Shown piece after piece: positions 1 to 64,000 of a stretch of 64,000 nt of DNA. The stretch is from a bacterium (lineage in GTDB: Bacteria > Electryoneota > JAOADG01), in contig OY820579.1 in the NCBI GenBank assembly GCA_963681965.1, forward strand, positions 1,632,001 to 1,696,000, read 5' to 3'. Below the pieces are notes generated by a model. It was not told the origin of the DNA. It saw only the letters and a list, made by a program, of their open reading frames with translations, and searched no databases. Both the position numbers and the translations under genes were made by a program. Each line of letters begins with the position of its first letter. Positions within the stretch are counted from its first letter, which is position 1.

Positions 1-138
1 GGGAACTGCGCTGGCGACCCGATCCCAGCCATTCGACGCGGTAAACAACACGCCGGCAAGAAATCCGGCAGTGACGAACAGCGATAACGCAGCAATCCAG
101 CGGTAACGGTTTTGTGTCGAACGGTTGTGTTTTTCCAT
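1..138 (-). CDS. Partial CDS running off the window edge; N-terminal membrane or signal segment, possibly a DegP/HtrA-like protein
   Basis: ATG at 138 with GGAGG upstream; translates MEKHNRSTQNRYRWIAALSLFVTAGFLAGVLFTASNGWDRVASAVP. Too short to assign a product. Confidence 0.5.
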   Translation of the reverse strand, partial: MEKHNRSTQNRYRWIAALSLFVTAGFLAGVLFTASNGWDRVASAVP

Positions 139-213
139 TAGAATATCCTCCGATTTTCCTCTTGGTCATTCATTCAGATTGTGATACGTGGATTTTTCGG
201 AAAAGTTCCCGGA

Positions 214-2631
214 TCAGGGGAGAGACATCTGAACAACGCGGAATCCGCGATTGAGGTCGGTCATATACAGCAAGTTGCCGTCGGCTTCGACATCGGACGC
301 CGTCTCAGTAGTACCGATCCGGCAACAGAATACCGGTTGCGACGGTCGGGCGATGTTGTATACAGCGACACCGTTGAAGTTGCAGGCGAGATATAAATAA
401 TTGTCGAAAACGCGGTTTTTCAGAATATAATCGTTGAGTGGAATGTTGATCAGTTCGACTGGTTGTGCCGGCACTGAGACATCGTAGGCACGGAACCCAT
501 CGGTACCGTAACCGACATAGGCAACATGATTGTGCACGGCAACGCTGCTGCAGAAGCCACTGGAGTTTGCTGGAATAACACTAAAGACGCGACGCGGGCG
601 ATCGGGCGACGAGCAATCGATAATCCGGAAGCCACCGGCACCGTATGCGAGATAGACGAAACTCCCTTCCACGGCAAATTGCTGCGGCGCGGCAAATTGA
701 AGATCCTCGGTGTATTCACCGACGAATGTGGGATTGGCGTAATTGTGGAAATTGACGATCTGCAATCCATGAACGTAATCGAGAATATATCCGAGGGTTC
801 CCACCATGATTATCGAAATCGCCGATCCGGTCGAGCTATACGACCCGACAATTCGCGGCTCCGCTGGATTTCCCACGGCAACAATTTGGATTCCCGATCC
901 GCTGTTGGCGCAATAGAGTGTATCGTCTCGATAAAATACATCTTTTGTCCACGCGGGCAGAGCTAAACTTGCAACCAATTGTGGAGTTGTGGAATACGCG
1001 ACATTTACAACTTTCAGACCGTTAATTTCGGAAGCAAGATAAACGTAGGTTCGGTCGCGAACGATCGAAACCGGACTTCCAACCGTGCTAAGCGATCCGA
1101 CTTCGAGCGCGGATGAAGTCGTCATCGCAAACGATACGTTCGATGGAGCGGATTGGAGCTCGTTGTTTACTGCACAGACCCGGTAACCGTAAGTCGTATT
1201 CGGTTGCGGCGAAGAATCGTCGGCATCGTCGAGATGCGGTCCGACGTAGCGGAGGGTGGCGAATGCGCCATCGTAACCGACACAGCGTTGTATCATGAAT
1301 CCGGTTTCATTAGTGGAATGGATCTGCCATGAGAGCGTGATGCGATTGGAAGCTACCGATCGTGCCACCAGATTGGTCGGTGCTGCCGGGATCTCTGCCG
1401 ACGTGGTGGTTGAATCGATATTGGAATATTCCGAGAAACCGATCGCATTGATTGCACATACTCGATAAAAGTATCGGGTCGATGGCACGCAATTGGAATC
1501 GAGCCATTCGGTACTGTTTGCCGGAGGATAGCCCACAGGCATGAATGCCGACCACGAGGCGCGTCGTTCGATCCGGAAACTGTCTTCGTTAGTCGAATTG
1601 TCGTGCCAAGCCAAGTGCACCGAGAATGGTGTATAGGCGAGTGCTACCAGATAGCTCGGGGGATCGGGTGTGACATTCGAGGAATGAATAGTGATACTGT
1701 TGCTTAATTCGGATCGACCGTTCGCATTATAAGCGATTACGGCAAAATCGTAGGAGGTAACCGGAGCGATGGTGATATCGTGAAAGACGGTTTGATCGCG
1801 ACCGGATTGTCCAACTGCTGCGAATGTATCGGTACCCGTGACGCGACGCATGATCAGGAACCCATCTTCGATGGCAGTGTTATCCTGCCACTGTAAGCCA
1901 ACATAATGCGGTGCGATCGAATCGGAGCGGAGCATTGACGGTGCATCGGGAATCGGATTGGCGGTATTCGTGCGGGCTTCGGTAGAATATCCGGAACTAC
2001 CGGATTGATTGAAGGCGCTGATGCTGTAAGTGTAAATTCGACCGGCAGCAACGGTAGAGTCAAGGTATGAACGGGCAGTACCAATGACGTTTGCAAGTGG
2101 CAGATACGATCCGTTCAGCACTTTTCGAACAATGCGAAAGGAATCATTTTGGGATGCGGTGCTGCTCCAGTTGAGTCGTACTTTCGGTCCGGCAATAGCA
2201 GTTGCTACAAGGTTTTCCGGTGTGTTTGGAATTGCCGGGAAAGTAATCGAGGATAGCTCGGTAGATGGTAGTGAAACTAAATCGCCATGATAGGCGAGCA
2301 TACGATAGCGATACGACGTACCGGCTTGTAAAAGCGAATCGGTGATTGATCGACGATTGGAAGGAATCCAGCTTGATCGTTGAAAAGTAGTGTCACTGCC
2401 CAGTGCGCGTTCATAATAAAAACCGTCGATTTGTTCGGTAACGAAACTCCAATCGAGTTTAATGCGATTGGGGGAGATTGATCGAATTGAATCGAGGGTG
2501 GGAGCATGAGGAGGTACATTGACGACGACATCGGCTAGTTTGTCGGTTTTACAACCGATCAATGTCAGGAAAACGGAAATTGAAATAAACAATCCAAGTA
2601 GTAAACCGCGGGTCATTGCATCATTCCTCAT
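214..2631 (-). CDS. Lipoprotein with about 5 fibronectin type III domains and C-terminal LVIVD repeats
   Basis: Lipobox LIGC; repeated W.D....E.GF.I.R and Y.YRV.A.N FN3 motifs; repeats such as YVYLA....GLKVVNV and GFRIIDCS.P..P. Confidence 0.85.
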   Translation of the reverse strand: MRNDAMTRGLLLGLFISISVFLTLIGCKTDKLADVVVNVPPHAPTLDSIRSISPNRIKLDWSFVTEQIDGFYYERALGSDTTFQRSSWIPSNRRSITDSLLQAGTSYRYRMLAYHGDLVSLPSTELSSITFPAIPNTPENLVATAIAGPKVRLNWSSTASQNDSFRIVRKVLNGSYLPLANVIGTARSYLDSTVAAGRIYTYSISAFNQSGSSGYSTEARTNTANPIPDAPSMLRSDSIAPHYVGLQWQDNTAIEDGFLIMRRVTGTDTFAAVGQSGRDQTVFHDITIAPVTSYDFAVIAYNANGRSELSNSITIHSSNVTPDPPSYLVALAYTPFSVHLAWHDNSTNEDSFRIERRASWSAFMPVGYPPANSTEWLDSNCVPSTRYFYRVCAINAIGFSEYSNIDSTTTSAEIPAAPTNLVARSVASNRITLSWQIHSTNETGFMIQRCVGYDGAFATLRYVGPHLDDADDSSPQPNTTYGYRVCAVNNELQSAPSNVSFAMTTSSALEVGSLSTVGSPVSIVRDRTYVYLASEINGLKVVNVAYSTTPQLVASLALPAWTKDVFYRDDTLYCANSGSGIQIVAVGNPAEPRIVGSYSSTGSAISIIMVGTLGYILDYVHGLQIVNFHNYANPTFVGEYTEDLQFAAPQQFAVEGSFVYLAYGAGGFRIIDCSSPDRPRRVFSVIPANSSGFCSSVAVHNHVAYVGYGTDGFRAYDVSVPAQPVELINIPLNDYILKNRVFDNYLYLACNFNGVAVYNIARPSQPVFCCRIGTTETASDVEADGNLLYMTDLNRGFRVVQMSLP

Positions 2632-2665
2632 TTTAACGCGGTGGATGAATTCGTTTTGCTGAATC

Positions 2666-4396
2666 CTACTTTACTAAACTGATGCGCGTAGTTTGTCCAT
2701 TTTCAAAGCGCAGAAAATAGTTTCCCGCCGGGAGATTAATTGCTTGAAAATACGCACGCGACGAACGTGACGCTACTGGGATTGTAGCAATTGTGCGACC
2801 GGTGATGTCGAATACTTGAATCTTCCGGGTTTTGGATTCTGGTGCAAAGAAAAGCACAACCGATGGATTGAACGGATTGGGAAACGCGCGAATGGTGTAG
2901 CGCTCGGGTAGTTGTGCCGGAGTACATCCTCCCGGAGGACAGGGAATAACATTCAGTAACCGGGCAGAATCGACTGCTGCTGCGATATTCGGAACTCCCC
3001 AACCAAACAGGGTATCGGGGTGATTCGCTTGACTGGCAGTTGCCTTCATAATGCCCATCAATTGCATCGGACTTAGTGCAGGATTGGCTGAAAGTACGAC
3101 TGCGCATGCACCTGCTACGATCGGCGTGGAGAAACTCGTTCCGGTGCCACTGGTAATCGTTTGCGAGTTGTTGGGATTGAGTGTGGTAGTCTGAACGCCG
3201 CAAGCGACGAGATCGGGTTTGATTCGACCGTCGTACGTCGGTCCGCGGCTTGAGAAGCCTGCATATAGCGAATCGTAACTGACTGCACCGATACAGAGCA
3301 TCGAGTCGGCGTCGGAAGGGCAACTAACCCACGGAACCGAATCCCACCCGTGATTGCCGGATGAGTTAACCACCAGCACTCCCCGTGAAGCGGCAAGTGA
3401 TGCGGCGCGAGAGGAAGCGGCAGTCTGACCGTCGCGGACATTGTAAGGGAGCCATGCGACCCATGAAACTGAACTACTGACGATATCGACACCCAACCGT
3501 TCCATCCACTCCAAACCGGCTACCCAATAATCCTCCTCGGCGGGAAAATCGGCACCGGCTGCTTGTTCGGTTTTCGCAAGCAATACCGATACTCGTGGTG
3601 CAGCTCCGATGTACAGACCCGGTAAGTAACCGGCAATACAGCACAGCGTCATTGCGCCATGGGAACCGTCGCCATTGTCGCCGTGATTCGTAACCAGTGA
3701 ATCGTTATTCAGAAAATCGTGCGTAGCGACGATGTGCAGGCTGTCGAATAAGATGTGATAAGAATTGGTATCTTCCGGGGTATAACTGCGACAAAGACGA
3801 CTGAAGCCGGCATCGATGACGCCTAGCAACACACCTTGACCGGTGTAGCCTTGAGAGTGTGCCGCGATCAGATTGATCTGTTGCAGTTGGCGATACGAAT
3901 AGTTGTAATCGGCGGAATCCCATTGAATGCGCGCATGATTTTTAAATGGTGAATTGCTCGGTCGTGTATCCAAAGGCGATGTCGAAGATTCTAGTGACAG
4001 CTCTGGAAGCTTTCGCGGTAGTGGTTGCACTTTTACAACAAACGGGAGTGCTTCAAGCGATCTGACTTGGTCGTATGAGCCTTGGACGCTAACGGCACGT
4101 AACATGCGCGATTCGACGACAATTGAAAATCCTCGAGATCGAATGGAATCGAGTAAATTTTGCGGTAACGGGAGATCGAATTCATCGACAAGTTGATCGG
4201 AACTGCGGACTTTGGCTCGACGAGCTAGAGCACGCTCGGATAAATTCCCGCTACCTTTATTGATTTCGATCGCTAATTGTTCGGAGGAATATTGTGGTTC
4301 ACGCAGAAATACCCAACAGCGATCATGATTGTCCGCTAATGCAATACGAACTGCGATCAGGATGAAGATCATGCTTGCGAATCGATAGAATTTCAT
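2666..4396 (-). CDS. Secreted S8 (subtilisin-like) serine peptidase with T9SS-type C-terminal domain
   Basis: Signal peptide; triad motifs VIDAGF, HGAMT, GTSFSTP; FSSRGPTYDGRIKPD; C-terminal AFPNPFNP. Confidence 0.92.
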   Translation of the reverse strand: MKFYRFASMIFILIAVRIALADNHDRCWVFLREPQYSSEQLAIEINKGSGNLSERALARRAKVRSSDQLVDEFDLPLPQNLLDSIRSRGFSIVVESRMLRAVSVQGSYDQVRSLEALPFVVKVQPLPRKLPELSLESSTSPLDTRPSNSPFKNHARIQWDSADYNYSYRQLQQINLIAAHSQGYTGQGVLLGVIDAGFSRLCRSYTPEDTNSYHILFDSLHIVATHDFLNNDSLVTNHGDNGDGSHGAMTLCCIAGYLPGLYIGAAPRVSVLLAKTEQAAGADFPAEEDYWVAGLEWMERLGVDIVSSSVSWVAWLPYNVRDGQTAASSRAASLAASRGVLVVNSSGNHGWDSVPWVSCPSDADSMLCIGAVSYDSLYAGFSSRGPTYDGRIKPDLVACGVQTTTLNPNNSQTITSGTGTSFSTPIVAGACAVVLSANPALSPMQLMGIMKATASQANHPDTLFGWGVPNIAAAVDSARLLNVIPCPPGGCTPAQLPERYTIRAFPNPFNPSVVLFFAPESKTRKIQVFDITGRTIATIPVASRSSRAYFQAINLPAGNYFLRFENGQTTRISLVK

Positions 4397-4445
4397 CCCA
4401 GCCTCGTTTTCGTCCCAAATACAATGTTGTTGGTGACAGTGATTG

Positions 4446-6389
4446 TCACATGAATATTTCTTTCGACATCAGGATCAATAACAAAATGAATAACAGCAGT
4501 AAGAAGAATTTAATCCAGCCATAATTCCGTTTGCTCCAATCTCCGATCGCTTTCGAAGTAACACCATTATAAGCTAAGAAAAAGATCAACAACAAGGGAG
4601 CGGTAAAGAGTAAATTGTAAATTACTAGATAGAGCCACGCTTGCCCGCTGAGTTCGGGATCTTTCAGCAACATTACAATGGTGGGTAGATAAACCTGACC
4701 GGTACATACGGCTTCGAATAAAGTAACTAGAAATCCAATAACAATCGATCCTAGCGCTAACTTTCCGGGTTTGACATGATCGCGCATAATCGCGTGAATA
4801 CGCTTTTTATAGCTGTCAGGTAGTTGAAGGATTGCCTCGCTGGGTGGTGCGCCGTTCAAATACGACCAGATATCGCGAATTGTCAGCAGGGTTAGAACCA
4901 AGAGCAAGACTGCCGTCAAGATGAAAATTACTTGAGCGACGAAGTGGTAAGTTGATAAACGGGTGAGAATTCCGAATGCGCCAACTCCCATTAACAAGTA
5001 TGTGAGAAATACCGTTGTCGAGAAGCAAATCCCGACGATCAGCAAATCTCGCTTCTTTCCACCAACATACGTTATCATCGAGAGGAAAAAGATCAAAGTT
5101 GCAAAAGCGCAAGGATTGATACCGTCCAGCAGACCAGCCGACACAAGCGTCCAAAAGGTTACACTTCGCAATTTGGAACGGAGTATTTCCATTGGTGGTT
5201 GTGGTAGTTCTTCTTCTTCGATATTGTGATTGAGTGTACTGTTGATACTGAGGATCAATGAATCGAGCGAGACGTAATCAGTAAAATTCACATCTCCGAC
5301 TGTCAGCAAGAACGGGTTTCCGCGAACTTTCCGCTGCTGTTGAATCGTGATATACCGAGCCAATCCACTATCGGTTTCCGTCAGATAATGTTTGACAATG
5401 ACACGCCCACCGAAAGTGAGAGCTATCTCTTCGATTTTCTTGGTTGCTTTCAGGCAAATCGCGCAGGTGGCAGAATGGAAATATTGCAGGGTTAATGGCT
5501 GCTGTAACCGCGCTTTCCACTCACTTTCTGTCACCTCGGGTGGAACCCATTTTTCGCCGCGAAGTACTGCGGAAATACTATCGAAAGCGCGCTCAGTCAA
5601 ATCCCCCGGTCGCCAAATGGCATTAGTGTCGGTAAACAAATCGTGATTAGTTTCCTCGGACGATCCAATATGAGTGGTATCGATTGTAGTGGGTTCAAAG
5701 GCTCTACGACCGTAATTCAGTAATGCATCTTTAAATACACTTTGCAATGAATCGGGGAGAGAATGGAGCAGTGAATCCAGTCGAGGGTCGGTCATCAATT
5801 CTTTTGCTTGACGTTCCCGTTCGTCATTCTCCCGATCTTCGCGCGAAATTGAGTCCATCGGTCCCGGTCGGGGCGTGGACATCATTGGTCCTTCTTGTCG
5901 CCCCTCGAACATTTCCGGAGGAAGTGGCGGGGCGGGATTGGTCCCGCCTTGTTCGTCGGTCCAGACGACTTTAATCGGTAGTCGAAGGATCGGTCGAACA
6001 GGATCGTCGGAAAGAAGGTAGATACTTGATCCATAATAACCCCGGTCGGTCGATTCCGTTCGAAGTATTATTGTCAATGGGATAGATGATTTACCGGGCA
6101 GTTCTTTCGGCATTCCCGATACTTGAAGACAAGGACAGGCAGCTTGCCATTGATCAAGCATTCGAGTATCGGAGCCGATGTTGCGCAATGGAACTCGTTG
6201 GGTGTATTCCCGTCCGGCAACTTTCGATCCGAAATCAAGGGTATCGGCATCGATTCCCCAGATTAGAAAAGGTTTGGATTGGGCGAAGAGCGAACCAGCC
6301 GACAACAAAACTAACAGAAGAAGAAACAATCTTTTTCTAGTTGGATTAAAACATTCGCAATTCACATCTCGATTTCGTATCATAACCAT
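4446..6389 (-). CDS. Fusion of a DUF1573-like Ig domain, a thioredoxin-like CxxC domain and a CcdA/DsbD-like membrane domain
   Basis: AACPC in the N-terminal beta domain, CAIC motif, DGINPCAF and EAVCTGQVYLP in a multi-TM region. Start uncertain (6389, 6383 or 6365); the ORF-track start at 6452 overlaps the divergent gene. Confidence 0.75.
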   Translation of the reverse strand: MVMIRNRDVNCECFNPTRKRLFLLLLVLLSAGSLFAQSKPFLIWGIDADTLDFGSKVAGREYTQRVPLRNIGSDTRMLDQWQAACPCLQVSGMPKELPGKSSIPLTIILRTESTDRGYYGSSIYLLSDDPVRPILRLPIKVVWTDEQGGTNPAPPLPPEMFEGRQEGPMMSTPRPGPMDSISREDRENDERERQAKELMTDPRLDSLLHSLPDSLQSVFKDALLNYGRRAFEPTTIDTTHIGSSEETNHDLFTDTNAIWRPGDLTERAFDSISAVLRGEKWVPPEVTESEWKARLQQPLTLQYFHSATCAICLKATKKIEEIALTFGGRVIVKHYLTETDSGLARYITIQQQRKVRGNPFLLTVGDVNFTDYVSLDSLILSINSTLNHNIEEEELPQPPMEILRSKLRSVTFWTLVSAGLLDGINPCAFATLIFFLSMITYVGGKKRDLLIVGICFSTTVFLTYLLMGVGAFGILTRLSTYHFVAQVIFILTAVLLLVLTLLTIRDIWSYLNGAPPSEAILQLPDSYKKRIHAIMRDHVKPGKLALGSIVIGFLVTLFEAVCTGQVYLPTIVMLLKDPELSGQAWLYLVIYNLLFTAPLLLIFFLAYNGVTSKAIGDWSKRNYGWIKFFLLLLFILLLILMSKEIFM

Positions 6390-6412
6390 CTTATCATCCT
6401 GCAGAGATATCC

Positions 6413-7486
6413 TTGAATAGTATCGTTGAACTAATTGTAGCAAGTTGGTCAATCCTTTTGGATTCTGGGATTTGGCTATTACTCGGTTTTGCCATCGCCG
6501 GGTTATTCCATGTATTACTTCCGGTTAAGGTGATAGCTAAATACTTAACTGGTAATGGATTTAAGTCAACCCTATCAGCAGTAATTCTGGGTGCGCCAAT
6601 GCCGCTCTGTTCCTGCTCAGTGATTCCCGTTGCCAAAGCACTTCGCGATGGTGGTGCCAGTCGTGGTGCCACCACGGGATTTTTGATTTCCGCCCCCGAG
6701 ACTGGCGCCGACACAATTGCACTCTCCTGGGCATTGCTCGGACCGATCTGGGTGATAGCCCGACCGATTGCGGCGATTGTCACGGCATTAACTGCTGGTA
6801 TCCTCCAACCTAAAGATGGTACGTCAGAACGTGAACGGCAAGAGATCGAGAACCAACCGGACGATTGTTGCTGCGATGATTGTCATTGTGGGTCGGTTGA
6901 GGCGCCCACGATTCCAGAATCTTCTAAGAATAAATGGTATCTTCAAGTAAAACAAGCATTGAAATATGGTTTTATTGATCTTCCCAGCGATCTTGCCCGC
7001 TACTTGCTGCCGGGTATTCTTATTGCCGGGGTGATCGCTTATCTCTGTCCTCCCGCTTCATTAGCGACCTACGGTCACGGTTTTCCGACTTATTTGGCGG
7101 CGATGTTGATCGGTTTACCACTCTATATTTGTTCTTCAGCCAGTACACCGTTAGCGGCGTCACTACTCGCGGCGGGGGTTGCACCAGGACCTATACTGGT
7201 CTTTCTGTTGACTGGTCCGGCGAGTAACGTAGCAAGTTTCGGTGCCGTCCGTAAAATGCTCGGTTTACCCGGTTTTATCATACAACTCATCGCGATCTGC
7301 GGTGTTGCGCTGCTTTGTGGATTCGCGTTCGATGCGCTTTTTATTCAAAAACCGGAATGGTTTTCTATTCCTCAAATAACGTCCTCGGAAGAATCGATCA
7401 CATTGTATCACATCGTTGGCGCTGTCTTAGTTCTTGTTCTCTTAGTTATGGGATTAATTCGCGACTTAGTCTATCACAAACGCTAA
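6413..7486 (+). CDS. Permease, SO_0444/ArsP-like heavy-metal (Cu/Zn) efflux family
   Basis: PLCSCSVIP, GFLISAPETG, PLYICSSASTP, FLLTGPA motifs; central Cys/His loop CCCDDCHC. Confidence 0.85.
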   Translation: MNSIVELIVASWSILLDSGIWLLLGFAIAGLFHVLLPVKVIAKYLTGNGFKSTLSAVILGAPMPLCSCSVIPVAKALRDGGASRGATTGFLISAPETGADTIALSWALLGPIWVIARPIAAIVTALTAGILQPKDGTSERERQEIENQPDDCCCDDCHCGSVEAPTIPESSKNKWYLQVKQALKYGFIDLPSDLARYLLPGILIAGVIAYLCPPASLATYGHGFPTYLAAMLIGLPLYICSSASTPLAASLLAAGVAPGPILVFLLTGPASNVASFGAVRKMLGLPGFIIQLIAICGVALLCGFAFDALFIQKPEWFSIPQITSSEESITLYHIVGAVLVLVLLVMGLIRDLVYHKR

Positions 7487-7633
7487 ATCTTCGTGTTCTT
7501 GAAGAATTTCACTACTTACACGCTGGATGATGTTCCAGCGTTTCCGTTTTCAATCGGAAATTGTAAATATTATCTTAAAGCACTTAAATCAGTAAGTCAC
7601 AGTAACTGAATTTTGATCTTCCGAGAGCATTCC

Positions 7634-9604
7634 ATGACACAGAACTTAATTGAAAAAATAGCACAGCGATTTGCGTTAGGACTTCTCGATACGCATACCA
7701 TCCGAGCGGGCGATTATTTGTCGATTCAACCTGCTCATGTGATGACGCACGACAATACTGGAGCCGTTATTAAGAAGTTCCGGGAGATCGGCGCGAAACA
7801 GATGGCGAATCCGCGACAACCGGTATTCACGCTTGATCACAATATTCAAGATACCGGCGAAGACAATCGCAAGAAATATGCGAAGATTGCTGAATTCGCT
7901 AAGCAGATGGGAGTGGATGCGTATCCCGCCGGTCGGGGTATCGGTCATCAGGTGATGTGTGAGGAAGGATATGCCTTTCCGGGAATGATGGTGGTTGCAT
8001 CCGATAGTCATTCGAATATGTACGGTGGTTTGGGCTCGCTGGGAACCCCGATTGTGCGCACGGACGCGGCTGCGATTTGGGCGACTGGAAGAACGTGGTG
8101 GCAGGTTCCACCGGTTGCTTTGGTTGATTTACGTGGAAAACTGTTACCGGGAGTCACCGGAAAAGATGTGATTATTACCTTATGCGGTCTATTCAACAAG
8201 GACGAAGTATTGAATCACGCGATCGAATTCGGAGGCGATGGTGTTGCAGCACTCTCGATCGATAACCGGTTAGCAATCGCGAATATGACTACCGAGTGGG
8301 GTGCGTTGACTGGGGTATTTCCGGTCGACGATACGACGATTGCGTGGTTGGAAGCACGAGCTGCAGCAGTTGCCAAACGCGGTCTGGAAGGGGTCGTTTC
8401 GGATGCGGATACAGTGTCTGGCACTCATCCCCGGATGAATCAAAAGCGCATCGATGCTCTGAAACAAAATCCGTTGCGCCCGGATGCGGATGCAGTGTAT
8501 GCGAAACGGATCGTCCTCGATCTCGCGACGGTACGACCGCACATTTCCGGACCGAATCATGTCAAAGTAATGATGAGCGTGACGGAAGCGGATCGGCAGC
8601 ATATCGCCATTCAGAAAGCATATCTGGTATCGTGTGTGAATAGCCGAGTCGATGATTTGGCGGAAGGAGCGGCAGTTGCTCGCGGTAAGAAAATCGCAGC
8701 TGGCGTGAAGCTATATATTTCAGCAGCATCGATCGAAGTACAACGTGAAAGCGAGCGACGCGGCGACTGGCAAGCACTGCTGGATGCTGGAGCGATCCCC
8801 CTGATGGCTGGGTGCGGTCCGTGTATCGGATTGGGTGAGGGGTTGTTGGAAGATGGCGAAGTCGGTATTTCGGCTACGAACCGCAATTTCAAAGGGCGGA
8901 TGGGTTCGCCAAATGCAAAAGCCTATCTTGCTTCTCCAGCAGTAGTGGTGGCATCGGCAATCGCGGGATTCATCACGGCACCGACACCATTCGATGAAGT
9001 AAAGCCAATCGGTTCGATTGAAGTCGTTTCTTCGGGAGCATCCAAAACTCCTACCGTTCGCGTATTGGATGGATTCCCGGCAATAATCGAAGGGGAAATA
9101 TTGTTCTGTCATCAGGACAATCTTAATACCGATGGGATCTATCCTGGAAAATATACTTATCAGGATGACATTACGCCCGAGCAACAAGCACAAGTGGTCA
9201 TGGAAAATTACGATCCGGAATTCGGAAAGATTGCGAAAATCGGCGACCTATTGGCAGGTGGTTTCAATTTCGGGACCGGTTCCTCACGGGAACAGGCTGC
9301 GACTGCGTTAAAGTATCGTGGAATCCGATGTGTGGTTGCGGGTTCATTCAACCAGACTTATCAGCGTAATGCCATCAACAACGGTTTTCTAGTGATCGAA
9401 GCACCGGAATTGACGAAGGAATTGAAAGCGAAATTCGGTAGCGATCATCCTACGGTTCGAACGGGAATGACTGCAACAATCGATATCGCTCTTTCGAATA
9501 TCACAGTGGCTGGAACAGATTACGCAATTGGACCGGTTGGTGAAGCGGCGCAGGAGTTGATCATCGCGGGTGGTTTGGAAAATTGGGTGAAGCAGCGCAT
9601 CTAA
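7634..9604 (+). CDS. lysF: Homoaconitate hydratase, single chain with large and small subunits fused
   Basis: MTHDN, GRGIGHQ, ASDSHSNMYGG, VSCVNSR, GCGPCIG (Fe-S cysteines), C-terminal swivel NTDGIYPG and FGTGSSRE. Confidence 0.88.
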   Translation: MTQNLIEKIAQRFALGLLDTHTIRAGDYLSIQPAHVMTHDNTGAVIKKFREIGAKQMANPRQPVFTLDHNIQDTGEDNRKKYAKIAEFAKQMGVDAYPAGRGIGHQVMCEEGYAFPGMMVVASDSHSNMYGGLGSLGTPIVRTDAAAIWATGRTWWQVPPVALVDLRGKLLPGVTGKDVIITLCGLFNKDEVLNHAIEFGGDGVAALSIDNRLAIANMTTEWGALTGVFPVDDTTIAWLEARAAAVAKRGLEGVVSDADTVSGTHPRMNQKRIDALKQNPLRPDADAVYAKRIVLDLATVRPHISGPNHVKVMMSVTEADRQHIAIQKAYLVSCVNSRVDDLAEGAAVARGKKIAAGVKLYISAASIEVQRESERRGDWQALLDAGAIPLMAGCGPCIGLGEGLLEDGEVGISATNRNFKGRMGSPNAKAYLASPAVVVASAIAGFITAPTPFDEVKPIGSIEVVSSGASKTPTVRVLDGFPAIIEGEILFCHQDNLNTDGIYPGKYTYQDDITPEQQAQVVMENYDPEFGKIAKIGDLLAGGFNFGTGSSREQAATALKYRGIRCVVAGSFNQTYQRNAINNGFLVIEAPELTKELKAKFGSDHPTVRTGMTATIDIALSNITVAGTDYAIGPVGEAAQELIIAGGLENWVKQRI

Positions 9605-9629
9605 TTCGAGCAATCATAATTAAAACGAT

Positions 9630-9662
9630 TCGGGTGGACAAATTCTGTCCACCCGATTTTTT
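9630..9662. terminator. Hairpin terminator between convergent genes
   Basis: TCGGGTGGACA-aattc-TGTCCACCCGA followed by a T tract. Confidence 0.75.
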
Positions 9663-10731
9663 ATTCCCAGATTTTATTCGATCGTTTTTCAAATCCGGAC
9701 GCGTACACGCCACCATCTGCTTCGATACCCTCCGGTTCGGGTTGCACAAGCGCCCATTCCAATGCTGTTTTGATCTCTGCCTCGACAGATTGTTCAATTT
9801 CGATTAATTCGGTTTCAGTCACGATTTCGTTTCGTCTCAGATACCGACGATAGCGTGGAATGGGATCGAATGCCGACCAAGCTTCCGTTTGTGCTTTCGG
9901 TACGTAGTCAGCGGCATCGTGCGCGCTATGACCTTTCATGCGCATTGTAACACACTCAATCAATGCCGGACCGGCACCGGTTCGTGCCTGATTCAGAAAG
10001 TGACGCGAAGCGGCAAGTACTGCAAGGATGTTGTTGCCATCAACCGTTACGCCAGGGATTCCGTACCCGATTGCACGGTCGGAGAGCATCGCTAGGGCGT
10101 GTTGTTTATGGGTGGGTGTCGAATATGCGAATTGATTGTTTTCAATGAATACGATAACCGGAGCCTTCACCACGGAAGCGAAATTCATCCCTTCGTGAAA
10201 ATCACCGATCGAAACGCCACCATCGCCGAAGTAGGTGATGGCACAGCAGGGTTCATTGCGAACCTGACCGGCGTAGGTGACTCCAACAATAAACGGAAGC
10301 ATCGCCCCGATATGACTGATACATCCGGCAATATTGTAATCGAAATTGGCAAGGTGAACCGATCCATCGCGACCCAGCGTCGGACTGGTCTTCCGACCGA
10401 GATATTGCGACAACACAAATTTTACCGGTTGCCCTTTCACAATTTGAGCTGCGATATCACGATGCAACGGTGCCACCCAATCTTCCGATTGAAGTGCGAA
10501 AGCACTGCCTACGGTGATTGCCTCATGACCGATTCCGGGATAGACTCCGCCAACGATTTTCCCTTGTCGATACAATGAAATTGTGGTTTCTTCCGTTCGC
10601 CGACCCAGAAGCATGAAGCGATATAGCTGCCGGTGTTCAGCGTGGGAAATGGGACCATAATCGAGATCGGGAAGTTCCAATGGGATTCCAAATTGATCGG
10701 GAGTGGTAAGTGGAAAAGATAAATCGGTCAT
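9661..10731 (-). CDS. TPP-dependent 2-oxoacid dehydrogenase E1 alpha subunit
   Basis: GDG...NN TPP motif (FGDGGVSIGDFHEGMN..ENNQFA), RMKGHSAHD; likely start MTDLSF at 10731. Confidence 0.9.
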   Translation of the reverse strand: MTDLSFPLTTPDQFGIPLELPDLDYGPISHAEHRQLYRFMLLGRRTEETTISLYRQGKIVGGVYPGIGHEAITVGSAFALQSEDWVAPLHRDIAAQIVKGQPVKFVLSQYLGRKTSPTLGRDGSVHLANFDYNIAGCISHIGAMLPFIVGVTYAGQVRNEPCCAITYFGDGGVSIGDFHEGMNFASVVKAPVIVFIENNQFAYSTPTHKQHALAMLSDRAIGYGIPGVTVDGNNILAVLAASRHFLNQARTGAGPALIECVTMRMKGHSAHDAADYVPKAQTEAWSAFDPIPRYRRYLRRNEIVTETELIEIEQSVEAEIKTALEWALVQPEPEGIEADGGVYASGFEKRSNKIWE

Positions 10732-10811
10732 CGATATTCCTTGGATGTTCTTTAGGAAATACGAGGATAAGTTCGAAATTTGAGAGAATCGAGTTAAGTG
10801 GGATTGTAGAT

Positions 10812-10845
10812 AAAAAAAACGGCGGGGCTGACGTCCCGCCGTTTT
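10812..10845 (-). terminator. Rho-independent terminator
   Basis: AAAACGGCGGG...CCCGCCGTTTT hairpin with a longer T tract on the minus strand, just after the lamin-tail gene. Confidence 0.8.
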
Positions 10846-10861
10846 CATTGAATGGAGAAAA

Positions 10862-13800
10862 TTAGTTGGCTGCTTTGACGCGATACAGTTTCTTGACTGC
10901 TGCAGTAGCATTCAGATCGGTGTAAGTATTCGTCGTGGAAGTTGCGATTAACGACCACGGTCCGGTCTGATAGGTAGCCGAATAAATATTGTAGGATGTT
11001 GCGCCAGAAACGGTAGTCCAGTTAAGTACTGCATTACCGTTTACTGTTGCGGACAAGGTAATCGCCAAATCGGTCGGATCTGGTGGTGGACCGGCAATCG
11101 AAATGGTAAATACATTGCTGATCACATCTACCGGACTATCCATATCGCCTACGATCACTTTACAGTTGGTCGACGGGGTATTGGGAATCGTCCATTCGAA
11201 CGAATGGGTATTGGCAATCGGTCCAAACAGATGGTTCCAAGACATCCCGCCATCCGTAGAATATGCACCATTCACCTGCGCGATACCATTATCCGTCCAA
11301 GTGATATTGTGCGTCGAACCGATATTCCAATTTTCGCCACCGACCGGTGAAGTTAGTGCGAGAGTGTGAAGCGTTACATAGAACCCTCCACCGTAGATTA
11401 CGCTATGATTATCCGAAACCAGCTTTAATGAGACATGATGATTGCTGACCCATTCCGGTACAGTCCAGTCGTATGAGTGGGTGTTTGTCGTGAAATCGAA
11501 AATTTGATTCCACGAAGCACCAGCTTCGTCGGTCATGTAATACATCGCTACTTGCGCACAACCATCATCCGTCCAGGTAATGTGTTGCACTGATCCGGGG
11601 AACAGAGTGTCGGTTGCCGCTGGGAAAGTAGCCGAAGTGAAGTTAATATTCTGAACCATAAACGATGGGCTGACACCGTATGCACTGGTAAGCGGTGACT
11701 CGACTTTAATTGTCAAGTAAAGTACTTGCCACTCGAATGCGGTAGTATTGAGTGGTACTGTCCATGCATAGGTGTTGGTATTCGGTAGATCCGAAACAAT
11801 CGAATGCCAATTTGTACCGTTATCGTCCGACCAGTAAAGGTTTACGAGATCCATGCCATTATCGGTCCAAGTAATGTTATGGACTGATCCAACCATCCAG
11901 AAGGAAGTGTTGGTTGGCGATGTGACAGTGACCTGATAATCGGAAATTGTGAAGGTGTTGCTAACTGCTTCTGCACCAGTTCCCGATGTGATTTTAACTT
12001 TACAAGTAGTCGATGGTGTAAACGGTAACGACCACGGGTAAGTACCGGTATTGGCGATCGGACCAAATATTTGCGTCCAGTTTGCACCATTGTCAACTGA
12101 GTAGAAACCGTTTGCTACCGTCATTCCATTATCAATCCACGTCACATTGTGCGTTGTTCCGACCACCCAGTCATTCCCGAAAGCCGGGCTGGTGACGGAA
12201 GCGATCGAATAATTCGCATTGACCGGCCATTCAGTAGACCAAACCGATGGAACGGAATTCTTGATGCTGCGAACCCGCCAAAAATAGCGAACCCCTGGAA
12301 CAAGTGTAGTAAACGTATAAGATGTGGTCGTGATAACTGAATTGTCGACTGTTGTGAACAGACTATCCGAAGCAACCTGGAGATGGTATGTCGCAGCCAA
12401 AGGATCGGCAACCCACTCAAAAGTCGCATTATTCGGTACCACGGTAGCATTCATTGACGGACCCATCTGGATCGGTGCCGACGAAAAGCCCGAACTCGGC
12501 ATTCCGGGGGTACCGTAATCGCCATTGATCATCTGAACGTTTGAAATGGACCATGAAGTACCAACTCGACGGTCGGCATTGAGGTCAGGCAGATAGATCG
12601 ATTTGCCAAGGGTATTGGCATTCAATGGCCACAATCCGGAAACGGCATACGACAAGCTGTCGATGATCGTTCCCGAGCTGTTGGTTAATGTCATACGTGC
12701 AGTTGAATTCGACAGCGAGCCAGTGCGGGGATACCCGTAATTAGCAGTGATACCCATAAACCCGGACAGCGAATCGGGGTAGTTGGCGAAGACTACATAT
12801 TGACCCGGTTGAACGATCAAATCGGTACCAATGATGGTATCGGCAACGCTGGAAGTCGACCAGTTAATCGTGACATGCCAGCCGTTGAGGTTGATCGCGG
12901 AAGATGTGGTATTGACCGCTTCGAACCATTCGAGCAATTGTTCGGATGAGGTTCGGTGGCTAGGGTGATAATTGATTTCGTCAATCATCATTACCGGTAG
13001 CGGGGTGGCAGTCCAAGAGAATACACCGGTCAAAGTACCGGCAACGTTGTTCGATGCGTCGGCAAGATTGCTAACCGATAAAGTGTATTCCACAGTGGAA
13101 ACCATCGGAGTCGACGGATTTAAATAGACCGATACATCCATCAAGTTAGCAGCGAGACGAACGCTGTCGATCGTTAAACCGAAGATGGAATAATTGGTCC
13201 GAAGATTGGCTGAGGCAGTTTCCAACGGTTCGTTGAAGTGTGCAATTGCGACATATCGACCGGAAGAAGCGACCGACGACAATATCGGAGGGGTAACGTC
13301 GCTGCCACCGTTGGTGGCGCCTGGAGTACCGTATAGCGTACCCGAGATCAACCAGTTGGCACCGAGTGAATTGTCGTGACTCGGGTTGTCGAGCATGATG
13401 CTGTAACCGGCTGTCGCAATCGGCCACGGCGATGCATTGGTGTAACCAACGGCATTGATTTCGTTACCACTCAAATCGTAAATGCGGATCGAGTCGGTTG
13501 GCATACTCAATTCGAACGTGAACGACGGACCGACGATAGTTGTAGAGACATCGGGATAATCGGCAATAAACGTTGAAGTGGTGTACGGGAGAATGTAGTA
13601 ACCACCGGCAGCGATCGTTGTACCGGCAGGAAGAGTATAACTGCGAACGGCATTGTCCGAGAACTGGAAGTACGAAAGATCGATTGTTTCAGCAGTATTG
13701 TTGTAGAGCTCAACCCAATCATGGGCATGTGATGCAGGCTCGGTACGGTAGTACATAACTTCGTTGACAACCAGCCGGGTATTGGTTAGCGGTGTTGCCA

Positions 13801-14782
13801 AAACGCGATAGCGGTAATCGGACGAGGGGAGCCGAACTGTGCTAGCACCTTGATTGGTCGCATCGACATAATATTCGACCAAAGTCCCTTCAACTTGTCC
13901 GGGAATATTGCCGGTCCAAGTTGTACCGGTAGTATTGGTCATGGCAACGGCTGTATAGGTGCCCGTGCCACCGGTGCGGTACTGAATATTGACGGTTGCA
14001 TTACTCGTTCCGGATACATCGGCAGTAATCGTTACCGCACTGTTCGGAGTCGGGTGCGATAAACCGGCATTGTTGACCGAATTAATCGAAGCTGGCAAAG
14101 TGCCGCCTCGAAGCGAAGCGATCCAAGCGGTATTCAAACCGCCGTTGCCTTGACCCGGAGTTACATTCGAAGCATAATCTAAAGCTACTGGAACTGTATA
14201 CCAATTGGCAGTATCTGCAACACCTGCGGCAGTATTTCCAATGTAATGAGTTGCTTTTGTATTAGTAGTACCGCCAAGTGGTTTTTTCGCTAAGAATCCT
14301 GCGTTATCGCCTTGATCCCAGTCGTGAATGACGACGCCAGCGGCATCTTTCAACATCGGTGCATCGCCAGCAGCAAAAGATGTTGAATTTCCATTATTGA
14401 AAGAGATCCAAGAACCACCATTCGTTACTTTGGTGCCGTTGTGAGCAAGTACGACTTTATTATCAGTGGTCCAATCGACATCCTCTGGTGGAACTCCAAG
14501 CGGTACATCGATTTCACCGGCATTATAGACAACGATGATTGTGCCTGCAGGAACCGAGGCAAACATTGCATCGCTGAACTGTACGTAGGCTGCAGAGGTT
14601 GCACTCGATGTGTAGTTATCGGTCAGGCGCCAGTTCTGCATGTTAGTGGTTTGAACTACTAGGAGTTCCACCCACTCTTTGGAGCCACTACCACCTTGCG
14701 TCCACTCATTGATGATCACCGACTGTGCAAACGACAGTGTGGTCATCAAGATGAGCGCAAAGAGGACAATTGCTTTTTTCAT
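10862..14782 (-). CDS. Large secreted protein with 3 lamin-tail domains, FN3/Ig domains and 4 Ser/Thr-rich Ig-like repeats
   Basis: Signal peptide MKKAIVLFAL; INEW/VNEVMY/IDEINY...WVEL...GTPG lamin-tail motifs; repeats TSP....W..G..HNITW.DNG. Confidence 0.85.
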   Translation of the reverse strand: MKKAIVLFALILMTTLSFAQSVIINEWTQGGSGSKEWVELLVVQTTNMQNWRLTDNYTSSATSAAYVQFSDAMFASVPAGTIIVVYNAGEIDVPLGVPPEDVDWTTDNKVVLAHNGTKVTNGGSWISFNNGNSTSFAAGDAPMLKDAAGVVIHDWDQGDNAGFLAKKPLGGTTNTKATHYIGNTAAGVADTANWYTVPVALDYASNVTPGQGNGGLNTAWIASLRGGTLPASINSVNNAGLSHPTPNSAVTITADVSGTSNATVNIQYRTGGTGTYTAVAMTNTTGTTWTGNIPGQVEGTLVEYYVDATNQGASTVRLPSSDYRYRVLATPLTNTRLVVNEVMYYRTEPASHAHDWVELYNNTAETIDLSYFQFSDNAVRSYTLPAGTTIAAGGYYILPYTTSTFIADYPDVSTTIVGPSFTFELSMPTDSIRIYDLSGNEINAVGYTNASPWPIATAGYSIMLDNPSHDNSLGANWLISGTLYGTPGATNGGSDVTPPILSSVASSGRYVAIAHFNEPLETASANLRTNYSIFGLTIDSVRLAANLMDVSVYLNPSTPMVSTVEYTLSVSNLADASNNVAGTLTGVFSWTATPLPVMMIDEINYHPSHRTSSEQLLEWFEAVNTTSSAINLNGWHVTINWSTSSVADTIIGTDLIVQPGQYVVFANYPDSLSGFMGITANYGYPRTGSLSNSTARMTLTNSSGTIIDSLSYAVSGLWPLNANTLGKSIYLPDLNADRRVGTSWSISNVQMINGDYGTPGMPSSGFSSAPIQMGPSMNATVVPNNATFEWVADPLAATYHLQVASDSLFTTVDNSVITTTSYTFTTLVPGVRYFWRVRSIKNSVPSVWSTEWPVNANYSIASVTSPAFGNDWVVGTTHNVTWIDNGMTVANGFYSVDNGANWTQIFGPIANTGTYPWSLPFTPSTTCKVKITSGTGAEAVSNTFTISDYQVTVTSPTNTSFWMVGSVHNITWTDNGMDLVNLYWSDDNGTNWHSIVSDLPNTNTYAWTVPLNTTAFEWQVLYLTIKVESPLTSAYGVSPSFMVQNINFTSATFPAATDTLFPGSVQHITWTDDGCAQVAMYYMTDEAGASWNQIFDFTTNTHSYDWTVPEWVSNHHVSLKLVSDNHSVIYGGGFYVTLHTLALTSPVGGENWNIGSTHNITWTDNGIAQVNGAYSTDGGMSWNHLFGPIANTHSFEWTIPNTPSTNCKVIVGDMDSPVDVISNVFTISIAGPPPDPTDLAITLSATVNGNAVLNWTTVSGATSYNIYSATYQTGPWSLIATSTTNTYTDLNATAAVKKLYRVKAAN

Positions 14783-14980
14783 AACTTTCCTCCGAATAAT
14801 CAATAGCTGAATTCGTGATTGTGAATTTTTAAACAGAAAAATGTAATAATCAGTTGTTAAGAAAGTGTGCAAAGGTACTCACTCGAGAGATTACTCTCAA
14901 GTGATTTCTGAAACTCGATAAAGTTTGATAAGTTAGGTACGGTTTTCACTGTTTTCAAACCAGTTTGACGGGAAGTAGAA

Positions 14981-16150
14981 ATGGGAAAAAAAAATTACCA
15001 AATGGATCGCAATTGCGAGTTTTTTCGTTATAAGTTTAATATAAATTATTTATTATTAACAGTATTGTTGGTCGTATTGAGTGGCTGCCCGACGCATCGA
15101 TTGCCGCAATTGTTATCCGATTCTGAACAAATGCGGGCGAAATCCGGTTTGGTGAAATTTCTTTCGAATAATAGCCGCATCCTCACTGAGGCAGGGATCA
15201 GCGAACCGACCGAGTTTTCGGTTGGCGCCAAACAAACCAATGAGATCCTGCCCTATGAATGCTGGGAACTTCAAATCAACGATCCTAAACGCCACCCCGT
15301 AAGACTGTTGCTGAAAATTTACAGTAACGATGAAGACGCACTCACTGAGGAAATCAATTACCGAAAGCTTCGCACCTTGAAGATGCCGGTACCGGTCGAT
15401 CTAGTATGGTCGAAAGCGAAACCGTATGCGAATGCGCCCTGTGTATTAATGGCGAAACCAGTAGGTCGCACTCTGGGAGAAGCGATCGCACTGAAGATCA
15501 GCAAAAAAGAGCCAGAAACGGCGCAGAATTATACCGACTTGATCAAAATATTAGCCGATTTACACCGTACGACCTTGCTCGATACGGTGGATCGGTTCCC
15601 GGTCGGGGAATGGTTGCGCCAAATGGCGGAAATCGGGGTGTATCGCGAGATCTGGGATCAAACGGTGTGCGATTCGCTCAAGGCGATTGCGAGTGGCTGG
15701 AAACCGGAGCGGAAAGCGAATATCCACGGCGCGTTGAGCTTTCAGAATGTCTGGGTCGACAGCTCATTTAAAGTAACAGTGTATACCGATTGGGAACGAA
15801 GCGGGTGTGGCGAACCGATCATTGATGTCGGTTTTTTGGCTGCGGAAATGATGGTGGCGCAGCCGTTGGAATTGCGGGAACGATACAATCAGGCGTTCGA
15901 TCCGGATTTCGATCGAATTGGCTTGACGAAAGCGTTCCTGGGTGCATACTTGAAGCAAACGGGTATTCCGAATACGGCTGAGTTGCAAGCCAATTTTCGT
16001 GCGTCATTTTACTTAAAGCTGGTATCGATCGTTATTTATCAGCAACGCGATCCGTTGTTGAAACGAGGGGTAGAGCAGATCCGATCGATGCTTTCGGTGC
16101 TTCTCCGGAATGATCCGACGCAGAAACTCGTTAATTTATCCGGTAAATGA
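14981..16150 (+). CDS. Aminoglycoside phosphotransferase/choline-kinase-fold protein, putative lipoprotein
   Basis: LLLKIY, LADLH, HGALSFQNV, TDWE, DVG motifs; hydrophobic N-terminus ending in LSGC. Start uncertain. Confidence 0.7.
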   Translation: MGKKNYQMDRNCEFFRYKFNINYLLLTVLLVVLSGCPTHRLPQLLSDSEQMRAKSGLVKFLSNNSRILTEAGISEPTEFSVGAKQTNEILPYECWELQINDPKRHPVRLLLKIYSNDEDALTEEINYRKLRTLKMPVPVDLVWSKAKPYANAPCVLMAKPVGRTLGEAIALKISKKEPETAQNYTDLIKILADLHRTTLLDTVDRFPVGEWLRQMAEIGVYREIWDQTVCDSLKAIASGWKPERKANIHGALSFQNVWVDSSFKVTVYTDWERSGCGEPIIDVGFLAAEMMVAQPLELRERYNQAFDPDFDRIGLTKAFLGAYLKQTGIPNTAELQANFRASFYLKLVSIVIYQQRDPLLKRGVEQIRSMLSVLLRNDPTQKLVNLSGK

Positions 16151-16248
16151 AAGAAACTGATTAGTTAACGGGGATTGCGGCGGGTCGTTTCGACTTGGAA
16201 CTGAAGAAATTATGCAAGGTATTGAATAAGTTTGACCTCAAAGAGGAT

Positions 16249-16277
16249 TTGCATTTCCCGCAGAGGTTTTTTATCTT
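16249..16277 (+). promoter_or_regulatory. Sigma70-like promoter for the tRNA cluster
   Basis: TTGCAT-17 bp-TATCTT about 40 bp upstream of tRNA-Glu. Confidence 0.55.
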
Positions 16278-16314
16278 GCCATGCTCGTAAAAATACGGGC
16301 AATTTTGTTATGTT

Positions 16315-16386
16315 GACTCCATCGTCTAGTGGTTAGGACTCGAGGTTTTCGACCTCGCAACCGGGGTTCGAACCCCCGTGGAGTCG
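16315..16386 (+). tRNA. tRNA-Glu (TTC)
   Basis: Cloverleaf; anticodon arm CGAGG-TTTTCGA-CCTCG; GGTTCGAAC T loop; CCA not encoded. Confidence 0.93.
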
Positions 16387-16462
16387 CAGTCTAGCGGTTC
16401 GATCAGACATGTTCTTTCATTCTTGTTTTGACCGGATTCCGATGGTACTATTCCATTGGTTT

Positions 16463-16536
<74 letters not shown>

Positions 16537-16641
16537 CGATAACAGTTGTTTACGTAGATAAGTCTGAAATAAGACGATAACTTGATTTTTCGGGCGATAT
16601 AGCGTTATATTAAGCGCTTGCGACGGTTTTAATCGTTCTTT

Positions 16642-16714
16642 GCGGGAGTAACTCAGTTGGTAGAGTGCCACGTTGCCAACGTGGTTGTCGCCGGTTCGAG
16701 TCCGGTCTCCCGCT
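16642..16714 (+). tRNA. tRNA-Gly (GCC)
   Basis: GCGGGAG acceptor; arm CCACG-TTGCCAA-CGTGG; discriminator U. Confidence 0.96.
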
Positions 16715-16854
16715 CTCCATCGGTTCGGAAGGGTGGCAATGGAACGTTGTGCCATCTTTACCCGCGATCGCATCGCAGGGCTGATGCCGATACCTCACGT
16801 GCTGGGCGGAGACGAATACGGTTCTCCGTTTTATTTTTTCGGCGAGAGGGTTAC

Positions 16855-16926
<72 letters not shown>

Positions 16927-16942
16927 CTTTGAGTTGGGAACC

Positions 16943-17026
16943 GCCGGGGTGGCGGAATAGGCAGACGCAAGGGACTTAAAATCCCTCGGGGTAACACCCG
17001 TACCGGTTCAAGTCCGGTCCTCGGCA
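16943..17026 (+). tRNA. tRNA-Leu (TAA)
   Basis: Arm AGGGA-CTTAAAA-TCCCT; long variable arm. Confidence 0.96.
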
Positions 17027-17089
17027 CGCGGGACATTGCAGTCCGCGCCAGTTACATGGACGGATCCTTGCGATGTCGGCAAGAATTTC

Positions 17090-17164
<75 letters not shown>

Positions 17165-17249
17165 CTGCGATACAATCGTACGCGCAAATGAATTTCATCG
17201 GCGCCGCTATTGCGGCGTCTTGTGTCAGAGACCGCTGGAGGAGTATACC

Positions 17250-17786
17250 GTTAGAGCACCGCAATCACTACCGTCCGATGACGGAAAGATTCGTGTCAAT
17301 GAGATGATTCGCGTACCACAGGTACGGGTTGTCAATTTTGACGGTCAGCAACTTGGGATCATGGATACCAAGCTGGCGATGGAAAGAGCTCGCGAAGCGG
17401 AATTGGATCTGATCGAAATCGCGCCGAATGCGAACCCTCCGGTTTGCAAGATTCTCGATTTCGGTAAGTACAAGTTCCAACTGGCCAAAAAGGAGCGCGA
17501 CTCGCGTAAAAAACAGTCGCATTCCGAAGTCAAGAAAATTCGTTTTACGCCGGTCACCGACGATCACGATTTCGAGACGAAAGTGAAGCAGTCGCGCGGT
17601 TTCATCCTCGAGGGGAACAAAGTTAAAGCAGTGGTGTTGTTCCGGGGACGATTGTTAACGCGCAAGGAATTCGGCGATGAATTGCTTCAGCGATTTTGTA
17701 CAGCCTTGGCTGATGTCGCGAAAGTAGAAATCGCGATTCAGATGGAAGGGGCACGCAGCATGAGCGTGCAATTGATGAAGAAATAA
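17250..17786 (+). CDS. infC: Translation initiation factor IF-3
   Basis: [34 protein letters not shown]; precedes rpmI-rplT. Start inferred to be non-canonical. Confidence 0.95.
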
Positions 17787-17797
17787 GGTGGCTGACA

Positions 17798-17992
17798 ATG
17801 CCCAAGATGAAGTCCAAACGTTCGGCTTGCAAGCGATTTAAAGTAACCGGTACCGGTAAAGTATCGCGCCGTCGCAACGAAATGCGTCACAAGCTCACGC
17901 ACAAGAGTTCGAAACGAAAACGTCATCTGTCGACTGAAGCATTGGTAGCGCGTGTCGATGAGAAGCGTGTCAAGCGGTTGATTTTGGCGTAA
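17798..17992 (+). CDS. rpmI: 50S ribosomal protein L35
   Basis: [21 protein letters not shown]; conserved synteny. Confidence 0.97.
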
Positions 17993-18056
17993 TCGGTAGA
18001 TCCTGTTGGCGGGGGCATCGCGATGCTACCCGCAAAGTCGAAGAAAAGAGTTAGAA

Positions 18057-18404
18057 ATGCCCAGAAGTACTAGAAATGTCGCATCGAAGCAGCGTCGCAA
18101 AAAAGTTTTAAAGGCTGCCAAGGGTTTTTGGGGTTCGCGTCATACCCGTATTCGCTCCGCGATGGATGCGGTTGACCGTTCACGTTTGTATGCCTTCGAA
18201 CATCGCCGGAACAAGAAACGCGATTTCCGCGGACTATGGATTGTCCGTATCAATGCCGCCGTTCGTCAATTCGGCATGAGCTATAGTGTGTTCATGCATC
18301 TGTTGGAAGAGAAGGGCATTGCGGTGAATCGCAAAGTACTTGCCGACCTCGCATTTAGCGATCCAGTAGCGTTTGAGCGCCTCGTGGAGGCTGCCCGAGC
18401 CTAA
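18057..18404 (+). CDS. rplT: 50S ribosomal protein L20
   Basis: KKVLKAAKGFWG, KKRDFRGLWIVRINAA, NRKVLADLA. Confidence 0.97.
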   Translation: MPRSTRNVASKQRRKKVLKAAKGFWGSRHTRIRSAMDAVDRSRLYAFEHRRNKKRDFRGLWIVRINAAVRQFGMSYSVFMHLLEEKGIAVNRKVLADLAFSDPVAFERLVEAARA

Positions 18405-18430
18405 TCGCGCACCTTGCGAACAAGCTTATG

Positions 18431-18462
18431 GGGAACCTCCGTAAAAGAGGTTCCCTTTTTTT
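18431..18462 (+). terminator. Rho-independent terminator after rplT
   Basis: GGGAACCTC-loop-GAGGTTCCC followed by T tract. Confidence 0.88.
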
Positions 18463-18520
18463 ATATTTGAGATTGTTTTTATGAACGGATTGAGAAATTG
18501 CTGGAGTAAGAATTTCAATC

Positions 18521-18606
18521 TGTCATTGCGAAGCCCCGAAGGGGCTGTGGCAATCTACTATTGTATTTTTTTGACGTTCTTCCGTAGGGGCGTATGGCAT
18601 ACGCCC
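18521..18606. repeat. REP-like palindrome cluster
   Basis: TGTCATTGCGAAGCCCCGAAGGGGCTGTGGCAATCTACT (near-copy at 20723-20761) and GTAGGGGCGTATGGCATACGCCC. Confidence 0.75.
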
Positions 18607-18639
18607 AATCTTTTTCATTGTTGTTTCTGAGAGGAAAAT

Positions 18640-19563
18640 ATGATCGAGAATGATTGGGAAGGTGTGGAACAAAAAGATGATAACGAATATTACACAGAAG
18701 TTTATCAGATCACTGCAGGTTTTTTTAGAAAACTCATCCCTAATCTGGATCGACTAAAAGATGTTTTGAATATTAAAATGCAGGATTATTGTAAGAAATT
18801 GCATTTACATCAAAGTCAGTATCCCAATATCGGGGATATTGAAGCTATCACAGAGAGATTTGGCTTAGTGAGTATGTTTCGAATGGTTGATGAATATAAT
18901 GTTCTGTCGATAAAAAGTCAGTATAAGTATTTAAGGCTTTTAAAGGGTGCGATTTTAATGCAATATGAGGAGCTTGAAGAATTAAATAATAAGAATAGGA
19001 ATCCTAATGACAAAAATTTAGAGATAGCATTGCAACAAGTTAAAGACGAATTAAACAAAGATATTTTCAAAGGACTCAGACCCAATCAAATTTTTCTTGA
19101 GGAGTTTTATCACCCGGATTCGAAAGTGACGAGGAATGTTAGTGAGAGTGTCTCAATAACTCCTGAATTAATTTCACAAGAATTATTTACTAAGAAATTA
19201 CAGTATTTAAAACGAATCGTATCTCAGATTAACGCAAGTTATCGCTACGAACTATACGATTGCTGTGCAGTGATGTGTAGAAGGTTGCTAATACTCCTTA
19301 TCATTGAGCTATTTGAAAGTAAGGAAAAGTTAAAGCTGATTTTTAATAACGACGAATATTTGCCATTACCAACAATGATTGATCAATTAAAAAAAGAGTA
19401 TCCCGGACAGTTTACGAATCATAGTGGATTATTGCGATTAAAGAGTCTTGGTGATCGAGCTGCTCATCACAGAAGAGCATTTACTGATAAGGATAATATC
19501 GATAAACTTCACGATGATTTTAATACAAACATCAAAACACTTGTATCACTGATTTTAGATTAA
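18640..19563 (+). CDS. AT-rich hypothetical protein with a C-terminal DUF4145/HEPN-like domain
   Basis: YDCCAVMCRRLL and LKSLGDRAAH motifs; GAGG Shine-Dalgarno; visibly lower GC than neighbours. Confidence 0.65.
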   Translation: MIENDWEGVEQKDDNEYYTEVYQITAGFFRKLIPNLDRLKDVLNIKMQDYCKKLHLHQSQYPNIGDIEAITERFGLVSMFRMVDEYNVLSIKSQYKYLRLLKGAILMQYEELEELNNKNRNPNDKNLEIALQQVKDELNKDIFKGLRPNQIFLEEFYHPDSKVTRNVSESVSITPELISQELFTKKLQYLKRIVSQINASYRYELYDCCAVMCRRLLILLIIELFESKEKLKLIFNNDEYLPLPTMIDQLKKEYPGQFTNHSGLLRLKSLGDRAAHHRRAFTDKDNIDKLHDDFNTNIKTLVSLILD

Positions 19564-19584
19564 CCATGATTAATATTCGGAGTA

Positions 19585-20625
19585 ATGATGTATCTCCAAA
19601 CCGAAATTGACGATCTAAAGCAGCGTTTCAGCGATGCGCTGGGAACTGCGAATCCCGCGGCTTGGGAAGAGCTGAAGAACCGTTTCCTCAGTCGCAAAGG
19701 GGAATTGGCAGCGCTGTTCGATCAACTGGGAAAAGCTCCCGGCGACGAACGGAAAGCGCTGGGGATGGCGCTGAATGAATTGAAAAATGATTTCACCGCT
19801 CGGATCGAAACGTTGCGATCACAGGCGAGTGTCAAGATTGCGATTCCGCGACTCGATCCGACCCTGCCGGGACGTCCATTCGATCGTCCGACTCAACACC
19901 CGATCACGCAGGCGATGCTCAAGATTGCCGATCTCTTTGCGCGGATGGGATTCGTGGTCGAAGAAGGTCCGGAACTGGAGACGGCATTCTACAACTTCGA
20001 TGCATTGAATACCCCGAGTTGGCACCCGGCACGTGAGAAATCGGATACGCTCTATTTGGAAACGAAGATCGGCGATCGCGAATTGCTCCGCACCGAAACA
20101 TCACCGGTACAGATTCACGCACTCGAGCGGCGTGGTGTGCCGTTACGGATCATCTCACCCGGAAGAGTCTATCGCAACGACAAGCCGGATGCGACGCATA
20201 GCCCCGTGTTCTATCAAGTGGAAGGTCTCTGTGTCGATCGCGGTATTTCGATGGCGGATCTGAAAGGGACATTACTCGCATTTTATCGCGCATTGCTGGG
20301 TCATGATACCGAGATTCGCTTCCGACCGCATTTCTTCCCGTTTACGGAACCATCGGCGGAAGTCGATGTCACCTGTCCGTTCTGTCATGGCGGCGGTTGC
20401 AGGATTTGCAAGCAGAGTGGATTCATCGAGATGGGCGGTTGCGGGATGGTTCATCCGAATGTGCTGGAAGGGGTGAAACTGCCGGGCGGCGCGACGATCG
20501 ACACGGAGATTTATACCGGTTTCGCATTCGGTCTAGGGATTGAACGATTAGCGATGCTGTTGTACGGCATTGACGATATCCGGTTATTCTATGAAAACGA
20601 TTTGCGGTTTCTAAATCAATTTTAA
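19585..20625 (+). CDS. pheS: Phenylalanine-tRNA ligase alpha subunit
   Basis: NFDALN, PGRVYRND, FPFTEPSAE, GFAFGLGIER. Confidence 0.98.
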   Translation: MMYLQTEIDDLKQRFSDALGTANPAAWEELKNRFLSRKGELAALFDQLGKAPGDERKALGMALNELKNDFTARIETLRSQASVKIAIPRLDPTLPGRPFDRPTQHPITQAMLKIADLFARMGFVVEEGPELETAFYNFDALNTPSWHPAREKSDTLYLETKIGDRELLRTETSPVQIHALERRGVPLRIISPGRVYRNDKPDATHSPVFYQVEGLCVDRGISMADLKGTLLAFYRALLGHDTEIRFRPHFFPFTEPSAEVDVTCPFCHGGGCRICKQSGFIEMGGCGMVHPNVLEGVKLPGGATIDTEIYTGFAFGLGIERLAMLLYGIDDIRLFYENDLRFLNQF

Positions 20626-20681
20626 TCGGAGCGGAACACTATTTCCGCAAAATTATTCGTTGGGTCATATGGTGTATGCCC

Positions 20682-20801
20682 GGAGGTGGGGCTTCAGCCC
20701 CGCCACTGCTTGTATCATGATCTGTCGATGCGAAGCCCCGAAGGGGTTGTGGCAATCTACTCTTGTATCTTGATTTGGTGGCGCAGGCTTCCGAGCCTGC
20801 G
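20682..20801. repeat. REP-like palindrome mosaic between pheS and pheT
   Basis: Three different palindromes, each with a near-copy elsewhere (54591-54613, 18521-18559, and 57439-57464 reverse). Confidence 0.75.
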
Positions 20802-20822
20802 ATTCAAATAGTTAGGTCGATT

Positions 20823-23264
20823 ATGATTCGCATTTCCTATCGTTGGTTGCAAGATTTTATTGAGCTTCCGGAAGCGCCGGAAGAAGTGAAGCAATTGCTC
20901 ACGTTTCTCGGCTTCGAGGTCGAAGAAGCGCGCTACATTCCCGGTGTTCCCGATGGCGTGTATGCGGCGTATGTGCTGGAAGTGCTGCCGCATCCGAATG
21001 CCGATAAACTGCATCTGGTGACAGTGGCGCTAAACGGCGAGACCAAAACCGTAGTGTGCGGTGCTCCGAATATCGATGTGCATCAGTGGGTACCACTCGC
21101 GCTGGTCGGTACTAAAATCGGCGATATCACGCTGACGTCGCGCCCGATCCGTGGCGTGATCAGCGATGGCATGATTTGCTCGGAACGGGAACTCGGACGA
21201 AGCGACGATCACAGCGGCATTTGGGTACTCGGGGTTGGCGATTGCGACGAGTGGGATGCCGGTGAACCGCTATCGAAACGAATTCTCGACGACACAATCT
21301 TCTCGATCGAAGTGACGCTGAATCGACCGGATTGTCTGTCTCATCTTGGTATCGCGCGCGAATTGGCGGCGAAATTGAAACGCGAAATTCATGTACACCC
21401 GACACCGATCGACGAATTGGACGAACCGGCATCGAATCAGATCAAAGTTGTTCTGGACGATTCAGTCGGCTGTCCGCGGTATCGTGCAAGATTGATGCGC
21501 AATGTCAATGCGAACCGACCATCGCCATTCTGGCTGCGCGAACGCCTCAAAGCTATGGGGACTCGGTCAATTAACGCAGTGGTTGACGCTACAAATTATG
21601 TGATGTTCGAGGTGGGACATCCGCTACATGCCTTTGATCGATCCTTCCTCAAGGGGAATGAAATCGGGACACGAATTGCCGCCGAAGGGGAAATTTTTGT
21701 CACCCTAGACGATGTCGAGCGGACACTTAACGCTGGGGATGTGTTGATTCGAGATGGCGAACATGCAGTGGCGCTAGGTGGCATCATGGGTGGCAAGAAC
21801 AGTGAGATTCGCGATACGACGCGCGATATCCTGCTCGAAGCTGCGTATTTCCATCCTGTAACGATTCGAAGGACCGCCAAGCGACTCGGCATTTCCAGCG
21901 AATCGTCGAAGCGGTTCGAACGCGGTGCCGATCCCGAAGGAGTCGTGTACGCAATGGAACGTGTCACTTCTTTGATCCAGATGTTGGCTGGCGGCGAGGT
22001 CTATTTTCATGCTGTCGATTCGTATCCGAATCCCGTGAAGCGGGATCCCGTATCGCTCCGAGAGAAGCGTCTACACTCGCTGTTAGGGTTTGATGCGATC
22101 TCGCTCGGAGAGGCAGAAACGATTTTGAACCGACTCGGTTTCTCAACCATCTCTAAAACACCGGATGAAATCACGGTTTCGGTTCCGTCGCACCGTCACG
22201 ACATTTCGCGCGAGATTGATTTGATTGAAGAAGTGGGGCGGGTTTACGGCTACGAACATATTCCTACGAAGGGTTCGGCGACGATTCCGATGAAGATCGA
22301 CGAATTGCCCGATTGGCGCGCACGCCAACGCTGGAGCGGCTGGGCGCGTGGATTGGGGTGTTCGGAAGCGGTCTCGAATTCGATGGTGGATCCGGACGAT
22401 TTGGCACCGCTTGGATTGCTGGACAATGCCATCCGGATTGCGAATCCGATTGCTCCGGAACTGTCTGTATTGCGACCGAATCTCTTAGTTTCGCTTGTCA
22501 AAGCAGCGGCACATAATTTGCATCATGGACGGGAAAGAATCGCGCTCTTTGAAATTGGCAGGGTCTTCGGAAAAGGGTTGATTCCGGCGGATTCGACCGA
22601 ACGGTGGCACTTAGGGATCGTTTTCGCGGGAACCGCACTACCGGAATGGTGGCGCGACAGCAAACCGCGACCGGTGGACAGCACCGATCTGACCGGAGTT
22701 TTCGAGGAAATACGCGCGCTCGGGCTTGCATCATTACGCTGGAAGGCTTATGATTCCGTACATTTACTAGAAGAGGCTTTTTTATTAAGCGACGGCGAGC
22801 GACCGATCGGGTATGCCGGTAAGTTGCCGGGAGCGGTTCGCAAAGACATTCTAAGACCGGAATCGCAAGCAGCGGCGAAACGATTCGATCTCGATCATCC
22901 ACTTTGGATTATCGAAATCAATTGTGAACCATTTCAGTTGGAAGCGGCAATCCCGCAGTATCGAGCGTTTTCCCGGTTCCCGGAAGTAACCCGCGATTTG
23001 TCGTTCCAAATACCGGAAGCGATGGCGGCGGGCGAATTGCTTGAAGCAGCCAATGCGGCGATTGCGCAGCGAATGTATGTTACCGGTGTTACATTGTTCG
23101 ACCGTCACGAAGACAAGACGACGAAATTGACCTCGCTCGGTATTCGTATGAAATTGAAAGCTGCCGACCGGACCTTGACGGAACAGGAAATTGCCGGTGC
23201 GGTAGATGACGTGGTTACTGCGATTACCCGATTGGCGGGCGTGGAGCTGCGAGGCGGAAAATGA
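20823..23264 (+). CDS. pheT: Phenylalanine-tRNA ligase beta subunit
   Basis: HPNADKL, SDGMICSEREL, NRPDCLS, GHPLHAFD, DLIEEVGRVYGY, SRFPEVTRD. Confidence 0.98.
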   Translation: MIRISYRWLQDFIELPEAPEEVKQLLTFLGFEVEEARYIPGVPDGVYAAYVLEVLPHPNADKLHLVTVALNGETKTVVCGAPNIDVHQWVPLALVGTKIGDITLTSRPIRGVISDGMICSERELGRSDDHSGIWVLGVGDCDEWDAGEPLSKRILDDTIFSIEVTLNRPDCLSHLGIARELAAKLKREIHVHPTPIDELDEPASNQIKVVLDDSVGCPRYRARLMRNVNANRPSPFWLRERLKAMGTRSINAVVDATNYVMFEVGHPLHAFDRSFLKGNEIGTRIAAEGEIFVTLDDVERTLNAGDVLIRDGEHAVALGGIMGGKNSEIRDTTRDILLEAAYFHPVTIRRTAKRLGISSESSKRFERGADPEGVVYAMERVTSLIQMLAGGEVYFHAVDSYPNPVKRDPVSLREKRLHSLLGFDAISLGEAETILNRLGFSTISKTPDEITVSVPSHRHDISREIDLIEEVGRVYGYEHIPTKGSATIPMKIDELPDWRARQRWSGWARGLGCSEAVSNSMVDPDDLAPLGLLDNAIRIANPIAPELSVLRPNLLVSLVKAAAHNLHHGRERIALFEIGRVFGKGLIPADSTERWHLGIVFAGTALPEWWRDSKPRPVDSTDLTGVFEEIRALGLASLRWKAYDSVHLLEEAFLLSDGERPIGYAGKLPGAVRKDILRPESQAAAKRFDLDHPLWIIEINCEPFQLEAAIPQYRAFSRFPEVTRDLSFQIPEAMAAGELLEAANAAIAQRMYVTGVTLFDRHEDKTTKLTSLGIRMKLKAADRTLTEQEIAGAVDDVVTAITRLAGVELRGGK

Positions 23265-23632
23265 CATTGGAACTTTTTGAGGACCCCATGGACAGCAGTA
23301 TTCTTGAAGCGTTGGAACAACGATTTGATCAATTAAAAAACAAGTTGGCAGCGACTCGCGATGAGTTGGCGAATGCACGACAGGAAAACGAAGTGTTGCG
23401 CGGCGAGATCGAGAAGACTCGTCAGGAGCGCGATCAGGCATTAGCCGAAAACAGTGTGTTGACTTCGAATTTGGACGATACGACAAATGCGAAGAATGCG
23501 TTAAGCAGCGAGCTGGATGCGTTGAAACTGGAACTGATTGAAGCGAAACGCGATCTTTCAGCCCGGGAAGAGAAGCAGGATAATTTCCGGGGAAAAGTGC
23601 AAGCCCTGCTGGCGAAGATGGAAGAGATGTAA
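23261..23632 (+). CDS. Coiled-coil protein, ZapB-like by position
   Basis: Heptad-rich helical sequence between pheT (ATGA overlap) and zapA. Confidence 0.65.
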   Translation: MTLELFEDPMDSSILEALEQRFDQLKNKLAATRDELANARQENEVLRGEIEKTRQERDQALAENSVLTSNLDDTTNAKNALSSELDALKLELIEAKRDLSAREEKQDNFRGKVQALLAKMEEM

Positions 23633-23658
23633 CCCAAGTCGAACCGGCACCGGAAGCA

Positions 23659-24027
23659 GTGGCAGAAACAATGCCCACGACTCCGGTACCATCCGAAAAG
23701 CCGGTAGGGAAGCGACAGGAGAAGGCGATGGCGGTACAACCTACGGTGGTAAGAGTCCGTATCTTCGGGCAGGAATACGGCGTGAAAGGCGATGCCGACG
23801 CCGATTATATCAAGAAGGTCGCCGAATACGTCGATGCGAAAATGCGCGACGTCGAGGAGACGCTCACGCAAGGCAGTTCGCCGCTGAAAATTGCGGTGCT
23901 TGCTGCGCTCAATCTGACCGACGAACTGTTCATGGCATGGGAAGAGCGCGACAAATTGAAAAACGATATCGAAGCGAAAGCGCGTGCTTTGACTGAACGG
24001 ATGAACAAAGCACTGGACGACGATTAG
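23659..24027 (+). CDS. zapA: Cell division protein ZapA
   Basis: VRIFGQEY, VAEYVDAKM, IAVLAALNLTDELF. Start may be 23728. Confidence 0.92.
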   Translation: MAETMPTTPVPSEKPVGKRQEKAMAVQPTVVRVRIFGQEYGVKGDADADYIKKVAEYVDAKMRDVEETLTQGSSPLKIAVLAALNLTDELFMAWEERDKLKNDIEAKARALTERMNKALDDD

Positions 24028-24078
24028 ACGTCGGTGTGATCGATTTCGTACAACTTGACTATAGGTTTGAAATGGCTT

Positions 24079-24260
24079 TGTCCGACCGGTTGATGATCAA
24101 AGGGAGGAACCATCACTAGAGAACCGGGAGCTTGACGTCGAATGGCAATGACACGCCCCCGCCGCATGCGCGACGCCAGGGGAAGTCAGACCCACGAGAG
24201 GAAGCACCCACCGTAATCCAACGGCGTGGTTCTCTCACCAATGCATGACTGGTCGGGCAC
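24079..24260 (+). ncRNA. ssrS: 6S RNA
   Basis: About 180 nt directly after zapA (conserved position); ends pair (GTCCGACCGGT with ACTGGTCGGGC); inner pairing GAACCA with TGGTTC; followed by a terminator. Confidence 0.85.
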
Positions 24261-24266
24261 GATTGT

Positions 24267-24305
24267 AAAAAAAACGGGTACACGAAGAGTGTGCCCGTTT
24301 TTTTT
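24267..24305. terminator. Bidirectional terminator
   Basis: A tract-CGGGTACAC-gaaga-GTGTGCCCG-T tract. Confidence 0.88.
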
Positions 24306-24342
24306 GCGATCGATGCACGATTGATGCACAGACGAAAAAAAT

Positions 24343-25710
24343 TTACAGAATCTTATATCCCAAATCGGTGACTGCACTCCAGTAAATCGGTTGCTTCCTG
24401 CCATCGATTTTCTGGAAGCGGATGGTCTGCGTCAAGACGAATTTAGACGCGATATAGATATTCAGTGTTGAACTGAGGGATCCCTGTACGACGACGGCGC
24501 GCAATGATTTCAGATATATGTAATTTTGCGGTGGTAGCTGTTTGGACACATAGAGATTTGCTTGATTCGACAGGATGATATGTCGAGCCAGTTCGTAATC
24601 GAGTTCCGTAAATCCGGAAAGTGTATATCCGTAACTGTGGGTGCTGCGGATTCCCGTCCGTTTGAAGGAAATGGAATTGTTCCACTGCAATTTCATCGAC
24701 AAGGGTTTGTAGTATTCTAGCGTTCCTATCACCACTGGACGATCGTCTTTCGTAAGCTCAGTAAAACTGGAGTCGCCGTCGTAATACGCTTTTGTGCTGT
24801 TATAACCCTGATAATCGAAGCCATAACCGGCACTAACCGCCCAGCCATGTTCGCGTGCATACCAACTTTCGTTCAAAACTTCGGAGATAATTCGCTCGCC
24901 GACACCACCTAACGCATTTCGATTGAATTTACCCGATGCAATCAGCACTTTCCCCATTGCATCGTACCATTCGAAGAGATAGGAACTGATGACACTGGTC
25001 GCTGAACCGGAAACTGTTATTAGGTTGGATTTCGAGTCACCTGAAAGAGAAGAGTTTATCACATTTGATTTAGGATCCTTGTATTTATTGATGAATTCAT
25101 CGCGACGGTCGATCACATTCGCCAGATCAGTCAACTGCGCATCGGTCAAATCGCCACTTACGAATTCGATTTCCCGTAACCGATCGACGATTTCCACTGC
25201 TTTCCGCAATGATGTTGCATTCTCGACTCGGCCATACCCCATGCCGAGTGTACCGCTGAATGCCCGATAGTGACTGCGCGATAGCGTGCGGGGATGAATA
25301 CTGTAGCGGTAGCGATCGTACGAGTACTGAAACGAGGCATTGAATCGACCGAACCAGTCGTTGCTCATGGTGTGGTAATGATCGAGGGTCACCTGATCGT
25401 ATTGATTGAAATAGCTCCTGGTATTTGGATCACTCCGATTGAAGCCGCCCGAAGTTTGATGATAGAAATTATAGCGGTTTTTGTCCGACCAATATTTGCG
25501 GGTGAAATTTGCACTGGTATTGATATAGTACCCGACTTTCGAACTATCGGTTAATTCTCCCGAAAAGTCAGAGTGGTAAATCAGATTGAGTTCCTGCCAC
25601 ACCGATTTTGGATAACTGTATTGCGATAGATCGATGGAAAGTGCCACAAGTGGCAGCAGGATGATAATTAGTACGAGAAATATTACCGGTTTCTGCATGG
25701 CAAACTCCAA
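24343..25710 (-). CDS. Putative outer-membrane beta-barrel protein
   Basis: Signal peptide, Tyr/Ser-rich alternating strands, C-terminus DLGYKIL. Confidence 0.6.
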   Translation of the reverse strand: MEFAMQKPVIFLVLIIILLPLVALSIDLSQYSYPKSVWQELNLIYHSDFSGELTDSSKVGYYINTSANFTRKYWSDKNRYNFYHQTSGGFNRSDPNTRSYFNQYDQVTLDHYHTMSNDWFGRFNASFQYSYDRYRYSIHPRTLSRSHYRAFSGTLGMGYGRVENATSLRKAVEIVDRLREIEFVSGDLTDAQLTDLANVIDRRDEFINKYKDPKSNVINSSLSGDSKSNLITVSGSATSVISSYLFEWYDAMGKVLIASGKFNRNALGGVGERIISEVLNESWYAREHGWAVSAGYGFDYQGYNSTKAYYDGDSSFTELTKDDRPVVIGTLEYYKPLSMKLQWNNSISFKRTGIRSTHSYGYTLSGFTELDYELARHIILSNQANLYVSKQLPPQNYIYLKSLRAVVVQGSLSSTLNIYIASKFVLTQTIRFQKIDGRKQPIYWSAVTDLGYKIL

Positions 25711-26039
25711 AGCATGAGGTCTAAGTGGTCGATAAAGATATTCTATGTATTGAGGTAAACGATATATCGTGACGACTTCTCGATTACTTCATTTAATTGA
25801 TGGAAATTGATTTCTGAACTCATCTAGCGTCTTCTGCATAAAACAATGGCTATCTGCGTCGACGAAATCCGGTGAAGCGAAGCAGGTAGCTCATATCCGA
25901 TCCTGTAATGAATCTCGATGAATGTAAAATTTGATGATGTAAAAAAAAGATATTAATTGTTAATCAGTAGTGCAAGCGAAAATGGTAATTGTTAAACCTG
26001 TCCGCTTCACTACATCAAGGTTTTCCTCGAAACGACGAA

Positions 26040-26200
26040 TCAGGATACAAGATAAAAATAAAACGCCCAATCGGAGTTGGGCAGTACTACAAGATGAGGG
26101 ATACAAAAACGGGGGCATGTGGGGATGCCCCCCTACTGCAGGATAAAGGATAAAGAAATTATAACGAATAAAACGCAGGCTAAAGCCAGCGGTTACAAAT
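26040..26200. repeat. REP-like palindromes with CAGGATA/CAAGATA heptamers
   Basis: GGGGGCATGTGGGGATGCCCCCCTAC (reverse GTAG-type), CGCAGGCTAAAGCCAGCGGTTACA, GCCCAATCGGAGTTGGGC. Confidence 0.6.
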
Positions 26201-26258
26201 AAATTACCTCGTCATCCGTAAGCTAACGGATTTGTCAGAACGGAAACACCAAGCAAAA

Positions 26259-26918
26259 TTAATTTTCGCTCAGCCGATTGATGTCGCGGTTCTCGTGGAT
26301 GAGTCGACCTTCTCCCGATTTAGCAACGTGAATCATCGCGCGACCGACTTTCTCGGTAGTAGTAACATAATCGGGGAAGAGCATCTTCCAGACCGGATAG
26401 AGCGGTCCCAAGACCGCATACATGAAGCGATACAACAAAGTGCGCGATTTGATGCCGTAGAGCGGTTGGATGAATGCGGGTCGAAAGATATGAACCGATT
26501 TGAATGGAAGTTGCAGTAACGTCTGTTCCGTTATCCGTTTGACCCGTGCCCACATCTGCTTCGGGTTGTCGGCACCCGTGCCGGAGAGAAATATAAACGT
26601 GAGATTCGGATTGAATTTGAGCAACGGTTCAACAATCGTCATCGTCAAATCATGAGTGATTCGATGATACTCCGCTTCACTCATTCCGAATGCTGAAACC
26701 CCGAGGCAAAAAAAACAGGCATCGAATCCAGTCAGTTGCTCTGGATATTCGGGAAGCTGATTGAAGTCGGAAACAATCAACTCAGTGAGTTTGGAGTGAT
26801 TCTGCGAGGTGTGATTTCTGCCCACCGCTAACACCCGATCAATTGCGTTGTCGGATAAACATTCCCGTAAAACTCCCTGTCCGACCATTCCGGTAGCACC
26901 GAAAATCATTACCTGCAC
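26259..26918 (-). CDS. NAD(P)-binding epimerase/dehydratase-like protein
   Basis: GATGMVGQG Rossmann motif; DACFFCLGVS; MWARVK. Confidence 0.9.
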   Translation of the reverse strand: MQVMIFGATGMVGQGVLRECLSDNAIDRVLAVGRNHTSQNHSKLTELIVSDFNQLPEYPEQLTGFDACFFCLGVSAFGMSEAEYHRITHDLTMTIVEPLLKFNPNLTFIFLSGTGADNPKQMWARVKRITEQTLLQLPFKSVHIFRPAFIQPLYGIKSRTLLYRFMYAVLGPLYPVWKMLFPDYVTTTEKVGRAMIHVAKSGEGRLIHENRDINRLSEN

Positions 26919-26977
26919 GATGTCTCCTTATTGATTTAGATGGTATTCAACTCTACTGGAAGATCGTTCGAATCGAC

Positions 26978-27481
26978 TCAGCGATTGCCACGGGAAACCA
27001 TCAGCTCTAAGTCTTCACGAAGACTTTGGAGATCTTCCTCATGTTCGACTTCCTGTTCAAGTATCGTTAATGCGAGGTTGTAAGTCACCATATCCTTGTC
27101 TTTGGTGGAGTCCATCAGCGCTTTGTAGGCGGAAATGGCACATTGTTCGCCGGCGATATTCTGATCGAGTAAGACTGCGACATAGGGATCGGTAGGGTCG
27201 TCGTAGGCGCAGGGACTCAATTTGAACCAATCCATCGGATTGGTGACCGGAGTTCCACCCAACTGAAGAATCCGGGTCGCTAGCAATGTGGCATGGTTGA
27301 GTTCTTCGGTAGCATGCAACGTCAACTCAGCAATGACGGCGTCTTTCATCGGTCCTTTGATGATCTTGGCACCGATCCAATATTGATAATAGGCAAGCCA
27401 TTCGCTGGCATAGGCTGCATTCAATAGTTTAAGTATTTCATCGACATCCATCCCGATGATTTCGCGTCCTCGAACGCCCAT
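26978..27481 (-). CDS. DPS-like (DpsL) ferritin-family protein
   Basis: ASEWLAYYQYW, EELNHA, GEQCAI, EVEHEEDL di-iron motifs; GGAG Shine-Dalgarno before ATG 27481. Confidence 0.88.
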   Translation of the reverse strand: MGVRGREIIGMDVDEILKLLNAAYASEWLAYYQYWIGAKIIKGPMKDAVIAELTLHATEELNHATLLATRILQLGGTPVTNPMDWFKLSPCAYDDPTDPYVAVLLDQNIAGEQCAISAYKALMDSTKDKDMVTYNLALTILEQEVEHEEDLQSLREDLELMVSRGNR

Positions 27482-27620
27482 AACTCCTCCCGAATTCAGG
27501 TAATTGTTGATCGGAACTATATTATCGCTGTGAAGTGATACGGGCAATAGCGGAGAGTTCGAAGCAAGGGTTTTCAACGACCGTTCTTGTTTCTATATTG
27601 AAATCGAAGAGTAACGTTGT

Positions 27621-28439
27621 ATGAAATCGAAAGTGAGCGAAGTGCCGATACAGATCTTATTTCTTGGCGATGTCGTGGGCGATCCGGGAATTGCGATCGT
27701 GGCAAACTGGTTACCGCAACGGTTGTCTACGCACCAATACGATTTGGTGATTGCCAATGGCGAAAATGCCTCGCACGGTCGGGGAATCACGATCAAGCAG
27801 GTAAAGGAGCTGTTGAAAGCCGGCGTCCAGGTGATTACCGGAGGCAATCATATTTTCGATCGCGAAAAAGTGGTTGATGCTTTCAATGCTTACCCGGAAA
27901 TACTGTTACGACCGGCAAACTATCCCCCCGAAGTGATGGGGAAGGGTTCGACCATCTTTGAAACGACTTCCGGATATAAAATCGGAGTGATCAATTTACA
28001 AGGTCGCGCTTTCATGATTCCGATCGAGAATCCATTCAGTGTTGGCGAAAGCATTATCGGCGAAATGACGAAAATTACTCCGATCATTTTGATCGATTTT
28101 CATGCCGAAGCGACTGCCGAAAAATTGGCTTTTGCTAGATTTATCGATGGTCGAGTCAGCGCGATTATCGGGACTCATACACACGTTCAGACGAATGATG
28201 CCGAAGTCTTGCCGGGTGGAACGGCATATATCTGCGATGTTGGCATGACCGGTTCTCACGGCGGAGTGATCGGAATGGAGACGCAGGCAGCGATCTATCG
28301 AGCCCGGATGGGTGTAGCGCCACCGTCGGCACCGGCAGTTGGCGACGATCGAATCCATGCGGTAGAAATTTCGATCGACGAGACTTCCGGAAAAGCAATT
28401 TCGATTTTACCAATTCGATGGAGCGAGACCCAGCGATGA
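27621..28439 (+). CDS. ymdB: YmdB/TIGR00282 metallophosphoesterase
   Basis: GDVVG, NGEN, TGGNH, DFHAEATAEK, GTHTHV, DVGMTG. Confidence 0.93.
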   Translation: MKSKVSEVPIQILFLGDVVGDPGIAIVANWLPQRLSTHQYDLVIANGENASHGRGITIKQVKELLKAGVQVITGGNHIFDREKVVDAFNAYPEILLRPANYPPEVMGKGSTIFETTSGYKIGVINLQGRAFMIPIENPFSVGESIIGEMTKITPIILIDFHAEATAEKLAFARFIDGRVSAIIGTHTHVQTNDAEVLPGGTAYICDVGMTGSHGGVIGMETQAAIYRARMGVAPPSAPAVGDDRIHAVEISIDETSGKAISILPIRWSETQR

Positions 28440-30007
28440 ATTCAATTCTAATCTGCAACGTTCGGGTTTATCGTCCCGGAGTTCCACTGTCGCGACGTCC
28501 GCGCGCGTTCGAAATTCGACATGGTCGATTCTATCGTTTCTTCGACGAGCCGTATCCGGATGGAGGACATGATCGAATTGATATGCATGAGGCGTACGTC
28601 TACCCCGGATTTTTCGATAGTCATACGCATTTCGTCTGGGGTGGATCCGCACTGGGACCGTTGAATTTCAGTAATGTTTCATCGGTCGACGAGCTACGCG
28701 CTCGAATCGCGAAAGTATGTTACGAAATGGACAGTGATCCGGGGCGTGGGTGGATCGTTGGATTGGGATTGGATCAAAGTGTATTGAATTTGACGCGTGC
28801 CGATCTGGATGAAATCACCGGCGATTATCCCACGATCATTGAAACCAAAGATCTTCATTCGGCGATTGCCAATCGGAAAGCGTTATCAATTGCCGGTTAC
28901 TGGGACAACGTGACCGATCCGGAAGGTGGTCGAGTAGAGCGCGTTGCTACCGGTGAACCGACCGGGTGGTTGCGCGAATTCGCAGTACACGCGATTAAGA
29001 AGCATATCCCCGAAGCAACCACTGTTGAACAACGACGGTGGTTCGAAGCGGCGGCGGAGTATGCTCTGGCAAACGGAGTGGTGGCTGTCGGCGAGAATGC
29101 CGACTGTTCGTTGGCGAAACAATATCACCATTGGGCTGAAGCAAGTGCGTTGCCTCTGCGAATTGATCTCTGGTTGAATGAAGGATGGCCTAACGACCGA
29201 ACTTTGCATTTTCCGAAACATCATTCGGATCGACTGCGAATCGCGACCCAAAAACTCTTTTTAGATGGTTCGATGGGGAGTCAAACGGCATGGTTTCGAG
29301 AACCCTATTGTTCCAATCCAGAATCAAACGGATTTCCATTACATACCGATGAAGAATTGTTTGAAGTGTTAGTTGCCTGCAGCGAACTGGGTTGGGACAG
29401 TGCCATTCACAATATCGGCGATGCCGCCTGCGCACAATTATTGCGGGTTGCCGATCGGCTCGAATTGGAGGGCTACCGCACCAACACGATTTGCGGTGAG
29501 CACTTGCAAGTGATAACCCCCGATGCTGCCGAGCGGATGGCTTCATTAGGAATCACTGCTTCGATGCAACCAATCCATTTGGCGGGAGACCGACGGTGGA
29601 TGGAGGCGCGGATCGGGAAAGATCGGTGTCGATTGGCATTTGCCTTCCGGAGTATCATTGATGCAGGAGTCACTTTGCGATTTGGCAGCGATTGGCCGGT
29701 TGAAAGTCTCAATCCGATCGCTGGACTTCGCACCGCAATTCTTAGAACGGGATATTCCAATGATTTAGGCGAATCATGGTATCCTGAACAAGGCTTAGAC
29801 TTCGATCAAGCTTTAGCCGCATTCACGATCAATCCCCATCTCCGAGCAGGTTGGCGCGAAGCGGGTCGATTAGAACCGGGCAATTCTGCCGATTTTCTCA
29901 TCCTTGAACAGGATTTAGCTTCAATCGACCCCCGAGAGTGGATTGAAGAGATTGTGGTTCAAACTTGGATCGGAGGAGAGTGCCTATTTAATAAGAATAG
30001 CCTCTAA
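28436..30007 (+). CDS. Amidohydrolase family 3 (YtcJ-like)
   Basis: PGFFDSHTH, KLFLDGSMGSQTA, HNIGD, EHLQ, FGSDWPV; ATGA overlap with ymdB. Confidence 0.92.
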   Translation: MNSILICNVRVYRPGVPLSRRPRAFEIRHGRFYRFFDEPYPDGGHDRIDMHEAYVYPGFFDSHTHFVWGGSALGPLNFSNVSSVDELRARIAKVCYEMDSDPGRGWIVGLGLDQSVLNLTRADLDEITGDYPTIIETKDLHSAIANRKALSIAGYWDNVTDPEGGRVERVATGEPTGWLREFAVHAIKKHIPEATTVEQRRWFEAAAEYALANGVVAVGENADCSLAKQYHHWAEASALPLRIDLWLNEGWPNDRTLHFPKHHSDRLRIATQKLFLDGSMGSQTAWFREPYCSNPESNGFPLHTDEELFEVLVACSELGWDSAIHNIGDAACAQLLRVADRLELEGYRTNTICGEHLQVITPDAAERMASLGITASMQPIHLAGDRRWMEARIGKDRCRLAFAFRSIIDAGVTLRFGSDWPVESLNPIAGLRTAILRTGYSNDLGESWYPEQGLDFDQALAAFTINPHLRAGWREAGRLEPGNSADFLILEQDLASIDPREWIEEIVVQTWIGGECLFNKNSL

Positions 30008-30466
30008 CTCTATCGGAATTTGTTAATTAAAAAAGGTAAGATTTAATCGAAGCGGTCTTTGACTCAGTTTGATAATAAACGTTACTGAAATTCTCATAAG
30101 CAATATGTAAGTTACTATTAAAATTATTTATATTATAAAACATGTTGAATTTTATTAATAAATCAGTCGAATTGTAGCAATATTCAACACTTTTCTACTT
30201 GATTTTCGAGATTACTCGTATTTAATACCACAAAGGTGCTAAATCTCGCAGTACGAGAATTTTCATTTTTTTTTTCGAGTGGTGGATATTTTGAATGGTA
30301 TTTGGTAACTTTGACCGTTTGAAATGGAGTATCAGTATCAGTGTGGGATGCTCGTTGTTATTCTTTACTGACTTCATTCGTTATTCGCAGTGCTTCCGCG
30401 GATGCGGTAGCATTTTTTTTATGTCCGGTTCGATCTTCGGGGCGGTAGGTAATTCGGGAGTATAAG

Positions 30467-33400
30467 ATGGGAAACTGGCGTTTGTTTTTGTTAACCGGCT
30501 TGTTGCTGATTTCAGCAGCGATTTATGCACGAGAGTGGACACCCGACGATGATGTCATCGACGGTATTCCAATTGAAGGCGCTGTCAACATTACCTCTCA
30601 GTCGTTTGAAGTGGGTCATCTCAAGATCCATTATTCCGACTTTGCAGTCAAAATGGATGCGCTTGACTATCAGAATCGAAAATGGACTCTAGTCACGATC
30701 GATGGCGAAACACGGTTGTGGGATTACGGTCGACCGGCATTGCCGATGATCTCTCGAACTGTACGATTGCCGAATAAAGGCAATGTTCAAGTGGTCGCAA
30801 CACCGGGTGAGTATGTCGATTTTCCGAATGTGGATGTAATGCCACAGCAACTCACCGATCTGAAGCAAGTCGGCAATCATCTTGAACCGCTTTCGTATAA
30901 GTTCGATCAAGAGACATATAATAAGGACTGCTGGTATCCCGAAAATCCAGTACAATTGTCTACACCACAGATTATGCGCGATGCGCGCGCAACAGCGCTG
31001 ATGCTGTGTCCGGTGCAGTACAATCCGGTTACTCGCGTTCTTCGCGTGTACCGCTCTTACGACGTCGAGACGATACCTACCGGTGGCGTCGGTGAAAATG
31101 AATTGGAATTAACGCGATCCCATGCCGTACCAAGTTATGCCGGGATCTACAGCGATATTATCGGTGCCGACGAGCTGACAACCGAAGCGTTGGCAGCACC
31201 TCCCGGCAAGATCATGTTGGTCTGTCGCAGTGCTAGCCAAGCGGCGTGTCAAGCATTTGCCGATTGGAAAACGCAATCGGGACATCCCACGCAATTATAT
31301 GTGACTGCAACGACAGTTGCCGACACAATTCGTGCCGCAGTATTGAATGCATACAATACTTGGAATCCACCATTGGAAACGGTCTTGTTGATGGGGGATG
31401 GAGCAGGCGATTTTTCGATTCCGACCTATTCCTTTAGTTATGTCTATTCCGATCACAATTTCGGATGTCTCGGAACAAGTGTTGTTGCAACGATTTGGAC
31501 CGGTCGTTTACATGCCGACAATGCACAAGAATTGCAAATCCAGATCAACAAATCGGTGAATTACGAACGAAATCCACCGATGGGAACCGCTTCAGTGCCT
31601 GATACCACTTGGTTTACTTACGGTTGGGGTTATGCGGGCACTTCTATGAACATCGTATCAAATCCTCCGAACATTCAGTATTGTCTTGAGATGATGCGAA
31701 GCCGCGGGGTTCGGAATACTGTATTCGATACTCACAATGGACACGTCGATGCCAGTTTAATCAATACCCGACTGAATAACGGTGCAATTTTCTGGGCACA
31801 TCGTGCCGGATGGATTGGAGAAATAAACCAATCCGATGTAACTGGAATGAACAATATCAACAAACCGTTTGTGGGCTTTAACATTACCTGCTCTTCAGGC
31901 GATTGGTTTGGAACATCGGCTTCTGGCATTCATGTTGCATTAACGAAGATGGGTACGACAACCCAAGGTAAAGGGGCACTGGCAGCCGTTTCGACGCAAA
32001 CCTCCGGAACCAATCCGGGACATAATAATGTGATGTCGGCAGGTTCGTTCCATGCATATGGTGTCAAGAAAGCGCGTCAACCGGGACCGATGTTTTTCGA
32101 GGGCAAATACCAGTTATGGCGTAATTACATTTGGAACGGTATTTCCGACTCGTCACAAGCGGTTCAATTTATTTATTGGAATAATCCACTCGGCGATCTT
32201 TCGGTGAACATGTGGTCGGGAGTTCCGCGGAAATTATTAACGACTACACCGCGAACGATGGGATTAGGTCAAAATCGGTTGGAATTGACCGTAACCAAAC
32301 AGCAAGGTGGCACCCCGGTCGCAGGCGCGATGGTAACGGCATTCAAACGAAATGCTACCGGTACAATCACAGAAACTTATGCGCGTGCGATTACCGATAC
32401 CTCAGGTCATGTGTTGTTGACATTGAACAATGCCACAGCAGGCAGTATGTTCGTAACGGTATCTACGAATCAGATAGGACAGAATCTTTATCCTAAGATC
32501 GATACGGTAAGCATTGTGCAACGACCGGTCGATTTATCAGTGGCGAATGTTGTCATTCAGGACGATAACAATAGCGGTCGCGTTGGCAATAACAATCTCA
32601 CCGCCAATCCCGGTGAGACGATCGACCTAACAGTTTCGCTGCAAAACCGCGGAAGTTCGAATGCAACTGGAATTACTGGTAGCATCACAAGCACCGATCC
32701 TCGGGTGACTGTCGGAACTGCAACGGCAACTTGGCCGACCGATTCAGCAGGATCGACCGTTGCCGCAAATGCTGCGATTCGGATTTCATTGCTTAATGGA
32801 TTCAAAGACAATGAAGTTATTCCATTGCGATTAGGGGTAATCACCGATCAAGACACGAATATAATCTCGATCCCGATTACCGTTCGAACGATCAAGATGG
32901 CATTTGTTTCCTATACTACGACACCGGCGGTGATCACTCCCGGTCAACCAGCATCGTTGTCTATCACGGTAAAGAATAGTGGCGGTTTAGCGACTGCGTC
33001 GACGAATGTCTCGTTGTTTACATTATCGCCGTATGCGGCTTTTAGTGTACCCACGGTGGCATTCCCGAGCCTGCCACTCAATACCAACGTTTCGAATCCA
33101 ACCGGTCAACGATTTACGATCGTCAGTAACGGTCGAACGATTCCCGGGACGATCGTCACGATTGGTGCCGCATTCAGTGCCGGTTCGAACATCGATACAG
33201 TGTATTTCACGATGGCAATCGGTACCCGCGCGACCTATCATGCGACGGGACCGGATCCATACGGTTATATGGCGTTCGACAAGACTGATACATCTTACCG
33301 AATGCTTTGTCCTACATACCAATGGGTAGAAATTCTTCCTGCATCGGGTGGTCATGGTACTCGGTTGGCATTAACTGATAACGTAATCGCATCCAATCGC

Positions 33401-35683
33401 TCATCAAACGACGTGTCGCTTCGCGTTCGCTTACCGTTCACAGTGCGGTATTACGGTGCCAATTACGACTCAGCGACCATTTGCAGTAATGGCTGGTTGG
33501 CGTTCGGTTCGCAGCCGAATTATCAAAATAGTCGTAACTGGCATTTGCCGGCATTCGAAGGTCCGCGGAATATCGTCGCGGTCAACTGGTGCGATCAATC
33601 CAACGATGGTTCGAACGAAGGTACTTATGTCTGGAACGATACCGCGAATCATCGGTACATCGTTACTTGGAAAAATACCTCGATGTTTACGCCTTCTGCT
33701 CAGGAATATCAGTTGATCATTTTCGATCCACGATTTAATGAAACCGCTACCGGCGATGCATCGTTGAAATTCCAGTACAAAGTCTTCAATCCAGCGGCAT
33801 ACTCTGGTGGCGAGACTGGTGTTTCGTACGCGACAGTCGGTATTTGCGATAGCACCTATACTAGGGCTTTGGAATACTGCTACTGGAATATGTACAATCC
33901 CGGTTGTGCTCCGATCACGAATGGCAGCAATTCGAATTTTGCCATTATGTTTACAACCTCGAAACCGGTAACTGGACACGTCGGCGGTCTTGTAACGAAG
34001 GCTTCAGACAATACTCCAATTCGCAATGCAGTAGTTGCATTGACGAATGGCGGTCGTAGTGCGATTACCGATTCGAACGGTCATTATTCGATGCGCGACG
34101 TTCAAATCGGCGCCTATAATATTCAGGCAACGTGCTCCGGTTACAATGCCGCAACCGATACTTTGACGGTTGTTGACAGTCTAACGACTACCGTTAATTT
34201 CCATCTTACCGCACCGCGACTGGTAATATCTTTAAATCCGCAAGACACAGTTTTAGCACCGAACGATTCACTGGTATGTTCGTTGCCGGATACTGGCGAT
34301 GCGACGACGTTGAAGATCTATTTACGGAACCGTGGTAATGGTCCGTTAACTTGGAATTCGGAATTGTTGTATGGTGGCGTATTCGATCGCGTTTCCCCAC
34401 AGCCGCAACCCATCGATCCACGGCAACAAAATGGTGGCGATAATTCAACCGACGAATTAAATAATTTGTGGGATCGCGTTTACACTTTCGATGCATCCGC
34501 AGCGGTCGGTGGCGATCAATTATTGAACGGCGTCGAATTCGACGGATTACACATGTGGATCACTGGTGCAACCAATGGTTACGCTCGTCCGCATAAATTA
34601 TACAAATTGACGCGAGCCGGTCAGTTGTTGGCTACCTATGATTGTCCCGATCAGACTGGTTTGATGGGCTGGCGCGATATGGCTTGGGATGGACATTACC
34701 TTTACGGCTCCTATTCCAACTATATCGACAAGATCGATACCTCGAATGGAAGCGTTGTATCACGATTCCAAGTGCAATCGATCAGCGTTGCTCGCGGTAT
34801 CGCGATCGACACTGCCGCTGGCATTATTTATTACGCCGATCAAAACAGCGCCATTTACAAGATGCATTTATCGGACGGCACGGCAGCCGGCAGCGTTGCT
34901 TCGCCGGGTGGTTTGTTCGGTTTGGCATGGTATCCAACCGATCCGGATAATATGCCGTTGTACGCATTCTGCCGCGATTCTTCCGGTCGTACGCGTGGTA
35001 CCCGAGTGTACAAGATCAATCCGACAACCGGTACGACGATATCATTGTTGTCGCTCGGTTCTTCGACTGAAAATGCCAATGGATTGGCAATCACACCGCG
35101 TTGGAATCCGATGCTTTGGACTTCGATTGCGATGCTTGAAAATCCAACTACTGGTGGCAACGATCATGTCGTGATCAACGAGTTGGCATTCAATACGGTT
35201 TGGATTCAATATTCACCGCATGCGTCGACTCTGGAACCGGGTGCGATGGATTCAATTCAGATTCATATCGACAGTCATTTTATGCCGATTGATCGATACC
35301 GTGTGGCAATTCGGTTGGTCACCAACTCCGTGACCGATACCGTTGTCGTTCCGGTAGTGATGAATGTGTATGATCATTTGATCAATTCCGCCGAAGAACC
35401 TACGGCAAAATTGCCCGCGGTTTATGCGCTGGAACAGAACTACCCGAATCCGTTCAATCCTACTACAGCGATCACGTTTGCACTACCTCGTGCCGAACGG
35501 GTGAAACTGTCGGTTTACAATGAATTGGGTCAGGAAGTCGTGAAATTGGTCTCCAATCGACCGATGAGTGCAGGAATGCATTCGGTTACTTTCGATGGCA
35601 GCAAACTGGCGACCGGTCTTTATTTCTACAAGATCGAAGCGGGTTCGTTTGTTTCGACCCGAAAGATGGTTCTGTTGAAGTAG
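30467..35683 (+). CDS. Gingipain-like C25 cysteine peptidase family protein with propeptide, Ig domains, beta-propeller and T9SS-type C-terminal domain
   Basis: GRPALP propeptide, PVQYNP, FADWK..G, LLMGD, SDH, GRL, YERNP, ITCSSG, NPLGD; C-terminal QNYPNPFNP...KMVLLK. Confidence 0.9.
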   Translation: MGNWRLFLLTGLLLISAAIYAREWTPDDDVIDGIPIEGAVNITSQSFEVGHLKIHYSDFAVKMDALDYQNRKWTLVTIDGETRLWDYGRPALPMISRTVRLPNKGNVQVVATPGEYVDFPNVDVMPQQLTDLKQVGNHLEPLSYKFDQETYNKDCWYPENPVQLSTPQIMRDARATALMLCPVQYNPVTRVLRVYRSYDVETIPTGGVGENELELTRSHAVPSYAGIYSDIIGADELTTEALAAPPGKIMLVCRSASQAACQAFADWKTQSGHPTQLYVTATTVADTIRAAVLNAYNTWNPPLETVLLMGDGAGDFSIPTYSFSYVYSDHNFGCLGTSVVATIWTGRLHADNAQELQIQINKSVNYERNPPMGTASVPDTTWFTYGWGYAGTSMNIVSNPPNIQYCLEMMRSRGVRNTVFDTHNGHVDASLINTRLNNGAIFWAHRAGWIGEINQSDVTGMNNINKPFVGFNITCSSGDWFGTSASGIHVALTKMGTTTQGKGALAAVSTQTSGTNPGHNNVMSAGSFHAYGVKKARQPGPMFFEGKYQLWRNYIWNGISDSSQAVQFIYWNNPLGDLSVNMWSGVPRKLLTTTPRTMGLGQNRLELTVTKQQGGTPVAGAMVTAFKRNATGTITETYARAITDTSGHVLLTLNNATAGSMFVTVSTNQIGQNLYPKIDTVSIVQRPVDLSVANVVIQDDNNSGRVGNNNLTANPGETIDLTVSLQNRGSSNATGITGSITSTDPRVTVGTATATWPTDSAGSTVAANAAIRISLLNGFKDNEVIPLRLGVITDQDTNIISIPITVRTIKMAFVSYTTTPAVITPGQPASLSITVKNSGGLATASTNVSLFTLSPYAAFSVPTVAFPSLPLNTNVSNPTGQRFTIVSNGRTIPGTIVTIGAAFSAGSNIDTVYFTMAIGTRATYHATGPDPYGYMAFDKTDTSYRMLCPTYQWVEILPASGGHGTRLALTDNVIASNRSSNDVSLRVRLPFTVRYYGANYDSATICSNGWLAFGSQPNYQNSRNWHLPAFEGPRNIVAVNWCDQSNDGSNEGTYVWNDTANHRYIVTWKNTSMFTPSAQEYQLIIFDPRFNETATGDASLKFQYKVFNPAAYSGGETGVSYATVGICDSTYTRALEYCYWNMYNPGCAPITNGSNSNFAIMFTTSKPVTGHVGGLVTKASDNTPIRNAVVALTNGGRSAITDSNGHYSMRDVQIGAYNIQATCSGYNAATDTLTVVDSLTTTVNFHLTAPRLVISLNPQDTVLAPNDSLVCSLPDTGDATTLKIYLRNRGNGPLTWNSELLYGGVFDRVSPQPQPIDPRQQNGGDNSTDELNNLWDRVYTFDASAAVGGDQLLNGVEFDGLHMWITGATNGYARPHKLYKLTRAGQLLATYDCPDQTGLMGWRDMAWDGHYLYGSYSNYIDKIDTSNGSVVSRFQVQSISVARGIAIDTAAGIIYYADQNSAIYKMHLSDGTAAGSVASPGGLFGLAWYPTDPDNMPLYAFCRDSSGRTRGTRVYKINPTTGTTISLLSLGSSTENANGLAITPRWNPMLWTSIAMLENPTTGGNDHVVINELAFNTVWIQYSPHASTLEPGAMDSIQIHIDSHFMPIDRYRVAIRLVTNSVTDTVVVPVVMNVYDHLINSAEEPTAKLPAVYALEQNYPNPFNPTTAITFALPRAERVKLSVYNELGQEVVKLVSNRPMSAGMHSVTFDGSKLATGLYFYKIEAGSFVSTRKMVLLK

Positions 35684-35711
35684 ACGCTAAGTAGTAAATT
35701 TGTTTCGATAA

Positions 35712-35747
35712 GAAACCGGGACTCGCAAGGGTTCCGGTTTCGATTTT
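35712..35747 (+). terminator. Hairpin terminator after the C25 gene
   Basis: GAAACCGGGACTC-gcaa-GGGTTCCGGTTTC. Confidence 0.7.
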
Positions 35748-35787
35748 CGGTAGTTTGCTTGGTTCGTCAAAGGGTATTGTGGGGTGT

Positions 35788-35816
35788 TTGCTTCCACGCG
35801 AGTTTTTTCCTAACTT
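35788..35816 (+). promoter_or_regulatory. Sigma70-like promoter for tRNA-His
   Basis: TTGCTT-17 bp-TAACTT upstream of the tRNA. Confidence 0.45.
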
Positions 35817-35839
35817 TATCGGCTACAAAAAAGTAGTAT

Positions 35840-35913
35840 GCTGGGGTAGCTCAGTTGGTTAGAGCGCCAGACTGTGGATCTGGAGGTCGAGGGTTCAAGT
35901 CTCTCCCCCAGTA
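35840..35913 (+). tRNA. tRNA-His (GTG), integration target
   Basis: Arm CCAGA-CTGTGGA-TCTGG; acceptor GCTGGGG/CCCCAGT, discriminator A. Confidence 0.95.
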
Positions 35914-35914
35914 C
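35869..35914 (+). repeat. attL core (46 bp)
   Basis: AGACTGTGGATCTGGAGGTCGAGGGTTCAAGTCTCTCCCCCAGTAC, identical to 47395-47440. Confidence 0.95.
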
Positions 35915-36008
35915 TGATAAATAGAGATTTAAATCCGTTATCTCGATACCAAGTGCTAACGGTTTTAGGCAAAACTGCTAACGGTATTGTCACCTTTCCG
36001 AGGTCACT

Positions 36009-37040
36009 ATGCCGTTTTCTCTTTTTTTGCGAGGCTCCAAGTGGTACATGAAAGTAACCGAGAGTGGGAAAGTTCGATGGAAGTCTACCGGATGTACTGA
36101 TCACGCTGAAGCACAGAAGTTCCTTAGTGCTCATACTAGAAGTGTTTCCAAAAAACCAGCTAGAAAGCCACCAGAACCAATTCTCACCACGCAGTCGATC
36201 ACTTTATCGACTTTCATCGAACAGTATCTCGTATGGTCTTCTGCGAATCATCGTTCTGGATCGGTTGAGATTGTACAGCGATCATTAACGAACTTCAAGA
36301 ATGTGATTGGGGATCTCCCCTTAACAGCGATCAATAAACGACATGTCGATTACTTCAAATGTATCCGAATGGTTCAGATCAAACCGGTGACAGTGAATAT
36401 CGAATTGCGTACGATTCGCAGTGCCTTGTATCAAGCAAAGCGCTGGGGATTGCTTCAGGAAGTTCCGGTTAATGGTAAGGATATGTTCAAGCTGAGTTCC
36501 GATACGATTGCATTATCTGAGCAGGAAGTAACTCTGTTATTGTCTTCGATCAAAGAACCGTGGTTGAAGACGATTGTACTTGTCGCAGTGAATACGGGTA
36601 TGCGAAGAAATGAGTTGTGTAATCTTCGCTGGTCGGATATTGACCAAGAGAAAGGATTGCTCACTATTCATGAATCGAAATCGGGAAAAGCTCGCTGTAT
36701 TCCAATTCCTCCCTCGCTGATCGAAGCGGTGAAAGCAATCCGTAACCACAGTGAGTGGGTTTTCTCGATCGATGGAAAATTGAAAGTGAAAGGAGTTTGG
36801 GCGAGTCATTTGTTCAAGAAGTACTGCCGAAAATTGGGATTGTCCGAGAAAGTTCACTTCCACACGTTACGCCATACTTGTGCATCGATCATGGTTCGCA
36901 ATGGTGTCAGTCTCTACCATGCTTCCAAAGTGCTGGGACACTCCTCTGTGGTGGTTACCGAGAAATACTACGCTCACATGGGAGTAGAAGATCTAAGGGG
37001 TGCGGTGAATGTGGTGGGGGATAGGATTGTTTATTGTTAA
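36009..37040 (+). CDS. Tyrosine recombinase (phage-type integrase)
   Basis: TGMRRNE, SKSGK, HTLRH, LGHS, KYY catalytic motifs all present. Confidence 0.95.
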   Translation: MPFSLFLRGSKWYMKVTESGKVRWKSTGCTDHAEAQKFLSAHTRSVSKKPARKPPEPILTTQSITLSTFIEQYLVWSSANHRSGSVEIVQRSLTNFKNVIGDLPLTAINKRHVDYFKCIRMVQIKPVTVNIELRTIRSALYQAKRWGLLQEVPVNGKDMFKLSSDTIALSEQEVTLLLSSIKEPWLKTIVLVAVNTGMRRNELCNLRWSDIDQEKGLLTIHESKSGKARCIPIPPSLIEAVKAIRNHSEWVFSIDGKLKVKGVWASHLFKKYCRKLGLSEKVHFHTLRHTCASIMVRNGVSLYHASKVLGHSSVVVTEKYYAHMGVEDLRGAVNVVGDRIVYC

Positions 37041-37041
37041 T

Positions 37042-38175
37042 TCAATTTATTAATGCAACAACTTTAATTGTTATATTATCAATCAAATAATTTACAGAAG
37101 GGGGAATTGGAATTGCTATCAATGGATTAAAGAAAAGGAAGTTAATACCTCTAGCACTTTTAGAATTATTTTGGCTAGAAGGATAAATTATTCCATCAAA
37201 ACCATATTCGCGAATGGTTTGTGCTAAAAATTGAGTAACTAAATATTCAGTAGATTCGTCACTTGGTCGGATAGGTTCGCCAAACATTTTCCCTAAAGTT
37301 TCACGAGTTTCTAATACTTCTAGATATTTCAAAAATAGATCATAATGAGTGAACGGTGAATATTTTAGCGAAGTCTGACGAGGTAATAAGTCACATAATT
37401 TTACTTCTCTTTTTAGCTTAAACTTTGAAACAGATACAATATCTTTTTTCGCAGGACGTACCTCATTAATTGCAGTTAATACGCTATCAGCACAATACAA
37501 AAACGGTTGACCTAGAAGATTGGCTCGTCCAGCTCGCGCTTTTTCAGGAGGAGGAGCAATTATCGAAGAACCTGAATGATCTTTCCCGATTCTTGCACGC
37601 CACAAATCAACATTTTTTTGAAGAATAACATCAATCTTTTCCAAGAGTTCAATAAAGATTTTGAAACTATGACGTGTAGCATCATCTAGTTCAACAGTTG
37701 AAATAACCTTATTGAACGTCAACGAATGTCCATATTTTCTAATTGCTTTTTCTAGCAGAGACAAATAAGAGCTAATTGGGAAGTCTAATTTATCAGAATC
37801 ATCTCTATCGAACCAACTATCGGATAATTTAGCTCCATTCTTTGTAATTAAACCAGAATCTATTAAGATATTATCCAACAATTTACGCTGAGTAGTTTCC
37901 GCTAAGCTTAAAGAAAATACACTAAATCTATTTTGAAATTTAGACAGCAATGTTTCGCCTTCTTGAAATTTTCGACGAGAAGATAGAGAATAGTCAAAAT
38001 GAATAAAACTCCTATAGATTACTGGTGAGATCATTTCTCCTAGATCAGATGGCTCTAGACGATGAGTATTTATCTTTTTACAAAATGGACACTGTTCTTC
38101 TGAGAAAACACCATTTTCTCTAATAAATTCTTTAATACCTCTCTCTTGGAAACACCCATCGCAACATTCTACCAT
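37042..38175 (-). CDS. RES-domain protein with Cys-rich N-terminal domain
   Basis: WRAR, AGRAN, TAINEVRP, EYLVTQ..DGIIYPSS; N-terminal CCDGC...CPFC. Confidence 0.85.
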   Translation of the reverse strand: MVECCDGCFQERGIKEFIRENGVFSEEQCPFCKKINTHRLEPSDLGEMISPVIYRSFIHFDYSLSSRRKFQEGETLLSKFQNRFSVFSLSLAETTQRKLLDNILIDSGLITKNGAKLSDSWFDRDDSDKLDFPISSYLSLLEKAIRKYGHSLTFNKVISTVELDDATRHSFKIFIELLEKIDVILQKNVDLWRARIGKDHSGSSIIAPPPEKARAGRANLLGQPFLYCADSVLTAINEVRPAKKDIVSVSKFKLKREVKLCDLLPRQTSLKYSPFTHYDLFLKYLEVLETRETLGKMFGEPIRPSDESTEYLVTQFLAQTIREYGFDGIIYPSSQNNSKSARGINFLFFNPLIAIPIPPSVNYLIDNITIKVVALIN

Positions 38176-38192
38176 TTCTATCTCCTAAAATA

Positions 38193-38768
38193 TTAACCAT
38201 ATATAATTATTAACCAGATGATTAAACTAGTAATTAAAACGATAGTAATTTCTAAAGTTACCAAGCAACCCGCCTTCGTTTGTTGTGTGGAAGGATCGCG
38301 AGCTGTAGGTGTATCATTCTCGAAAGCATTTTCCCCCAGTGGTGGGCGTTCTATTGGTGGAAGTTCTTCAGTTATTACCTTTGAAGTTGGACTCCACATT
38401 TCTGGATTTACCCCACTCTTAGTAATTACCCGGTATTTCATTCTGTGGTTACGACAATAGATTTCACCGGCTTGAAGTTTCCTTGTGGTATTTGCGTCTT
38501 GAAATAGATGCTCCCCTTTGACTTCCCGTAGTTCTTTGGAGCCATCTAAAAGCTCCACAAAGAAATCTGGTTGATAACGCCCGGAAGCACCCCACCATTT
38601 AGTATAGGGAATCTCTACTCCGTGGTGGTGTGTCCATTTTGCAACAAGCGGGTCACGATCAAGCTCATCCATATACTGAAGTTCCCAACCGGAATCGAAC
38701 CATTCTCCCGCTTGTCCACGAGGACTCTTCCGCCAACCTCGCGACCATCCGCGCCGATAGCGAGCCAT
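38193..38768 (-). CDS. TnsA-like PD-(D/E)XK endonuclease with C-terminal transmembrane helix
   Basis: FDSGWE, IPY, YQPDFFV, EVKG; C-terminal ITIVLITSLIIWLIIIYG. Confidence 0.8.
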   Translation of the reverse strand: MARYRRGWSRGWRKSPRGQAGEWFDSGWELQYMDELDRDPLVAKWTHHHGVEIPYTKWWGASGRYQPDFFVELLDGSKELREVKGEHLFQDANTTRKLQAGEIYCRNHRMKYRVITKSGVNPEMWSPTSKVITEELPPIERPPLGENAFENDTPTARDPSTQQTKAGCLVTLEITIVLITSLIIWLIIIYG

Positions 38769-39115
38769 TATACCCGCCTTGAGACGATCTTAAAGATCAT
38801 CCCACGCTTTCGGCAAAACTCTTCACCGGCTTTCAATTTCCGTTCAGTGTCAGGATTACCACGCAGGTGTGTACCTTTTACCTCATGTATTTCCTTTGAG
38901 CCATCCTCACGCTCAATAATAAAATCAGGATTATATGTCGCTTTGGAGTGATCGAGTTTTAGGTAGGGAATTTTCAAAGATCGGCAGCGCTCCCACTTTT
39001 TAACGGTCTCATCCTCATCGAGCAAGAGCATATAGTCACGTTCCCATGTGGAATCGTAAGGTTCACTTTTCCGGGTACACCGCTTGAGATTACTGACTAT
39101 TCCGTGTTCACTCAT
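38768..39115 (-). CDS. TnsA-like PD-(D/E)XK endonuclease
   Basis: YDSTWE, IPY, YNPDFII, EVKG; overlaps both neighbours. Confidence 0.85.
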   Translation of the reverse strand: MSEHGIVSNLKRCTRKSEPYDSTWERDYMLLLDEDETVKKWERCRSLKIPYLKLDHSKATYNPDFIIEREDGSKEIHEVKGTHLRGNPDTERKLKAGEEFCRKRGMIFKIVSRRV

Positions 39116-41178
39116 GATTCTGGTGGATTGTCTAATATAGATTTTAAAAGCGTTCGGATATTAAACTCGTGTCGAATGTAATGTAAACTGTCTTGAAGCA
39201 TTAGCAGTTGTGCTTCCCGATCACATTGACCGATTGTCAGTCCACCTAAGAACTTTTCGCTAATGTGGTATAGAAGTACTGAATAGATTATTCCTCTACC
39301 ACTTGGCGGAAGCCCGTTATTGTATAGAAGTTCCTTAGCAATTTCAAGAAGTTGGTCACCGATTTCTGTTTGTCGCTGTTTGATCGAGAGCGTTTCCTTA
39401 GGAGTGTTAAAAAGATCATTAGAGGTACTTTCACTCTCCGAATAGACAGTAGATGTGACAAAGCCCGTTCCAGTTAAATCACGTTCACTTTCACCCGACC
39501 GAACCTCATTAGTTACCGAAATATATTGACGGGGGTATTCAATGGCGTGTAAGTAATCCTGCCAACTCCCTACGAAGGTTCTATCCTCGTCTTCGATAAT
39601 ATCAGGTAATTCGATTTCTTCTTCTTCCTCCTCAAGTACTGGTTCGGGTGTAATGATTGAATCGTCAGTTTCCTCCACAGTTTCGGGATTCCCTTCGTCA
39701 AGGTCGAGTGTCTCGGTCGCTCCAACATTCTCTTTTACATAAGCGTCAATTACCTTCCAAAGCCACCCGTGGTTAAGTTTCGGATGATCAACAACAACTA
39801 GACGTTCCTTTTCCTCCATATCTAAAGGAAACATTCGTCTCAGACCGCGCCCGATTACTTGTTGTCCGTATACCGGAGAGGAAAACTTGCGTAACAAAGC
39901 AATCACTGACACCGATCGAACGTCCCAACCTTCGCGTAACATCAGTACACTAACTACAGCATCGTAATTATTCTCGTCTTTCGGTGAACCGATTGTCATA
40001 GCGACACGTAATTCTTCCTTACGTTGTTCCGGGCTAATATCCGTTTCATCATCATCCTTTGAGGCAATGACAAAGGTATTCAAATGATGTTCCTCATCAA
40101 GGACTCGCTTTGCATTGTAAGCGTCTTTGATACTTACAGCGACCACAAAGAGAATCGGCTTGTATCTATCCTTTGCTCTTAATTTTTGCTCTTCAAGCCG
40201 CCTTACCGCCAGTTCCAATTGTTGTCGGAGTGGTTTGGGACTGGTTACCCACTTTGTAGCAGGAATTCGTTTGGCTTCAATTTCCTCCCACGGTATATCT
40301 TCCACTTTAACGACCGCTCCGGTTTCAGTATCGGTATAAGTCAGTTCCACAGTTTTTATATTCGGTTGACAAACATAAATTGTCTTTACGATACCGTCTT
40401 TTACGGCTTGTTTTATCCCGTATTCATAGATCATGCGACTACGAGGGTTTTCTTTGTCGGCGCGGTCTGGAGTCGCTGTAGTATCTACCCGTAGAAATGT
40501 TTTACCGGATTGTGAAAGAGAGTCAAGCAGTTCATCATACTTAGGCGCTACAGTATTGTGAGCTTCGTCATTGAACACAGCAATTCGCCCGGTGTGGTTC
40601 ATAATGACTGCGAAATTCTCAGCGCCTTGGTCACTAGAGGTATAGAGTTGGTGAATGTTACAAAGGGTTATCGAAGCATTTCGGATACCGGCACTACCTG
40701 AACCAGACTCCAATACATGGAGCACCATATCGTGAACAAAGTGAGCGTATTCCGGGGGAAAGAACTGGAACCGTTTCCACACGGAATCGTCACGATCCGG
40801 TTTTTCAAAGTCCTGTCGGAGCCGTTCTCTAACTATAGTATTCGGAGTAATGACGAGGAAAGCTCGAATCTCGTGACAAACCCGCAAATACGCCATCAGC
40901 GCCGCTATGATTGCAGTTTTACCGCCTCCGGTTACCACATTGAGGAGTAAATCCTTCCACCCTCGATCAACAGGTTTCAGGAATTCGTTGGCGAAAACAG
41001 TTCGAAGGAACGCTTCGGATTGATGTTTCCACAGTATTGGATGGTCTGCTGTCGTTGTTTCCAAAGCTAGGTGAGACAGGAAATCACGGACAATATCCGA
41101 GGTTTCGGGAGTACGAAAGCCGGATGTTACCCATGCTTGATAAGTTCGTAAATGCGAAGCCGTGAAGCTATTAAACAA
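39112..41178 (-). CDS. Type III restriction Res-like SF2 helicase with no C-terminal nuclease domain
   Basis: TGGGKT, NDEAHN, TATP, LREGWDV, QVIGRGLR; ends in an acidic linker and helical region with no PD..EXK. Confidence 0.85.
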   Translation of the reverse strand: MFNSFTASHLRTYQAWVTSGFRTPETSDIVRDFLSHLALETTTADHPILWKHQSEAFLRTVFANEFLKPVDRGWKDLLLNVVTGGGKTAIIAALMAYLRVCHEIRAFLVITPNTIVRERLRQDFEKPDRDDSVWKRFQFFPPEYAHFVHDMVLHVLESGSGSAGIRNASITLCNIHQLYTSSDQGAENFAVIMNHTGRIAVFNDEAHNTVAPKYDELLDSLSQSGKTFLRVDTTATPDRADKENPRSRMIYEYGIKQAVKDGIVKTIYVCQPNIKTVELTYTDTETGAVVKVEDIPWEEIEAKRIPATKWVTSPKPLRQQLELAVRRLEEQKLRAKDRYKPILFVVAVSIKDAYNAKRVLDEEHHLNTFVIASKDDDETDISPEQRKEELRVAMTIGSPKDENNYDAVVSVLMLREGWDVRSVSVIALLRKFSSPVYGQQVIGRGLRRMFPLDMEEKERLVVVDHPKLNHGWLWKVIDAYVKENVGATETLDLDEGNPETVEETDDSIITPEPVLEEEEEEIELPDIIEDEDRTFVGSWQDYLHAIEYPRQYISVTNEVRSGESERDLTGTGFVTSTVYSESESTSNDLFNTPKETLSIKQRQTEIGDQLLEIAKELLYNNGLPPSGRGIIYSVLLYHISEKFLGGLTIGQCDREAQLLMLQDSLHYIRHEFNIRTLLKSILDNPPES

Positions 41179-41187
41179 GGCAAACTC

Positions 41188-43326
41188 CTAGTGTACTTTG
41201 AGTACTTGGATTTTAATACCCTCACCACCAAGATCATCTTGAACCCGGCAAGCGATACTAACAGGTGTTCCGGGTTCCAGATCCTCGAAGGTGTATTCCA
41301 CAGTCAGCTCACCTTCAAAGCCACGCTCACCTTTGCCTTTCTTTTCTTTCCGACAAAGTTGAAACCCTTGTGTCGCTGAGAAGATTCCACCTCGGAAATC
41401 AAAGTCCCATTGCACATTGATTATCTTACCACCCATAACCGAACGTGCCTCCGATACATCGAAGCGATATTTCATGGTGCTTAAACGGGTTACACCAATT
41501 CTGGGAATTTCTGGAGGCAAGATAAAACGGAAGAAATCCTTGTACTTATCGTGTTTTTTCGTGACATGCTTCTTTAGTTCTTCGCCATCCAAAGACCACA
41601 ATTGAAGTTTGATGAACTGAATCGGTTTTTGTTTGCCCATTGCAACAAGTTTGTCGGCATAAGCCCGGGCACTCGGTAGAATAGTCCAACCAATCATAAC
41701 AGCTTGCCGTTCTTCCTGTCTACGGCTTTTCATCACAGCGCTTGCAAAGCCCTTTACGTCATTTGCATTAATCGCGTCCGTTTCCTTTACTCCACCGATC
41801 CAGAGTAATTCTCTCCCTTTCACGCCATGAATATTCGAGTCGGAACCAGTCCACTTCCGAGCACCATAACAAGCTAGAACAAACGCCCGGAATTCATCGT
41901 CACTCAGCTTTGTAAGTCGATCGATCTCGTAGATACCCCAATGCTCTACTGAGTAACCAGTATCCCGTAGGATTGAGGATTCTACAGCTTTCTTCTTAGA
42001 CGCCTCGACACTTGAAAGTGTAGGGTCTTCGATAATAAGACCTAATGGAGTAGAAAGTGTTTCTTCCTTCACTTTCTTTTTGGTTCGTTTTATATCTTGA
42101 AGTGAAGGAGCTAGAAGGCGTGCAATTCGGTCGGCAGTAAGAGCCACAGCCACACGGGATATATCACTTCCGATCCAACGTCTCCCGAGTCGGTGAGCAA
42201 CGGCGCAAGTTGCACCTCCGCCACAGAAGAAATCGGCAACAACATCATTTCTGTCTGTCGTTGCATTGATGATTCTTTCTAAGAGTTGCTCCGGTTTCTG
42301 AGTGGGGTAACCGATTTTTTCAATTGCTTGTGAATTTACTGGAGGTATGTCAATCCAGATCGATCCGACAGGAATCCCTTTAGATTCATCGAGATATCTT
42401 TTATAGGAAGGTTGACCATTTTTTGTAAATACTATACGACCATTTTTTAAGTATTCATCTATTGTCTCTTGTGTCCACTGCCAATGTCTACCAGTGGGTG
42501 GGCTTAAAAGTTGACCATTAAACAATCTAGCTGTTCCTTGTCCCGCTGCAGTAGCATCACCTAATCGGAACCTACGACCATCCGGATCTTCACCCGTATA
42601 ATGACTATCAACATATTTTGAAGTATGTTCACTGTATTGAGGATTGTGTTTTGGCTGTTTCGAATTGGAGTATAAGAAAATTATATCGTGAATATTTGCG
42701 AATCTTCTAGCGTCGCCGTGGATTGAAACTCTTTGCCAAACGATCTCGGTTATGAAATTGTCGTAACCGAATATTTTATCTAGTTCACATTTGACATAAT
42801 GACTCGCATGCCAATCAAGATGAACGTAAATGCTTCCAGTTGATTTGAGAAGCCGTTTCATCTCGTAGAGACGTGTATTCAACCAAATCAAGTAACCGGG
42901 CATTCCCCCTTCCCAGATATCCGAGAATGAACGAATTTCGTTTTTGTCGCCGAAAATGATATTGTAGTTTCGACCGGAAAAGAACGGAGGGTCAATGTAG
43001 ATAAGATCGATGGACTCACTGGGAAGCATTCTCATGACATGAAGATTGTCACCAAAAAAGAGCCGGTTACGACCTTGAGGAAATAGTTCATTAACTTTAC
43101 CGAGGCGCTCGGCTTGGGTTTTTACCACATCTACAACTTGAAAAGGGAGTTCGATACGGGGGTAGTGGTGCTCGAAGCGCCGTTCCGGGTCGTAACCAAG
43201 GGGTATCTCTGCAACTGGTACATGACCGAAGCGAGCCGGAATTTTGAAGAAACCTTTTTGTTCAGGTATCTCTACTGGTGAGATTATAGGTTGTTCCGGG
43301 ACTTCATCATCTAGGGGAGCCGACAT
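41188..43326 (-). CDS. Beta-class N6/N4 DNA methyltransferase (Type III Mod-like) with long C-terminal extension
   Basis: GDNL, IYIDPPF, YPTQKPE, DFFCGGG; likely start MSAPLDD at 43326. Confidence 0.92.
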   Translation of the reverse strand: MSAPLDDEVPEQPIISPVEIPEQKGFFKIPARFGHVPVAEIPLGYDPERRFEHHYPRIELPFQVVDVVKTQAERLGKVNELFPQGRNRLFFGDNLHVMRMLPSESIDLIYIDPPFFSGRNYNIIFGDKNEIRSFSDIWEGGMPGYLIWLNTRLYEMKRLLKSTGSIYVHLDWHASHYVKCELDKIFGYDNFITEIVWQRVSIHGDARRFANIHDIIFLYSNSKQPKHNPQYSEHTSKYVDSHYTGEDPDGRRFRLGDATAAGQGTARLFNGQLLSPPTGRHWQWTQETIDEYLKNGRIVFTKNGQPSYKRYLDESKGIPVGSIWIDIPPVNSQAIEKIGYPTQKPEQLLERIINATTDRNDVVADFFCGGGATCAVAHRLGRRWIGSDISRVAVALTADRIARLLAPSLQDIKRTKKKVKEETLSTPLGLIIEDPTLSSVEASKKKAVESSILRDTGYSVEHWGIYEIDRLTKLSDDEFRAFVLACYGARKWTGSDSNIHGVKGRELLWIGGVKETDAINANDVKGFASAVMKSRRQEERQAVMIGWTILPSARAYADKLVAMGKQKPIQFIKLQLWSLDGEELKKHVTKKHDKYKDFFRFILPPEIPRIGVTRLSTMKYRFDVSEARSVMGGKIINVQWDFDFRGGIFSATQGFQLCRKEKKGKGERGFEGELTVEYTFEDLEPGTPVSIACRVQDDLGGEGIKIQVLKVH

Positions 43327-43447
43327 TTTTAACCTCTGTGGTCTATGATGAATCAATATACAATAGGTTTCTATTCGATCCTTACAAACAAGTAACAATT
43401 TGTATTCTTCGCTTTATCAATCCCCCTACCCCTAAAATAATGCAATT

Positions 43448-43810
43448 CTAGTACCGACGGTACGAGCGGCGCGGGGGTTCTTTCACGCTAAATTCACGAC
43501 CGGAAGCGATCAAGAATAATATTTTGCTAATGGTCGGATCATCGGAACGATTCGCGATCCGCTTGGTCATCCATTCTGGAAGTGTCCCTTTTATTCGACA
43601 GACCTTCAACTGGTTCAGGTTAATCGAACGGGATAACGAATCTATCAACCACACTGGACAATCACAGACACCACGTTCCACAGAAGAGATGAATTGCTGC
43701 GTTACTTCCAGCTTACGAGCGAGTTCGGCTTGAGTGTAACCGTGATCGATTCTCGCTTTCCGAATCTCTTTCCCGATAAGTTCCCGTGTCGTTTGATCCT
43801 CGGTATCCAT
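43448..43810 (-). CDS. XRE-family helix-turn-helix regulator
   Basis: IRKARIDHGYTQAELARKLEVTQQFISSVERG. Confidence 0.88.
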   Translation of the reverse strand: MDTEDQTTRELIGKEIRKARIDHGYTQAELARKLEVTQQFISSVERGVCDCPVWLIDSLSRSINLNQLKVCRIKGTLPEWMTKRIANRSDDPTISKILFLIASGREFSVKEPPRRSYRRY

Positions 43811-43960
43811 GCTCTACCCCCTACCACAGTTGAAGTTCACCCTACCTAACAACCAATGAAGGATGAAGGATTCTCGCCCGAATTTCATTAGCACTTTATA
43901 TACCCATTTAAAAAATCCGATGAAAAATAGGTCTAAATCCATCATCCTTCACACTGCTTA

Positions 43961-46327
43961 TCAGGTTGACTGCTCCTCCGGTTTATTCAATGGTTTCAGT
44001 TGCAGACCCTTGAAGTAAATACCATCGGCTCTCTTGACCTTGGTGAACCCGTTGATCCTGACCAGACTCATCGAGAATGATTTCGGAGATATGCAAATCT
44101 CACCTTCACCGTACTCAGACTTCCACCATTCTTGAAAAGCAGCAAATAGATCAGCATGAGATACAGATCCTTGTTCGACGGTCTCACAGCATTCCTTCGT
44201 GAAACTGTAAACTTGATCGGTATCTTCCTGCCATGCCCGGGTAGCAAGTTGTACTTGTTCAGGCTCACTACCGAACCCCTTCTCGATGTGGTACTCATTC
44301 AATCCTTGAAGCGCCCACATGAGAACGCCATCCAACTCAGACTCGATGATTCTCTTGTCTAAGTCCATGATACGCTCTTGTTCAGGAATGTGAACCCGGA
44401 ACGGAATCACTCTTGCTCGATCCCAATACGCTTCATCGGCATCTCGCAATCGTGGGAGTTTATTGGTAGCGAACCAGACCTTGAACTGTGGTTTGAAGGT
44501 GAACTCGCGCTCATTCAGATTACGAGCATTGAGTGGATCGTTACCTGTTACTTGCTTGACAGCGTTCACACTCAACTGATACCCTTCATCACATTCCGAG
44601 ATGGTAACCAACCTTTTCCCATGGAGCATAGCTCGCTCTCGCTTCACTTCCAGATCTTTTCGATTGGAGGCAAAGGCTTCGAAACCGACACTCACACTGT
44701 AATCTCCAATGAGAGCCGAGATAACATTCAGGAAGGTAGATTTTCCTGTTGCCGTTTTATTGTCGAATACAAGCCACAGTTTTCGCTTGGGATTACCGCC
44801 CAAAAGCGTGTAACCGACACACTTCTGAACGTATCGAATCAGCTCTGAGTCATTGTTCAACGCATGCTTAATGAATCGTTCCCACTTTGGACACTTGGCA
44901 GAGGGATCATAGCTTCCATTGATACTCTTAGTGATATAATGTTCCCGGTCGAAATCTAATTGTACAAGCGTTCGAAGATCGATTGTACAGTTTCGGCAAG
45001 TAAGCAGGTACTCAATCTTATCGAGTTCTTCCACATTGACAGAAATATCCTCAACGACTCTGCAACTCTTTTCAATGCTAGATAGACCAGAACTCTCGTA
45101 AGCTCGTGTGACTGATTCAAGCAGTTTCTTACGTGTAGATCCGGATAAACTGCAGTATTTGCCAATCGATGATTGAACAAACAATCGCAGAGCAGAAAGT
45201 AGTACTACGTCTTCAACATGCTTCCACAGTTGACCTGTCCAGTGATACCATCGTCCTAGATTCGGTATAAATCGCCAATCCTGACCATGCGCCCCAATAA
45301 AGGCATCGGCAAACCACGCAAGCGGTAACTTCGAGCATTCATCCCAAACCTTCGGATCACGCCATTTAACCTCTTGAATCGATAGACTGGGCAAGGGAAA
45401 GTTCCCTCGATTACAAGCGCGCCTGATCGTTCGTTCCCGATAATCGCGACGTTCCCACTTATCAGCTCGGTACAATCCGGAAGCGTAAAAGACTTGCTCT
45501 ACCCAAGCTGGATCGTCTTTGATTCTAAGTAGCTTCGAACAGAGAGCAAGATCGGCTCGGCTTTCATCGAAATCGTAACGATCAGAGTTCCCTTCCCAGA
45601 GTTCGGTAAATATCTCATCCCGATCTATTGCACGTTGAATAATTCGCTCATCCTGTTCAGAGAGCTTGCGTGGTGTCGCTGTATTCACTTCTGAATGCCA
45701 CTCTACCGACTCGACAATGCTCTCAGTGAAATACTTACTGTGGAGAGTGTCGATTGCCTCCTGACGGGATTCTAGCGTTTTCGGGGTTCCTTCGAGATGA
45801 TTACCCGTTACAATAAAGAAACGACCGGTATCGTAGAACTCAATATCTTTGAAGCCGTATTCTTCCATTCCGTGTTTGTGACTAGTCTTCGTCAATTCAC
45901 CCTTGACTAGAATGTGGAAACCCTTACCGCTCTTCGACCATTCAGTATAACTGTTGGCAGTCTTAATGATCTCCAGCGCTTCGGGGACGATCTCACCGGT
46001 ATCATCCACGCACTTATCAAGATCGATACCGGTTATTCCACACTCTTTAGTAAAGACAAAGCCGATACCATCGAAACCACCTTTTTCATAGGCTCTGAGT
46101 ACTTCAGCATAAGGTTTCCACTTCGAAGGATCATTCACTTTTGCTTTGAAGCCGTTGATTTGATAGGGTGCTTTGTTTCTGTGGAGTACCCAGTTGGGTA
46201 TCTGGGTAAGCTCTTGGGGAATTGGGAGTTGTTGAAAATCAGGTTGTTGTTGATATTTTTCAGAATTTTGGGGATCCCCTCTTGCTTTTGTAGGAGTATC
46301 CACCTTACTTTGTTTTAAGGTTTTCAT
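43961..46327 (-). CDS. Primase-polymerase fused to a D5/SF3 helicase (P4-family / NrS-1-like)
   Basis: GIDLD, EWSKSGKGFHI, EFYDTGRF, DESRADLALC; helicase TGKST, KQVTGND, ATNKLP, YWDR. Confidence 0.9.
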   Translation of the reverse strand: MKTLKQSKVDTPTKARGDPQNSEKYQQQPDFQQLPIPQELTQIPNWVLHRNKAPYQINGFKAKVNDPSKWKPYAEVLRAYEKGGFDGIGFVFTKECGITGIDLDKCVDDTGEIVPEALEIIKTANSYTEWSKSGKGFHILVKGELTKTSHKHGMEEYGFKDIEFYDTGRFFIVTGNHLEGTPKTLESRQEAIDTLHSKYFTESIVESVEWHSEVNTATPRKLSEQDERIIQRAIDRDEIFTELWEGNSDRYDFDESRADLALCSKLLRIKDDPAWVEQVFYASGLYRADKWERRDYRERTIRRACNRGNFPLPSLSIQEVKWRDPKVWDECSKLPLAWFADAFIGAHGQDWRFIPNLGRWYHWTGQLWKHVEDVVLLSALRLFVQSSIGKYCSLSGSTRKKLLESVTRAYESSGLSSIEKSCRVVEDISVNVEELDKIEYLLTCRNCTIDLRTLVQLDFDREHYITKSINGSYDPSAKCPKWERFIKHALNNDSELIRYVQKCVGYTLLGGNPKRKLWLVFDNKTATGKSTFLNVISALIGDYSVSVGFEAFASNRKDLEVKRERAMLHGKRLVTISECDEGYQLSVNAVKQVTGNDPLNARNLNEREFTFKPQFKVWFATNKLPRLRDADEAYWDRARVIPFRVHIPEQERIMDLDKRIIESELDGVLMWALQGLNEYHIEKGFGSEPEQVQLATRAWQEDTDQVYSFTKECCETVEQGSVSHADLFAAFQEWWKSEYGEGEICISPKSFSMSLVRINGFTKVKRADGIYFKGLQLKPLNKPEEQST

Positions 46328-46931
46328 TAGAGTGCACCTCTTTTAGATGACCTTGCGTATGCTCATGGTGTGACAGCACTGTGAGCATTTTTTTCGGCTA
46401 ATCCATTCGAATTGAATTACACCGAAACGAATTACTTTTGTCGATTCAACGACAATCCAAATATAAGGAATATATTTGGAAAATCCAATATATTATTTGC
46501 TTATAAAGTCAATTTTGAGTGATCGTATCGCTTTGAATTATAGTCGAATATAATATTCATATTGATATTAGGATTGGTTGTGAAAATTATTGATTGGCGC
46601 GGTCTATAGGTATCAATTGCAAGATCACAAACAGATTTTTGCACTAAATTGTGACTAGAAAAATACAACTCTTTTCTACTGACTCTCGGAGAGTTTCCAC
46701 GTTCAGAGGTCAGTATTTATCGGGGTGTGTTCTTGTTCGAGTAATCTGACTATTGACAAACTATGCGATTTCCGGGGGGAGATCAAGTCACCAAGATACA
46801 TCGGTAAGTTTGCATTTACTTTTCAAGATAATCGAACAATCGAGGAAGAGTATATCGGTGAATGGCGGGGATAGCTTTCTGTGTAAATTGGAAATGTATC
46901 ATTTCATGTACGTTTGTAGAGAGGATTCGAA

Positions 46932-47144
46932 ATGGGAGTAGTTAATTTTCTTTCCGATAAATCGGGACGTGTTTGGGCAGTACCCACCTCACCTGAAAAA
47001 TCACCTTGGGTTCTTTCCGATCCCAAAGGTGGTAATTGGACTGAAGCACCTCGTTCCAAAGTACCAGAAAAGTTGGTTCCATTAGACTCTAGTGGTACAA
47101 CTGAAGCAACACGTTCATTTGTAGCATACGGATTGCGTTCGTAA
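46932..47144 (+). CDS. Small hypothetical protein (70 aa)
   Basis: ATG preceded by GAGAGGA; the only plausible ORF at the right end of the element. Confidence 0.45.
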   Translation: MGVVNFLSDKSGRVWAVPTSPEKSPWVLSDPKGGNWTEAPRSKVPEKLVPLDSSGTTEATRSFVAYGLRS

Positions 47145-47394
47145 ATGTCTTTCCATCCAGTTTCTGATCAAGGATAATTTATTTGACCAAATTCTCGTTG
47201 AGTAAATTCTCGGTAATCGATACCCCAAAATGAATCCCAACCTCCCTCTTGACTTTGACTCGGGAATTTTCGAGATTAGTGCTAACGGTTCGCACCCAAA
47301 ATTCATCGATACCGTTAGCAGTTGTCGCTAAAAAAATCTCTGGAAATCGTTAATTATCAGTAGCTAAGAGGGTGTATCAGCGCTGGCGAATCAA

Positions 47395-47440
47395 AGACTG
47401 TGGATCTGGAGGTCGAGGGTTCAAGTCTCTCCCCCAGTAC
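47395..47440 (+). repeat. attR core (46 bp duplicate of tRNA-His 3' half)
   Basis: Identical to 35869-35914. Confidence 0.95.
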
Positions 47441-47441
47441 G

Positions 47442-47480
47442 AAAAAACGGTATTCCCGATTTGGGGATACCGTTTTTTTT
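47442..47480. terminator. Bidirectional terminator, probably the original tRNA-His terminator
   Basis: A tract-CGGTATTCC-cgatttg-GGGATACCG-T tract directly after attR. Confidence 0.85.
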
Positions 47481-47503
47481 ATTAACTGCCGATATTGCCT
47501 CGA

Positions 47504-48994
47504 TTATTTCGCGAGGATGATTTTCCGCTTTGAAGTAAATTCGCTAGTCGTCAATCGGAGGAAGTAGATCCCGGACGGTTGGTCAAATGCATTCCATGAT
47601 ATTTGTTTCGAACCCGCTTCCTGAGATTCGTCGATTAGCGTCGCAACAATTCGCCCAAGAAGATCGCAAATGGTGATTTTGACCTTCCCTGGTTTCGCAA
47701 TTGAATAGGTTATGTGCGTTGTGGCATTGAAGGGATTCGGATAATTGGATAAAGCGTACTGCGAAACAATCGATGCCGATGGATCGACGATGAATGATGC
47801 CTGCCGACCAATTCCGGTCAAATTTAACGTAAAGACGCTATCAGAAGCATTGTGATGAAAACCGAATAATCCCGATCGCACACCGGTATCCGTCGGAGCG
47901 AATGTGAGAGTGACATTCGCATGACTACCGGCAGCAATCGATGGTGGAAGCGAATCGCATCGGAAGTCCCCGGTAATCGATCCCGCGTTCAGCAATAGCA
48001 CACCTTCGCCGTAATTCGATAGTCGAATCGTGTATTCGATCGAATCACCAATGACCGTAGATCCGAAATTCAATGGATCAGAAAGCACGGCACCGTTCAC
48101 ATCCGACACATCGAAAAGAGGGAGGGGAGGAGGTAGACCGGTTCCTACCAAATTCAGCACAAAGGGACTACCGGGTGCATTTGTGACAAAACCAAAAAAT
48201 CCATCTCACCGAATCGACTCGGCTGGTCGGAATGTCAACGTCACATCCAGATGATCACCGGGAGCAAGCGGACTAGTTATAGCTGAATGATGGAAATCAA
48301 CGGAAATAGTGTCATTCGAGATCGTCAACGCAGCATTTCCGGCATTGGTAAAACGGATCGTGTGATTGACATCAGAACCAATTCGTACCGACCCGAAATT
48401 CACCGGAGTAACAAGCGCGCTGTCGTTGGTTTCAGTGACAATCAAAGCGGGTGAGTTGATGGGGTTACAGATCTGCCAATTAGGGGTAGAAGAATTCGGG
48501 TTGACATGCACATCCCAGATCGAGCCGTCAATCATTGGAGCGAGATACTGACCACCGTCAACATAATGCGAACCGACCGGGAATGGATACGTTGCTCCTA
48601 CATTCACATCTGCCCAGACACGGAAATAGAAATTTTGACCGCCAATCAGAGTAGTATGGGGCGGATTGACTATGATCGAGTTGGTTAAAAAAAGCGCAAA
48701 CAAACCGTCGGCTTCTGTACTTCCACCGACTTGCCAAATAGAGTTGATGACATCTCCGTTACTCGGCGCTCCACGCAAATCGCCAGACATGATTGGGGGG
48801 TGTAGATTATCGTTATTAGGACGGATGATCTGGATCAATCGCCCTTGCGGAACAGGATTATCGTGATACATGATCGTATATAGAATTTCGCCGTTGATAT
48901 CGAAAGTCGCGAAATCGAAACCAACCGGTTGCGCCAAGACCGATCCAATCAGTATCTATTAATTGATCGCAATCAACAACAGGATCTTTTTCAT
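47504..48994 (-). pseudogene. Secreted paralogue 3 (shared N-domain, 2 ASH-type Ig domains, T9SS-type CTD) interrupted by three in-frame stops
   Basis: AGGAGG then ATG at 48994; TAA-TAG at 48961-48956 and TGA at 48208-48206 are all in one frame joining ORFs 48206-48937 and 47504-48160. Confidence 0.85.
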
Positions 48995-49021
48995 CGTTCC
49001 TCCTGGTCCGTGACAATCCAC

Positions 49022-51682
49022 TTATTTTGTCAAGAGGATTTGCCGGGTCGTACTGAAACTCGACGTCTCCATTTTCACAAAATAATTTCCCGAAGGTAGA
49101 TCTTTCGCATTCCAGTTGATCGATTGTGAGCCACGCTTCACATTGCCATTCACCAATGTTGCATTCGTCTGACCCAAGATGTTCATAATCGTAATTTTAA
49201 CGTTCCCTTCGGTCATCATCGAATACGAAATTCGCGTCGTCGAATTGAATGGATTGGGATAACTCGACAACGAATACTCATTTACCACTGCTGACTGCGG
49301 TGTTGCCGTACGCGAGGCATTCGAAGTCGTCGTCCCGTCGAGCGCCTTATCGGTGATGCGATAAGTGTAGGTTCGACCGTTTTCAAGATTGTAATTGTCG
49401 ACATAATAATAGTTCAAAGGCACCGAGCTATTGCCCCCGTCGGCTTTCGATTGCTCCCGATGAATCAATGTCCAATTGCCCGATGGATCGTCGTTCAATT
49501 TGCGCTCGATCTCGAATCCCCAGTTGTTGATTTCGGTAGCGACACGCCAGTGTAAAGTCACCTGACGGTCACCGGCGGAAGCATCCATCGTCAATGCTGT
49601 TACCGGCGTAACTGGTTGAGCGGTTAATGCCCAAGTCGAGAATTGTTGGACATTGTAGATCGTTGCGCGCCAGACATTCGGGGTACCGGCAGCATACAGG
49701 TCGATTACCGGGTAGTAATAATTCCAGACACCGAGGTGATATGCGAGCGCCATCAACCGCGGAGTATGTAATCGTGGATCCCCAAACCCGGCCGGGAGAT
49801 CGGTGTCGGTGAAATAAAGTTCAACGCGGGCACGGAAGCCTGCGCCCCCGGTTTGATCGATTTGCCACCAGCGCTGAATATTGTCGTTTGCATTATAGGG
49901 CATCGGGTTGTAAATGCCGGAACCAGTGAACCCGCCAACCGGAAGACCGGTAGGATAACTGGTAACGTAATTGACAACTACTGTGGACGGTTGAAGACCG
50001 ACATTACCGCTGAATTCCAAAATAATTGGGGGTAGGTTGTTTGTTTCGGGATCCGGAGGAAATGACGGATGCCACGGTAGAGGGTTCGCACCAGGCGTCG
50101 GGTTATTGTCGGAATTATCGTTGCCATCCACCCAACGGTCTGCAGCGATAGCCGTACCTTCGAGATTCGCAAAAAATAGTGGAGCACTGCCAGTATGGAA
50201 GAAACTGAATGTACCGGTTTCATGACCGGCAACTGTTGGAGTATAGCGAACAGTTACATCGTAAGTTGCGGATGATGCAATAATAACAGGGTAAGTATGG
50301 GTTCCAACCAGACTAAACGGACCAGTACAGGACAAATTAGTAACTCTTATACTGTCCGGTCCACAATTGAAGATTTGGAATACTTTATCGGTAGTCATCG
50401 ATCCAATAGTATCGGCACCGAATTGAACTACTGAAGATCCAACCGGTGTGCCATTCACCGTTACACGCGGAAATTGTGGACCTTCCCAGATACCGATTCC
50501 CGTAAGTGCCAAGGTATATGGCGATCCACTAGCATTGTGATCAAATCTGAAGTTGCCTGTTCGTGTACCGTGTATCGTGGGAGTAAATGTTAAGACGACA
50601 TCAGCGTAATTTCCCGGAAGAAGGCTTGAAGGTACCGCGCCATGACTAAAATCGCCAGTAGTTGCGACACTGTCGATCGTCAATGGCGAACCACCGGTAT
50701 TGCGAAGACGGATGGTGTGCGAGACTGATGTACCGTTTAACGTAGAACCCAAATTCAATGGTGGCGAAATCGCAGCGCCACCGACTTCAGTTACCGATAG
50801 TGCCGATGCTGGCACGGGAAGACCGGTACCGGTCAGGGTCAGGGCATATGAACCTCCGGCACCATTGTGATTAAATCCAAAAATACTGATTCGTGTTCCG
50901 GTAGTCGAAGGGTTGAAGGTAATCGTAACGTCGAGATGTCCACCTCCGATGATTGGAGTAGTTAAAGCGGAATAAGTGAAATCACCGTAGATCGAACCGT
51001 TGGAAAGCGTTAGTTCGGCATTACCGGAATTGGAAATGCGAATCGTATGTGTAACCGGAGTACCGAGAACAGACGAACCAAAATTCAACGGAGTTGTAAT
51101 CGAAGTACCGGCAACCTCAGTCACGTTCATGATTGGCGTTGGTGCACCGCATACTTGCCAATTCGGTAATGCCGACGTCGGATTGACTTGCATATCCCAA
51201 TACGATGCGTCGGAAGTCGGTGCGATGTAGGGACCGCCATCGACATAGTGCGACCCTGATGGGAAAGGTGTTGCTGTTCCATAGGCAACATCGGACCAAA
51301 TTCGAATATAGAAAAAGGCTCCGGCATTCAGCGAAGTTGGGGTTTGAGTATTGTGTAAAGAAGTGGATTGCGCCGTCAGGAACAACGAAAATAAACCATC
51401 GGCTTCAGTACCCTCGCCAATCTGCCACATCGAATTAATAATGTCCCCGTCAGTGACTGCGCCGAGATCTCCTGCAGCAGACGATGGAGGATGCAACGTT
51501 CCGTTCGGGCGAAGAATTTGTATGAGGCTACCGCGAGGTACCGGGTTGCCATTATACATCACCGTGTACAGAATTTCTCCACTCACGTCGAAGGATGCAA
51601 AATCAAATCCGATCGGATTGGCGAATATCGATCCAACCAGCAGGAATAGATTGATCATAAACATCACACAAATCTTCTTTAT
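49022..51682 (-). CDS. Secreted paralogue 2: shared N-domain, 3 ASH/choice-of-anchor-D Ig domains, FN3-like domain, T9SS-type CTD
   Basis: LNFG....G....I.N.G...L repeats; W.VATEINNWGFEIER; SYPNPFN. The codon at the Shine-Dalgarno-optimal position is ATA (51682). Confidence 0.82.
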   Translation of the reverse strand: MKKICVMFMINLFLLVGSIFANPIGFDFASFDVSGEILYTVMYNGNPVPRGSLIQILRPNGTLHPPSSAAGDLGAVTDGDIINSMWQIGEGTEADGLFSLFLTAQSTSLHNTQTPTSLNAGAFFYIRIWSDVAYGTATPFPSGSHYVDGGPYIAPTSDASYWDMQVNPTSALPNWQVCGAPTPIMNVTEVAGTSITTPLNFGSSVLGTPVTHTIRISNSGNAELTLSNGSIYGDFTYSALTTPIIGGGHLDVTITFNPSTTGTRISIFGFNHNGAGGSYALTLTGTGLPVPASALSVTEVGGAAISPPLNLGSTLNGTSVSHTIRLRNTGGSPLTIDSVATTGDFSHGAVPSSLLPGNYADVVLTFTPTIHGTRTGNFRFDHNASGSPYTLALTGIGIWEGPQFPRVTVNGTPVGSSVVQFGADTIGSMTTDKVFQIFNCGPDSIRVTNLSCTGPFSLVGTHTYPVIIASSATYDVTVRYTPTVAGHETGTFSFFHTGSAPLFFANLEGTAIAADRWVDGNDNSDNNPTPGANPLPWHPSFPPDPETNNLPPIILEFSGNVGLQPSTVVVNYVTSYPTGLPVGGFTGSGIYNPMPYNANDNIQRWWQIDQTGGAGFRARVELYFTDTDLPAGFGDPRLHTPRLMALAYHLGVWNYYYPVIDLYAAGTPNVWRATIYNVQQFSTWALTAQPVTPVTALTMDASAGDRQVTLHWRVATEINNWGFEIERKLNDDPSGNWTLIHREQSKADGGNSSVPLNYYYVDNYNLENGRTYTYRITDKALDGTTTSNASRTATPQSAVVNEYSLSSYPNPFNSTTRISYSMMTEGNVKITIMNILGQTNATLVNGNVKRGSQSINWNAKDLPSGNYFVKMETSSFSTTRQILLTK

Positions 51683-51714
51683 AATTCCTCCTAGTACGAT
51701 TCTGCCGACGGGGG

Positions 51715-52524
51715 TTACTTGGTCAGCATGATTTGGCGAGTGGTATTACTAGTAGTTGTTTCCATCTTTACGAAATAAATTCCTGAAGGTAATCCGGTCG
51801 CATTCCAAGTCACATAATGCGTACCGTTGTTTGCGGTGCCATTAACCAATGCCGCGACTTGCTGTCCCAGCATATTGGCGATCGTGATTCGAACATTCCC
51901 CGGTTGGGGTAGTGAATATGCGATTTGCGTAGATGCATTGAAGGGATTGGGATAATTAGTGAGAGCATAGTTTCGTATGATTGTAATTTCCTCGGGAGCG
52001 GCGGTGCCACCAAGTGTCTGCCAATTCGGATTCGTCGAATTGGGTAATACCTGCACATTCCAGACAGCGTTATCGACGACGAAAGGACCGCCATCAACAT
52101 AATGCGTTCCGGGTGGGAATGGAGTCGGTGCATTGGAATTTACATCGGCCCAAATCCGGCAATAGAATCGAGCTTCTCGAATCAAGGCACCGGGAAGAAA
52201 CACGCCCTGGGGATAACCAGTCAATACGAGCGAAAATAGTCCGTCGGAGCTGCACCCTTCACCAATTCCCCAATGAGAGTTGAGGAGATCGCCTCCGCCG
52301 GGAGCGCCGCGAAGATCGCCCGTCGTGACGGGAGGATGAAGTGAATCGACCACAGCAATGATCTGAATCATTCTACCTTGTCGTAGAATATCGCCGTTAT
52401 ACCGGATCGGAAAAGTCGTTTCGCCATCGCTGCTGAAAGTCGCGAAATCGATCGGAAACGGTTGGGCAAACGCTAAACTAGATAACACAAGGAGGACTGT
52501 CAGACAGGAAAAAAGGTGTTTCAT
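51715..52524 (-). CDS. Secreted paralogue 1: shared N-domain plus T9SS-type CTD
   Basis: Signal peptide ending AFA-QP; NYPNPFN C-terminal domain. Confidence 0.85.
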   Translation of the reverse strand: MKHLFSCLTVLLVLSSLAFAQPFPIDFATFSSDGETTFPIRYNGDILRQGRMIQIIAVVDSLHPPVTTGDLRGAPGGGDLLNSHWGIGEGCSSDGLFSLVLTGYPQGVFLPGALIREARFYCRIWADVNSNAPTPFPPGTHYVDGGPFVVDNAVWNVQVLPNSTNPNWQTLGGTAAPEEITIIRNYALTNYPNPFNASTQIAYSLPQPGNVRITIANMLGQQVAALVNGTANNGTHYVTWNATGLPSGIYFVKMETTTSNTTRQIMLTK

Positions 52525-53029
52525 AAAAGCTCCAGATTCACGGTAGAAAAGTCAGAGATTAATCAGGATAGGGGTGAGTTATTGCAACATAAGCCATTGT
52601 AAGAATTTTAAATAGGGAATTCAATATACTTTAGAAAGAATTTCAATTAATTTAAGAATGTTTGAATTCAATATTTTAGTGTCCAAATTTGAAACTGAAT
52701 TGGGAAACTTATTGGTCAGTTGTGTTTCCGTTTTCTTTCATAGTGCCAATGTTGTATCTTTAGACGCGGGTAATTGAAATCTACCCGCTTTTCCGTTGCA
52801 ATCGGTGAACGGGAAACGGCGAACCGACCGGCATTGCGCAGCCTCCCCGGCTGATCTCGCAAGCGCCGGGTGGGCAGGGCGAACCGGTTCCAGCGTAGTA
52901 TTCCGGGCTGTCTCTGCCAATCAAATCTCGTTTGATCGCAACCACAGTTCCGAACTCTACTGCCCAAATCGAATTACACTCCGAACGCAACTTCGCAATT
53001 TCATTCATCTCTTACGCAGGAGTCGTCCC

Positions 53030-54559
53030 GTGTCTATTAAAATTACCGGTTACAATTTGACCGTGAATGATGTCGTTGCGGTCGCCCGTCGCAACGAAAA
53101 AATCGAATTGGCACCCGAAGCCATCGATCGAATTAAAGAATGCCGCAGCTTTCTGCTCCGCAAAATCGCCAAAGGCGAAACGATGTACGGCGTCAATACC
53201 GGCATCGGCGAATTGTCCGAAATCCGGCTCTCCGACGAACAGACGCGCGAATTTCAGAAATACCTCGTATTCAATCACGCCGCCGGAATCGGCGATCCGA
53301 TGCTGATCGACTATGTTCGCGCCGCGATGCTTTCGCGCATCAATGTCCACTCCAAAGGAAAGTCGGCGTGCCGTCCCGAAATCACTCAGACTTATGTCGA
53401 CATGCTCAACAAGGGCGTCACGCCGGTGGTCTGCAATCGCGGTTCGGTAGGCGCTTGCGGCGATCTCGCACCGATGTCGCAAATCGCACTTTCGCTGCTC
53501 GGTGAAGGGGAATCGTTTTACAACGGCATTCGCATGCCGTCATCGGAAGCATTCCGCCTTGCCGGTATTCCCGTACCCGGTCTCGAAGTGCGCGACGGTC
53601 TCGCTGCCATCAACGGCAGCAATTTTATCTGCGGTGTCGGCTGCATGTTGATTCACGACATGGAACGATTCCTGTTGCAAGCGGAAATTGCCGCAGCGAT
53701 GTCGCTGGAAGCACTACTCGCCAACATGAAACCGTATGACGAACGGCTCCATACCCTGCGTGGGTTCAGCGGTTCGGTAACCAGTGCCGCGAATCTCCGC
53801 AAATTGATGCACGGTTCCGATCTGACTACTGGCAAGATGAAAGTGAAAGTGCAGGATGCCTACAGCATGCGCTGCACCCCGCAAGTGATCGGCAGTGCGC
53901 GCGATGCCATCAAGTGGGCACGCTCGCAATTCGAAATTGAACTCAATGGTGTCTGCGACAATCCGATTTTTGTTCCGGAAGACGATGTAGTGTTATCCGG
54001 TGCAAATTTCCAAGGTACGCCGATCAGCTTGCCGCTCGATGCCGTCGCAGCGGCGATCACGATGGTATGCGTGTTGTCGGAACGACGTTTGAACCGGTTG
54101 TTGAATCCGGCTTGCAGCGTCGGTCTGCCGGCGTTCCTCACCAAGGGTGCGGGAATGTTCTCGGGACACATGCTGAGTCAATACACCGCCGATATGCTGA
54201 TTGTCGAACAGCGCATTTTGTCGGTACCGGCGACGATTCAGTCGATCCCGGCGGCAGCCGATCAGGAAGATTTCGTCAGTATGGGTTGGAACAGCGCACT
54301 GAAGGCGGCGACCATAGTGGACAACGCCTACGGTATCCTCGGCATCGAACTCATTGCCGGAGCGCAGGCGCTCGATTTCCGTGAATTCACGCCGGGCAAG
54401 GGAACGCTCGCGGGCAAGGAAGCAGTACGCAAATTCGTGCAGCATCTCGATATCGACCGACCGTTGTTCCCGGACCACAATGCGATGAAGGAAGCAGTGA
54501 AGAATCAGGAAGTGCTGAAGACTGTGGAAGCCGCGATTGGCGAGTTGAAGATTTACTAG
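53030..54559 (+). CDS. hutH: Aromatic amino acid ammonia-lyase, histidine ammonia-lyase-like
   Basis: YGVNTGIG, GSVGACGDLAP, QDAYSMRC, DNP, GANFQG, QEDFVSMG; AGGAG before GTG 53030. Substrate not certain. Confidence 0.8.
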   Translation: MSIKITGYNLTVNDVVAVARRNEKIELAPEAIDRIKECRSFLLRKIAKGETMYGVNTGIGELSEIRLSDEQTREFQKYLVFNHAAGIGDPMLIDYVRAAMLSRINVHSKGKSACRPEITQTYVDMLNKGVTPVVCNRGSVGACGDLAPMSQIALSLLGEGESFYNGIRMPSSEAFRLAGIPVPGLEVRDGLAAINGSNFICGVGCMLIHDMERFLLQAEIAAAMSLEALLANMKPYDERLHTLRGFSGSVTSAANLRKLMHGSDLTTGKMKVKVQDAYSMRCTPQVIGSARDAIKWARSQFEIELNGVCDNPIFVPEDDVVLSGANFQGTPISLPLDAVAAAITMVCVLSERRLNRLLNPACSVGLPAFLTKGAGMFSGHMLSQYTADMLIVEQRILSVPATIQSIPAAADQEDFVSMGWNSALKAATIVDNAYGILGIELIAGAQALDFREFTPGKGTLAGKEAVRKFVQHLDIDRPLFPDHNAMKEAVKNQEVLKTVEAAIGELKIY

Positions 54560-54590
54560 TCGCTTATCACAACCTTTTGTACTAGTATTC

Positions 54591-54621
54591 GGAGGTGGGA
54601 CTTTAGTCCCGCCTCTTTTTT
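54591..54621 (+). terminator. Palindrome/terminator after the ammonia-lyase
   Basis: GAGGTGGGACT-tt-AGTCCCGCCTC then T tract; similar to 20682-20704. Confidence 0.7.
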
Positions 54622-55335
54622 CTCTTTAAGTCTAAGTACTAGAAGTAAACCTGTCAGAAGGTTAGTGGCTATTTTTCTGTTGGTTGTATTCATTGAATTT
54701 TGCTATAACAGCTGGTTTCATATTTATTATCTCACTTGAATGAATGAATCGGCCAACATCAAGAGGAATCATATACTTAAGAGAAACTTCATTTGAAGTT
54801 TGATCAGTATGTAAGAGTGTGATATCTCCATCTTTGTTAATTCTATACCAATCCGAAATAACGCCTAATAATTTTACCCGATCATTTAACGTGATTTCAG
54901 TTCCAAACATGTCTACAGCTTGAGTTAGAATAACTGGAGCGCCTGATGAACCAGGTAATATTGCTACATCAACCAGACCATTTGGATTATTTTCAAATCT
55001 AACAACTGGAGGCAATGCTGTCGTTCCGCTTCTATTTATTGGTAGATTGTGAATCGAATCCCATAAACCATTCGGATATGATGGTATGACTACATTTGAG
55101 GACGGCGGTAAACGTTCTAGAAATTCACTATTCGGAATATGTTGTTCAGTAAACGACATTGCACCAATTTTTTTTCCGCCATCTTCTTGATTAAATAGAA
55201 TTGTGACTAAGTCGATATCCTCGTTAGGATGACTAACAATATCTTTTATCGTAAAAGTTCTGATTTGAGGCTTTTCATCAAAAGACCCATGGTCTGCATC
55301 GTGATCTGCCCCCATTATTTGTACCAGTGTCTATG

Positions 55336-56211
55336 TCACACTGGTCTCATTCCTGCGTAGCGTAGCGGAGCAGGAATGAGTGGTAACTCTGTTTCCGGTG
55401 CCGGCGGCAGATAGCCCAAAGAGCTGTGCGGTCGAATCGTATTGTAATGGTGCCGCCATTGTTCGATAATCACCTTTGCTTCCAATATGGTATCAAAGAT
55501 TTCACCCTTCAGCAACAGTTTCAACCGACAGTTAAAACTTTCGATGTATCCGTTTTCCCACGGGCTGCCAGGCGTAATAAACAAGGGTTGCACATCAACC
55601 CGGGGCAGCCACGCTAGTACCTCATTCGCCGTAAACTCAGGGCCATTGTCACTACGAACATGAATCGGTGTACCTCGTACTACAAACAGTTCTTCCAGTA
55701 CGCAAAGAACATCATCCGCCTTGATCTTCCGGGCTACCAGGATCGCAAGGCATTCCCGGGTGTATTCGTCCATGATCGCAAAGATCTTGAACGAACGACC
55801 ATTCGACGTATGCCACGTGACAAAGTCGAAGCTCCAGACATGATCCGGATGTTCCGGACGTAGACGGATGCAGGAACCATCATTCAGCCACAGTCTTCGA
55901 CGCTTCTTCTGCTTCTTCGGGACCTTCAGTCCGGACTGTCGCCAGATCCGTTCCACCCGTTTGTGGTTTACCCGCCAGCCGATGTTACGGATCATCGCCG
56001 TTACGATCCGGTAGCCATACCCGCCATACTGGCAAGCCAGAAATACCACCAGCGAGACCAACGGGCCTTCGTCGGCACGACGAAGCGGTGCATACCGGTG
56101 ACTCGTTCGTGGTTCGCAAAGAACCGTACAGACCCGTCGTTCCGAGACCCGATCAATGCCCAGCGAATGGCGAACAGTAAGCGCAGTCTCGCGACGCTTC
56201 GCCGGGCACAC
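55336..56211 (-). CDS. IS3-family transposase OrfB (DDE)
   Basis: YGYR, VNHKRVERIWR, WSFDF, SDNGPEF, PGSPWENGYIESFN, RPHSSLGY. Confidence 0.95.
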   Translation of the reverse strand: MCPAKRRETALTVRHSLGIDRVSERRVCTVLCEPRTSHRYAPLRRADEGPLVSLVVFLACQYGGYGYRIVTAMIRNIGWRVNHKRVERIWRQSGLKVPKKQKKRRRLWLNDGSCIRLRPEHPDHVWSFDFVTWHTSNGRSFKIFAIMDEYTRECLAILVARKIKADDVLCVLEELFVVRGTPIHVRSDNGPEFTANEVLAWLPRVDVQPLFITPGSPWENGYIESFNCRLKLLLKGEIFDTILEAKVIIEQWRHHYNTIRPHSSLGYLPPAPETELPLIPAPLRYAGMRPV

Positions 56212-56486
56212 TATTTTCCCTTGAGAGCCTCCTGCAGGATCTCTTTGTCCAAGGTCAGATCAGATACGACCTTCCGAAGACGGCCATTCTCGCGTTCCAG
56301 TTCCTTCAAACGCTTCGCCTGATCCAGCTTCAAACCACCGTATTCCTTGCGCCAGTGGTAGTAAGTATGTTCCTGGATGCCCAACTTCCGGCAAACTTCA
56401 CGGACGCTCATCCCCTTCCCAATCTCAACTTCCGCTTCACGAAGCATCGGGATAATCTGCTCCGCAGTTCGCTTCACTCCACGCAT
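56211..56486 (-). CDS. IS3-family transposase OrfA (HTH)
   Basis: VCRKLGI...TYYHWRKEYGG, LERENGRLRK; TAGTG overlap with orfB. Confidence 0.95.
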   Translation of the reverse strand: MRGVKRTAEQIIPMLREAEVEIGKGMSVREVCRKLGIQEHTYYHWRKEYGGLKLDQAKRLKELERENGRLRKVVSDLTLDKEILQEALKGK

Positions 56487-57129
56487 GAAAACCTCCCATA
56501 AAAGGTACTACTCTGACATAGAGAGTGGTACTACTTTCGGGGGCTAGATCAATCGGACAATGTATGCACGAAAAATCGTCCAGAATCTATAGGTTTAGTC
56601 ATTATATCAACAACATGTTTATTTGTTATAATAACTCGTATACAGTGTTTAGTGTTATATGAATTTTCGAAAAAAAATCCAGTTCCATCTTTCATAATTT
56701 GATCACTTCTAGCCTCGATTTTGACAGTACTAAATAGGCTATGAGCATAATGTCCCCTGAAGGGTATCTGCCAATTTTCCACGGGAAATTCCTTGGGTTA
56801 ATTGTTGTATTTTTGCTAAACAAACTTATTGATAGTAAATATAGTTAAATTAGTATTAACTTGCAATCACATTTAAATTAATAGGTTTTTTCTCACATTT
56901 CTTTTAACTACCGCATCCAAATTGAACGAGTTACCACCCGCAAGGTCGCTCGAATAGTTTTTCCCATTTGTTGGCGAGATACACAGAAGGTGGTCTTGTC
57001 GAACAGTATTGTTCGCGTCATTACTACGCTGGATGCGTACGAAAGGTGGTTATTGGACCATGATGGGTCGGAGGAACTGGGAATTTGCGGTTGGAACATG
57101 AAATTACAAGGTCGGACGTATGTCGTTCG

Positions 57130-57510
57130 TCACAAGGATAAAAACAAGATACATGATACAGGCGGAGATTGCTTTGTCTCTACGCTTCGGAAGTGTTTCG
57201 CACGTTCCTTCGCTTCGTTCCTCGCAAAGACATAATCAAGACGTAAGATACAGGATACAAGATGCGAGTTACCTGATGGTAGGGGCGGTTCGCGAACCGC
57301 TCGTGTCCAGTCAAGATACACAAAATGAAAAAGATAGATTGCTTCGTCACTACGCTTCGGAAGTGCTTCGCACGTTCCTTCGCTGCGTTCCTCGCAACGA
57401 CGGATCAGGACACAAGACACAGGATATAAGATACCCAACGCAGGCTCGGAGGCCTGCGCCACCACAAAAAATCAGAAAAATGGGAGTTTGCAGAGAGGCT
57501 CCCCTACTTC
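57130..57510. repeat. Mosaic of REP-like palindromes and AAGATAC/AGGATAC heptamers
   Basis: Two ~65-bp near-copies (about 57165-57230 and 57335-57400) AGATTGCT...CCTCGCAA; GTAGGGGCGGTTCGCGAACCGC; reverse GTAGGGGAGCC. Confidence 0.75.
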
Positions 57511-57609
57511 TGATGCGATTACTTTTGATAATCATAGTAAGTTCGGTTTGTCACTACTTGGTGGATTCCCGTATCTTAGGATAATTTCGATACAAATGGA
57601 ATTTTTTTT

Positions 57610-59070
57610 ATGACCGAACCGACCACGAAATCCACTGTACCTGATGACATTTCACCCGCAAAAAAACGTCTGCTGGAATTGGGCAAGCAGGTAAAGCAAT
57701 GGGTTGCCGAAGATCGACACGAAGAAATCCTCGCGGCACACGATGAGCTGATCGCACTCACCGAAGAAGTCGGTGATGAACATCTGACCACTTTTGTACT
57801 ATACACCTACAGCTTTTACTATTGGCGGGTAGGTCGATTCGACGATGCCTTTCGCTATCTTCAAAAATCACTGGCGATCGTTCGTCGTTCCGGTTCGCCA
57901 CGACAAATTGGCGCACTGCTCAATAATATCGGGAATATTTTCCGGGTGCGGGGCTATCCCACCGAAGCGCGAGAAAACTACGATCAAGCACTGACGGAGT
58001 TCCGCGCGATCGACGATAAGGAAGGGATTGCCAATTCACTGGGAAATATCGCCGTAATGTATATCGAATCCCGTCGTCATGCCGAAGCAGAACCGTACTT
58101 GCTCGAAGCAATTCAAATCTTCCACGATCTGGGCGATCAAAAATCCGAAGCCAATTTTCTCGGCGACTATGCCAAAGTCCAATTTGTACTCAATCAACCG
58201 GAACAATCGATTGCCACCGCCGAACGCGCAGTCGCATTAGCCGAAGCAATCCCCGATAATCATACCCTCGGTACAGTACTGAATTCACTCGGGTTAAGCC
58301 TTATCGCCGCGAAGCGTTTCGATGAAGCGTTTTCAGCATTGCAACGTGCACTCGAGGCGAATCGTATTGCTCACAATCAACGGTTCGAAGGGGTGACACT
58401 TTCGAATTTAGGATTTGCGGCATCGGAAATGGGAAATTTCGACCGAGCCATCGAATATTTCAATGATGCAGTTGAAATCCACCGGCGCATTTCCGATGTG
58501 AAGGGGACAACACTGGCGCGGTGGAGTATCATTAACGTTTATTTCAATCAACACAATTGGGAAAAGTGCAACCAGTTGATTGCTGATATCGCAGACGATA
58601 TCCGTGATTTGAATAATTCCGATCTCGAAATCATCGCATTTCTAAAGAAGGCGGAAGTACATCGCCGGCTCGGTGATTTTGTGGAGGCATTCGCGACTGC
58701 GGAACTGGTGGAAGGGTTCAGCCAAGCGCATTTTCCCGAATTGAAGGGTCTGACTCAAAGCTATTTTGCCTTGATCGAACTGGATCAGAATCGTATCGAA
58801 CAAGCTGCCACTTGGTTACTGCAGGCAAAATCATTAACCGATCAGAACAGCACCGAAGCGATCACGATGTATTGGTTGGTTCAGACTCGCTTCTTGATCG
58901 ATTCAAGTAGTATGAACCGAATCGACGAGCAACTTTCCAACATTAAACAGGCATATCGTCAGAGTATAATTTCCGATGACATCACAACAGGAGTACTGGA
59001 ATCAGTACTGAAAGTGATTCGAGAGGATGTGATCGAAAGAATAAATCCGCTGAAGATAGAGCTCTCCTAA
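57610..59070 (+). CDS. Tetratricopeptide repeat protein
   Basis: Repeated L.N[IL]G...G...A...AL units (LNNIG, LGNIA, LNSLG, LSNLG). Confidence 0.9.
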   Translation: MTEPTTKSTVPDDISPAKKRLLELGKQVKQWVAEDRHEEILAAHDELIALTEEVGDEHLTTFVLYTYSFYYWRVGRFDDAFRYLQKSLAIVRRSGSPRQIGALLNNIGNIFRVRGYPTEARENYDQALTEFRAIDDKEGIANSLGNIAVMYIESRRHAEAEPYLLEAIQIFHDLGDQKSEANFLGDYAKVQFVLNQPEQSIATAERAVALAEAIPDNHTLGTVLNSLGLSLIAAKRFDEAFSALQRALEANRIAHNQRFEGVTLSNLGFAASEMGNFDRAIEYFNDAVEIHRRISDVKGTTLARWSIINVYFNQHNWEKCNQLIADIADDIRDLNNSDLEIIAFLKKAEVHRRLGDFVEAFATAELVEGFSQAHFPELKGLTQSYFALIELDQNRIEQAATWLLQAKSLTDQNSTEAITMYWLVQTRFLIDSSSMNRIDEQLSNIKQAYRQSIISDDITTGVLESVLKVIREDVIERINPLKIELS

Positions 59071-59099
59071 CCGAAGCACCTCAAAGAAATATCTTACGC

Positions 59100-59621
59100 T
59101 TAAAACCAAGTGGTTTTACGATACTCGCGGTATTCGGGTATACGTGCGATCAGCATTTTTTCTTCCAGTGCTCGCCAGAATAAGACATTGAATATTCCGA
59201 GTAATCCGAGTAGTTGTGCTGTACACCCTTGTTTGAATAGGGGAAAGCCGATCAGCCAGCAGATAAACGCCACGTACATGGGATGGCGAAGTACCCGGTA
59301 CAGACCGTTTTTTACCAATGGTGCCGTATCGCTTTCGAAAAACCGGAGCTGGATCAGCGCTGTAAGAAAGAGGATGATACCGGCAAGACTAATACCCAGT
59401 CCACTATACCGCACGATGTCCGGAAAATTGTAGTGGCATGAATCACTGTCGCAGAGTCCGAACCACGACAACCAGAGCACCATCATATTGGCAAACAACA
59501 ACCAGAAAACTGGGCGTGAAGTTTTGATTTTGCCGCGATATTTAAGAAAATCGTAAAGCGATCGAATCGCGAGAGTTAACAAGAAAATTGTGGCAAGAAG
59601 GTAGAAGCTAGGCATATACAT
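59100..59621 (-). CDS. Isoprenylcysteine carboxyl methyltransferase/PEMT-family membrane protein
   Basis: LVKNGLYRVLRHPMY, EEKML, YREYRK. Confidence 0.88.
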   Translation of the reverse strand: MYMPSFYLLATIFLLTLAIRSLYDFLKYRGKIKTSRPVFWLLFANMMVLWLSWFGLCDSDSCHYNFPDIVRYSGLGISLAGIILFLTALIQLRFFESDTAPLVKNGLYRVLRHPMYVAFICWLIGFPLFKQGCTAQLLGLLGIFNVLFWRALEEKMLIARIPEYREYRKTTWF

Positions 59622-60100
59622 GCTCCTGTAGAATTAATTGAAATTTAACAAGAATTTTGAGTAATGAAAAGAATATTCGAATAATTTAATTTCAAGATAC
59701 TTATCTCCAGTTGTATAAATGCGTTAGTAAATATCAGATTGCTGCACTTGAGTGATTACAAGAATTGTATTATGAATGCACGAACAGCATTTATGAATTT
59801 CATACCGAATTTGGCAATAGCGAGACACGATTGGAACGTTGTGAGTGGGTGTACCGGAACTATTCAGGTGTTTAAAACGTAGAAATACCGCAAGTAGATA
59901 AGACAGAATTCAGTAAAATGTTGTTTTGAATAGATATAATTAGCCAGTATTGAGATATTTTTAATAAATTATTCGGAACAGTTCACTATTGCGTGCCTCT
60001 TGTACATTGAGTATTTTTTACGATTATTCGCGTGCATCAACTGCCCCGGTTCCAGAATGTGGAACTGTTAATTTGGTGCGAATCCCAGATAGGAGGGTAC

Positions 60101-61303
60101 TTGGAAGGCAATATCACTTGGATTGATCGACTTGAGACATTGTCGCGGTACCGCCGTTTTTTATTACGTTGGTTGCTGTTTTGGATTGTTGCCGGTGTAG
60201 TCGCCGCCTTCGTTTGGCCACCTCGCTATCGTGCCGAAGCGAGTTTTTTACCACCGACTGAGGATAATAGTGGACTTCTCGGCGCACTTGGACCACAATT
60301 TAAAATCAGCAACTCATCCGATATCGAGGGTGGCGGTTTCTTTGCCGTTCTTCATTCCCATCGGCTGCGCGATTCGCTTGATCTTCGATACGATTTTCGA
60401 AAACGTTACAGCGAGACCAAATTGGATAAAGCCTATGCCAGTTTCGACGACCACATCGAATTTGCCACAGAATCCGAAGAAGGTATCGGCTTAGCCCGCA
60501 TTCATGCCTACTATATCCGCGTCAATGATAAGAAACCGGAAGATGCGGCAGCAATTGCTAATTCGATAATCCATTTTTCGGATCGTATTGTCTCGGAATT
60601 GACTTCTCAACGTCAACGTTTGACACGCGAATTTTTGGAAACCCGCGTCTCGGCATCGAAAGAATCGTTGCGCATCGCCGAAGATTCGCTTCGATCATTT
60701 TCACAGCGAACCGGTATCATTGCACCCGATGTTCAAATCGAGGCAACGATTAAAGCGTTGGCTTCGTTTAAAGAACAGATTGCTGCTACCGACGTTCAAC
60801 TCCACGTGATTCGCACTACCATGGGCAATTCCCATCCTTCGGTTCGCGAAATCGAAGAACGTCGGAAAGAATTGGAAAAACTCCGCGACGAGCTATCCGG
60901 TAAGCTTGATCAAACAGCTCCGACAGACATGATCGGTCTTCGACAATCTCCGGACCTAGCGTTGACTTATTCTCGGCTATATCGAAAAGTTCGAACCGAA
61001 GAAACCCTGTTCGCTTTTTTAGCGACTCAGCTGGAACAAGCCCGTATCGGTGAATTACGTAATGCACCGGTTTTGCGTGTGCTAGATTATGCCAAAGCAC
61101 CCGAATCCAGAAAGTGGCCGATACGATCGGTTGTGGTGATATTGGGATTGATCCTGGGTTTAATTAGCGGTTTACTATGGGTTGGCTGGGTGGAATGGCT
61201 GAAAGCAATCCAGAATTCCGAGTTTGAGCATAAGTTCAAGTCATTGCTTACCCAATACTCACCAAAAACACTTTGGCACATTCTCATTGGCAAAGAAGAA
61301 TGA
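60101..61303 (+). CDS. Wzz/GumC-type polysaccharide chain-length determinant
   Basis: N- and C-terminal TM helices, coiled coil, VLDYAKAPESRKWP; GGAGG before TTG 60101. Confidence 0.85.
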   Translation: MEGNITWIDRLETLSRYRRFLLRWLLFWIVAGVVAAFVWPPRYRAEASFLPPTEDNSGLLGALGPQFKISNSSDIEGGGFFAVLHSHRLRDSLDLRYDFRKRYSETKLDKAYASFDDHIEFATESEEGIGLARIHAYYIRVNDKKPEDAAAIANSIIHFSDRIVSELTSQRQRLTREFLETRVSASKESLRIAEDSLRSFSQRTGIIAPDVQIEATIKALASFKEQIAATDVQLHVIRTTMGNSHPSVREIEERRKELEKLRDELSGKLDQTAPTDMIGLRQSPDLALTYSRLYRKVRTEETLFAFLATQLEQARIGELRNAPVLRVLDYAKAPESRKWPIRSVVVILGLILGLISGLLWVGWVEWLKAIQNSEFEHKFKSLLTQYSPKTLWHILIGKEE

Positions 61304-63087
61304 GCGACGTAGTGTCGACCCAGTCTTCTGCTCCTAATACCATACCGGGATTTCCGCTGTTTGTCAGCACCGCGATGGTTGTAGGGTTGGGTTTGTCATA
61401 TTTTGTTTTGCAATTACCACACAGCCGCTGGGTGATGTTATCATCACTGGTTGTCGGTGGAATAATTGCGCTATTCAAATTGGAATTTCCCGCTTTTTTC
61501 TTTCCAAGTCATACCAATTGGCCGATCCTTTTTTTGATTCCCTTTTGTGGTTTAATCGCCGGGTTCGGATATGGATACACCGGTTTGCCCGGTGGTATTT
61601 TTGTTCAAATTGCCCTCGTCTTAGGGTCATTCGGATTGTCCATTCTTCTCAATACGAATCTTTTTGTCTCGAGTAGAAACGGTGAACGATCGCTGTTATG
61701 GCGACTTATGCCACTCAGTTCGATTTGTTTCGGCGGAATCCTGCTCGTCGCATCCATGATCATGGGGAGAAATCGTTTTCTTCTTTACGGCAGTGTCGCT
61801 ACAATATTAATCTACCCAATCTTGTATATTGTTTTACGTTTGAAACATTACCCCATTTTAGCATTATCGTCAATGCTTTTGGGCATGTGGCCGTTGTTAT
61901 TCCGAATTAATATTATGTATTGGATTACAATAGGTTTGGGATTCGCGTTGATAGTTTTGGCGTTCTTCAGAACGGCAAAAGACAATCTCCCGTCAGTTTT
62001 TCCTGCCACAGCGATCTATGTAACCGGTTTCATCTATATTATTTGGTTGATATTGTCGTTGATGATTTCCCCAATCGCAACTTCCGGTTCATCGGTGAAG
62101 GTTGTTTTTTGCATAAGTCAACTAGTCTTTCTCTTCGGAATGCTGCAAAATATGCGATCGAAAGAAGATCTCTATTCAGTCGTTCTCGGTTATCTAATTG
62201 GCGCGTCGATCGTCATCGGTTTTTTAATTTTCAATACTTGGCAGCAGATTACTCACTTCAATCCGATCGTATTTTTGTTTAGCGGAATCCGAATTACAGT
62301 CATCGATCAAAATCCCAATGCCGCCATTCCTCCAGCTCTCACAACCCTCTTATTCGCTTTTGCATTTTTTATAAACAAACGCGGTCTCATTCAATACGCT
62401 GCTCTTTTCGTCGTATCAATATGTTTATTTCTGTTGTTTCTTTCCGGGTCCCGTTCCTCGCAAATTGCATTTTTAGTTGTCGGCGTTTTATTTACTGCGC
62501 GCGAACCAAAGTGGCGAAAATTCACTTTTGGTGGTCTCGCCGTATTGGTGGTATTAATCACAGCAGCTTATATCATCAATCCCGAAGTCACCAAAATCTT
62601 AACCCGTGCGCGCAATATGGACAGCGGTCGGCTTGAGTTGTGGCGAGGGGTATGGGAAATGATTCAACGGCGCCCGCTTTTTGGATTTGGTCCCGACGCC
62701 GGTCGAGTATGTCTTCCGCAATACATCAACGAGTTTACTACTACCTATTTAACTGGTTTAGGTGGAAGAGCGCACAATATATTTTTTAGCGAGATAATCG
62801 AGAGTGGTTTTGTCGGTTTTCTCTTATTATCGACTATCTACTTCTTTATGTGGCGTTGGTTGAAACGGATTCCCAATCGTGAATCATCACCATGGAAATT
62901 TGCCGCGATGAGCATTTTTATCGCTTACACGTTTCGCGGACTCTTTCAATCGGACGGAATATTATTTATTCACAGTGTTCTAGGTGAATGCTATCCGCCA
63001 CTGTTGGCATTAATTGTTGCAACTGGGGATGTACTTCCCGACACAACAGACAAATCCACATTTTTCCTTGAAAAGGAATTAAATTGA
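61300..63087 (+). CDS. O-antigen ligase/polymerase family membrane protein
   Basis: NPN, SGSRS, GRLELW, PLFGFG, AHNIF..E.G motifs; ATGA overlap with the upstream gene. Confidence 0.85.
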   Translation: MSDVVSTQSSAPNTIPGFPLFVSTAMVVGLGLSYFVLQLPHSRWVMLSSLVVGGIIALFKLEFPAFFFPSHTNWPILFLIPFCGLIAGFGYGYTGLPGGIFVQIALVLGSFGLSILLNTNLFVSSRNGERSLLWRLMPLSSICFGGILLVASMIMGRNRFLLYGSVATILIYPILYIVLRLKHYPILALSSMLLGMWPLLFRINIMYWITIGLGFALIVLAFFRTAKDNLPSVFPATAIYVTGFIYIIWLILSLMISPIATSGSSVKVVFCISQLVFLFGMLQNMRSKEDLYSVVLGYLIGASIVIGFLIFNTWQQITHFNPIVFLFSGIRITVIDQNPNAAIPPALTTLLFAFAFFINKRGLIQYAALFVVSICLFLLFLSGSRSSQIAFLVVGVLFTAREPKWRKFTFGGLAVLVVLITAAYIINPEVTKILTRARNMDSGRLELWRGVWEMIQRRPLFGFGPDAGRVCLPQYINEFTTTYLTGLGGRAHNIFFSEIIESGFVGFLLLSTIYFFMWRWLKRIPNRESSPWKFAAMSIFIAYTFRGLFQSDGILFIHSVLGECYPPLLALIVATGDVLPDTTDKSTFFLEKELN

Positions 63088-63245
63088 TCTGTTGATATCT
63101 CTTATCTCATCATTATCATTCCCAGTCTGTGGGTAATCATGGGTAAGCAACACATTCGACTCAAAGAAAATCTCGTCGCGACCTACATCCAAAAGGGTCA
63201 CCACCGAGGTTTCTATAAGTTGTCACGATTATTACGAGGACTACT

Positions 63246-63584
63246 GGGTGTGCCCACAATATCTTCTTTACTGAAGCTGTCGAAACCGGATTGATCGGAG
63301 CTTTTCTCTTGATTTTCGCGCATTTCGAAGCGTGGCGTTGGATGCGTAAGCTTCCTAGTAAATGTGGGTCATATCTTCGACTGGCAGGTCTTTCTATCTT
63401 CACAGTTGTTGCAATTCGAGGAATTTTCGAATCGGTTGGAGCACTATATATCCACGGTTTTATTGGCGATTGCTACCCGACCATTCTTGCAATGACGATT
63501 TCATTCGGAGGAATTTTATTTTCCAATACCGATGAATCATCGAAATCGAATATCAATCTGAATGAACTCATTCAAGCTGAGTGA
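63246..63584 (+). pseudogene. Remnant of a second O-antigen ligase-like gene (C-terminal part only)
   Basis: AHNIFFTEAVETG...RGIFESVGALYIH..GDCYP aligns by eye with AHNIFFSEIIESG...RGLFQSDGILFIH..GECYP of the upstream gene; in-frame TAA at 63216. Confidence 0.75.
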
Positions 63585-63647
63585 TTACGATTCGGTATGG
63601 TCTGTTATCGACGATTCGAGTTTTCAACCATTATTATAGTGTAATCC

Positions 63648-64000
63648 ATGAGTAACTCAGAAACCGAAAAATTGAAACCACGCAAATCGATACTTCACGT
63701 AACCGGTCTACTCATGGTTACCCGTGGCGCTAGCTCGGCACTGGGTATGGTTCGAGAAATCACGATTGCGGCAATCTTCGGTGCATCCCGCATTGTCGAT
63801 GCATTCGCTGTCGCAAGTGTATTCCACAATCAGATATTCTCGACTCTTAGTAACGTCCTCGCCAGTACATTGATCCCTCACTATGTGTCGGTAAAAGCCG
63901 AACAAGGCGAATTTGCCGCCAAGCAGATGGTTCGCGCGATCACAATGCAATTAATCGCGATAATGACACTAATATCGTTGTTGGGATTTATTTTCGCAGC
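63648..64000 (+). CDS. murJ: MurJ/MviN-like flippase, partial
   Basis: LGMVREITIAAIFGASRIVDAF...LIP; runs off the window end. Confidence 0.75.
   Translation, partial: MSNSETEKLKPRKSILHVTGLLMVTRGASSALGMVREITIAAIFGASRIVDAFAVASVFHNQIFSTLSNVLASTLIPHYVSVKAEQGEFAAKQMVRAITMQLIAIMTLISLLGFIFA

Follow-up and report, generated by a model that had tools for sequence, protein, structure and literature searches.

Five co-oriented genes on the minus strand, located at positions 37042-43326 of the window (the whole stretch of 64,000 nucleotides analysed here), encode an MTase, a Res-like helicase, two small nucleases (NucA and NucB) and a RES protein. They are quite probably best understood as a split-Res, Type III-like restriction-modification (R-M) system, in which mod, a helicase and a nuclease of ~115 aa would form a translationally coupled cassette of an old family, carried as island cargo, with the nuclease duplicated here and the RES gene acquired separately (Table 1). 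A Res in which helicase and nuclease are fused is the defining trait of Type III enzymes, the PD-(D/E)xK nuclease being located at the Res C-terminus in canonical systems. Gene order, common orientation and coordinates are as given in the preliminary description, and the junctions claimed there can be read in the sequence: a 9-nt gap between MTase and helicase, an ATGA overlap between helicase and NucA, a TAATG overlap between NucA and NucB, and a 17-nt gap between NucB and RES with AGGAG ahead of the RES ATG. The MTase ATG is found at 43326, with the longest frame beginning at a TTG at 43398, and the helicase starts with TTG, its N-terminus MFNSF lining up with the first residues of homologues.

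Table 1 Features of the island and its R-M cassette in the window
Feature	Position	Strand	Annotation
tRNA-His	35840..35914	+	ARAGORN; Rfam 70.9 bits
Left attachment repeat, tRNA-His 3' 46 nt	35869-35914	+	repeat family D1
Tyrosine integrase	36009..37040	+	PF00589 1.1e-33; convergent with RES gene
RES	37042..38175	-	377 aa; PF08808 1.8e-14; Cys-rich N-terminal region
NucB	38193..38768	-	191 aa; Tn7_TnsA-like_N PF08722 1.7e-11; nuclease profile 1.3e-37
NucA	38768..39115	-	115 aa; Tn7_TnsA-like_N PF08722 8.1e-10; detached PD-(D/E)xK subunit
Helicase	39112..41178	-	688 aa; ResIII PF04851 1.3e-15; Res-like SF2, nuclease-less
MTase	41188..43326	-	N6_N4_Mtase PF01555 1.6e-41; Type III Mod-like by predicted fold, beta-class amino-methyltransferase
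XRE-family HTH protein	43448..43810	-	PF01381 3.2e-08; 121 nt upstream of MTase gene
D5/P4-family primase-helicase	43961..46327	-	PF08706, PF19263; TIGR01613 1e-70
Right attachment repeat, copy of tRNA-His 3' end	47395-47440	+	identical to left 46 nt

The MTase carries DPPF (D112-F115) ahead of F-G-G-G at 367-371 (F367, G369-G371), both invariant in an alignment of 26 sequences, and the unconserved stretch between them (~200-335) is a variable mid-region and putative TRD. A Foldseek search with the MTase model returned chains of the Type III Mods EcoP15I 4zcf and H. pylori 6k0w in the top six rows, EcoP15I Mod 4zcf_B being the best match (E = 1.6e-19), and VIA-align gave Z scores of 24.9 for 6k0w_B, 24.3 for 7dsu_B and 24.0 for 4zcf_B. 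Judged from its predicted fold, the MTase is Type III Mod-like, in agreement with the Type III-like reading proposed before. Its sequence matches in the PDB comprise CcrM and Type III Mods, and its best PADLOC matches are Type II models.

That the helicase is an SF2 protein devoid of a PD-(D/E)xK domain, as had been claimed, is borne out by profiles and model alike. GGGKT and DEAH are invariant or nearly so in an alignment of 22 sequences, and the only Pfam matches of the protein are ResIII and SWI2_SNF2. No nuclease match was obtained in the helicase with Pfam or with a detached-nuclease profile, which, applied to the window's eight proteins with filters off, matched only NucA (6.9e-51) and NucB (1.3e-37). 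The AlphaFold2 model (mean pLDDT 77.6) displays two RecA lobes, a disordered acidic linker (498-532) and a C-terminal helical bundle (599-683), and a nuclease fold is absent from it. Its fold matches are RadD 6jde (Z 25.1), EcoP15I Res 4zcf_C (Z 18.9; rmsd 3.9 over 369 residues) and HsdR 3h1t (Z 18.7), and among SF2 translocases the modelled core resembles EcoP15I Res and HsdR. The best PADLOC REase_III match of the helicase is limited to profile positions 248-377 of 871. Additionally, helicase C-terminal profile positions 450-675 lack a counterpart in fused relatives, and by sequence comparison the C-terminal ~200 aa occur in the split family only.

Each of the two small nuclease genes begins with a start codon of its own, and the N-termini of their products are conserved. 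Over 115 aligned columns, NucA and NucB share 39% identity. The E...PDF...ExK residues, with a conservation of at least 90% in 80 family members, are retained in both, while E18, E25, D64, E78 and K80 of NucA are invariant in 25 sequences; the two genes thus indeed encode intact PD-(D/E)xK paralogues. In a tree with three rows each, the NucA and NucB clades are sisters (support 98/82), and the second gene stems from a single tandem duplication in the window's subclade. NucB consists of a nuclease core (~1-117) followed by a linker and a hydrophobic C-terminal tail (~170-191), which probably anchors the protein in or on the membrane; a hydrophobic C-terminal 19-mer is present in 43 of 54 NucB-type clusters. 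NucB-type proteins form 53 further clusters, and in at least 10 NucB-type clusters the longest contig is as long as that of the close-clade helicases.

For the helicase, NucA and NucB, the best NCBIfam match is the BPTD_3080-family restriction endonuclease NF046055, the helicase covering 529-618 and the nucleases 858-937, near the C-terminal end, of the 970-position model; the two detached nucleases also match the C-terminal part of the PADLOC REase_III profiles. Unlike the window's separate subunits, however, NF046055 and the fused Res of the distant loci L092-L113 are single proteins of 846-1144 aa, and the scores obtained (74.9, 32.6 and 27.6 bits for helicase, NucA and NucB) compare with a family cut-off of 800. 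Curated-family scores were all far below cut-offs in PADLOC and NCBIfam, and the PADLOC profiles gave no named system beyond weak R-M matches, in line with the preliminary description, which had recognised none.

The fact that curated R-M cut-offs were never reached also speaks for a non-classical system, in which an MTase, helicase and nuclease would act on another substrate, the nuclease-like domain of the MTase would be catalytic with the small proteins as adaptors, or the genes would serve a TnsA-like mobile-element function. In Pfam, the small proteins are best matched by a TnsA-like family, and the C-terminal part of the MTase does comprise a conserved domain of restriction-endonuclease-like fold (~475-591; fold matches 1y88_A with Z 11.2, NucS 2vld_B with Z 9.7 and FokI 2fok_A with Z 9.1), followed by a beta-sandwich (602-712). 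In the conservation pattern of this domain, however, no conserved D...(D/E)xK triad was found, whereas the small proteins keep an invariant E/D/ExK and are homologues of the nuclease domains that Res carries in fused mod-res loci. Moreover, a TnsB-like transposase partner was not seen in the loci, and the cassette occurs in many unrelated genomic contexts, with the three genes alone being conserved. Such a non-classical function is therefore improbable.

Comparison with other genomes covered the best 80 of 592 confirmed genome loci and 31 further loci, hence 111 in total. Among the best 80, the nuclease gene directly follows the helicase gene in 76 (74 single, 2 double), in accordance with the claim of a separate nuclease subunit; of the others, three are ended by the contig end and L053 lacks a detected helicase or nuclease ORF. 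An MTase gene lies upstream of the helicase in 70 of these 80 loci, with 7 more ended by the contig end. The MTase-helicase gap is at most 18 nt in 53 of 68 loci, and the helicase-nuclease overlap in related loci typically amounts to 11-14 nt. The same three-gene order was found in eight further loci (one metagenome, one same-phylum genome and six viral contigs), and the family is seen in Dehalococcoidia, Planctomycetota, Verrucomicrobiota, Bacteroidota, Patescibacteria, archaea and some viral contigs. Judged from these comparisons, the conserved system consists of three genes, mod, nuclease-less helicase and ~115-aa nuclease, and is old and widespread. Of the unit of four to five genes looked for in other genomes, the three-gene core thus recurs, but the RES-containing unit does not in these 111 loci. 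Elsewhere, related cassettes have Schlafen/AlbA_2, HEPN-MNT, PIN, NYN, HD and DUF3800 modules embedded.

Fused relatives carrying the same nuclease domain at their C-terminus do exist, which speaks for the split being an artefact or recent lesion of a fused res (frameshift, nonsense mutation or assembly error). The distant relatives L092-L113 encode long fused Res with 25-29% identity over the motor core, also behind an MTase gene, and of the 21 long Res-like helicases (846-1144 aa) encoded in distant loci, all but that of L111 are matched in their C-terminal region by the detached-nuclease profile, 18 of the 20 at E <= 4e-6. By these profile matches, the detached nuclease and the C-terminal nuclease of fused Res proteins are homologues. 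The possibility raised beforehand that close homologues are always fused fails, however: every one of the top-120 homologues that spans the whole helicase query measures 654-727 aa, and all full-length close homologues are split. Likewise, a representative search of 1.84 billion proteins gave full-profile helicase matches of 655-714 aa throughout, and in the next tier (820-1156 aa) the motor core alone was matched. Overlapping stop and start codons at the split in 76 of the best 80 of 592 loci and across many phyla, separate starts with conserved N-termini in both nuclease genes, and a conserved C-terminal region of the split helicases that is missing from fused forms all render an artefact or recent lesion exceedingly improbable. 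Since the split recurs in these 76 loci and the C-terminus of the distant fused Res matches the nuclease profile, a stable gene fission is indicated.

An 11.5-kb integrase/primase island inserted in tRNA-His carries the whole R-M and RES unit as cargo, a point that was absent from the preliminary description. Both features of a tRNA-integrated mobile island are present, namely a tyrosine integrase beside the tRNA and a repeat of the tRNA 3'-end at the far boundary, and the two identical 46-nt repeats, 11,526 nt apart, bound an island of ~11.5 kb. The distribution of the helicase is patchy, with 2 of 40 related genomes and none of three in the same family possessing it. The XRE-family HTH protein gives weak PADLOC control-protein matches and is a possible island regulator or candidate operon controller. 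It is not conserved in the related loci: of the 111, only two, L025 and L091, have HTH matches next to the cassette.

The last gene of the operon looks like an unrelated neighbour, acquired recently and separately, that does not belong to the conserved R-M cassette, as far as can be judged from its sequence and distribution. Characterised RES toxins act on NAD+, and by analogy the window protein may be an NAD+-targeting-type effector. Its RES domain (residues 191-353, PF08808) shares with RES-Xre pairs the conserved R217, Y227 and E238, which are invariant like C29 and C32, and the Ser in YPSSQ, present in 4 of 6 rows. Unlike in those pairs, no Xre/DUF2384-type antitoxin gene adjoins RES in the window, its neighbours being NucB and the convergent integrase, and the only HTH gene nearby is 5 kb away, upstream of the MTase. 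Long HEPN/RES-NTD1 proteins combine PF18870 with PF08808; PF18870 is found in the RES relatives P0124, P0126 and L116 (1e-08), but gave no match at E <= 5 in residues 1-190 of the window RES, where the N-terminal Cys pairs align with those of relatives. RES is probably co-transcribed with the R-M genes, since a terminator would not fit into the 17 nt that separate it from NucB, where its own Shine-Dalgarno sequence lies, and therefore a local functional link with the R-M genes may exist.

In the preliminary description, a five-gene modular defence system was proposed, with RES as a built-in abortive-infection backup triggered when restriction fails. RES stands last in the operon with its own AGGAG, converging on the integrase stop, its catalytic R, Y and E are intact, and relatives harbour other defence or toxin modules within the same cassette. 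In such a system, something else would have to restrain RES, which lacks both an adjacent Xre-type antitoxin and its relatives' partner ORFs. However, a RES match occurs in 0 of 80 genome loci (best 80 of 592) and 0 of 31 further ones, i.e., 0 of 111, although for the closest clade this absence rests on L003, the sole two-nuclease relative readable past NucB, and on cluster counts: 5 related RES clusters face 53 of NucB, and none of the former has a longest contig equalling that of close-clade helicases. Base composition also sets RES (GC 0.331, GC3 0.201) apart from the R-M genes (GC 0.44-0.45, GC3 0.36-0.46). Finally, the same-phylum RES relatives L115 and L116 belong to another, non-R-M operon, in which they stand behind two other conserved ORFs that are absent from the window. 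An integral role of RES is thus unlikely.

The split-Res, Type III-like system shares several features with classical Type III systems (EcoP15I/EcoPI), which are Mod2Res1: mod precedes res in co-oriented, coupled genes, Mod is a beta-class amino-MTase with a variable internal region and the Type III Mod fold, the motor is an SF2 ResIII helicase with conserved Walker A and DEAH, and Res has a C-terminal PD-(D/E)xK domain to which the nuclease is homologous. In contrast to them, the window nuclease is a separate, duplicated polypeptide of ~115 aa, the helicase has a family-specific C-terminal region in place of the nuclease, and Mod possesses an extra conserved C-terminal part of ~250 aa. Type III enzymes methylate only one strand and, for ATP-dependent cleavage, need a pair of unmethylated sites in inverse orientation, the classical enzymes cutting by collision of two complexes. 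By analogy, the window Mod would recognise an asymmetric site via its variable mid-region and methylate host DNA, while on unmethylated DNA ATP hydrolysis by the helicase subunit would serve communication along the DNA. A family-specific surface would keep the small nuclease, which would do the cutting, on the complex, and both the C-terminal helical bundle of the helicase and the nuclease-like domain in the C-terminal part of Mod are candidates for it. NucB may pair with NucA or place the enzyme at the membrane. It is tentatively conceivable that in the two-nuclease subclade the restriction enzyme is anchored at the cytoplasmic membrane, NucB with its conserved tail anchor (in some members an amphipathic C-terminal helix) pairing with soluble NucA on Mod-helicase, so that incoming DNA would be cut at entry by a two-active-site nuclease instead of by collision of two complexes.

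Separate nuclease and helicase proteins also occur in the three-gene, ATP-dependent CglI/NgoAVII R-M systems, where, according to published work, a nuclease and an SF2 helicase-like ATPase form an obligate complex (PMC4267653, PMC5861437, PMC5737866) and the R protein recognises the site itself (PMC5861437). In the window system, site recognition presumably lies in Mod. The window cassette further differs by its bare 115-aa TnsA-like PD-(D/E)xK nuclease and by its ResIII helicase, that of CglI/NgoAVII being DEAD-Z1; no sequence relationship between the window cassette and CglI/NgoAVII was detected.

Current R-M and defence-finder rules would overlook or mis-type a split-Res, Type III-like system. 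A widespread family whose nuclease is a free mini-subunit would lend itself naturally to studies of the coupling between motor activity and cleavage, and the tail-anchored second nuclease raises the question where in the cell restriction occurs. Moreover, the cassette is a landing pad for other defence and toxin modules, RES being the one found here, and thereby helps to find new modules.

The conserved unit to which the cassette belongs consists of three genes, encoding the MTase, the helicase and a nuclease. In an alignment-based scan that took a single genome for each species, 592 of 599 candidate stretches were confirmed, and the window proteins were searched against the six-frame ORFs of the best 80 of these 592 loci. 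In this set, 76 of 80 loci have a nuclease gene behind the helicase (74 single, 2 double), usually with an overlap of 11-14 nt; of the others, three are truncated where their contig ends and one (L053) yielded neither a helicase nor a nuclease ORF. The MTase gene lies upstream in 70 of the 80 loci, with seven more truncated in this way and three (L015, L017 and L060) without it, and the gap between MTase and helicase genes is at most 18 nt in 53 of the 68 loci having both. Hosts include Chloroflexota, Planctomycetota, Verrucomicrobiota, Bacteroidota, Patescibacteria, Thermodesulfobacteriota and archaea. Scans with single-protein queries gave no related locus on genome contigs and one distant locus on metagenome contigs. 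Beyond this set, eight loci repeat the three-gene order: six lie on viral contigs, one on a metagenome contig and one in a genome from the same phylum as the window. The preliminary description had expected a conserved unit of four to five genes; among the best 80 of 592 loci, the RES gene accompanies none and two nucleases are encoded in 2, while the three genes recur.

In the window, the five genes are co-oriented, and their coordinates and all four junctions were confirmed as previously described: the MTase and helicase genes are 9 nt apart, the helicase gene overlaps nucA in ATGA, nucA overlaps nucB in TAATG, and 17 nt, with an AGGAG ahead of the RES start, separate nucB from RES. Promoter and terminator scans returned nothing above chance level. 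NucA and NucB, the two small PD-(D/E)xK proteins detached from the helicase, share 39% identity over 115 columns and both retain the E...PDF...ExK residues, in agreement with their proposed paralogy. The set comprises D64, E78 and K80 in NucA and, by manual numbering of the translation, D68, E82 and K84 in NucB. The helicase was likewise correctly described as nuclease-less: with filters off, the detached-nuclease profile matches only NucA and NucB among the window proteins, and the AlphaFold2 model of the helicase (pLDDT 77.6) has no such domain, its two RecA lobes being joined through a disordered acidic linker to a helical bundle at the C-terminus (residues 599-683). A role of the TnsA-like NucA and NucB in transposition was considered and rejected, as no TnsB-like partner is encoded in the related loci.

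Features of the window and insertions at the MTase-helicase junction of related loci (L numbers)
Feature	Position	Strand	Remark
MTase	41188-43326	-	Pfam N6_N4_Mtase 1.6e-41
Helicase	39112-41178	-	TTG start; Pfam ResIII 1.3e-15
NucA	38768-39115	-	Pfam Tn7_TnsA-like_N 8.1e-10
NucB	38193-38768	-	Pfam Tn7_TnsA-like_N 1.7e-11
RES	37042-38175	-	Pfam RES 1.8e-14
tRNA-His	35840-35914		3' 46 nt = left repeat of island
Tyrosine integrase	36009-37040		adjoins tRNA-His
XRE-type HTH gene	43448-43810		within island
D5/P4-type primase gene	43961-46327		within island
Right repeat	47395-47440		identical copy of last 46 nt of tRNA-His
SMC-like ATPase + Schlafen/AlbA_2 protein	L003:2457-6516		between MTase and helicase
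AlbA_2	L034:5343-6707		between MTase and helicase
HD	L049:1862-3130		between MTase and helicase
MNT/HepT	L055:6181-6859		between MTase and helicase
DUF433/PIN	L059:5761-6849		between MTase and helicase
DUF3800	L065:6103-6846 and L070:526-1356		between MTase and helicase
NYN	L067:2006-2962		between MTase and helicase

The Type III-like reading of the cassette agrees with both larger proteins. In the MTase, motif IV (DPPF, residues 112-115) precedes motif I (367-371), the residues between them being unconserved, and the model (pLDDT 76.8, pTM 0.78) is best matched by Type III Mods (4zcf_B at 1.6e-19; Z-scores of 24.9 for 6k0w_B, 24.3 for 7dsu_B and 24.0 for 4zcf_B). The helicase core resembles SF2 dsDNA translocases such as EcoP15I Res (Z 18.9) and an HsdR fragment (Z 18.7), with RadD reaching the highest score (Z 25.1), in a VIA-align search that covered residues 12-495 of the model; against PDB sequences, the helicase gave no match at E <=0.01. 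Behind a helical linker, MTase residues ~475-591 (window 41551-41901) form a conserved alpha/beta domain of restriction-endonuclease-like fold (1y88_A, Z 11.2, rmsd 3.1 over 104 residues; NucS 2vld_B, Z 9.7; FokI 2fok_A, Z 9.1), and residues 602-712 a terminal PKD/FN3-like beta-sandwich. This nuclease-like domain, in which alignment reveals no conserved D...(D/E)xK triad, is read as probably non-catalytic and might serve as a docking site, as might the C-terminal bundle of the helicase. The C-termini of MTase and helicase and the N-terminus of RES match no Pfam family, and a feature search of the Atlas with the MTase C-terminus returned unnamed clusters only.

Fused counterparts of the helicase are found in 21 distant viral-contig loci (25-29% identity), where a long helicase (846-1144 aa) comes after the MTase gene and a separate nuclease is missing. 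The detached-nuclease profile matches the C-terminal part of this long helicase in 20 of the 21 loci (L111 gave no match), 18 of the 20 at E <=4e-6 relative to the small ORF set. Hence, the small protein corresponds to the nuclease domain of Res, here in the form of an independent subunit. The helicase profile matches the fused relatives only at about positions 10-450, and the C-terminal ~225 positions of the split helicase are without counterpart there. In the fused NCBIfam family BPTD_3080, the helicase aligns to 529-618 and both nucleases to 858-937 of 970 positions, far below the cut-off, and the REase_III models of PADLOC likewise attract helicase and nucleases to separate parts.

Alternatively, the split might be a recent frameshift or assembly error, in which case close homologues would be fused, as the preliminary description had envisaged. 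This explanation was rejected, since the nuclease is separate in those 76 of 80 loci and full-length helicase homologues are of uniform length. When 5.8 billion proteins were searched, 3355 of 7999 scored candidates matched the helicase, and within the best 120 homologues all those spanning the whole query measure 654-727 aa, proteins of up to 1204 aa being eligible. Among 1.84 billion representatives, full-profile matches are 655-714 aa long, and the next tier of 820-1156 aa matches in the core only. The fission of Res is clade-wide and stable. A separate observation concerns P0179, a 276-aa protein whose record names a Verrucomicrobiota MAG, in which the helicase C-terminal part (to about residue 600) runs into a NucA tail and then into NucB; this resembles a two-nuclease locus in decay.

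The system would work like Type III R-M, but its Res is not fused to the nuclease. In CglI and NgoAVII, nuclease and helicase are separate subunits as well, according to the available parts of PMC4267653, PMC5861437 and PMC5737866; these systems differ in using unrelated protein families and in the placing of site recognition, which PMC5861437 assigns to the R protein. PMC8259958 presents Type III systems that carry an additional 5' ATPase gene, and these constitute a different variant from the split-Res cassette. PADLOC profiles yield no other named system for the cassette, and literature searches with poor coverage of subscription journals found no account of a Type III system whose TnsA-like nuclease is detached, in line with the earlier impression of an unnamed architecture.

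Being flanked by tRNA-derived repeats together with an integrase, the five genes are cargo of an integrative island of ~11.5 kb (35869-47440), which also carries the XRE HTH and primase genes between its 46-nt repeats. Of 40 related genomes that were searched, 2 contain the helicase, and of three from the same family none does. No close helicase homologue occurs on PLSDB plasmids, where all 81 matches are below 28% identity and none spans 80% of the query. A 16-nt motif (AAGTGCTAACGGTTTT-like) lies at 35951-35966 and 35973-35988 inside the left island end and at 47277-47292 inside the right; these copies could be candidate arm-type binding sites of the integrase. Positions 46328-47394 (~1.07 kb, GC 0.388) hold no ORF of at least 70 aa and include a hairpin on the + strand (46359-46388, 13-bp stem plus T-run); this stretch perhaps serves the element as its origin of replication or for regulation. 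Rfam matched only the tRNA and nothing in this region. Outside the island, a 1738-aa ORF (30467-35683) ends just upstream of tRNA-His, and six tRNA genes (Glu, Ala, Gly, Cys, Leu, Val) cluster at 16315-17165. In related loci, further defence or toxin modules have repeatedly been inserted at the junction of MTase and helicase genes, which makes it an insertion hot spot.

The RES protein keeps R217, Y227, E238 and the YPSSQ serine as well as N-terminal Cys pairs; it gave no informative match to PDB sequences. Five related clusters were found (best 39% identity, some with PF18870), and relatives occur in 6 of 78 other genomes of the phylum. In the loci of two full-length relatives, L115 and L116, RES stands behind two other ORFs common to both (38.5% and 26% identity) and without match in the window. 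These clusters (L115:1438-3972 and L116:1393-3962) encode a 312-314-aa protein and one of at least 171 aa, neither with a Pfam family, and the long RES last; they may constitute an unnamed three-gene RES system. In the window, RES has a GC of 0.331 and a GC3 of 0.201 versus 0.44-0.45 and 0.36-0.46 for the four R-M genes. RES was concluded to have been inserted recently, between cassette and integrase. The proposal of RES as a built-in backup effector is not supported, given its absence from 111 related loci (the best 80 of 592 and 31 more), its low GC3 and the different operons of its relatives. RES is probably co-transcribed with the cassette, so a local functional link is possible.

Among the best 80 of 592 loci, only L002 and L003, the closest genome loci (helicase identity 66%), share with the window a pair of nuclease genes; synteny in this close clade covers these three loci plus cluster counts. 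In a tree of 80 nuclease sequences, the three NucA and three NucB rows form sister clades (support 98/82), consistent with one tandem duplication. NucB-type proteins make up 53 further clusters, mostly of 170-190 aa, and in at least 10 NucB-type clusters the longest contig is the same size as that of close-clade helicases. In 43 of 54 NucB-type clusters, the last 19 residues are hydrophobic (Kyte-Doolittle mean >1.6), and several of the remaining ones end in an amphipathic-looking helix. Literature searches, again with poor coverage of subscription journals, found no account of a membrane-anchored restriction nuclease. The most unusual feature here is the second nuclease, catalytically intact by its residues and putatively membrane-associated.

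What the first reader, a model, noticed from the sequence alone, without database searches (positions are those of the whole stretch)
38193..38768. Membrane-anchored paralogue of the restriction-type nuclease
Seen: nuclease B keeps the catalytic PD and EVK residues, adds an Arg/Trp-rich N-terminus (MARYRRGWSRGWRK), a Pro/Thr linker and a strongly hydrophobic C-terminal helix with no signal peptide. Inference: a tail-anchored cytoplasmic nuclease that could cut DNA at the site of entry or tether the complex to the inner membrane, which is unusual for restriction enzymes.
Basis: partly seen in the sequence, partly recalled or inferred. Interest (0 to 1): 0.75.

Follow-up and report, generated by a model that had tools for sequence, protein, structure and literature searches.

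The report
Membrane-anchored nuclease in split restriction system
A family of bacterial restriction-like operons carries a duplicated DNA-cutting subunit, one copy soluble and one with a conserved tail predicted to anchor it in the cell membrane, which may let the system cut foreign DNA where it enters, though no activity has been measured.

Summary
The 191-aa ORF (38193-38768, minus strand) is a TnsA-like PD-(D/E)XK nuclease, 43% identical to upstream nuclease A, with E29, D68 and E82-x-K84 intact, a disordered Pro-rich linker and a C-terminal hydrophobic helix (169-190). The tail is conserved: 43 of 54 homologues have it; none of 73 A homologues or 9 fused Res subunits does. Tail sequences are 22% identical against 77% for the core, yet stay hydrophobic; the core is under purifying selection (dN/dS 0.06). 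The gene ends an operon Mod - Res helicase lacking its nuclease - A - B, a split Type III-like restriction-modification system on an 11.5-kb tRNA-His island. Of 37 genome loci, 10 carry B and 27 a single soluble nuclease; A and B are sister paralogues from one duplication. The Arg/Trp N-terminus is not an addition but part of the fold. Membrane-bound defence nucleases are known (SNIPE, Mpr); ten literature searches found none as an R-M subunit. Binding to Res and cutting at DNA entry are inferred, not shown. New variant of a known kind.

The parts
38193..38768 (-). Nuclease B, 191 aa: TnsA-like PD-(D/E)XK nuclease with C-terminal membrane anchor
   Evidence: ORF; Pfam PF08722; model; TnsA fold Z 10.6, rmsd 3.5, 114 aligned; 54 homologues
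38715..38768 (-). B residues 1-18, basic and Trp-rich N-terminal segment; homologous to the N-terminus of A, part of the nuclease fold, not a signal peptide
   Evidence: dN/dS 0.09
38418..38714 (-). B residues 19-117, nuclease core with E29, P67-D68, E82-V83-K84 and a Trp-Trp hairpin tip (W58, W59) specific to B
   Evidence: Motifs in 51 of 52 homologues; column table; dN/dS 0.06
38271..38393 (-). B residues 126-166, disordered Pro-rich linker (33-53 residues in the family, counted from the core end)
   Evidence: pLDDT about 50-57; 27% pairwise identity and length range
38199..38264 (-). B residues 169-190, predicted single C-terminal transmembrane helix, preceded by a Gly-Cys motif (167-168)
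   Evidence: KD19 2.53; helix in model; Gly-Cys in 33 of 42 TM-bearing members
38768..39115 (-). Nuclease A, 115 aa, soluble paralogue; stop overlaps B's start, start overlaps Res stop
   Evidence: no hydrophobic segment in 73 of 73 full-length members
39112..41178 (-). Res-like SF2 helicase, 688 aa, intact motifs (TGGGKT, DEAH, TAT, LREGWD, QVIGRGLR), ending in a helical domain with no nuclease
   Evidence: Pfam ResIII; PADLOC REase_III 2.4e-13; alignment; model
41188..43398 (-). Mod-like beta-class amino-methyltransferase (DPPF before FxGGG; variable target-recognition region between them); probable start at 43326
   Evidence: TRD 24-28% identical against 59-96% elsewhere among 7 B-clade Mods
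37042..38175 (-). RES-domain protein right after B; no match in any of the 37 related loci, so probably accessory cargo
   Evidence: Pfam RES
36009..37040 (+). Tyrosine integrase of the island
43448..43810 (-). XRE/HTH_3 regulator upstream of Mod
43961..46327 (-). P4-family primase-helicase (D5_N, NrS-1-like HBD) of the island
35840..35914 (+). tRNA-His, integration site; its 3' part forms the left attachment repeat
47395..47440 (+). Right attachment repeat: 46 nt identical to 35869-35914, bounding an 11.5-kb island
   Evidence: (53-nt repeat at 94%)

Best explanation
B is the second nuclease subunit of a split Type III-like restriction-modification system. Shown by sequence: the Res subunit is split into a helicase and a free-standing nuclease; in one clade that nuclease duplicated, A stayed soluble, and B gained a Pro-rich linker and a C-terminal hydrophobic helix while keeping its active site under purifying selection. 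Predicted: B sits in the cytoplasmic membrane with the nuclease facing the cytoplasm. Inferred mechanism: Mod methylates host sites; on unmethylated foreign DNA the Mod-Res complex is switched on by ATP and slides. Type III enzymes need two converging nuclease domains to cut, and B supplies a nuclease at the membrane, either as the partner of a Res-A complex or in place of A. Cutting is thereby favoured on DNA entering through the envelope, and B is kept away from the nucleoid.
For: Res lacks a nuclease and ends in a helical domain, like the spacer that precedes the nuclease in EcoP15I (PMC4490356, passages). Of 13 longer homologues of the A/B profile, 9 are ResIII helicases with this nuclease fused at the C-terminus, none with a hydrophobic segment; NCBIfam BPTD_3080 matches Res at its positions 529-618 and A/B at 858-937. 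The order Res-A-B, or Res-B in L006, holds in 8 of 10 B loci; the other 2 lie at a contig start or are damaged. Genes overlap at stops and starts. Mod (7 of 21 rows) and Res (9 of 27 rows) of B loci each form one clade; A and B are sisters, 99/98. Catalytic motifs are in 51 of 52 B homologues and core dN/dS is 0.06. The tail is present in 43 of 54 and is conserved by property, not sequence. Known defence genes are inserted between Mod and Res in several loci. A single activated Type III nuclease cannot nick without a partner (PMC6158743, abstract). SNIPE shows that a membrane anchor can confine a nuclease to injected DNA (PMC13190303).
Against: No activity, localisation or interaction was measured. 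B is dispensable for the wider family: 27 of 37 loci have one soluble nuclease only. B has no large periplasmic part and no extra domain like SNIPE's DUF4041 that could find an injection site; at most 13 residues follow the helix. 11 of 54 homologues lack the transmembrane helix: 4 look truncated, and 7 end in a short basic-hydrophobic segment whose amphipathicity is significant in only 2 of 9 tested. In L008 and L010 B starts at ACG, and L008's Res is interrupted, so B may be weakly expressed or decaying there. The sister relation of A and B is the best tree, but the alternatives are not rejected (AU p 0.11 and 0.12). PADLOC scores Mod higher as Type II (4e-64) than as Type III (1.5e-47).
Confidence: 0.45

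Rival explanations
1. B is an autonomous, SNIPE-like membrane nuclease that travels in the R-M operon but cuts incoming DNA without Res or methylation sensing, using its Trp- and Arg-rich surface to bind DNA near the membrane.
For: B has a surface of its own: mean 6.8 Trp in the first 118 residues against 2.0 in A and 3 in single nucleases; W8, W12, W58, W59 and W125 are 92-100% conserved in B only. SNIPE works as a single protein.
Against: B was never found away from the operon: A or Res adjoins it in 10 of 10 genome loci, and 18 of 53 database hits share a contig length with an A hit against 0.6 by chance (a proxy). It has no targeting domain beyond the minimal nuclease.
Confidence: 0.2
2. 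B is a latent back-up killer: the membrane keeps it off the chromosome until a trigger (anti-restriction protein, linker proteolysis, membrane damage) frees or activates it, causing abortive infection.
For: The long disordered linker could be cleaved. Removing SNIPE's anchor makes it cut host DNA. The operon hosts other abortive-type cargo such as a ThsB-like TIR with a membrane effector in L007.
Against: No protease, sensor or antitoxin is conserved beside B in the 10 loci; the linker keeps no motif beyond P-x-x-W and Gly-Cys.
Confidence: 0.15
3. B is a regulator: it binds Res in place of A and parks it at the membrane, lowering self-restriction while a newly arrived island methylates the host.
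For: B keeps features of the ancestral nuclease that A lost (T46 and H49 of W-T-x-x-H). The operon moves between distant phyla, where restriction must be delayed.
Against: A pure sink would not need an invariant active site (51 of 52). In L006, A is reduced to a 16-codon remnant while Mod, Res and B are intact and B's core shows dN/dS 0.05 against L002, which fits B being a working nuclease.
Confidence: 0.12
4. B processes DNA for the mobile element or for uptake (non-defence), for example nicking during transfer.
For: The window copy is on an integrated element with integrase and primase; the closest solved fold is the transposase subunit TnsA.
Against: None of the 10 B loci shows a match to the window's integrase or primase (relatives too distant for BLAST would be missed); B follows Mod and Res rather than mobility genes.
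Confidence: 0.06
5. The hydrophobic tail is a chance read-through extension with no function.
For: The tail is poorly conserved in sequence (22%) and its dN/dS is about 0.5 on few changes.
Against: It is present in 43 of 54 homologues at a steady distance from the core; 375 of 428 replacements of a hydrophobic residue stay hydrophobic against 45 of 129 in the linker (pairs not independent); it is in frame in genomes of at least six phyla.
Confidence: 0.02

Closest known systems
Type III restriction-modification enzymes (EcoP15I, EcoP1I)
   Same: Beta-class Mod with a variable target-recognition region, SF2 Res helicase, PD-(D/E)XK nuclease homologous to the Res C-terminal domain.
   Different: Nuclease split off as a separate gene and duplicated; one copy has a C-terminal membrane helix; Res matches EcoP15I Res only weakly (E 2.6e-5).
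SNIPE (PD-lambda-1), PMC13190303
   Same: Single-pass inner-membrane anchor with a cytoplasmic nuclease; homologues vary in anchor, some lacking a transmembrane helix (sections 5 and 9 read).
   Different: SNIPE is a stand-alone GIY-YIG nuclease with an N-terminal anchor and a DUF4041 domain; B is a minimal PD-(D/E)XK domain with a C-terminal anchor inside a methyltransferase-helicase operon.
Mpr of mycobacteria, PMC12596739
   Same: Membrane-localised anti-phage nuclease whose localisation is needed for defence (passages).
   Different: Unrelated domains (DUF4352), N-terminal anchoring, no R-M context.
RmuC and COG4741 (PMC1189080)
   Same: PD-(D/E)XK nucleases with a predicted membrane helix and cytosolic nuclease; COG4741 was proposed as a guard against foreign DNA (passages).
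   Different: N-terminal helices, other subfamilies (McrC-like, YraN-like), not described as R-M subunits.
Tn7 TnsA N-terminal domain family (PF08722)
   Same: Best sequence and structure match; D68 and K84 align with TnsA D114 and K132.
   Different: No TnsA C-terminal domain and no TnsB/TnsC neighbours; far below the NCBIfam TnsA-like cut-off (21.5 against 110).
Zorya type I and Kiwa (PMC12904381, passages)
   Same: Membrane component combined with soluble DNA-binding or nuclease-helicase parts to act at the injection site.
   Different: Their membrane parts are multi-pass sensors; here the anchor is a single helix on a nuclease, beside a methyltransferase.

Membership tests
PD-(D/E)XK nuclease, TnsA-like N-terminal (PF08722) | Profile match above the curated cut-off | tested here: met
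   44.9 bits against 26.5
PD-(D/E)XK nuclease, TnsA-like N-terminal (PF08722) | Restriction-endonuclease-like fold with E...PD...(D/E)xK active site | tested here: met
   TnsA 1t0f Z 10.6, rmsd 3.5, 114 aligned; Foldseek E 1.3e-5; motifs in 51 of 52
PD-(D/E)XK nuclease, TnsA-like N-terminal (PF08722) | Metal-dependent DNA cleavage | not testable with these tools
   Needs an assay
Tn7-type TnsA transposase subunit | C-terminal TnsA domain and TnsB/TnsC neighbours | tested here: not met
   Only PF08722 found; neighbours are Mod, Res, RES and a tyrosine integrase
Type III restriction-modification system | Beta-class Mod with variable target-recognition domain | tested here: met
   DPPF before FxGxG in 21 of 21 Mods; variable region between them. 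PADLOC's best model is nonetheless MTase_II
Type III restriction-modification system | Res subunit with SF2 helicase motifs, encoded after Mod | tested here: met
Type III restriction-modification system | Nuclease fused to the Res C-terminus in one polypeptide | tested here: not met
   Res ends at 688 aa without nuclease; nuclease is a separate gene here and in every related locus with a Res match. Hence 'split Type III-like', not canonical Type III
Type III restriction-modification system | Mod2Res complex, ATP-dependent cleavage needing two inverted sites, one-strand methylation | not testable with these tools
   Needs biochemistry and methylome data
Tail-anchored membrane protein | Single hydrophobic helix at the extreme C-terminus | tested here: met
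   KD19 2.53 with 2 residues following; approximate insertion energy -3.8 on a recalled scale, negative in 43 of 52 homologues against at least +8 in 73 of 73 A proteins
Tail-anchored membrane protein | No N-terminal Sec or Tat signal | tested here: met
   No hydrophobic region in 52 of 52; RR in 10 of 52; simple scans only, no SignalP
Tail-anchored membrane protein | Membrane localisation with N-in topology in the cell | not testable with these tools
   Needs fractionation or reporter fusions
SNIPE | N-terminal TM + DUF4041 + GIY-YIG nuclease | tested here: not met
   No such Pfam match; different fold and anchor position
CTERM sorting signals (MYXO-CTERM, GlyGly-CTERM and the like) | NCBIfam CTERM profile match plus N-terminal export signal | tested here: not met
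   0 of 49 members match a CTERM model at E up to 1; no signal peptide

The most novel reading that the evidence does not exclude
This is a restriction-modification system that joins methylation-based and location-based self/non-self discrimination: a double-strand break forms only when an ATP-activated Mod-Res-A complex sliding on unmethylated DNA meets the membrane-anchored nuclease B, so that cutting is confined to DNA threading through the envelope, and some lineages have swapped the transmembrane tail for an amphipathic membrane-binding helix.
Probability: 0.25. Interest if true: 0.9.

Novelty: new variant of a known kind. Interest (0 to 1): 0.7.

Why it matters
Restriction-modification enzymes are treated as soluble, and how they spare transiently unmethylated host DNA while catching an invader early is an old question. 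A family with a split nuclease, and a clade in which that nuclease duplicated into a soluble and a tail-anchored copy, offers a natural comparison: single-nuclease operons (27 loci), A+B operons, an A-less operon (L006) and tail variants. Each part can be deleted separately, which fused Res subunits do not allow. If B works as proposed, it links classical restriction to the membrane-localised defence recently shown for SNIPE, Zorya and Kiwa. Current annotation (TnsA endonuclease domain protein; weak PADLOC scores) would miss these operons as defence systems.

Tried and rejected
Complex prediction of Res with B residues 1-130 gave no verdict (runs 0.69, 0.00, 0.00; median under the mark) and is used neither for nor against binding. 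Names and sources of the database homologues could not be looked up, so their hosts are unknown; taxonomy rests on the GTDB loci. Plasmid and phage collections hold no full-length B: 1 plasmid and 63 phage records match only the core, at 27.6% for the plasmid and 30-36% for the 20 phage rows listed; Res has only distant plasmid matches (20 records, none covering 80%). ESM Atlas returned only generic TnsA-like clusters under 0.9 and nothing for the tail. Tat or Sec export and CTERM sorting were rejected. A Tn7-type transposase role was rejected on context and missing domain. The first AU test (p 0.001) is confounded by outgroup rows mixed among the single nucleases and is not relied on; the cleaner test does not reject the alternatives. 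The idea that tail-less homologues use an amphipathic helix got mixed support: 2 of 7 in the first shuffle test, 2 of 9 in the second, with a combined p of 3.5e-4 on non-independent sequences. Foldseek on the Res model gave generic SF2 helicases, with EcoP15I Res at rank 33. Ten literature searches listed no description of this operon, and searches returned 0 papers; the library lacks most subscription journals and REBASE was not available. The Type I review PMC3874165 has no occurrence of 'membrane', so membrane association of Type I enzymes, which I recall from older work, was not confirmed here.

Full report
Observation. The ORF at 38193-38768 (minus strand) encodes 191 residues. Pfam assigns residues 40-116 to the TnsA-like endonuclease family above its cut-off. 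It is 43% identical over 99 residues to the 115-aa nuclease A directly upstream. The AlphaFold2 model (mean pLDDT 81, 49-row alignment) shows a confident alpha/beta core at about 20-120, a low-confidence linker and a helix at 169-190. The core matches Tn7 TnsA best by Foldseek (E 1.3e-5) and by the wide structural search (Z 10.6, rmsd 3.5, 114 aligned, next rows 6.6). D68 and K84 align with TnsA D114 and K132; that these are TnsA's catalytic residues is recalled. The Arg/Trp N-terminus is a Trp-enriched version of a segment that A and the single nucleases also have, and the family linker is Pro-rich rather than Pro/Thr.

The tail is a family trait. The homologue search gave 54 proteins including the query, among 89 candidates of 105-335 aa. 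43 of 54 have a 19-residue window of mean hydropathy 2.16-3.41 ending at most 13 residues from the C-terminus. Of the other 11, four look truncated or broken (P0021, P0033, P0053, P0054) and seven end in a short basic-hydrophobic segment. None of 73 full-length A homologues exceeds 0.98. Of 145 new proteins among the best 150 of 2363 hits in the representative library, only 3 have such a segment, all B-family. Among the 42 TM-bearing rows of the 49-row alignment, mean pairwise identity is 77% in the core, 27% in the linker and 22% in the helix; a Gly-Cys precedes the helix in 33 of 42. On three independent close pairs of loci, dN/dS is 0.06 for the core (24/693 non-synonymous, 81/195 synonymous), 0.21 for the linker and 0.50 for the tail (21/162, 17/72). 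Across all non-window pairs, which are not independent, 375 of 428 replacements of a hydrophobic tail residue stay hydrophobic, against 45 of 129 in the linker. This is the pattern of an anchor kept for its physical property. The three catalytic motifs are present together in 51 of 52 B homologues. Hydrophobicity scales were recalled, and no dedicated topology predictor was available.

Context in the window. B is the fourth gene of an operon: a beta-class methyltransferase (41188-43398), an SF2 helicase of the ResIII family (39112-41178), A and B, followed by a RES-domain gene. Res, A and B overlap at their stops and starts. The operon lies on an 11.5-kb island bounded by a 46-nt identical repeat of the tRNA-His 3' end, with a tyrosine integrase, an HTH regulator and a P4-family primase; GC drops to 38-46%. 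The helicase has all its motifs but stops after a helical domain. In EcoP15I a helical spacer leads into the nuclease at that point (PMC4490356, passages). The NCBIfam model of a 970-aa restriction enzyme matches Res in its middle and A and B at positions 858-937. A search for longer proteins scored 8000 candidates and returned 13; 9 are ResIII helicases with this nuclease fused at the C-terminus, and none of the 9 has a hydrophobic segment. The system is therefore a Type III-like R-M system with a split Res subunit. It fails the canonical fused-nuclease criterion, and PADLOC scores Mod higher as Type II, so I do not file it as a standard Type III member.

Context elsewhere. One scan of GTDB genomes with a mixed A+B profile gave 37 loci. 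Ten carry B. Seven have intact A before it; L006 has Res-B with A reduced to a 16-codon remnant; L003 and L009, from one genome, lie at contig starts and are partial or damaged. Mod is seen in 6 of the 10, the other four contigs ending too early. Every intact A (7 of 7) is followed by B. The remaining 27 loci have one soluble nuclease of 87-119 aa by alignment, 26 of them after a Res match, and none has a B-like gene downstream, with at least 545 nt available. Res (9 of 27 rows) and Mod (7 of 21 rows) from B loci each form one fully supported clade. A and B are each monophyletic and sisters (99/98), nested among the single nucleases when fused Res nucleases are the outgroup, although AU tests do not reject A or B grouping with the singles (p 0.11, 0.12). 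The simplest history is fission, then one tandem duplication, then gain of the anchor, followed by spread among Eisenbacteria, Desulfobacterota, Nitrospirota, Kiritimatiellota, Verrucomicrobiota and WOR-3 (record titles). The Mod target-recognition region is 24-28% identical among B-clade Mods against 59-96% elsewhere, as expected for specificity swapping. In 6 of 6 B loci where both genes are seen, 2-4 kb of cargo separate Mod and Res, including Ppl-like, ThsB-TIR, HEC-01-like and other PADLOC candidates. The scan rests on two exact peptide patterns and one genome per species, so these counts are a sample, not a census.

Mechanism. Shown by sequence: intact active site under selection, conserved C-terminal hydrophobic helix, fixed place in the operon. 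Predicted: tail-anchored topology with the nuclease in the cytoplasm; such proteins exist in E. coli (PMC6794478, abstract). Inferred: function with Res. Type III cleavage needs two converging, ATPase-activated nucleases, and one alone cannot nick (PMC6158743, abstract). A second nuclease held at the membrane could be that partner, or could replace A on Res, and so bias cutting to entering DNA. L006, where Mod, Res and B persist without A and B's core is still constrained (dN/dS 0.05 against L002), fits B being able to serve Res, but a recent loss of restriction explains it equally well. Against this reading, B has no targeting domain, most relatives manage without it, and in L008 and L010 it begins at ACG. 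I give this mechanism 0.45, an autonomous SNIPE-like role 0.2, a latent abortive nuclease 0.15, a regulatory sink 0.12, a mobility role 0.06 and an artefact 0.02. That B is a real, tail-anchored, catalytically intact operon member I put at about 0.9.

Comparison with what is known. SNIPE is the nearest working analogue: a single-pass membrane nuclease that cuts injected DNA, is toxic without its anchor, and has homologues with other membrane-targeting devices (PMC13190303, abstract and sections 5 and 9). It differs in fold, anchor position and lack of R-M partners. Mpr (PMC12596739, passages), Zorya and Kiwa (PMC12904381, passages) also act at the membrane. PD-(D/E)XK proteins with membrane helices were predicted long ago (RmuC, COG4741; PMC1189080, passages). 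The survey PMC3424549 lists domain architectures with transmembrane elements in supplements that I did not read and that may bear on novelty (passages). PMC4158269 (passages) and PMC3874165 (one passage) added nothing. Ten searches listed no account of a split Res operon with a duplicated, tail-anchored nuclease; subscription journals and REBASE were not covered.

Verdict. The feature is real, conserved and not explained by any annotated family. It is a new variant of a known kind: a split Type III-like R-M system with a membrane-anchored second nuclease. Interest 0.7; the natural variants make the mechanism directly testable.

Noticed in passing
L011-L037; window 38768-41178: A wider family of Type III-like operons in which the Res nuclease is a separate gene of about 115 aa (26 of 27 single-nuclease loci have a Res match upstream), in Chloroflexota, Verrucomicrobiota, Actinomycetota, Nitrospirota and others; it scores only weakly in PADLOC.
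   Followed up: partly
L001 5878-7823; L005 2457-6516; L006 5121-7802; L007 4913-7818; L008 3756-7241; L010 3909-6059; L011 3876-7950; L012 915-4828: The gap between Mod and Res is a cargo hotspot: Ppl-like, ThsB-TIR with a small membrane effector, AAA ATPases, AlbA_2, HEC-01-like pair, PDC-M41A-like with radical SAM, DUF3800, Mrr-STAND fusion.
   Followed up: partly
L006 9954-10001: Nuclease A is reduced to a 16-codon in-frame remnant that keeps the overlaps with the Res stop and the B start.
   Followed up: partly
L008 about 10070; L010 about 8675: B begins at an ACG overlapping A's stop (TGACG) in both loci; automatic annotation would start it at the internal Met33.
   Followed up: no
P0030, P0040, P0045, P0047, P0048, P0050, P0051, P0148, P0150: B homologues whose transmembrane tail is replaced by a short basic-hydrophobic segment resembling an amphipathic membrane-targeting helix (likeness to MinD's is recalled); they fall in several places on the tree, at least two forced by supported branches.
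   Followed up: partly
window 35840-47440: 11.5-kb island at tRNA-His with integrase, P4-family primase-helicase and HTH regulator, plus a 25-nt inverted repeat near both ends (35963-35987, 47309-47333); satellite-like, no capsid genes seen.
   Followed up: partly
window 37042-38175: RES-domain protein with an N-terminal Cys-pair region directly after B; no match in the 37 related loci.
   Followed up: no
L003 797-1378; L009 1235-1693: A patatin-like phospholipase (PADLOC effector model) overlaps the end of B in both copies from one Verrucomicrobiota genome.
   Followed up: no
L031 10034-10297: A lone nuclease of this family in a Nitrosopumilus chromosome with no Mod or Res match nearby.
   Followed up: no
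window 38592-38597 (B residues 58-59): A Trp-Trp pair at a beta-hairpin tip, 92% conserved in B and absent from A and the single nucleases; could contact membrane or DNA bases.
   Followed up: no
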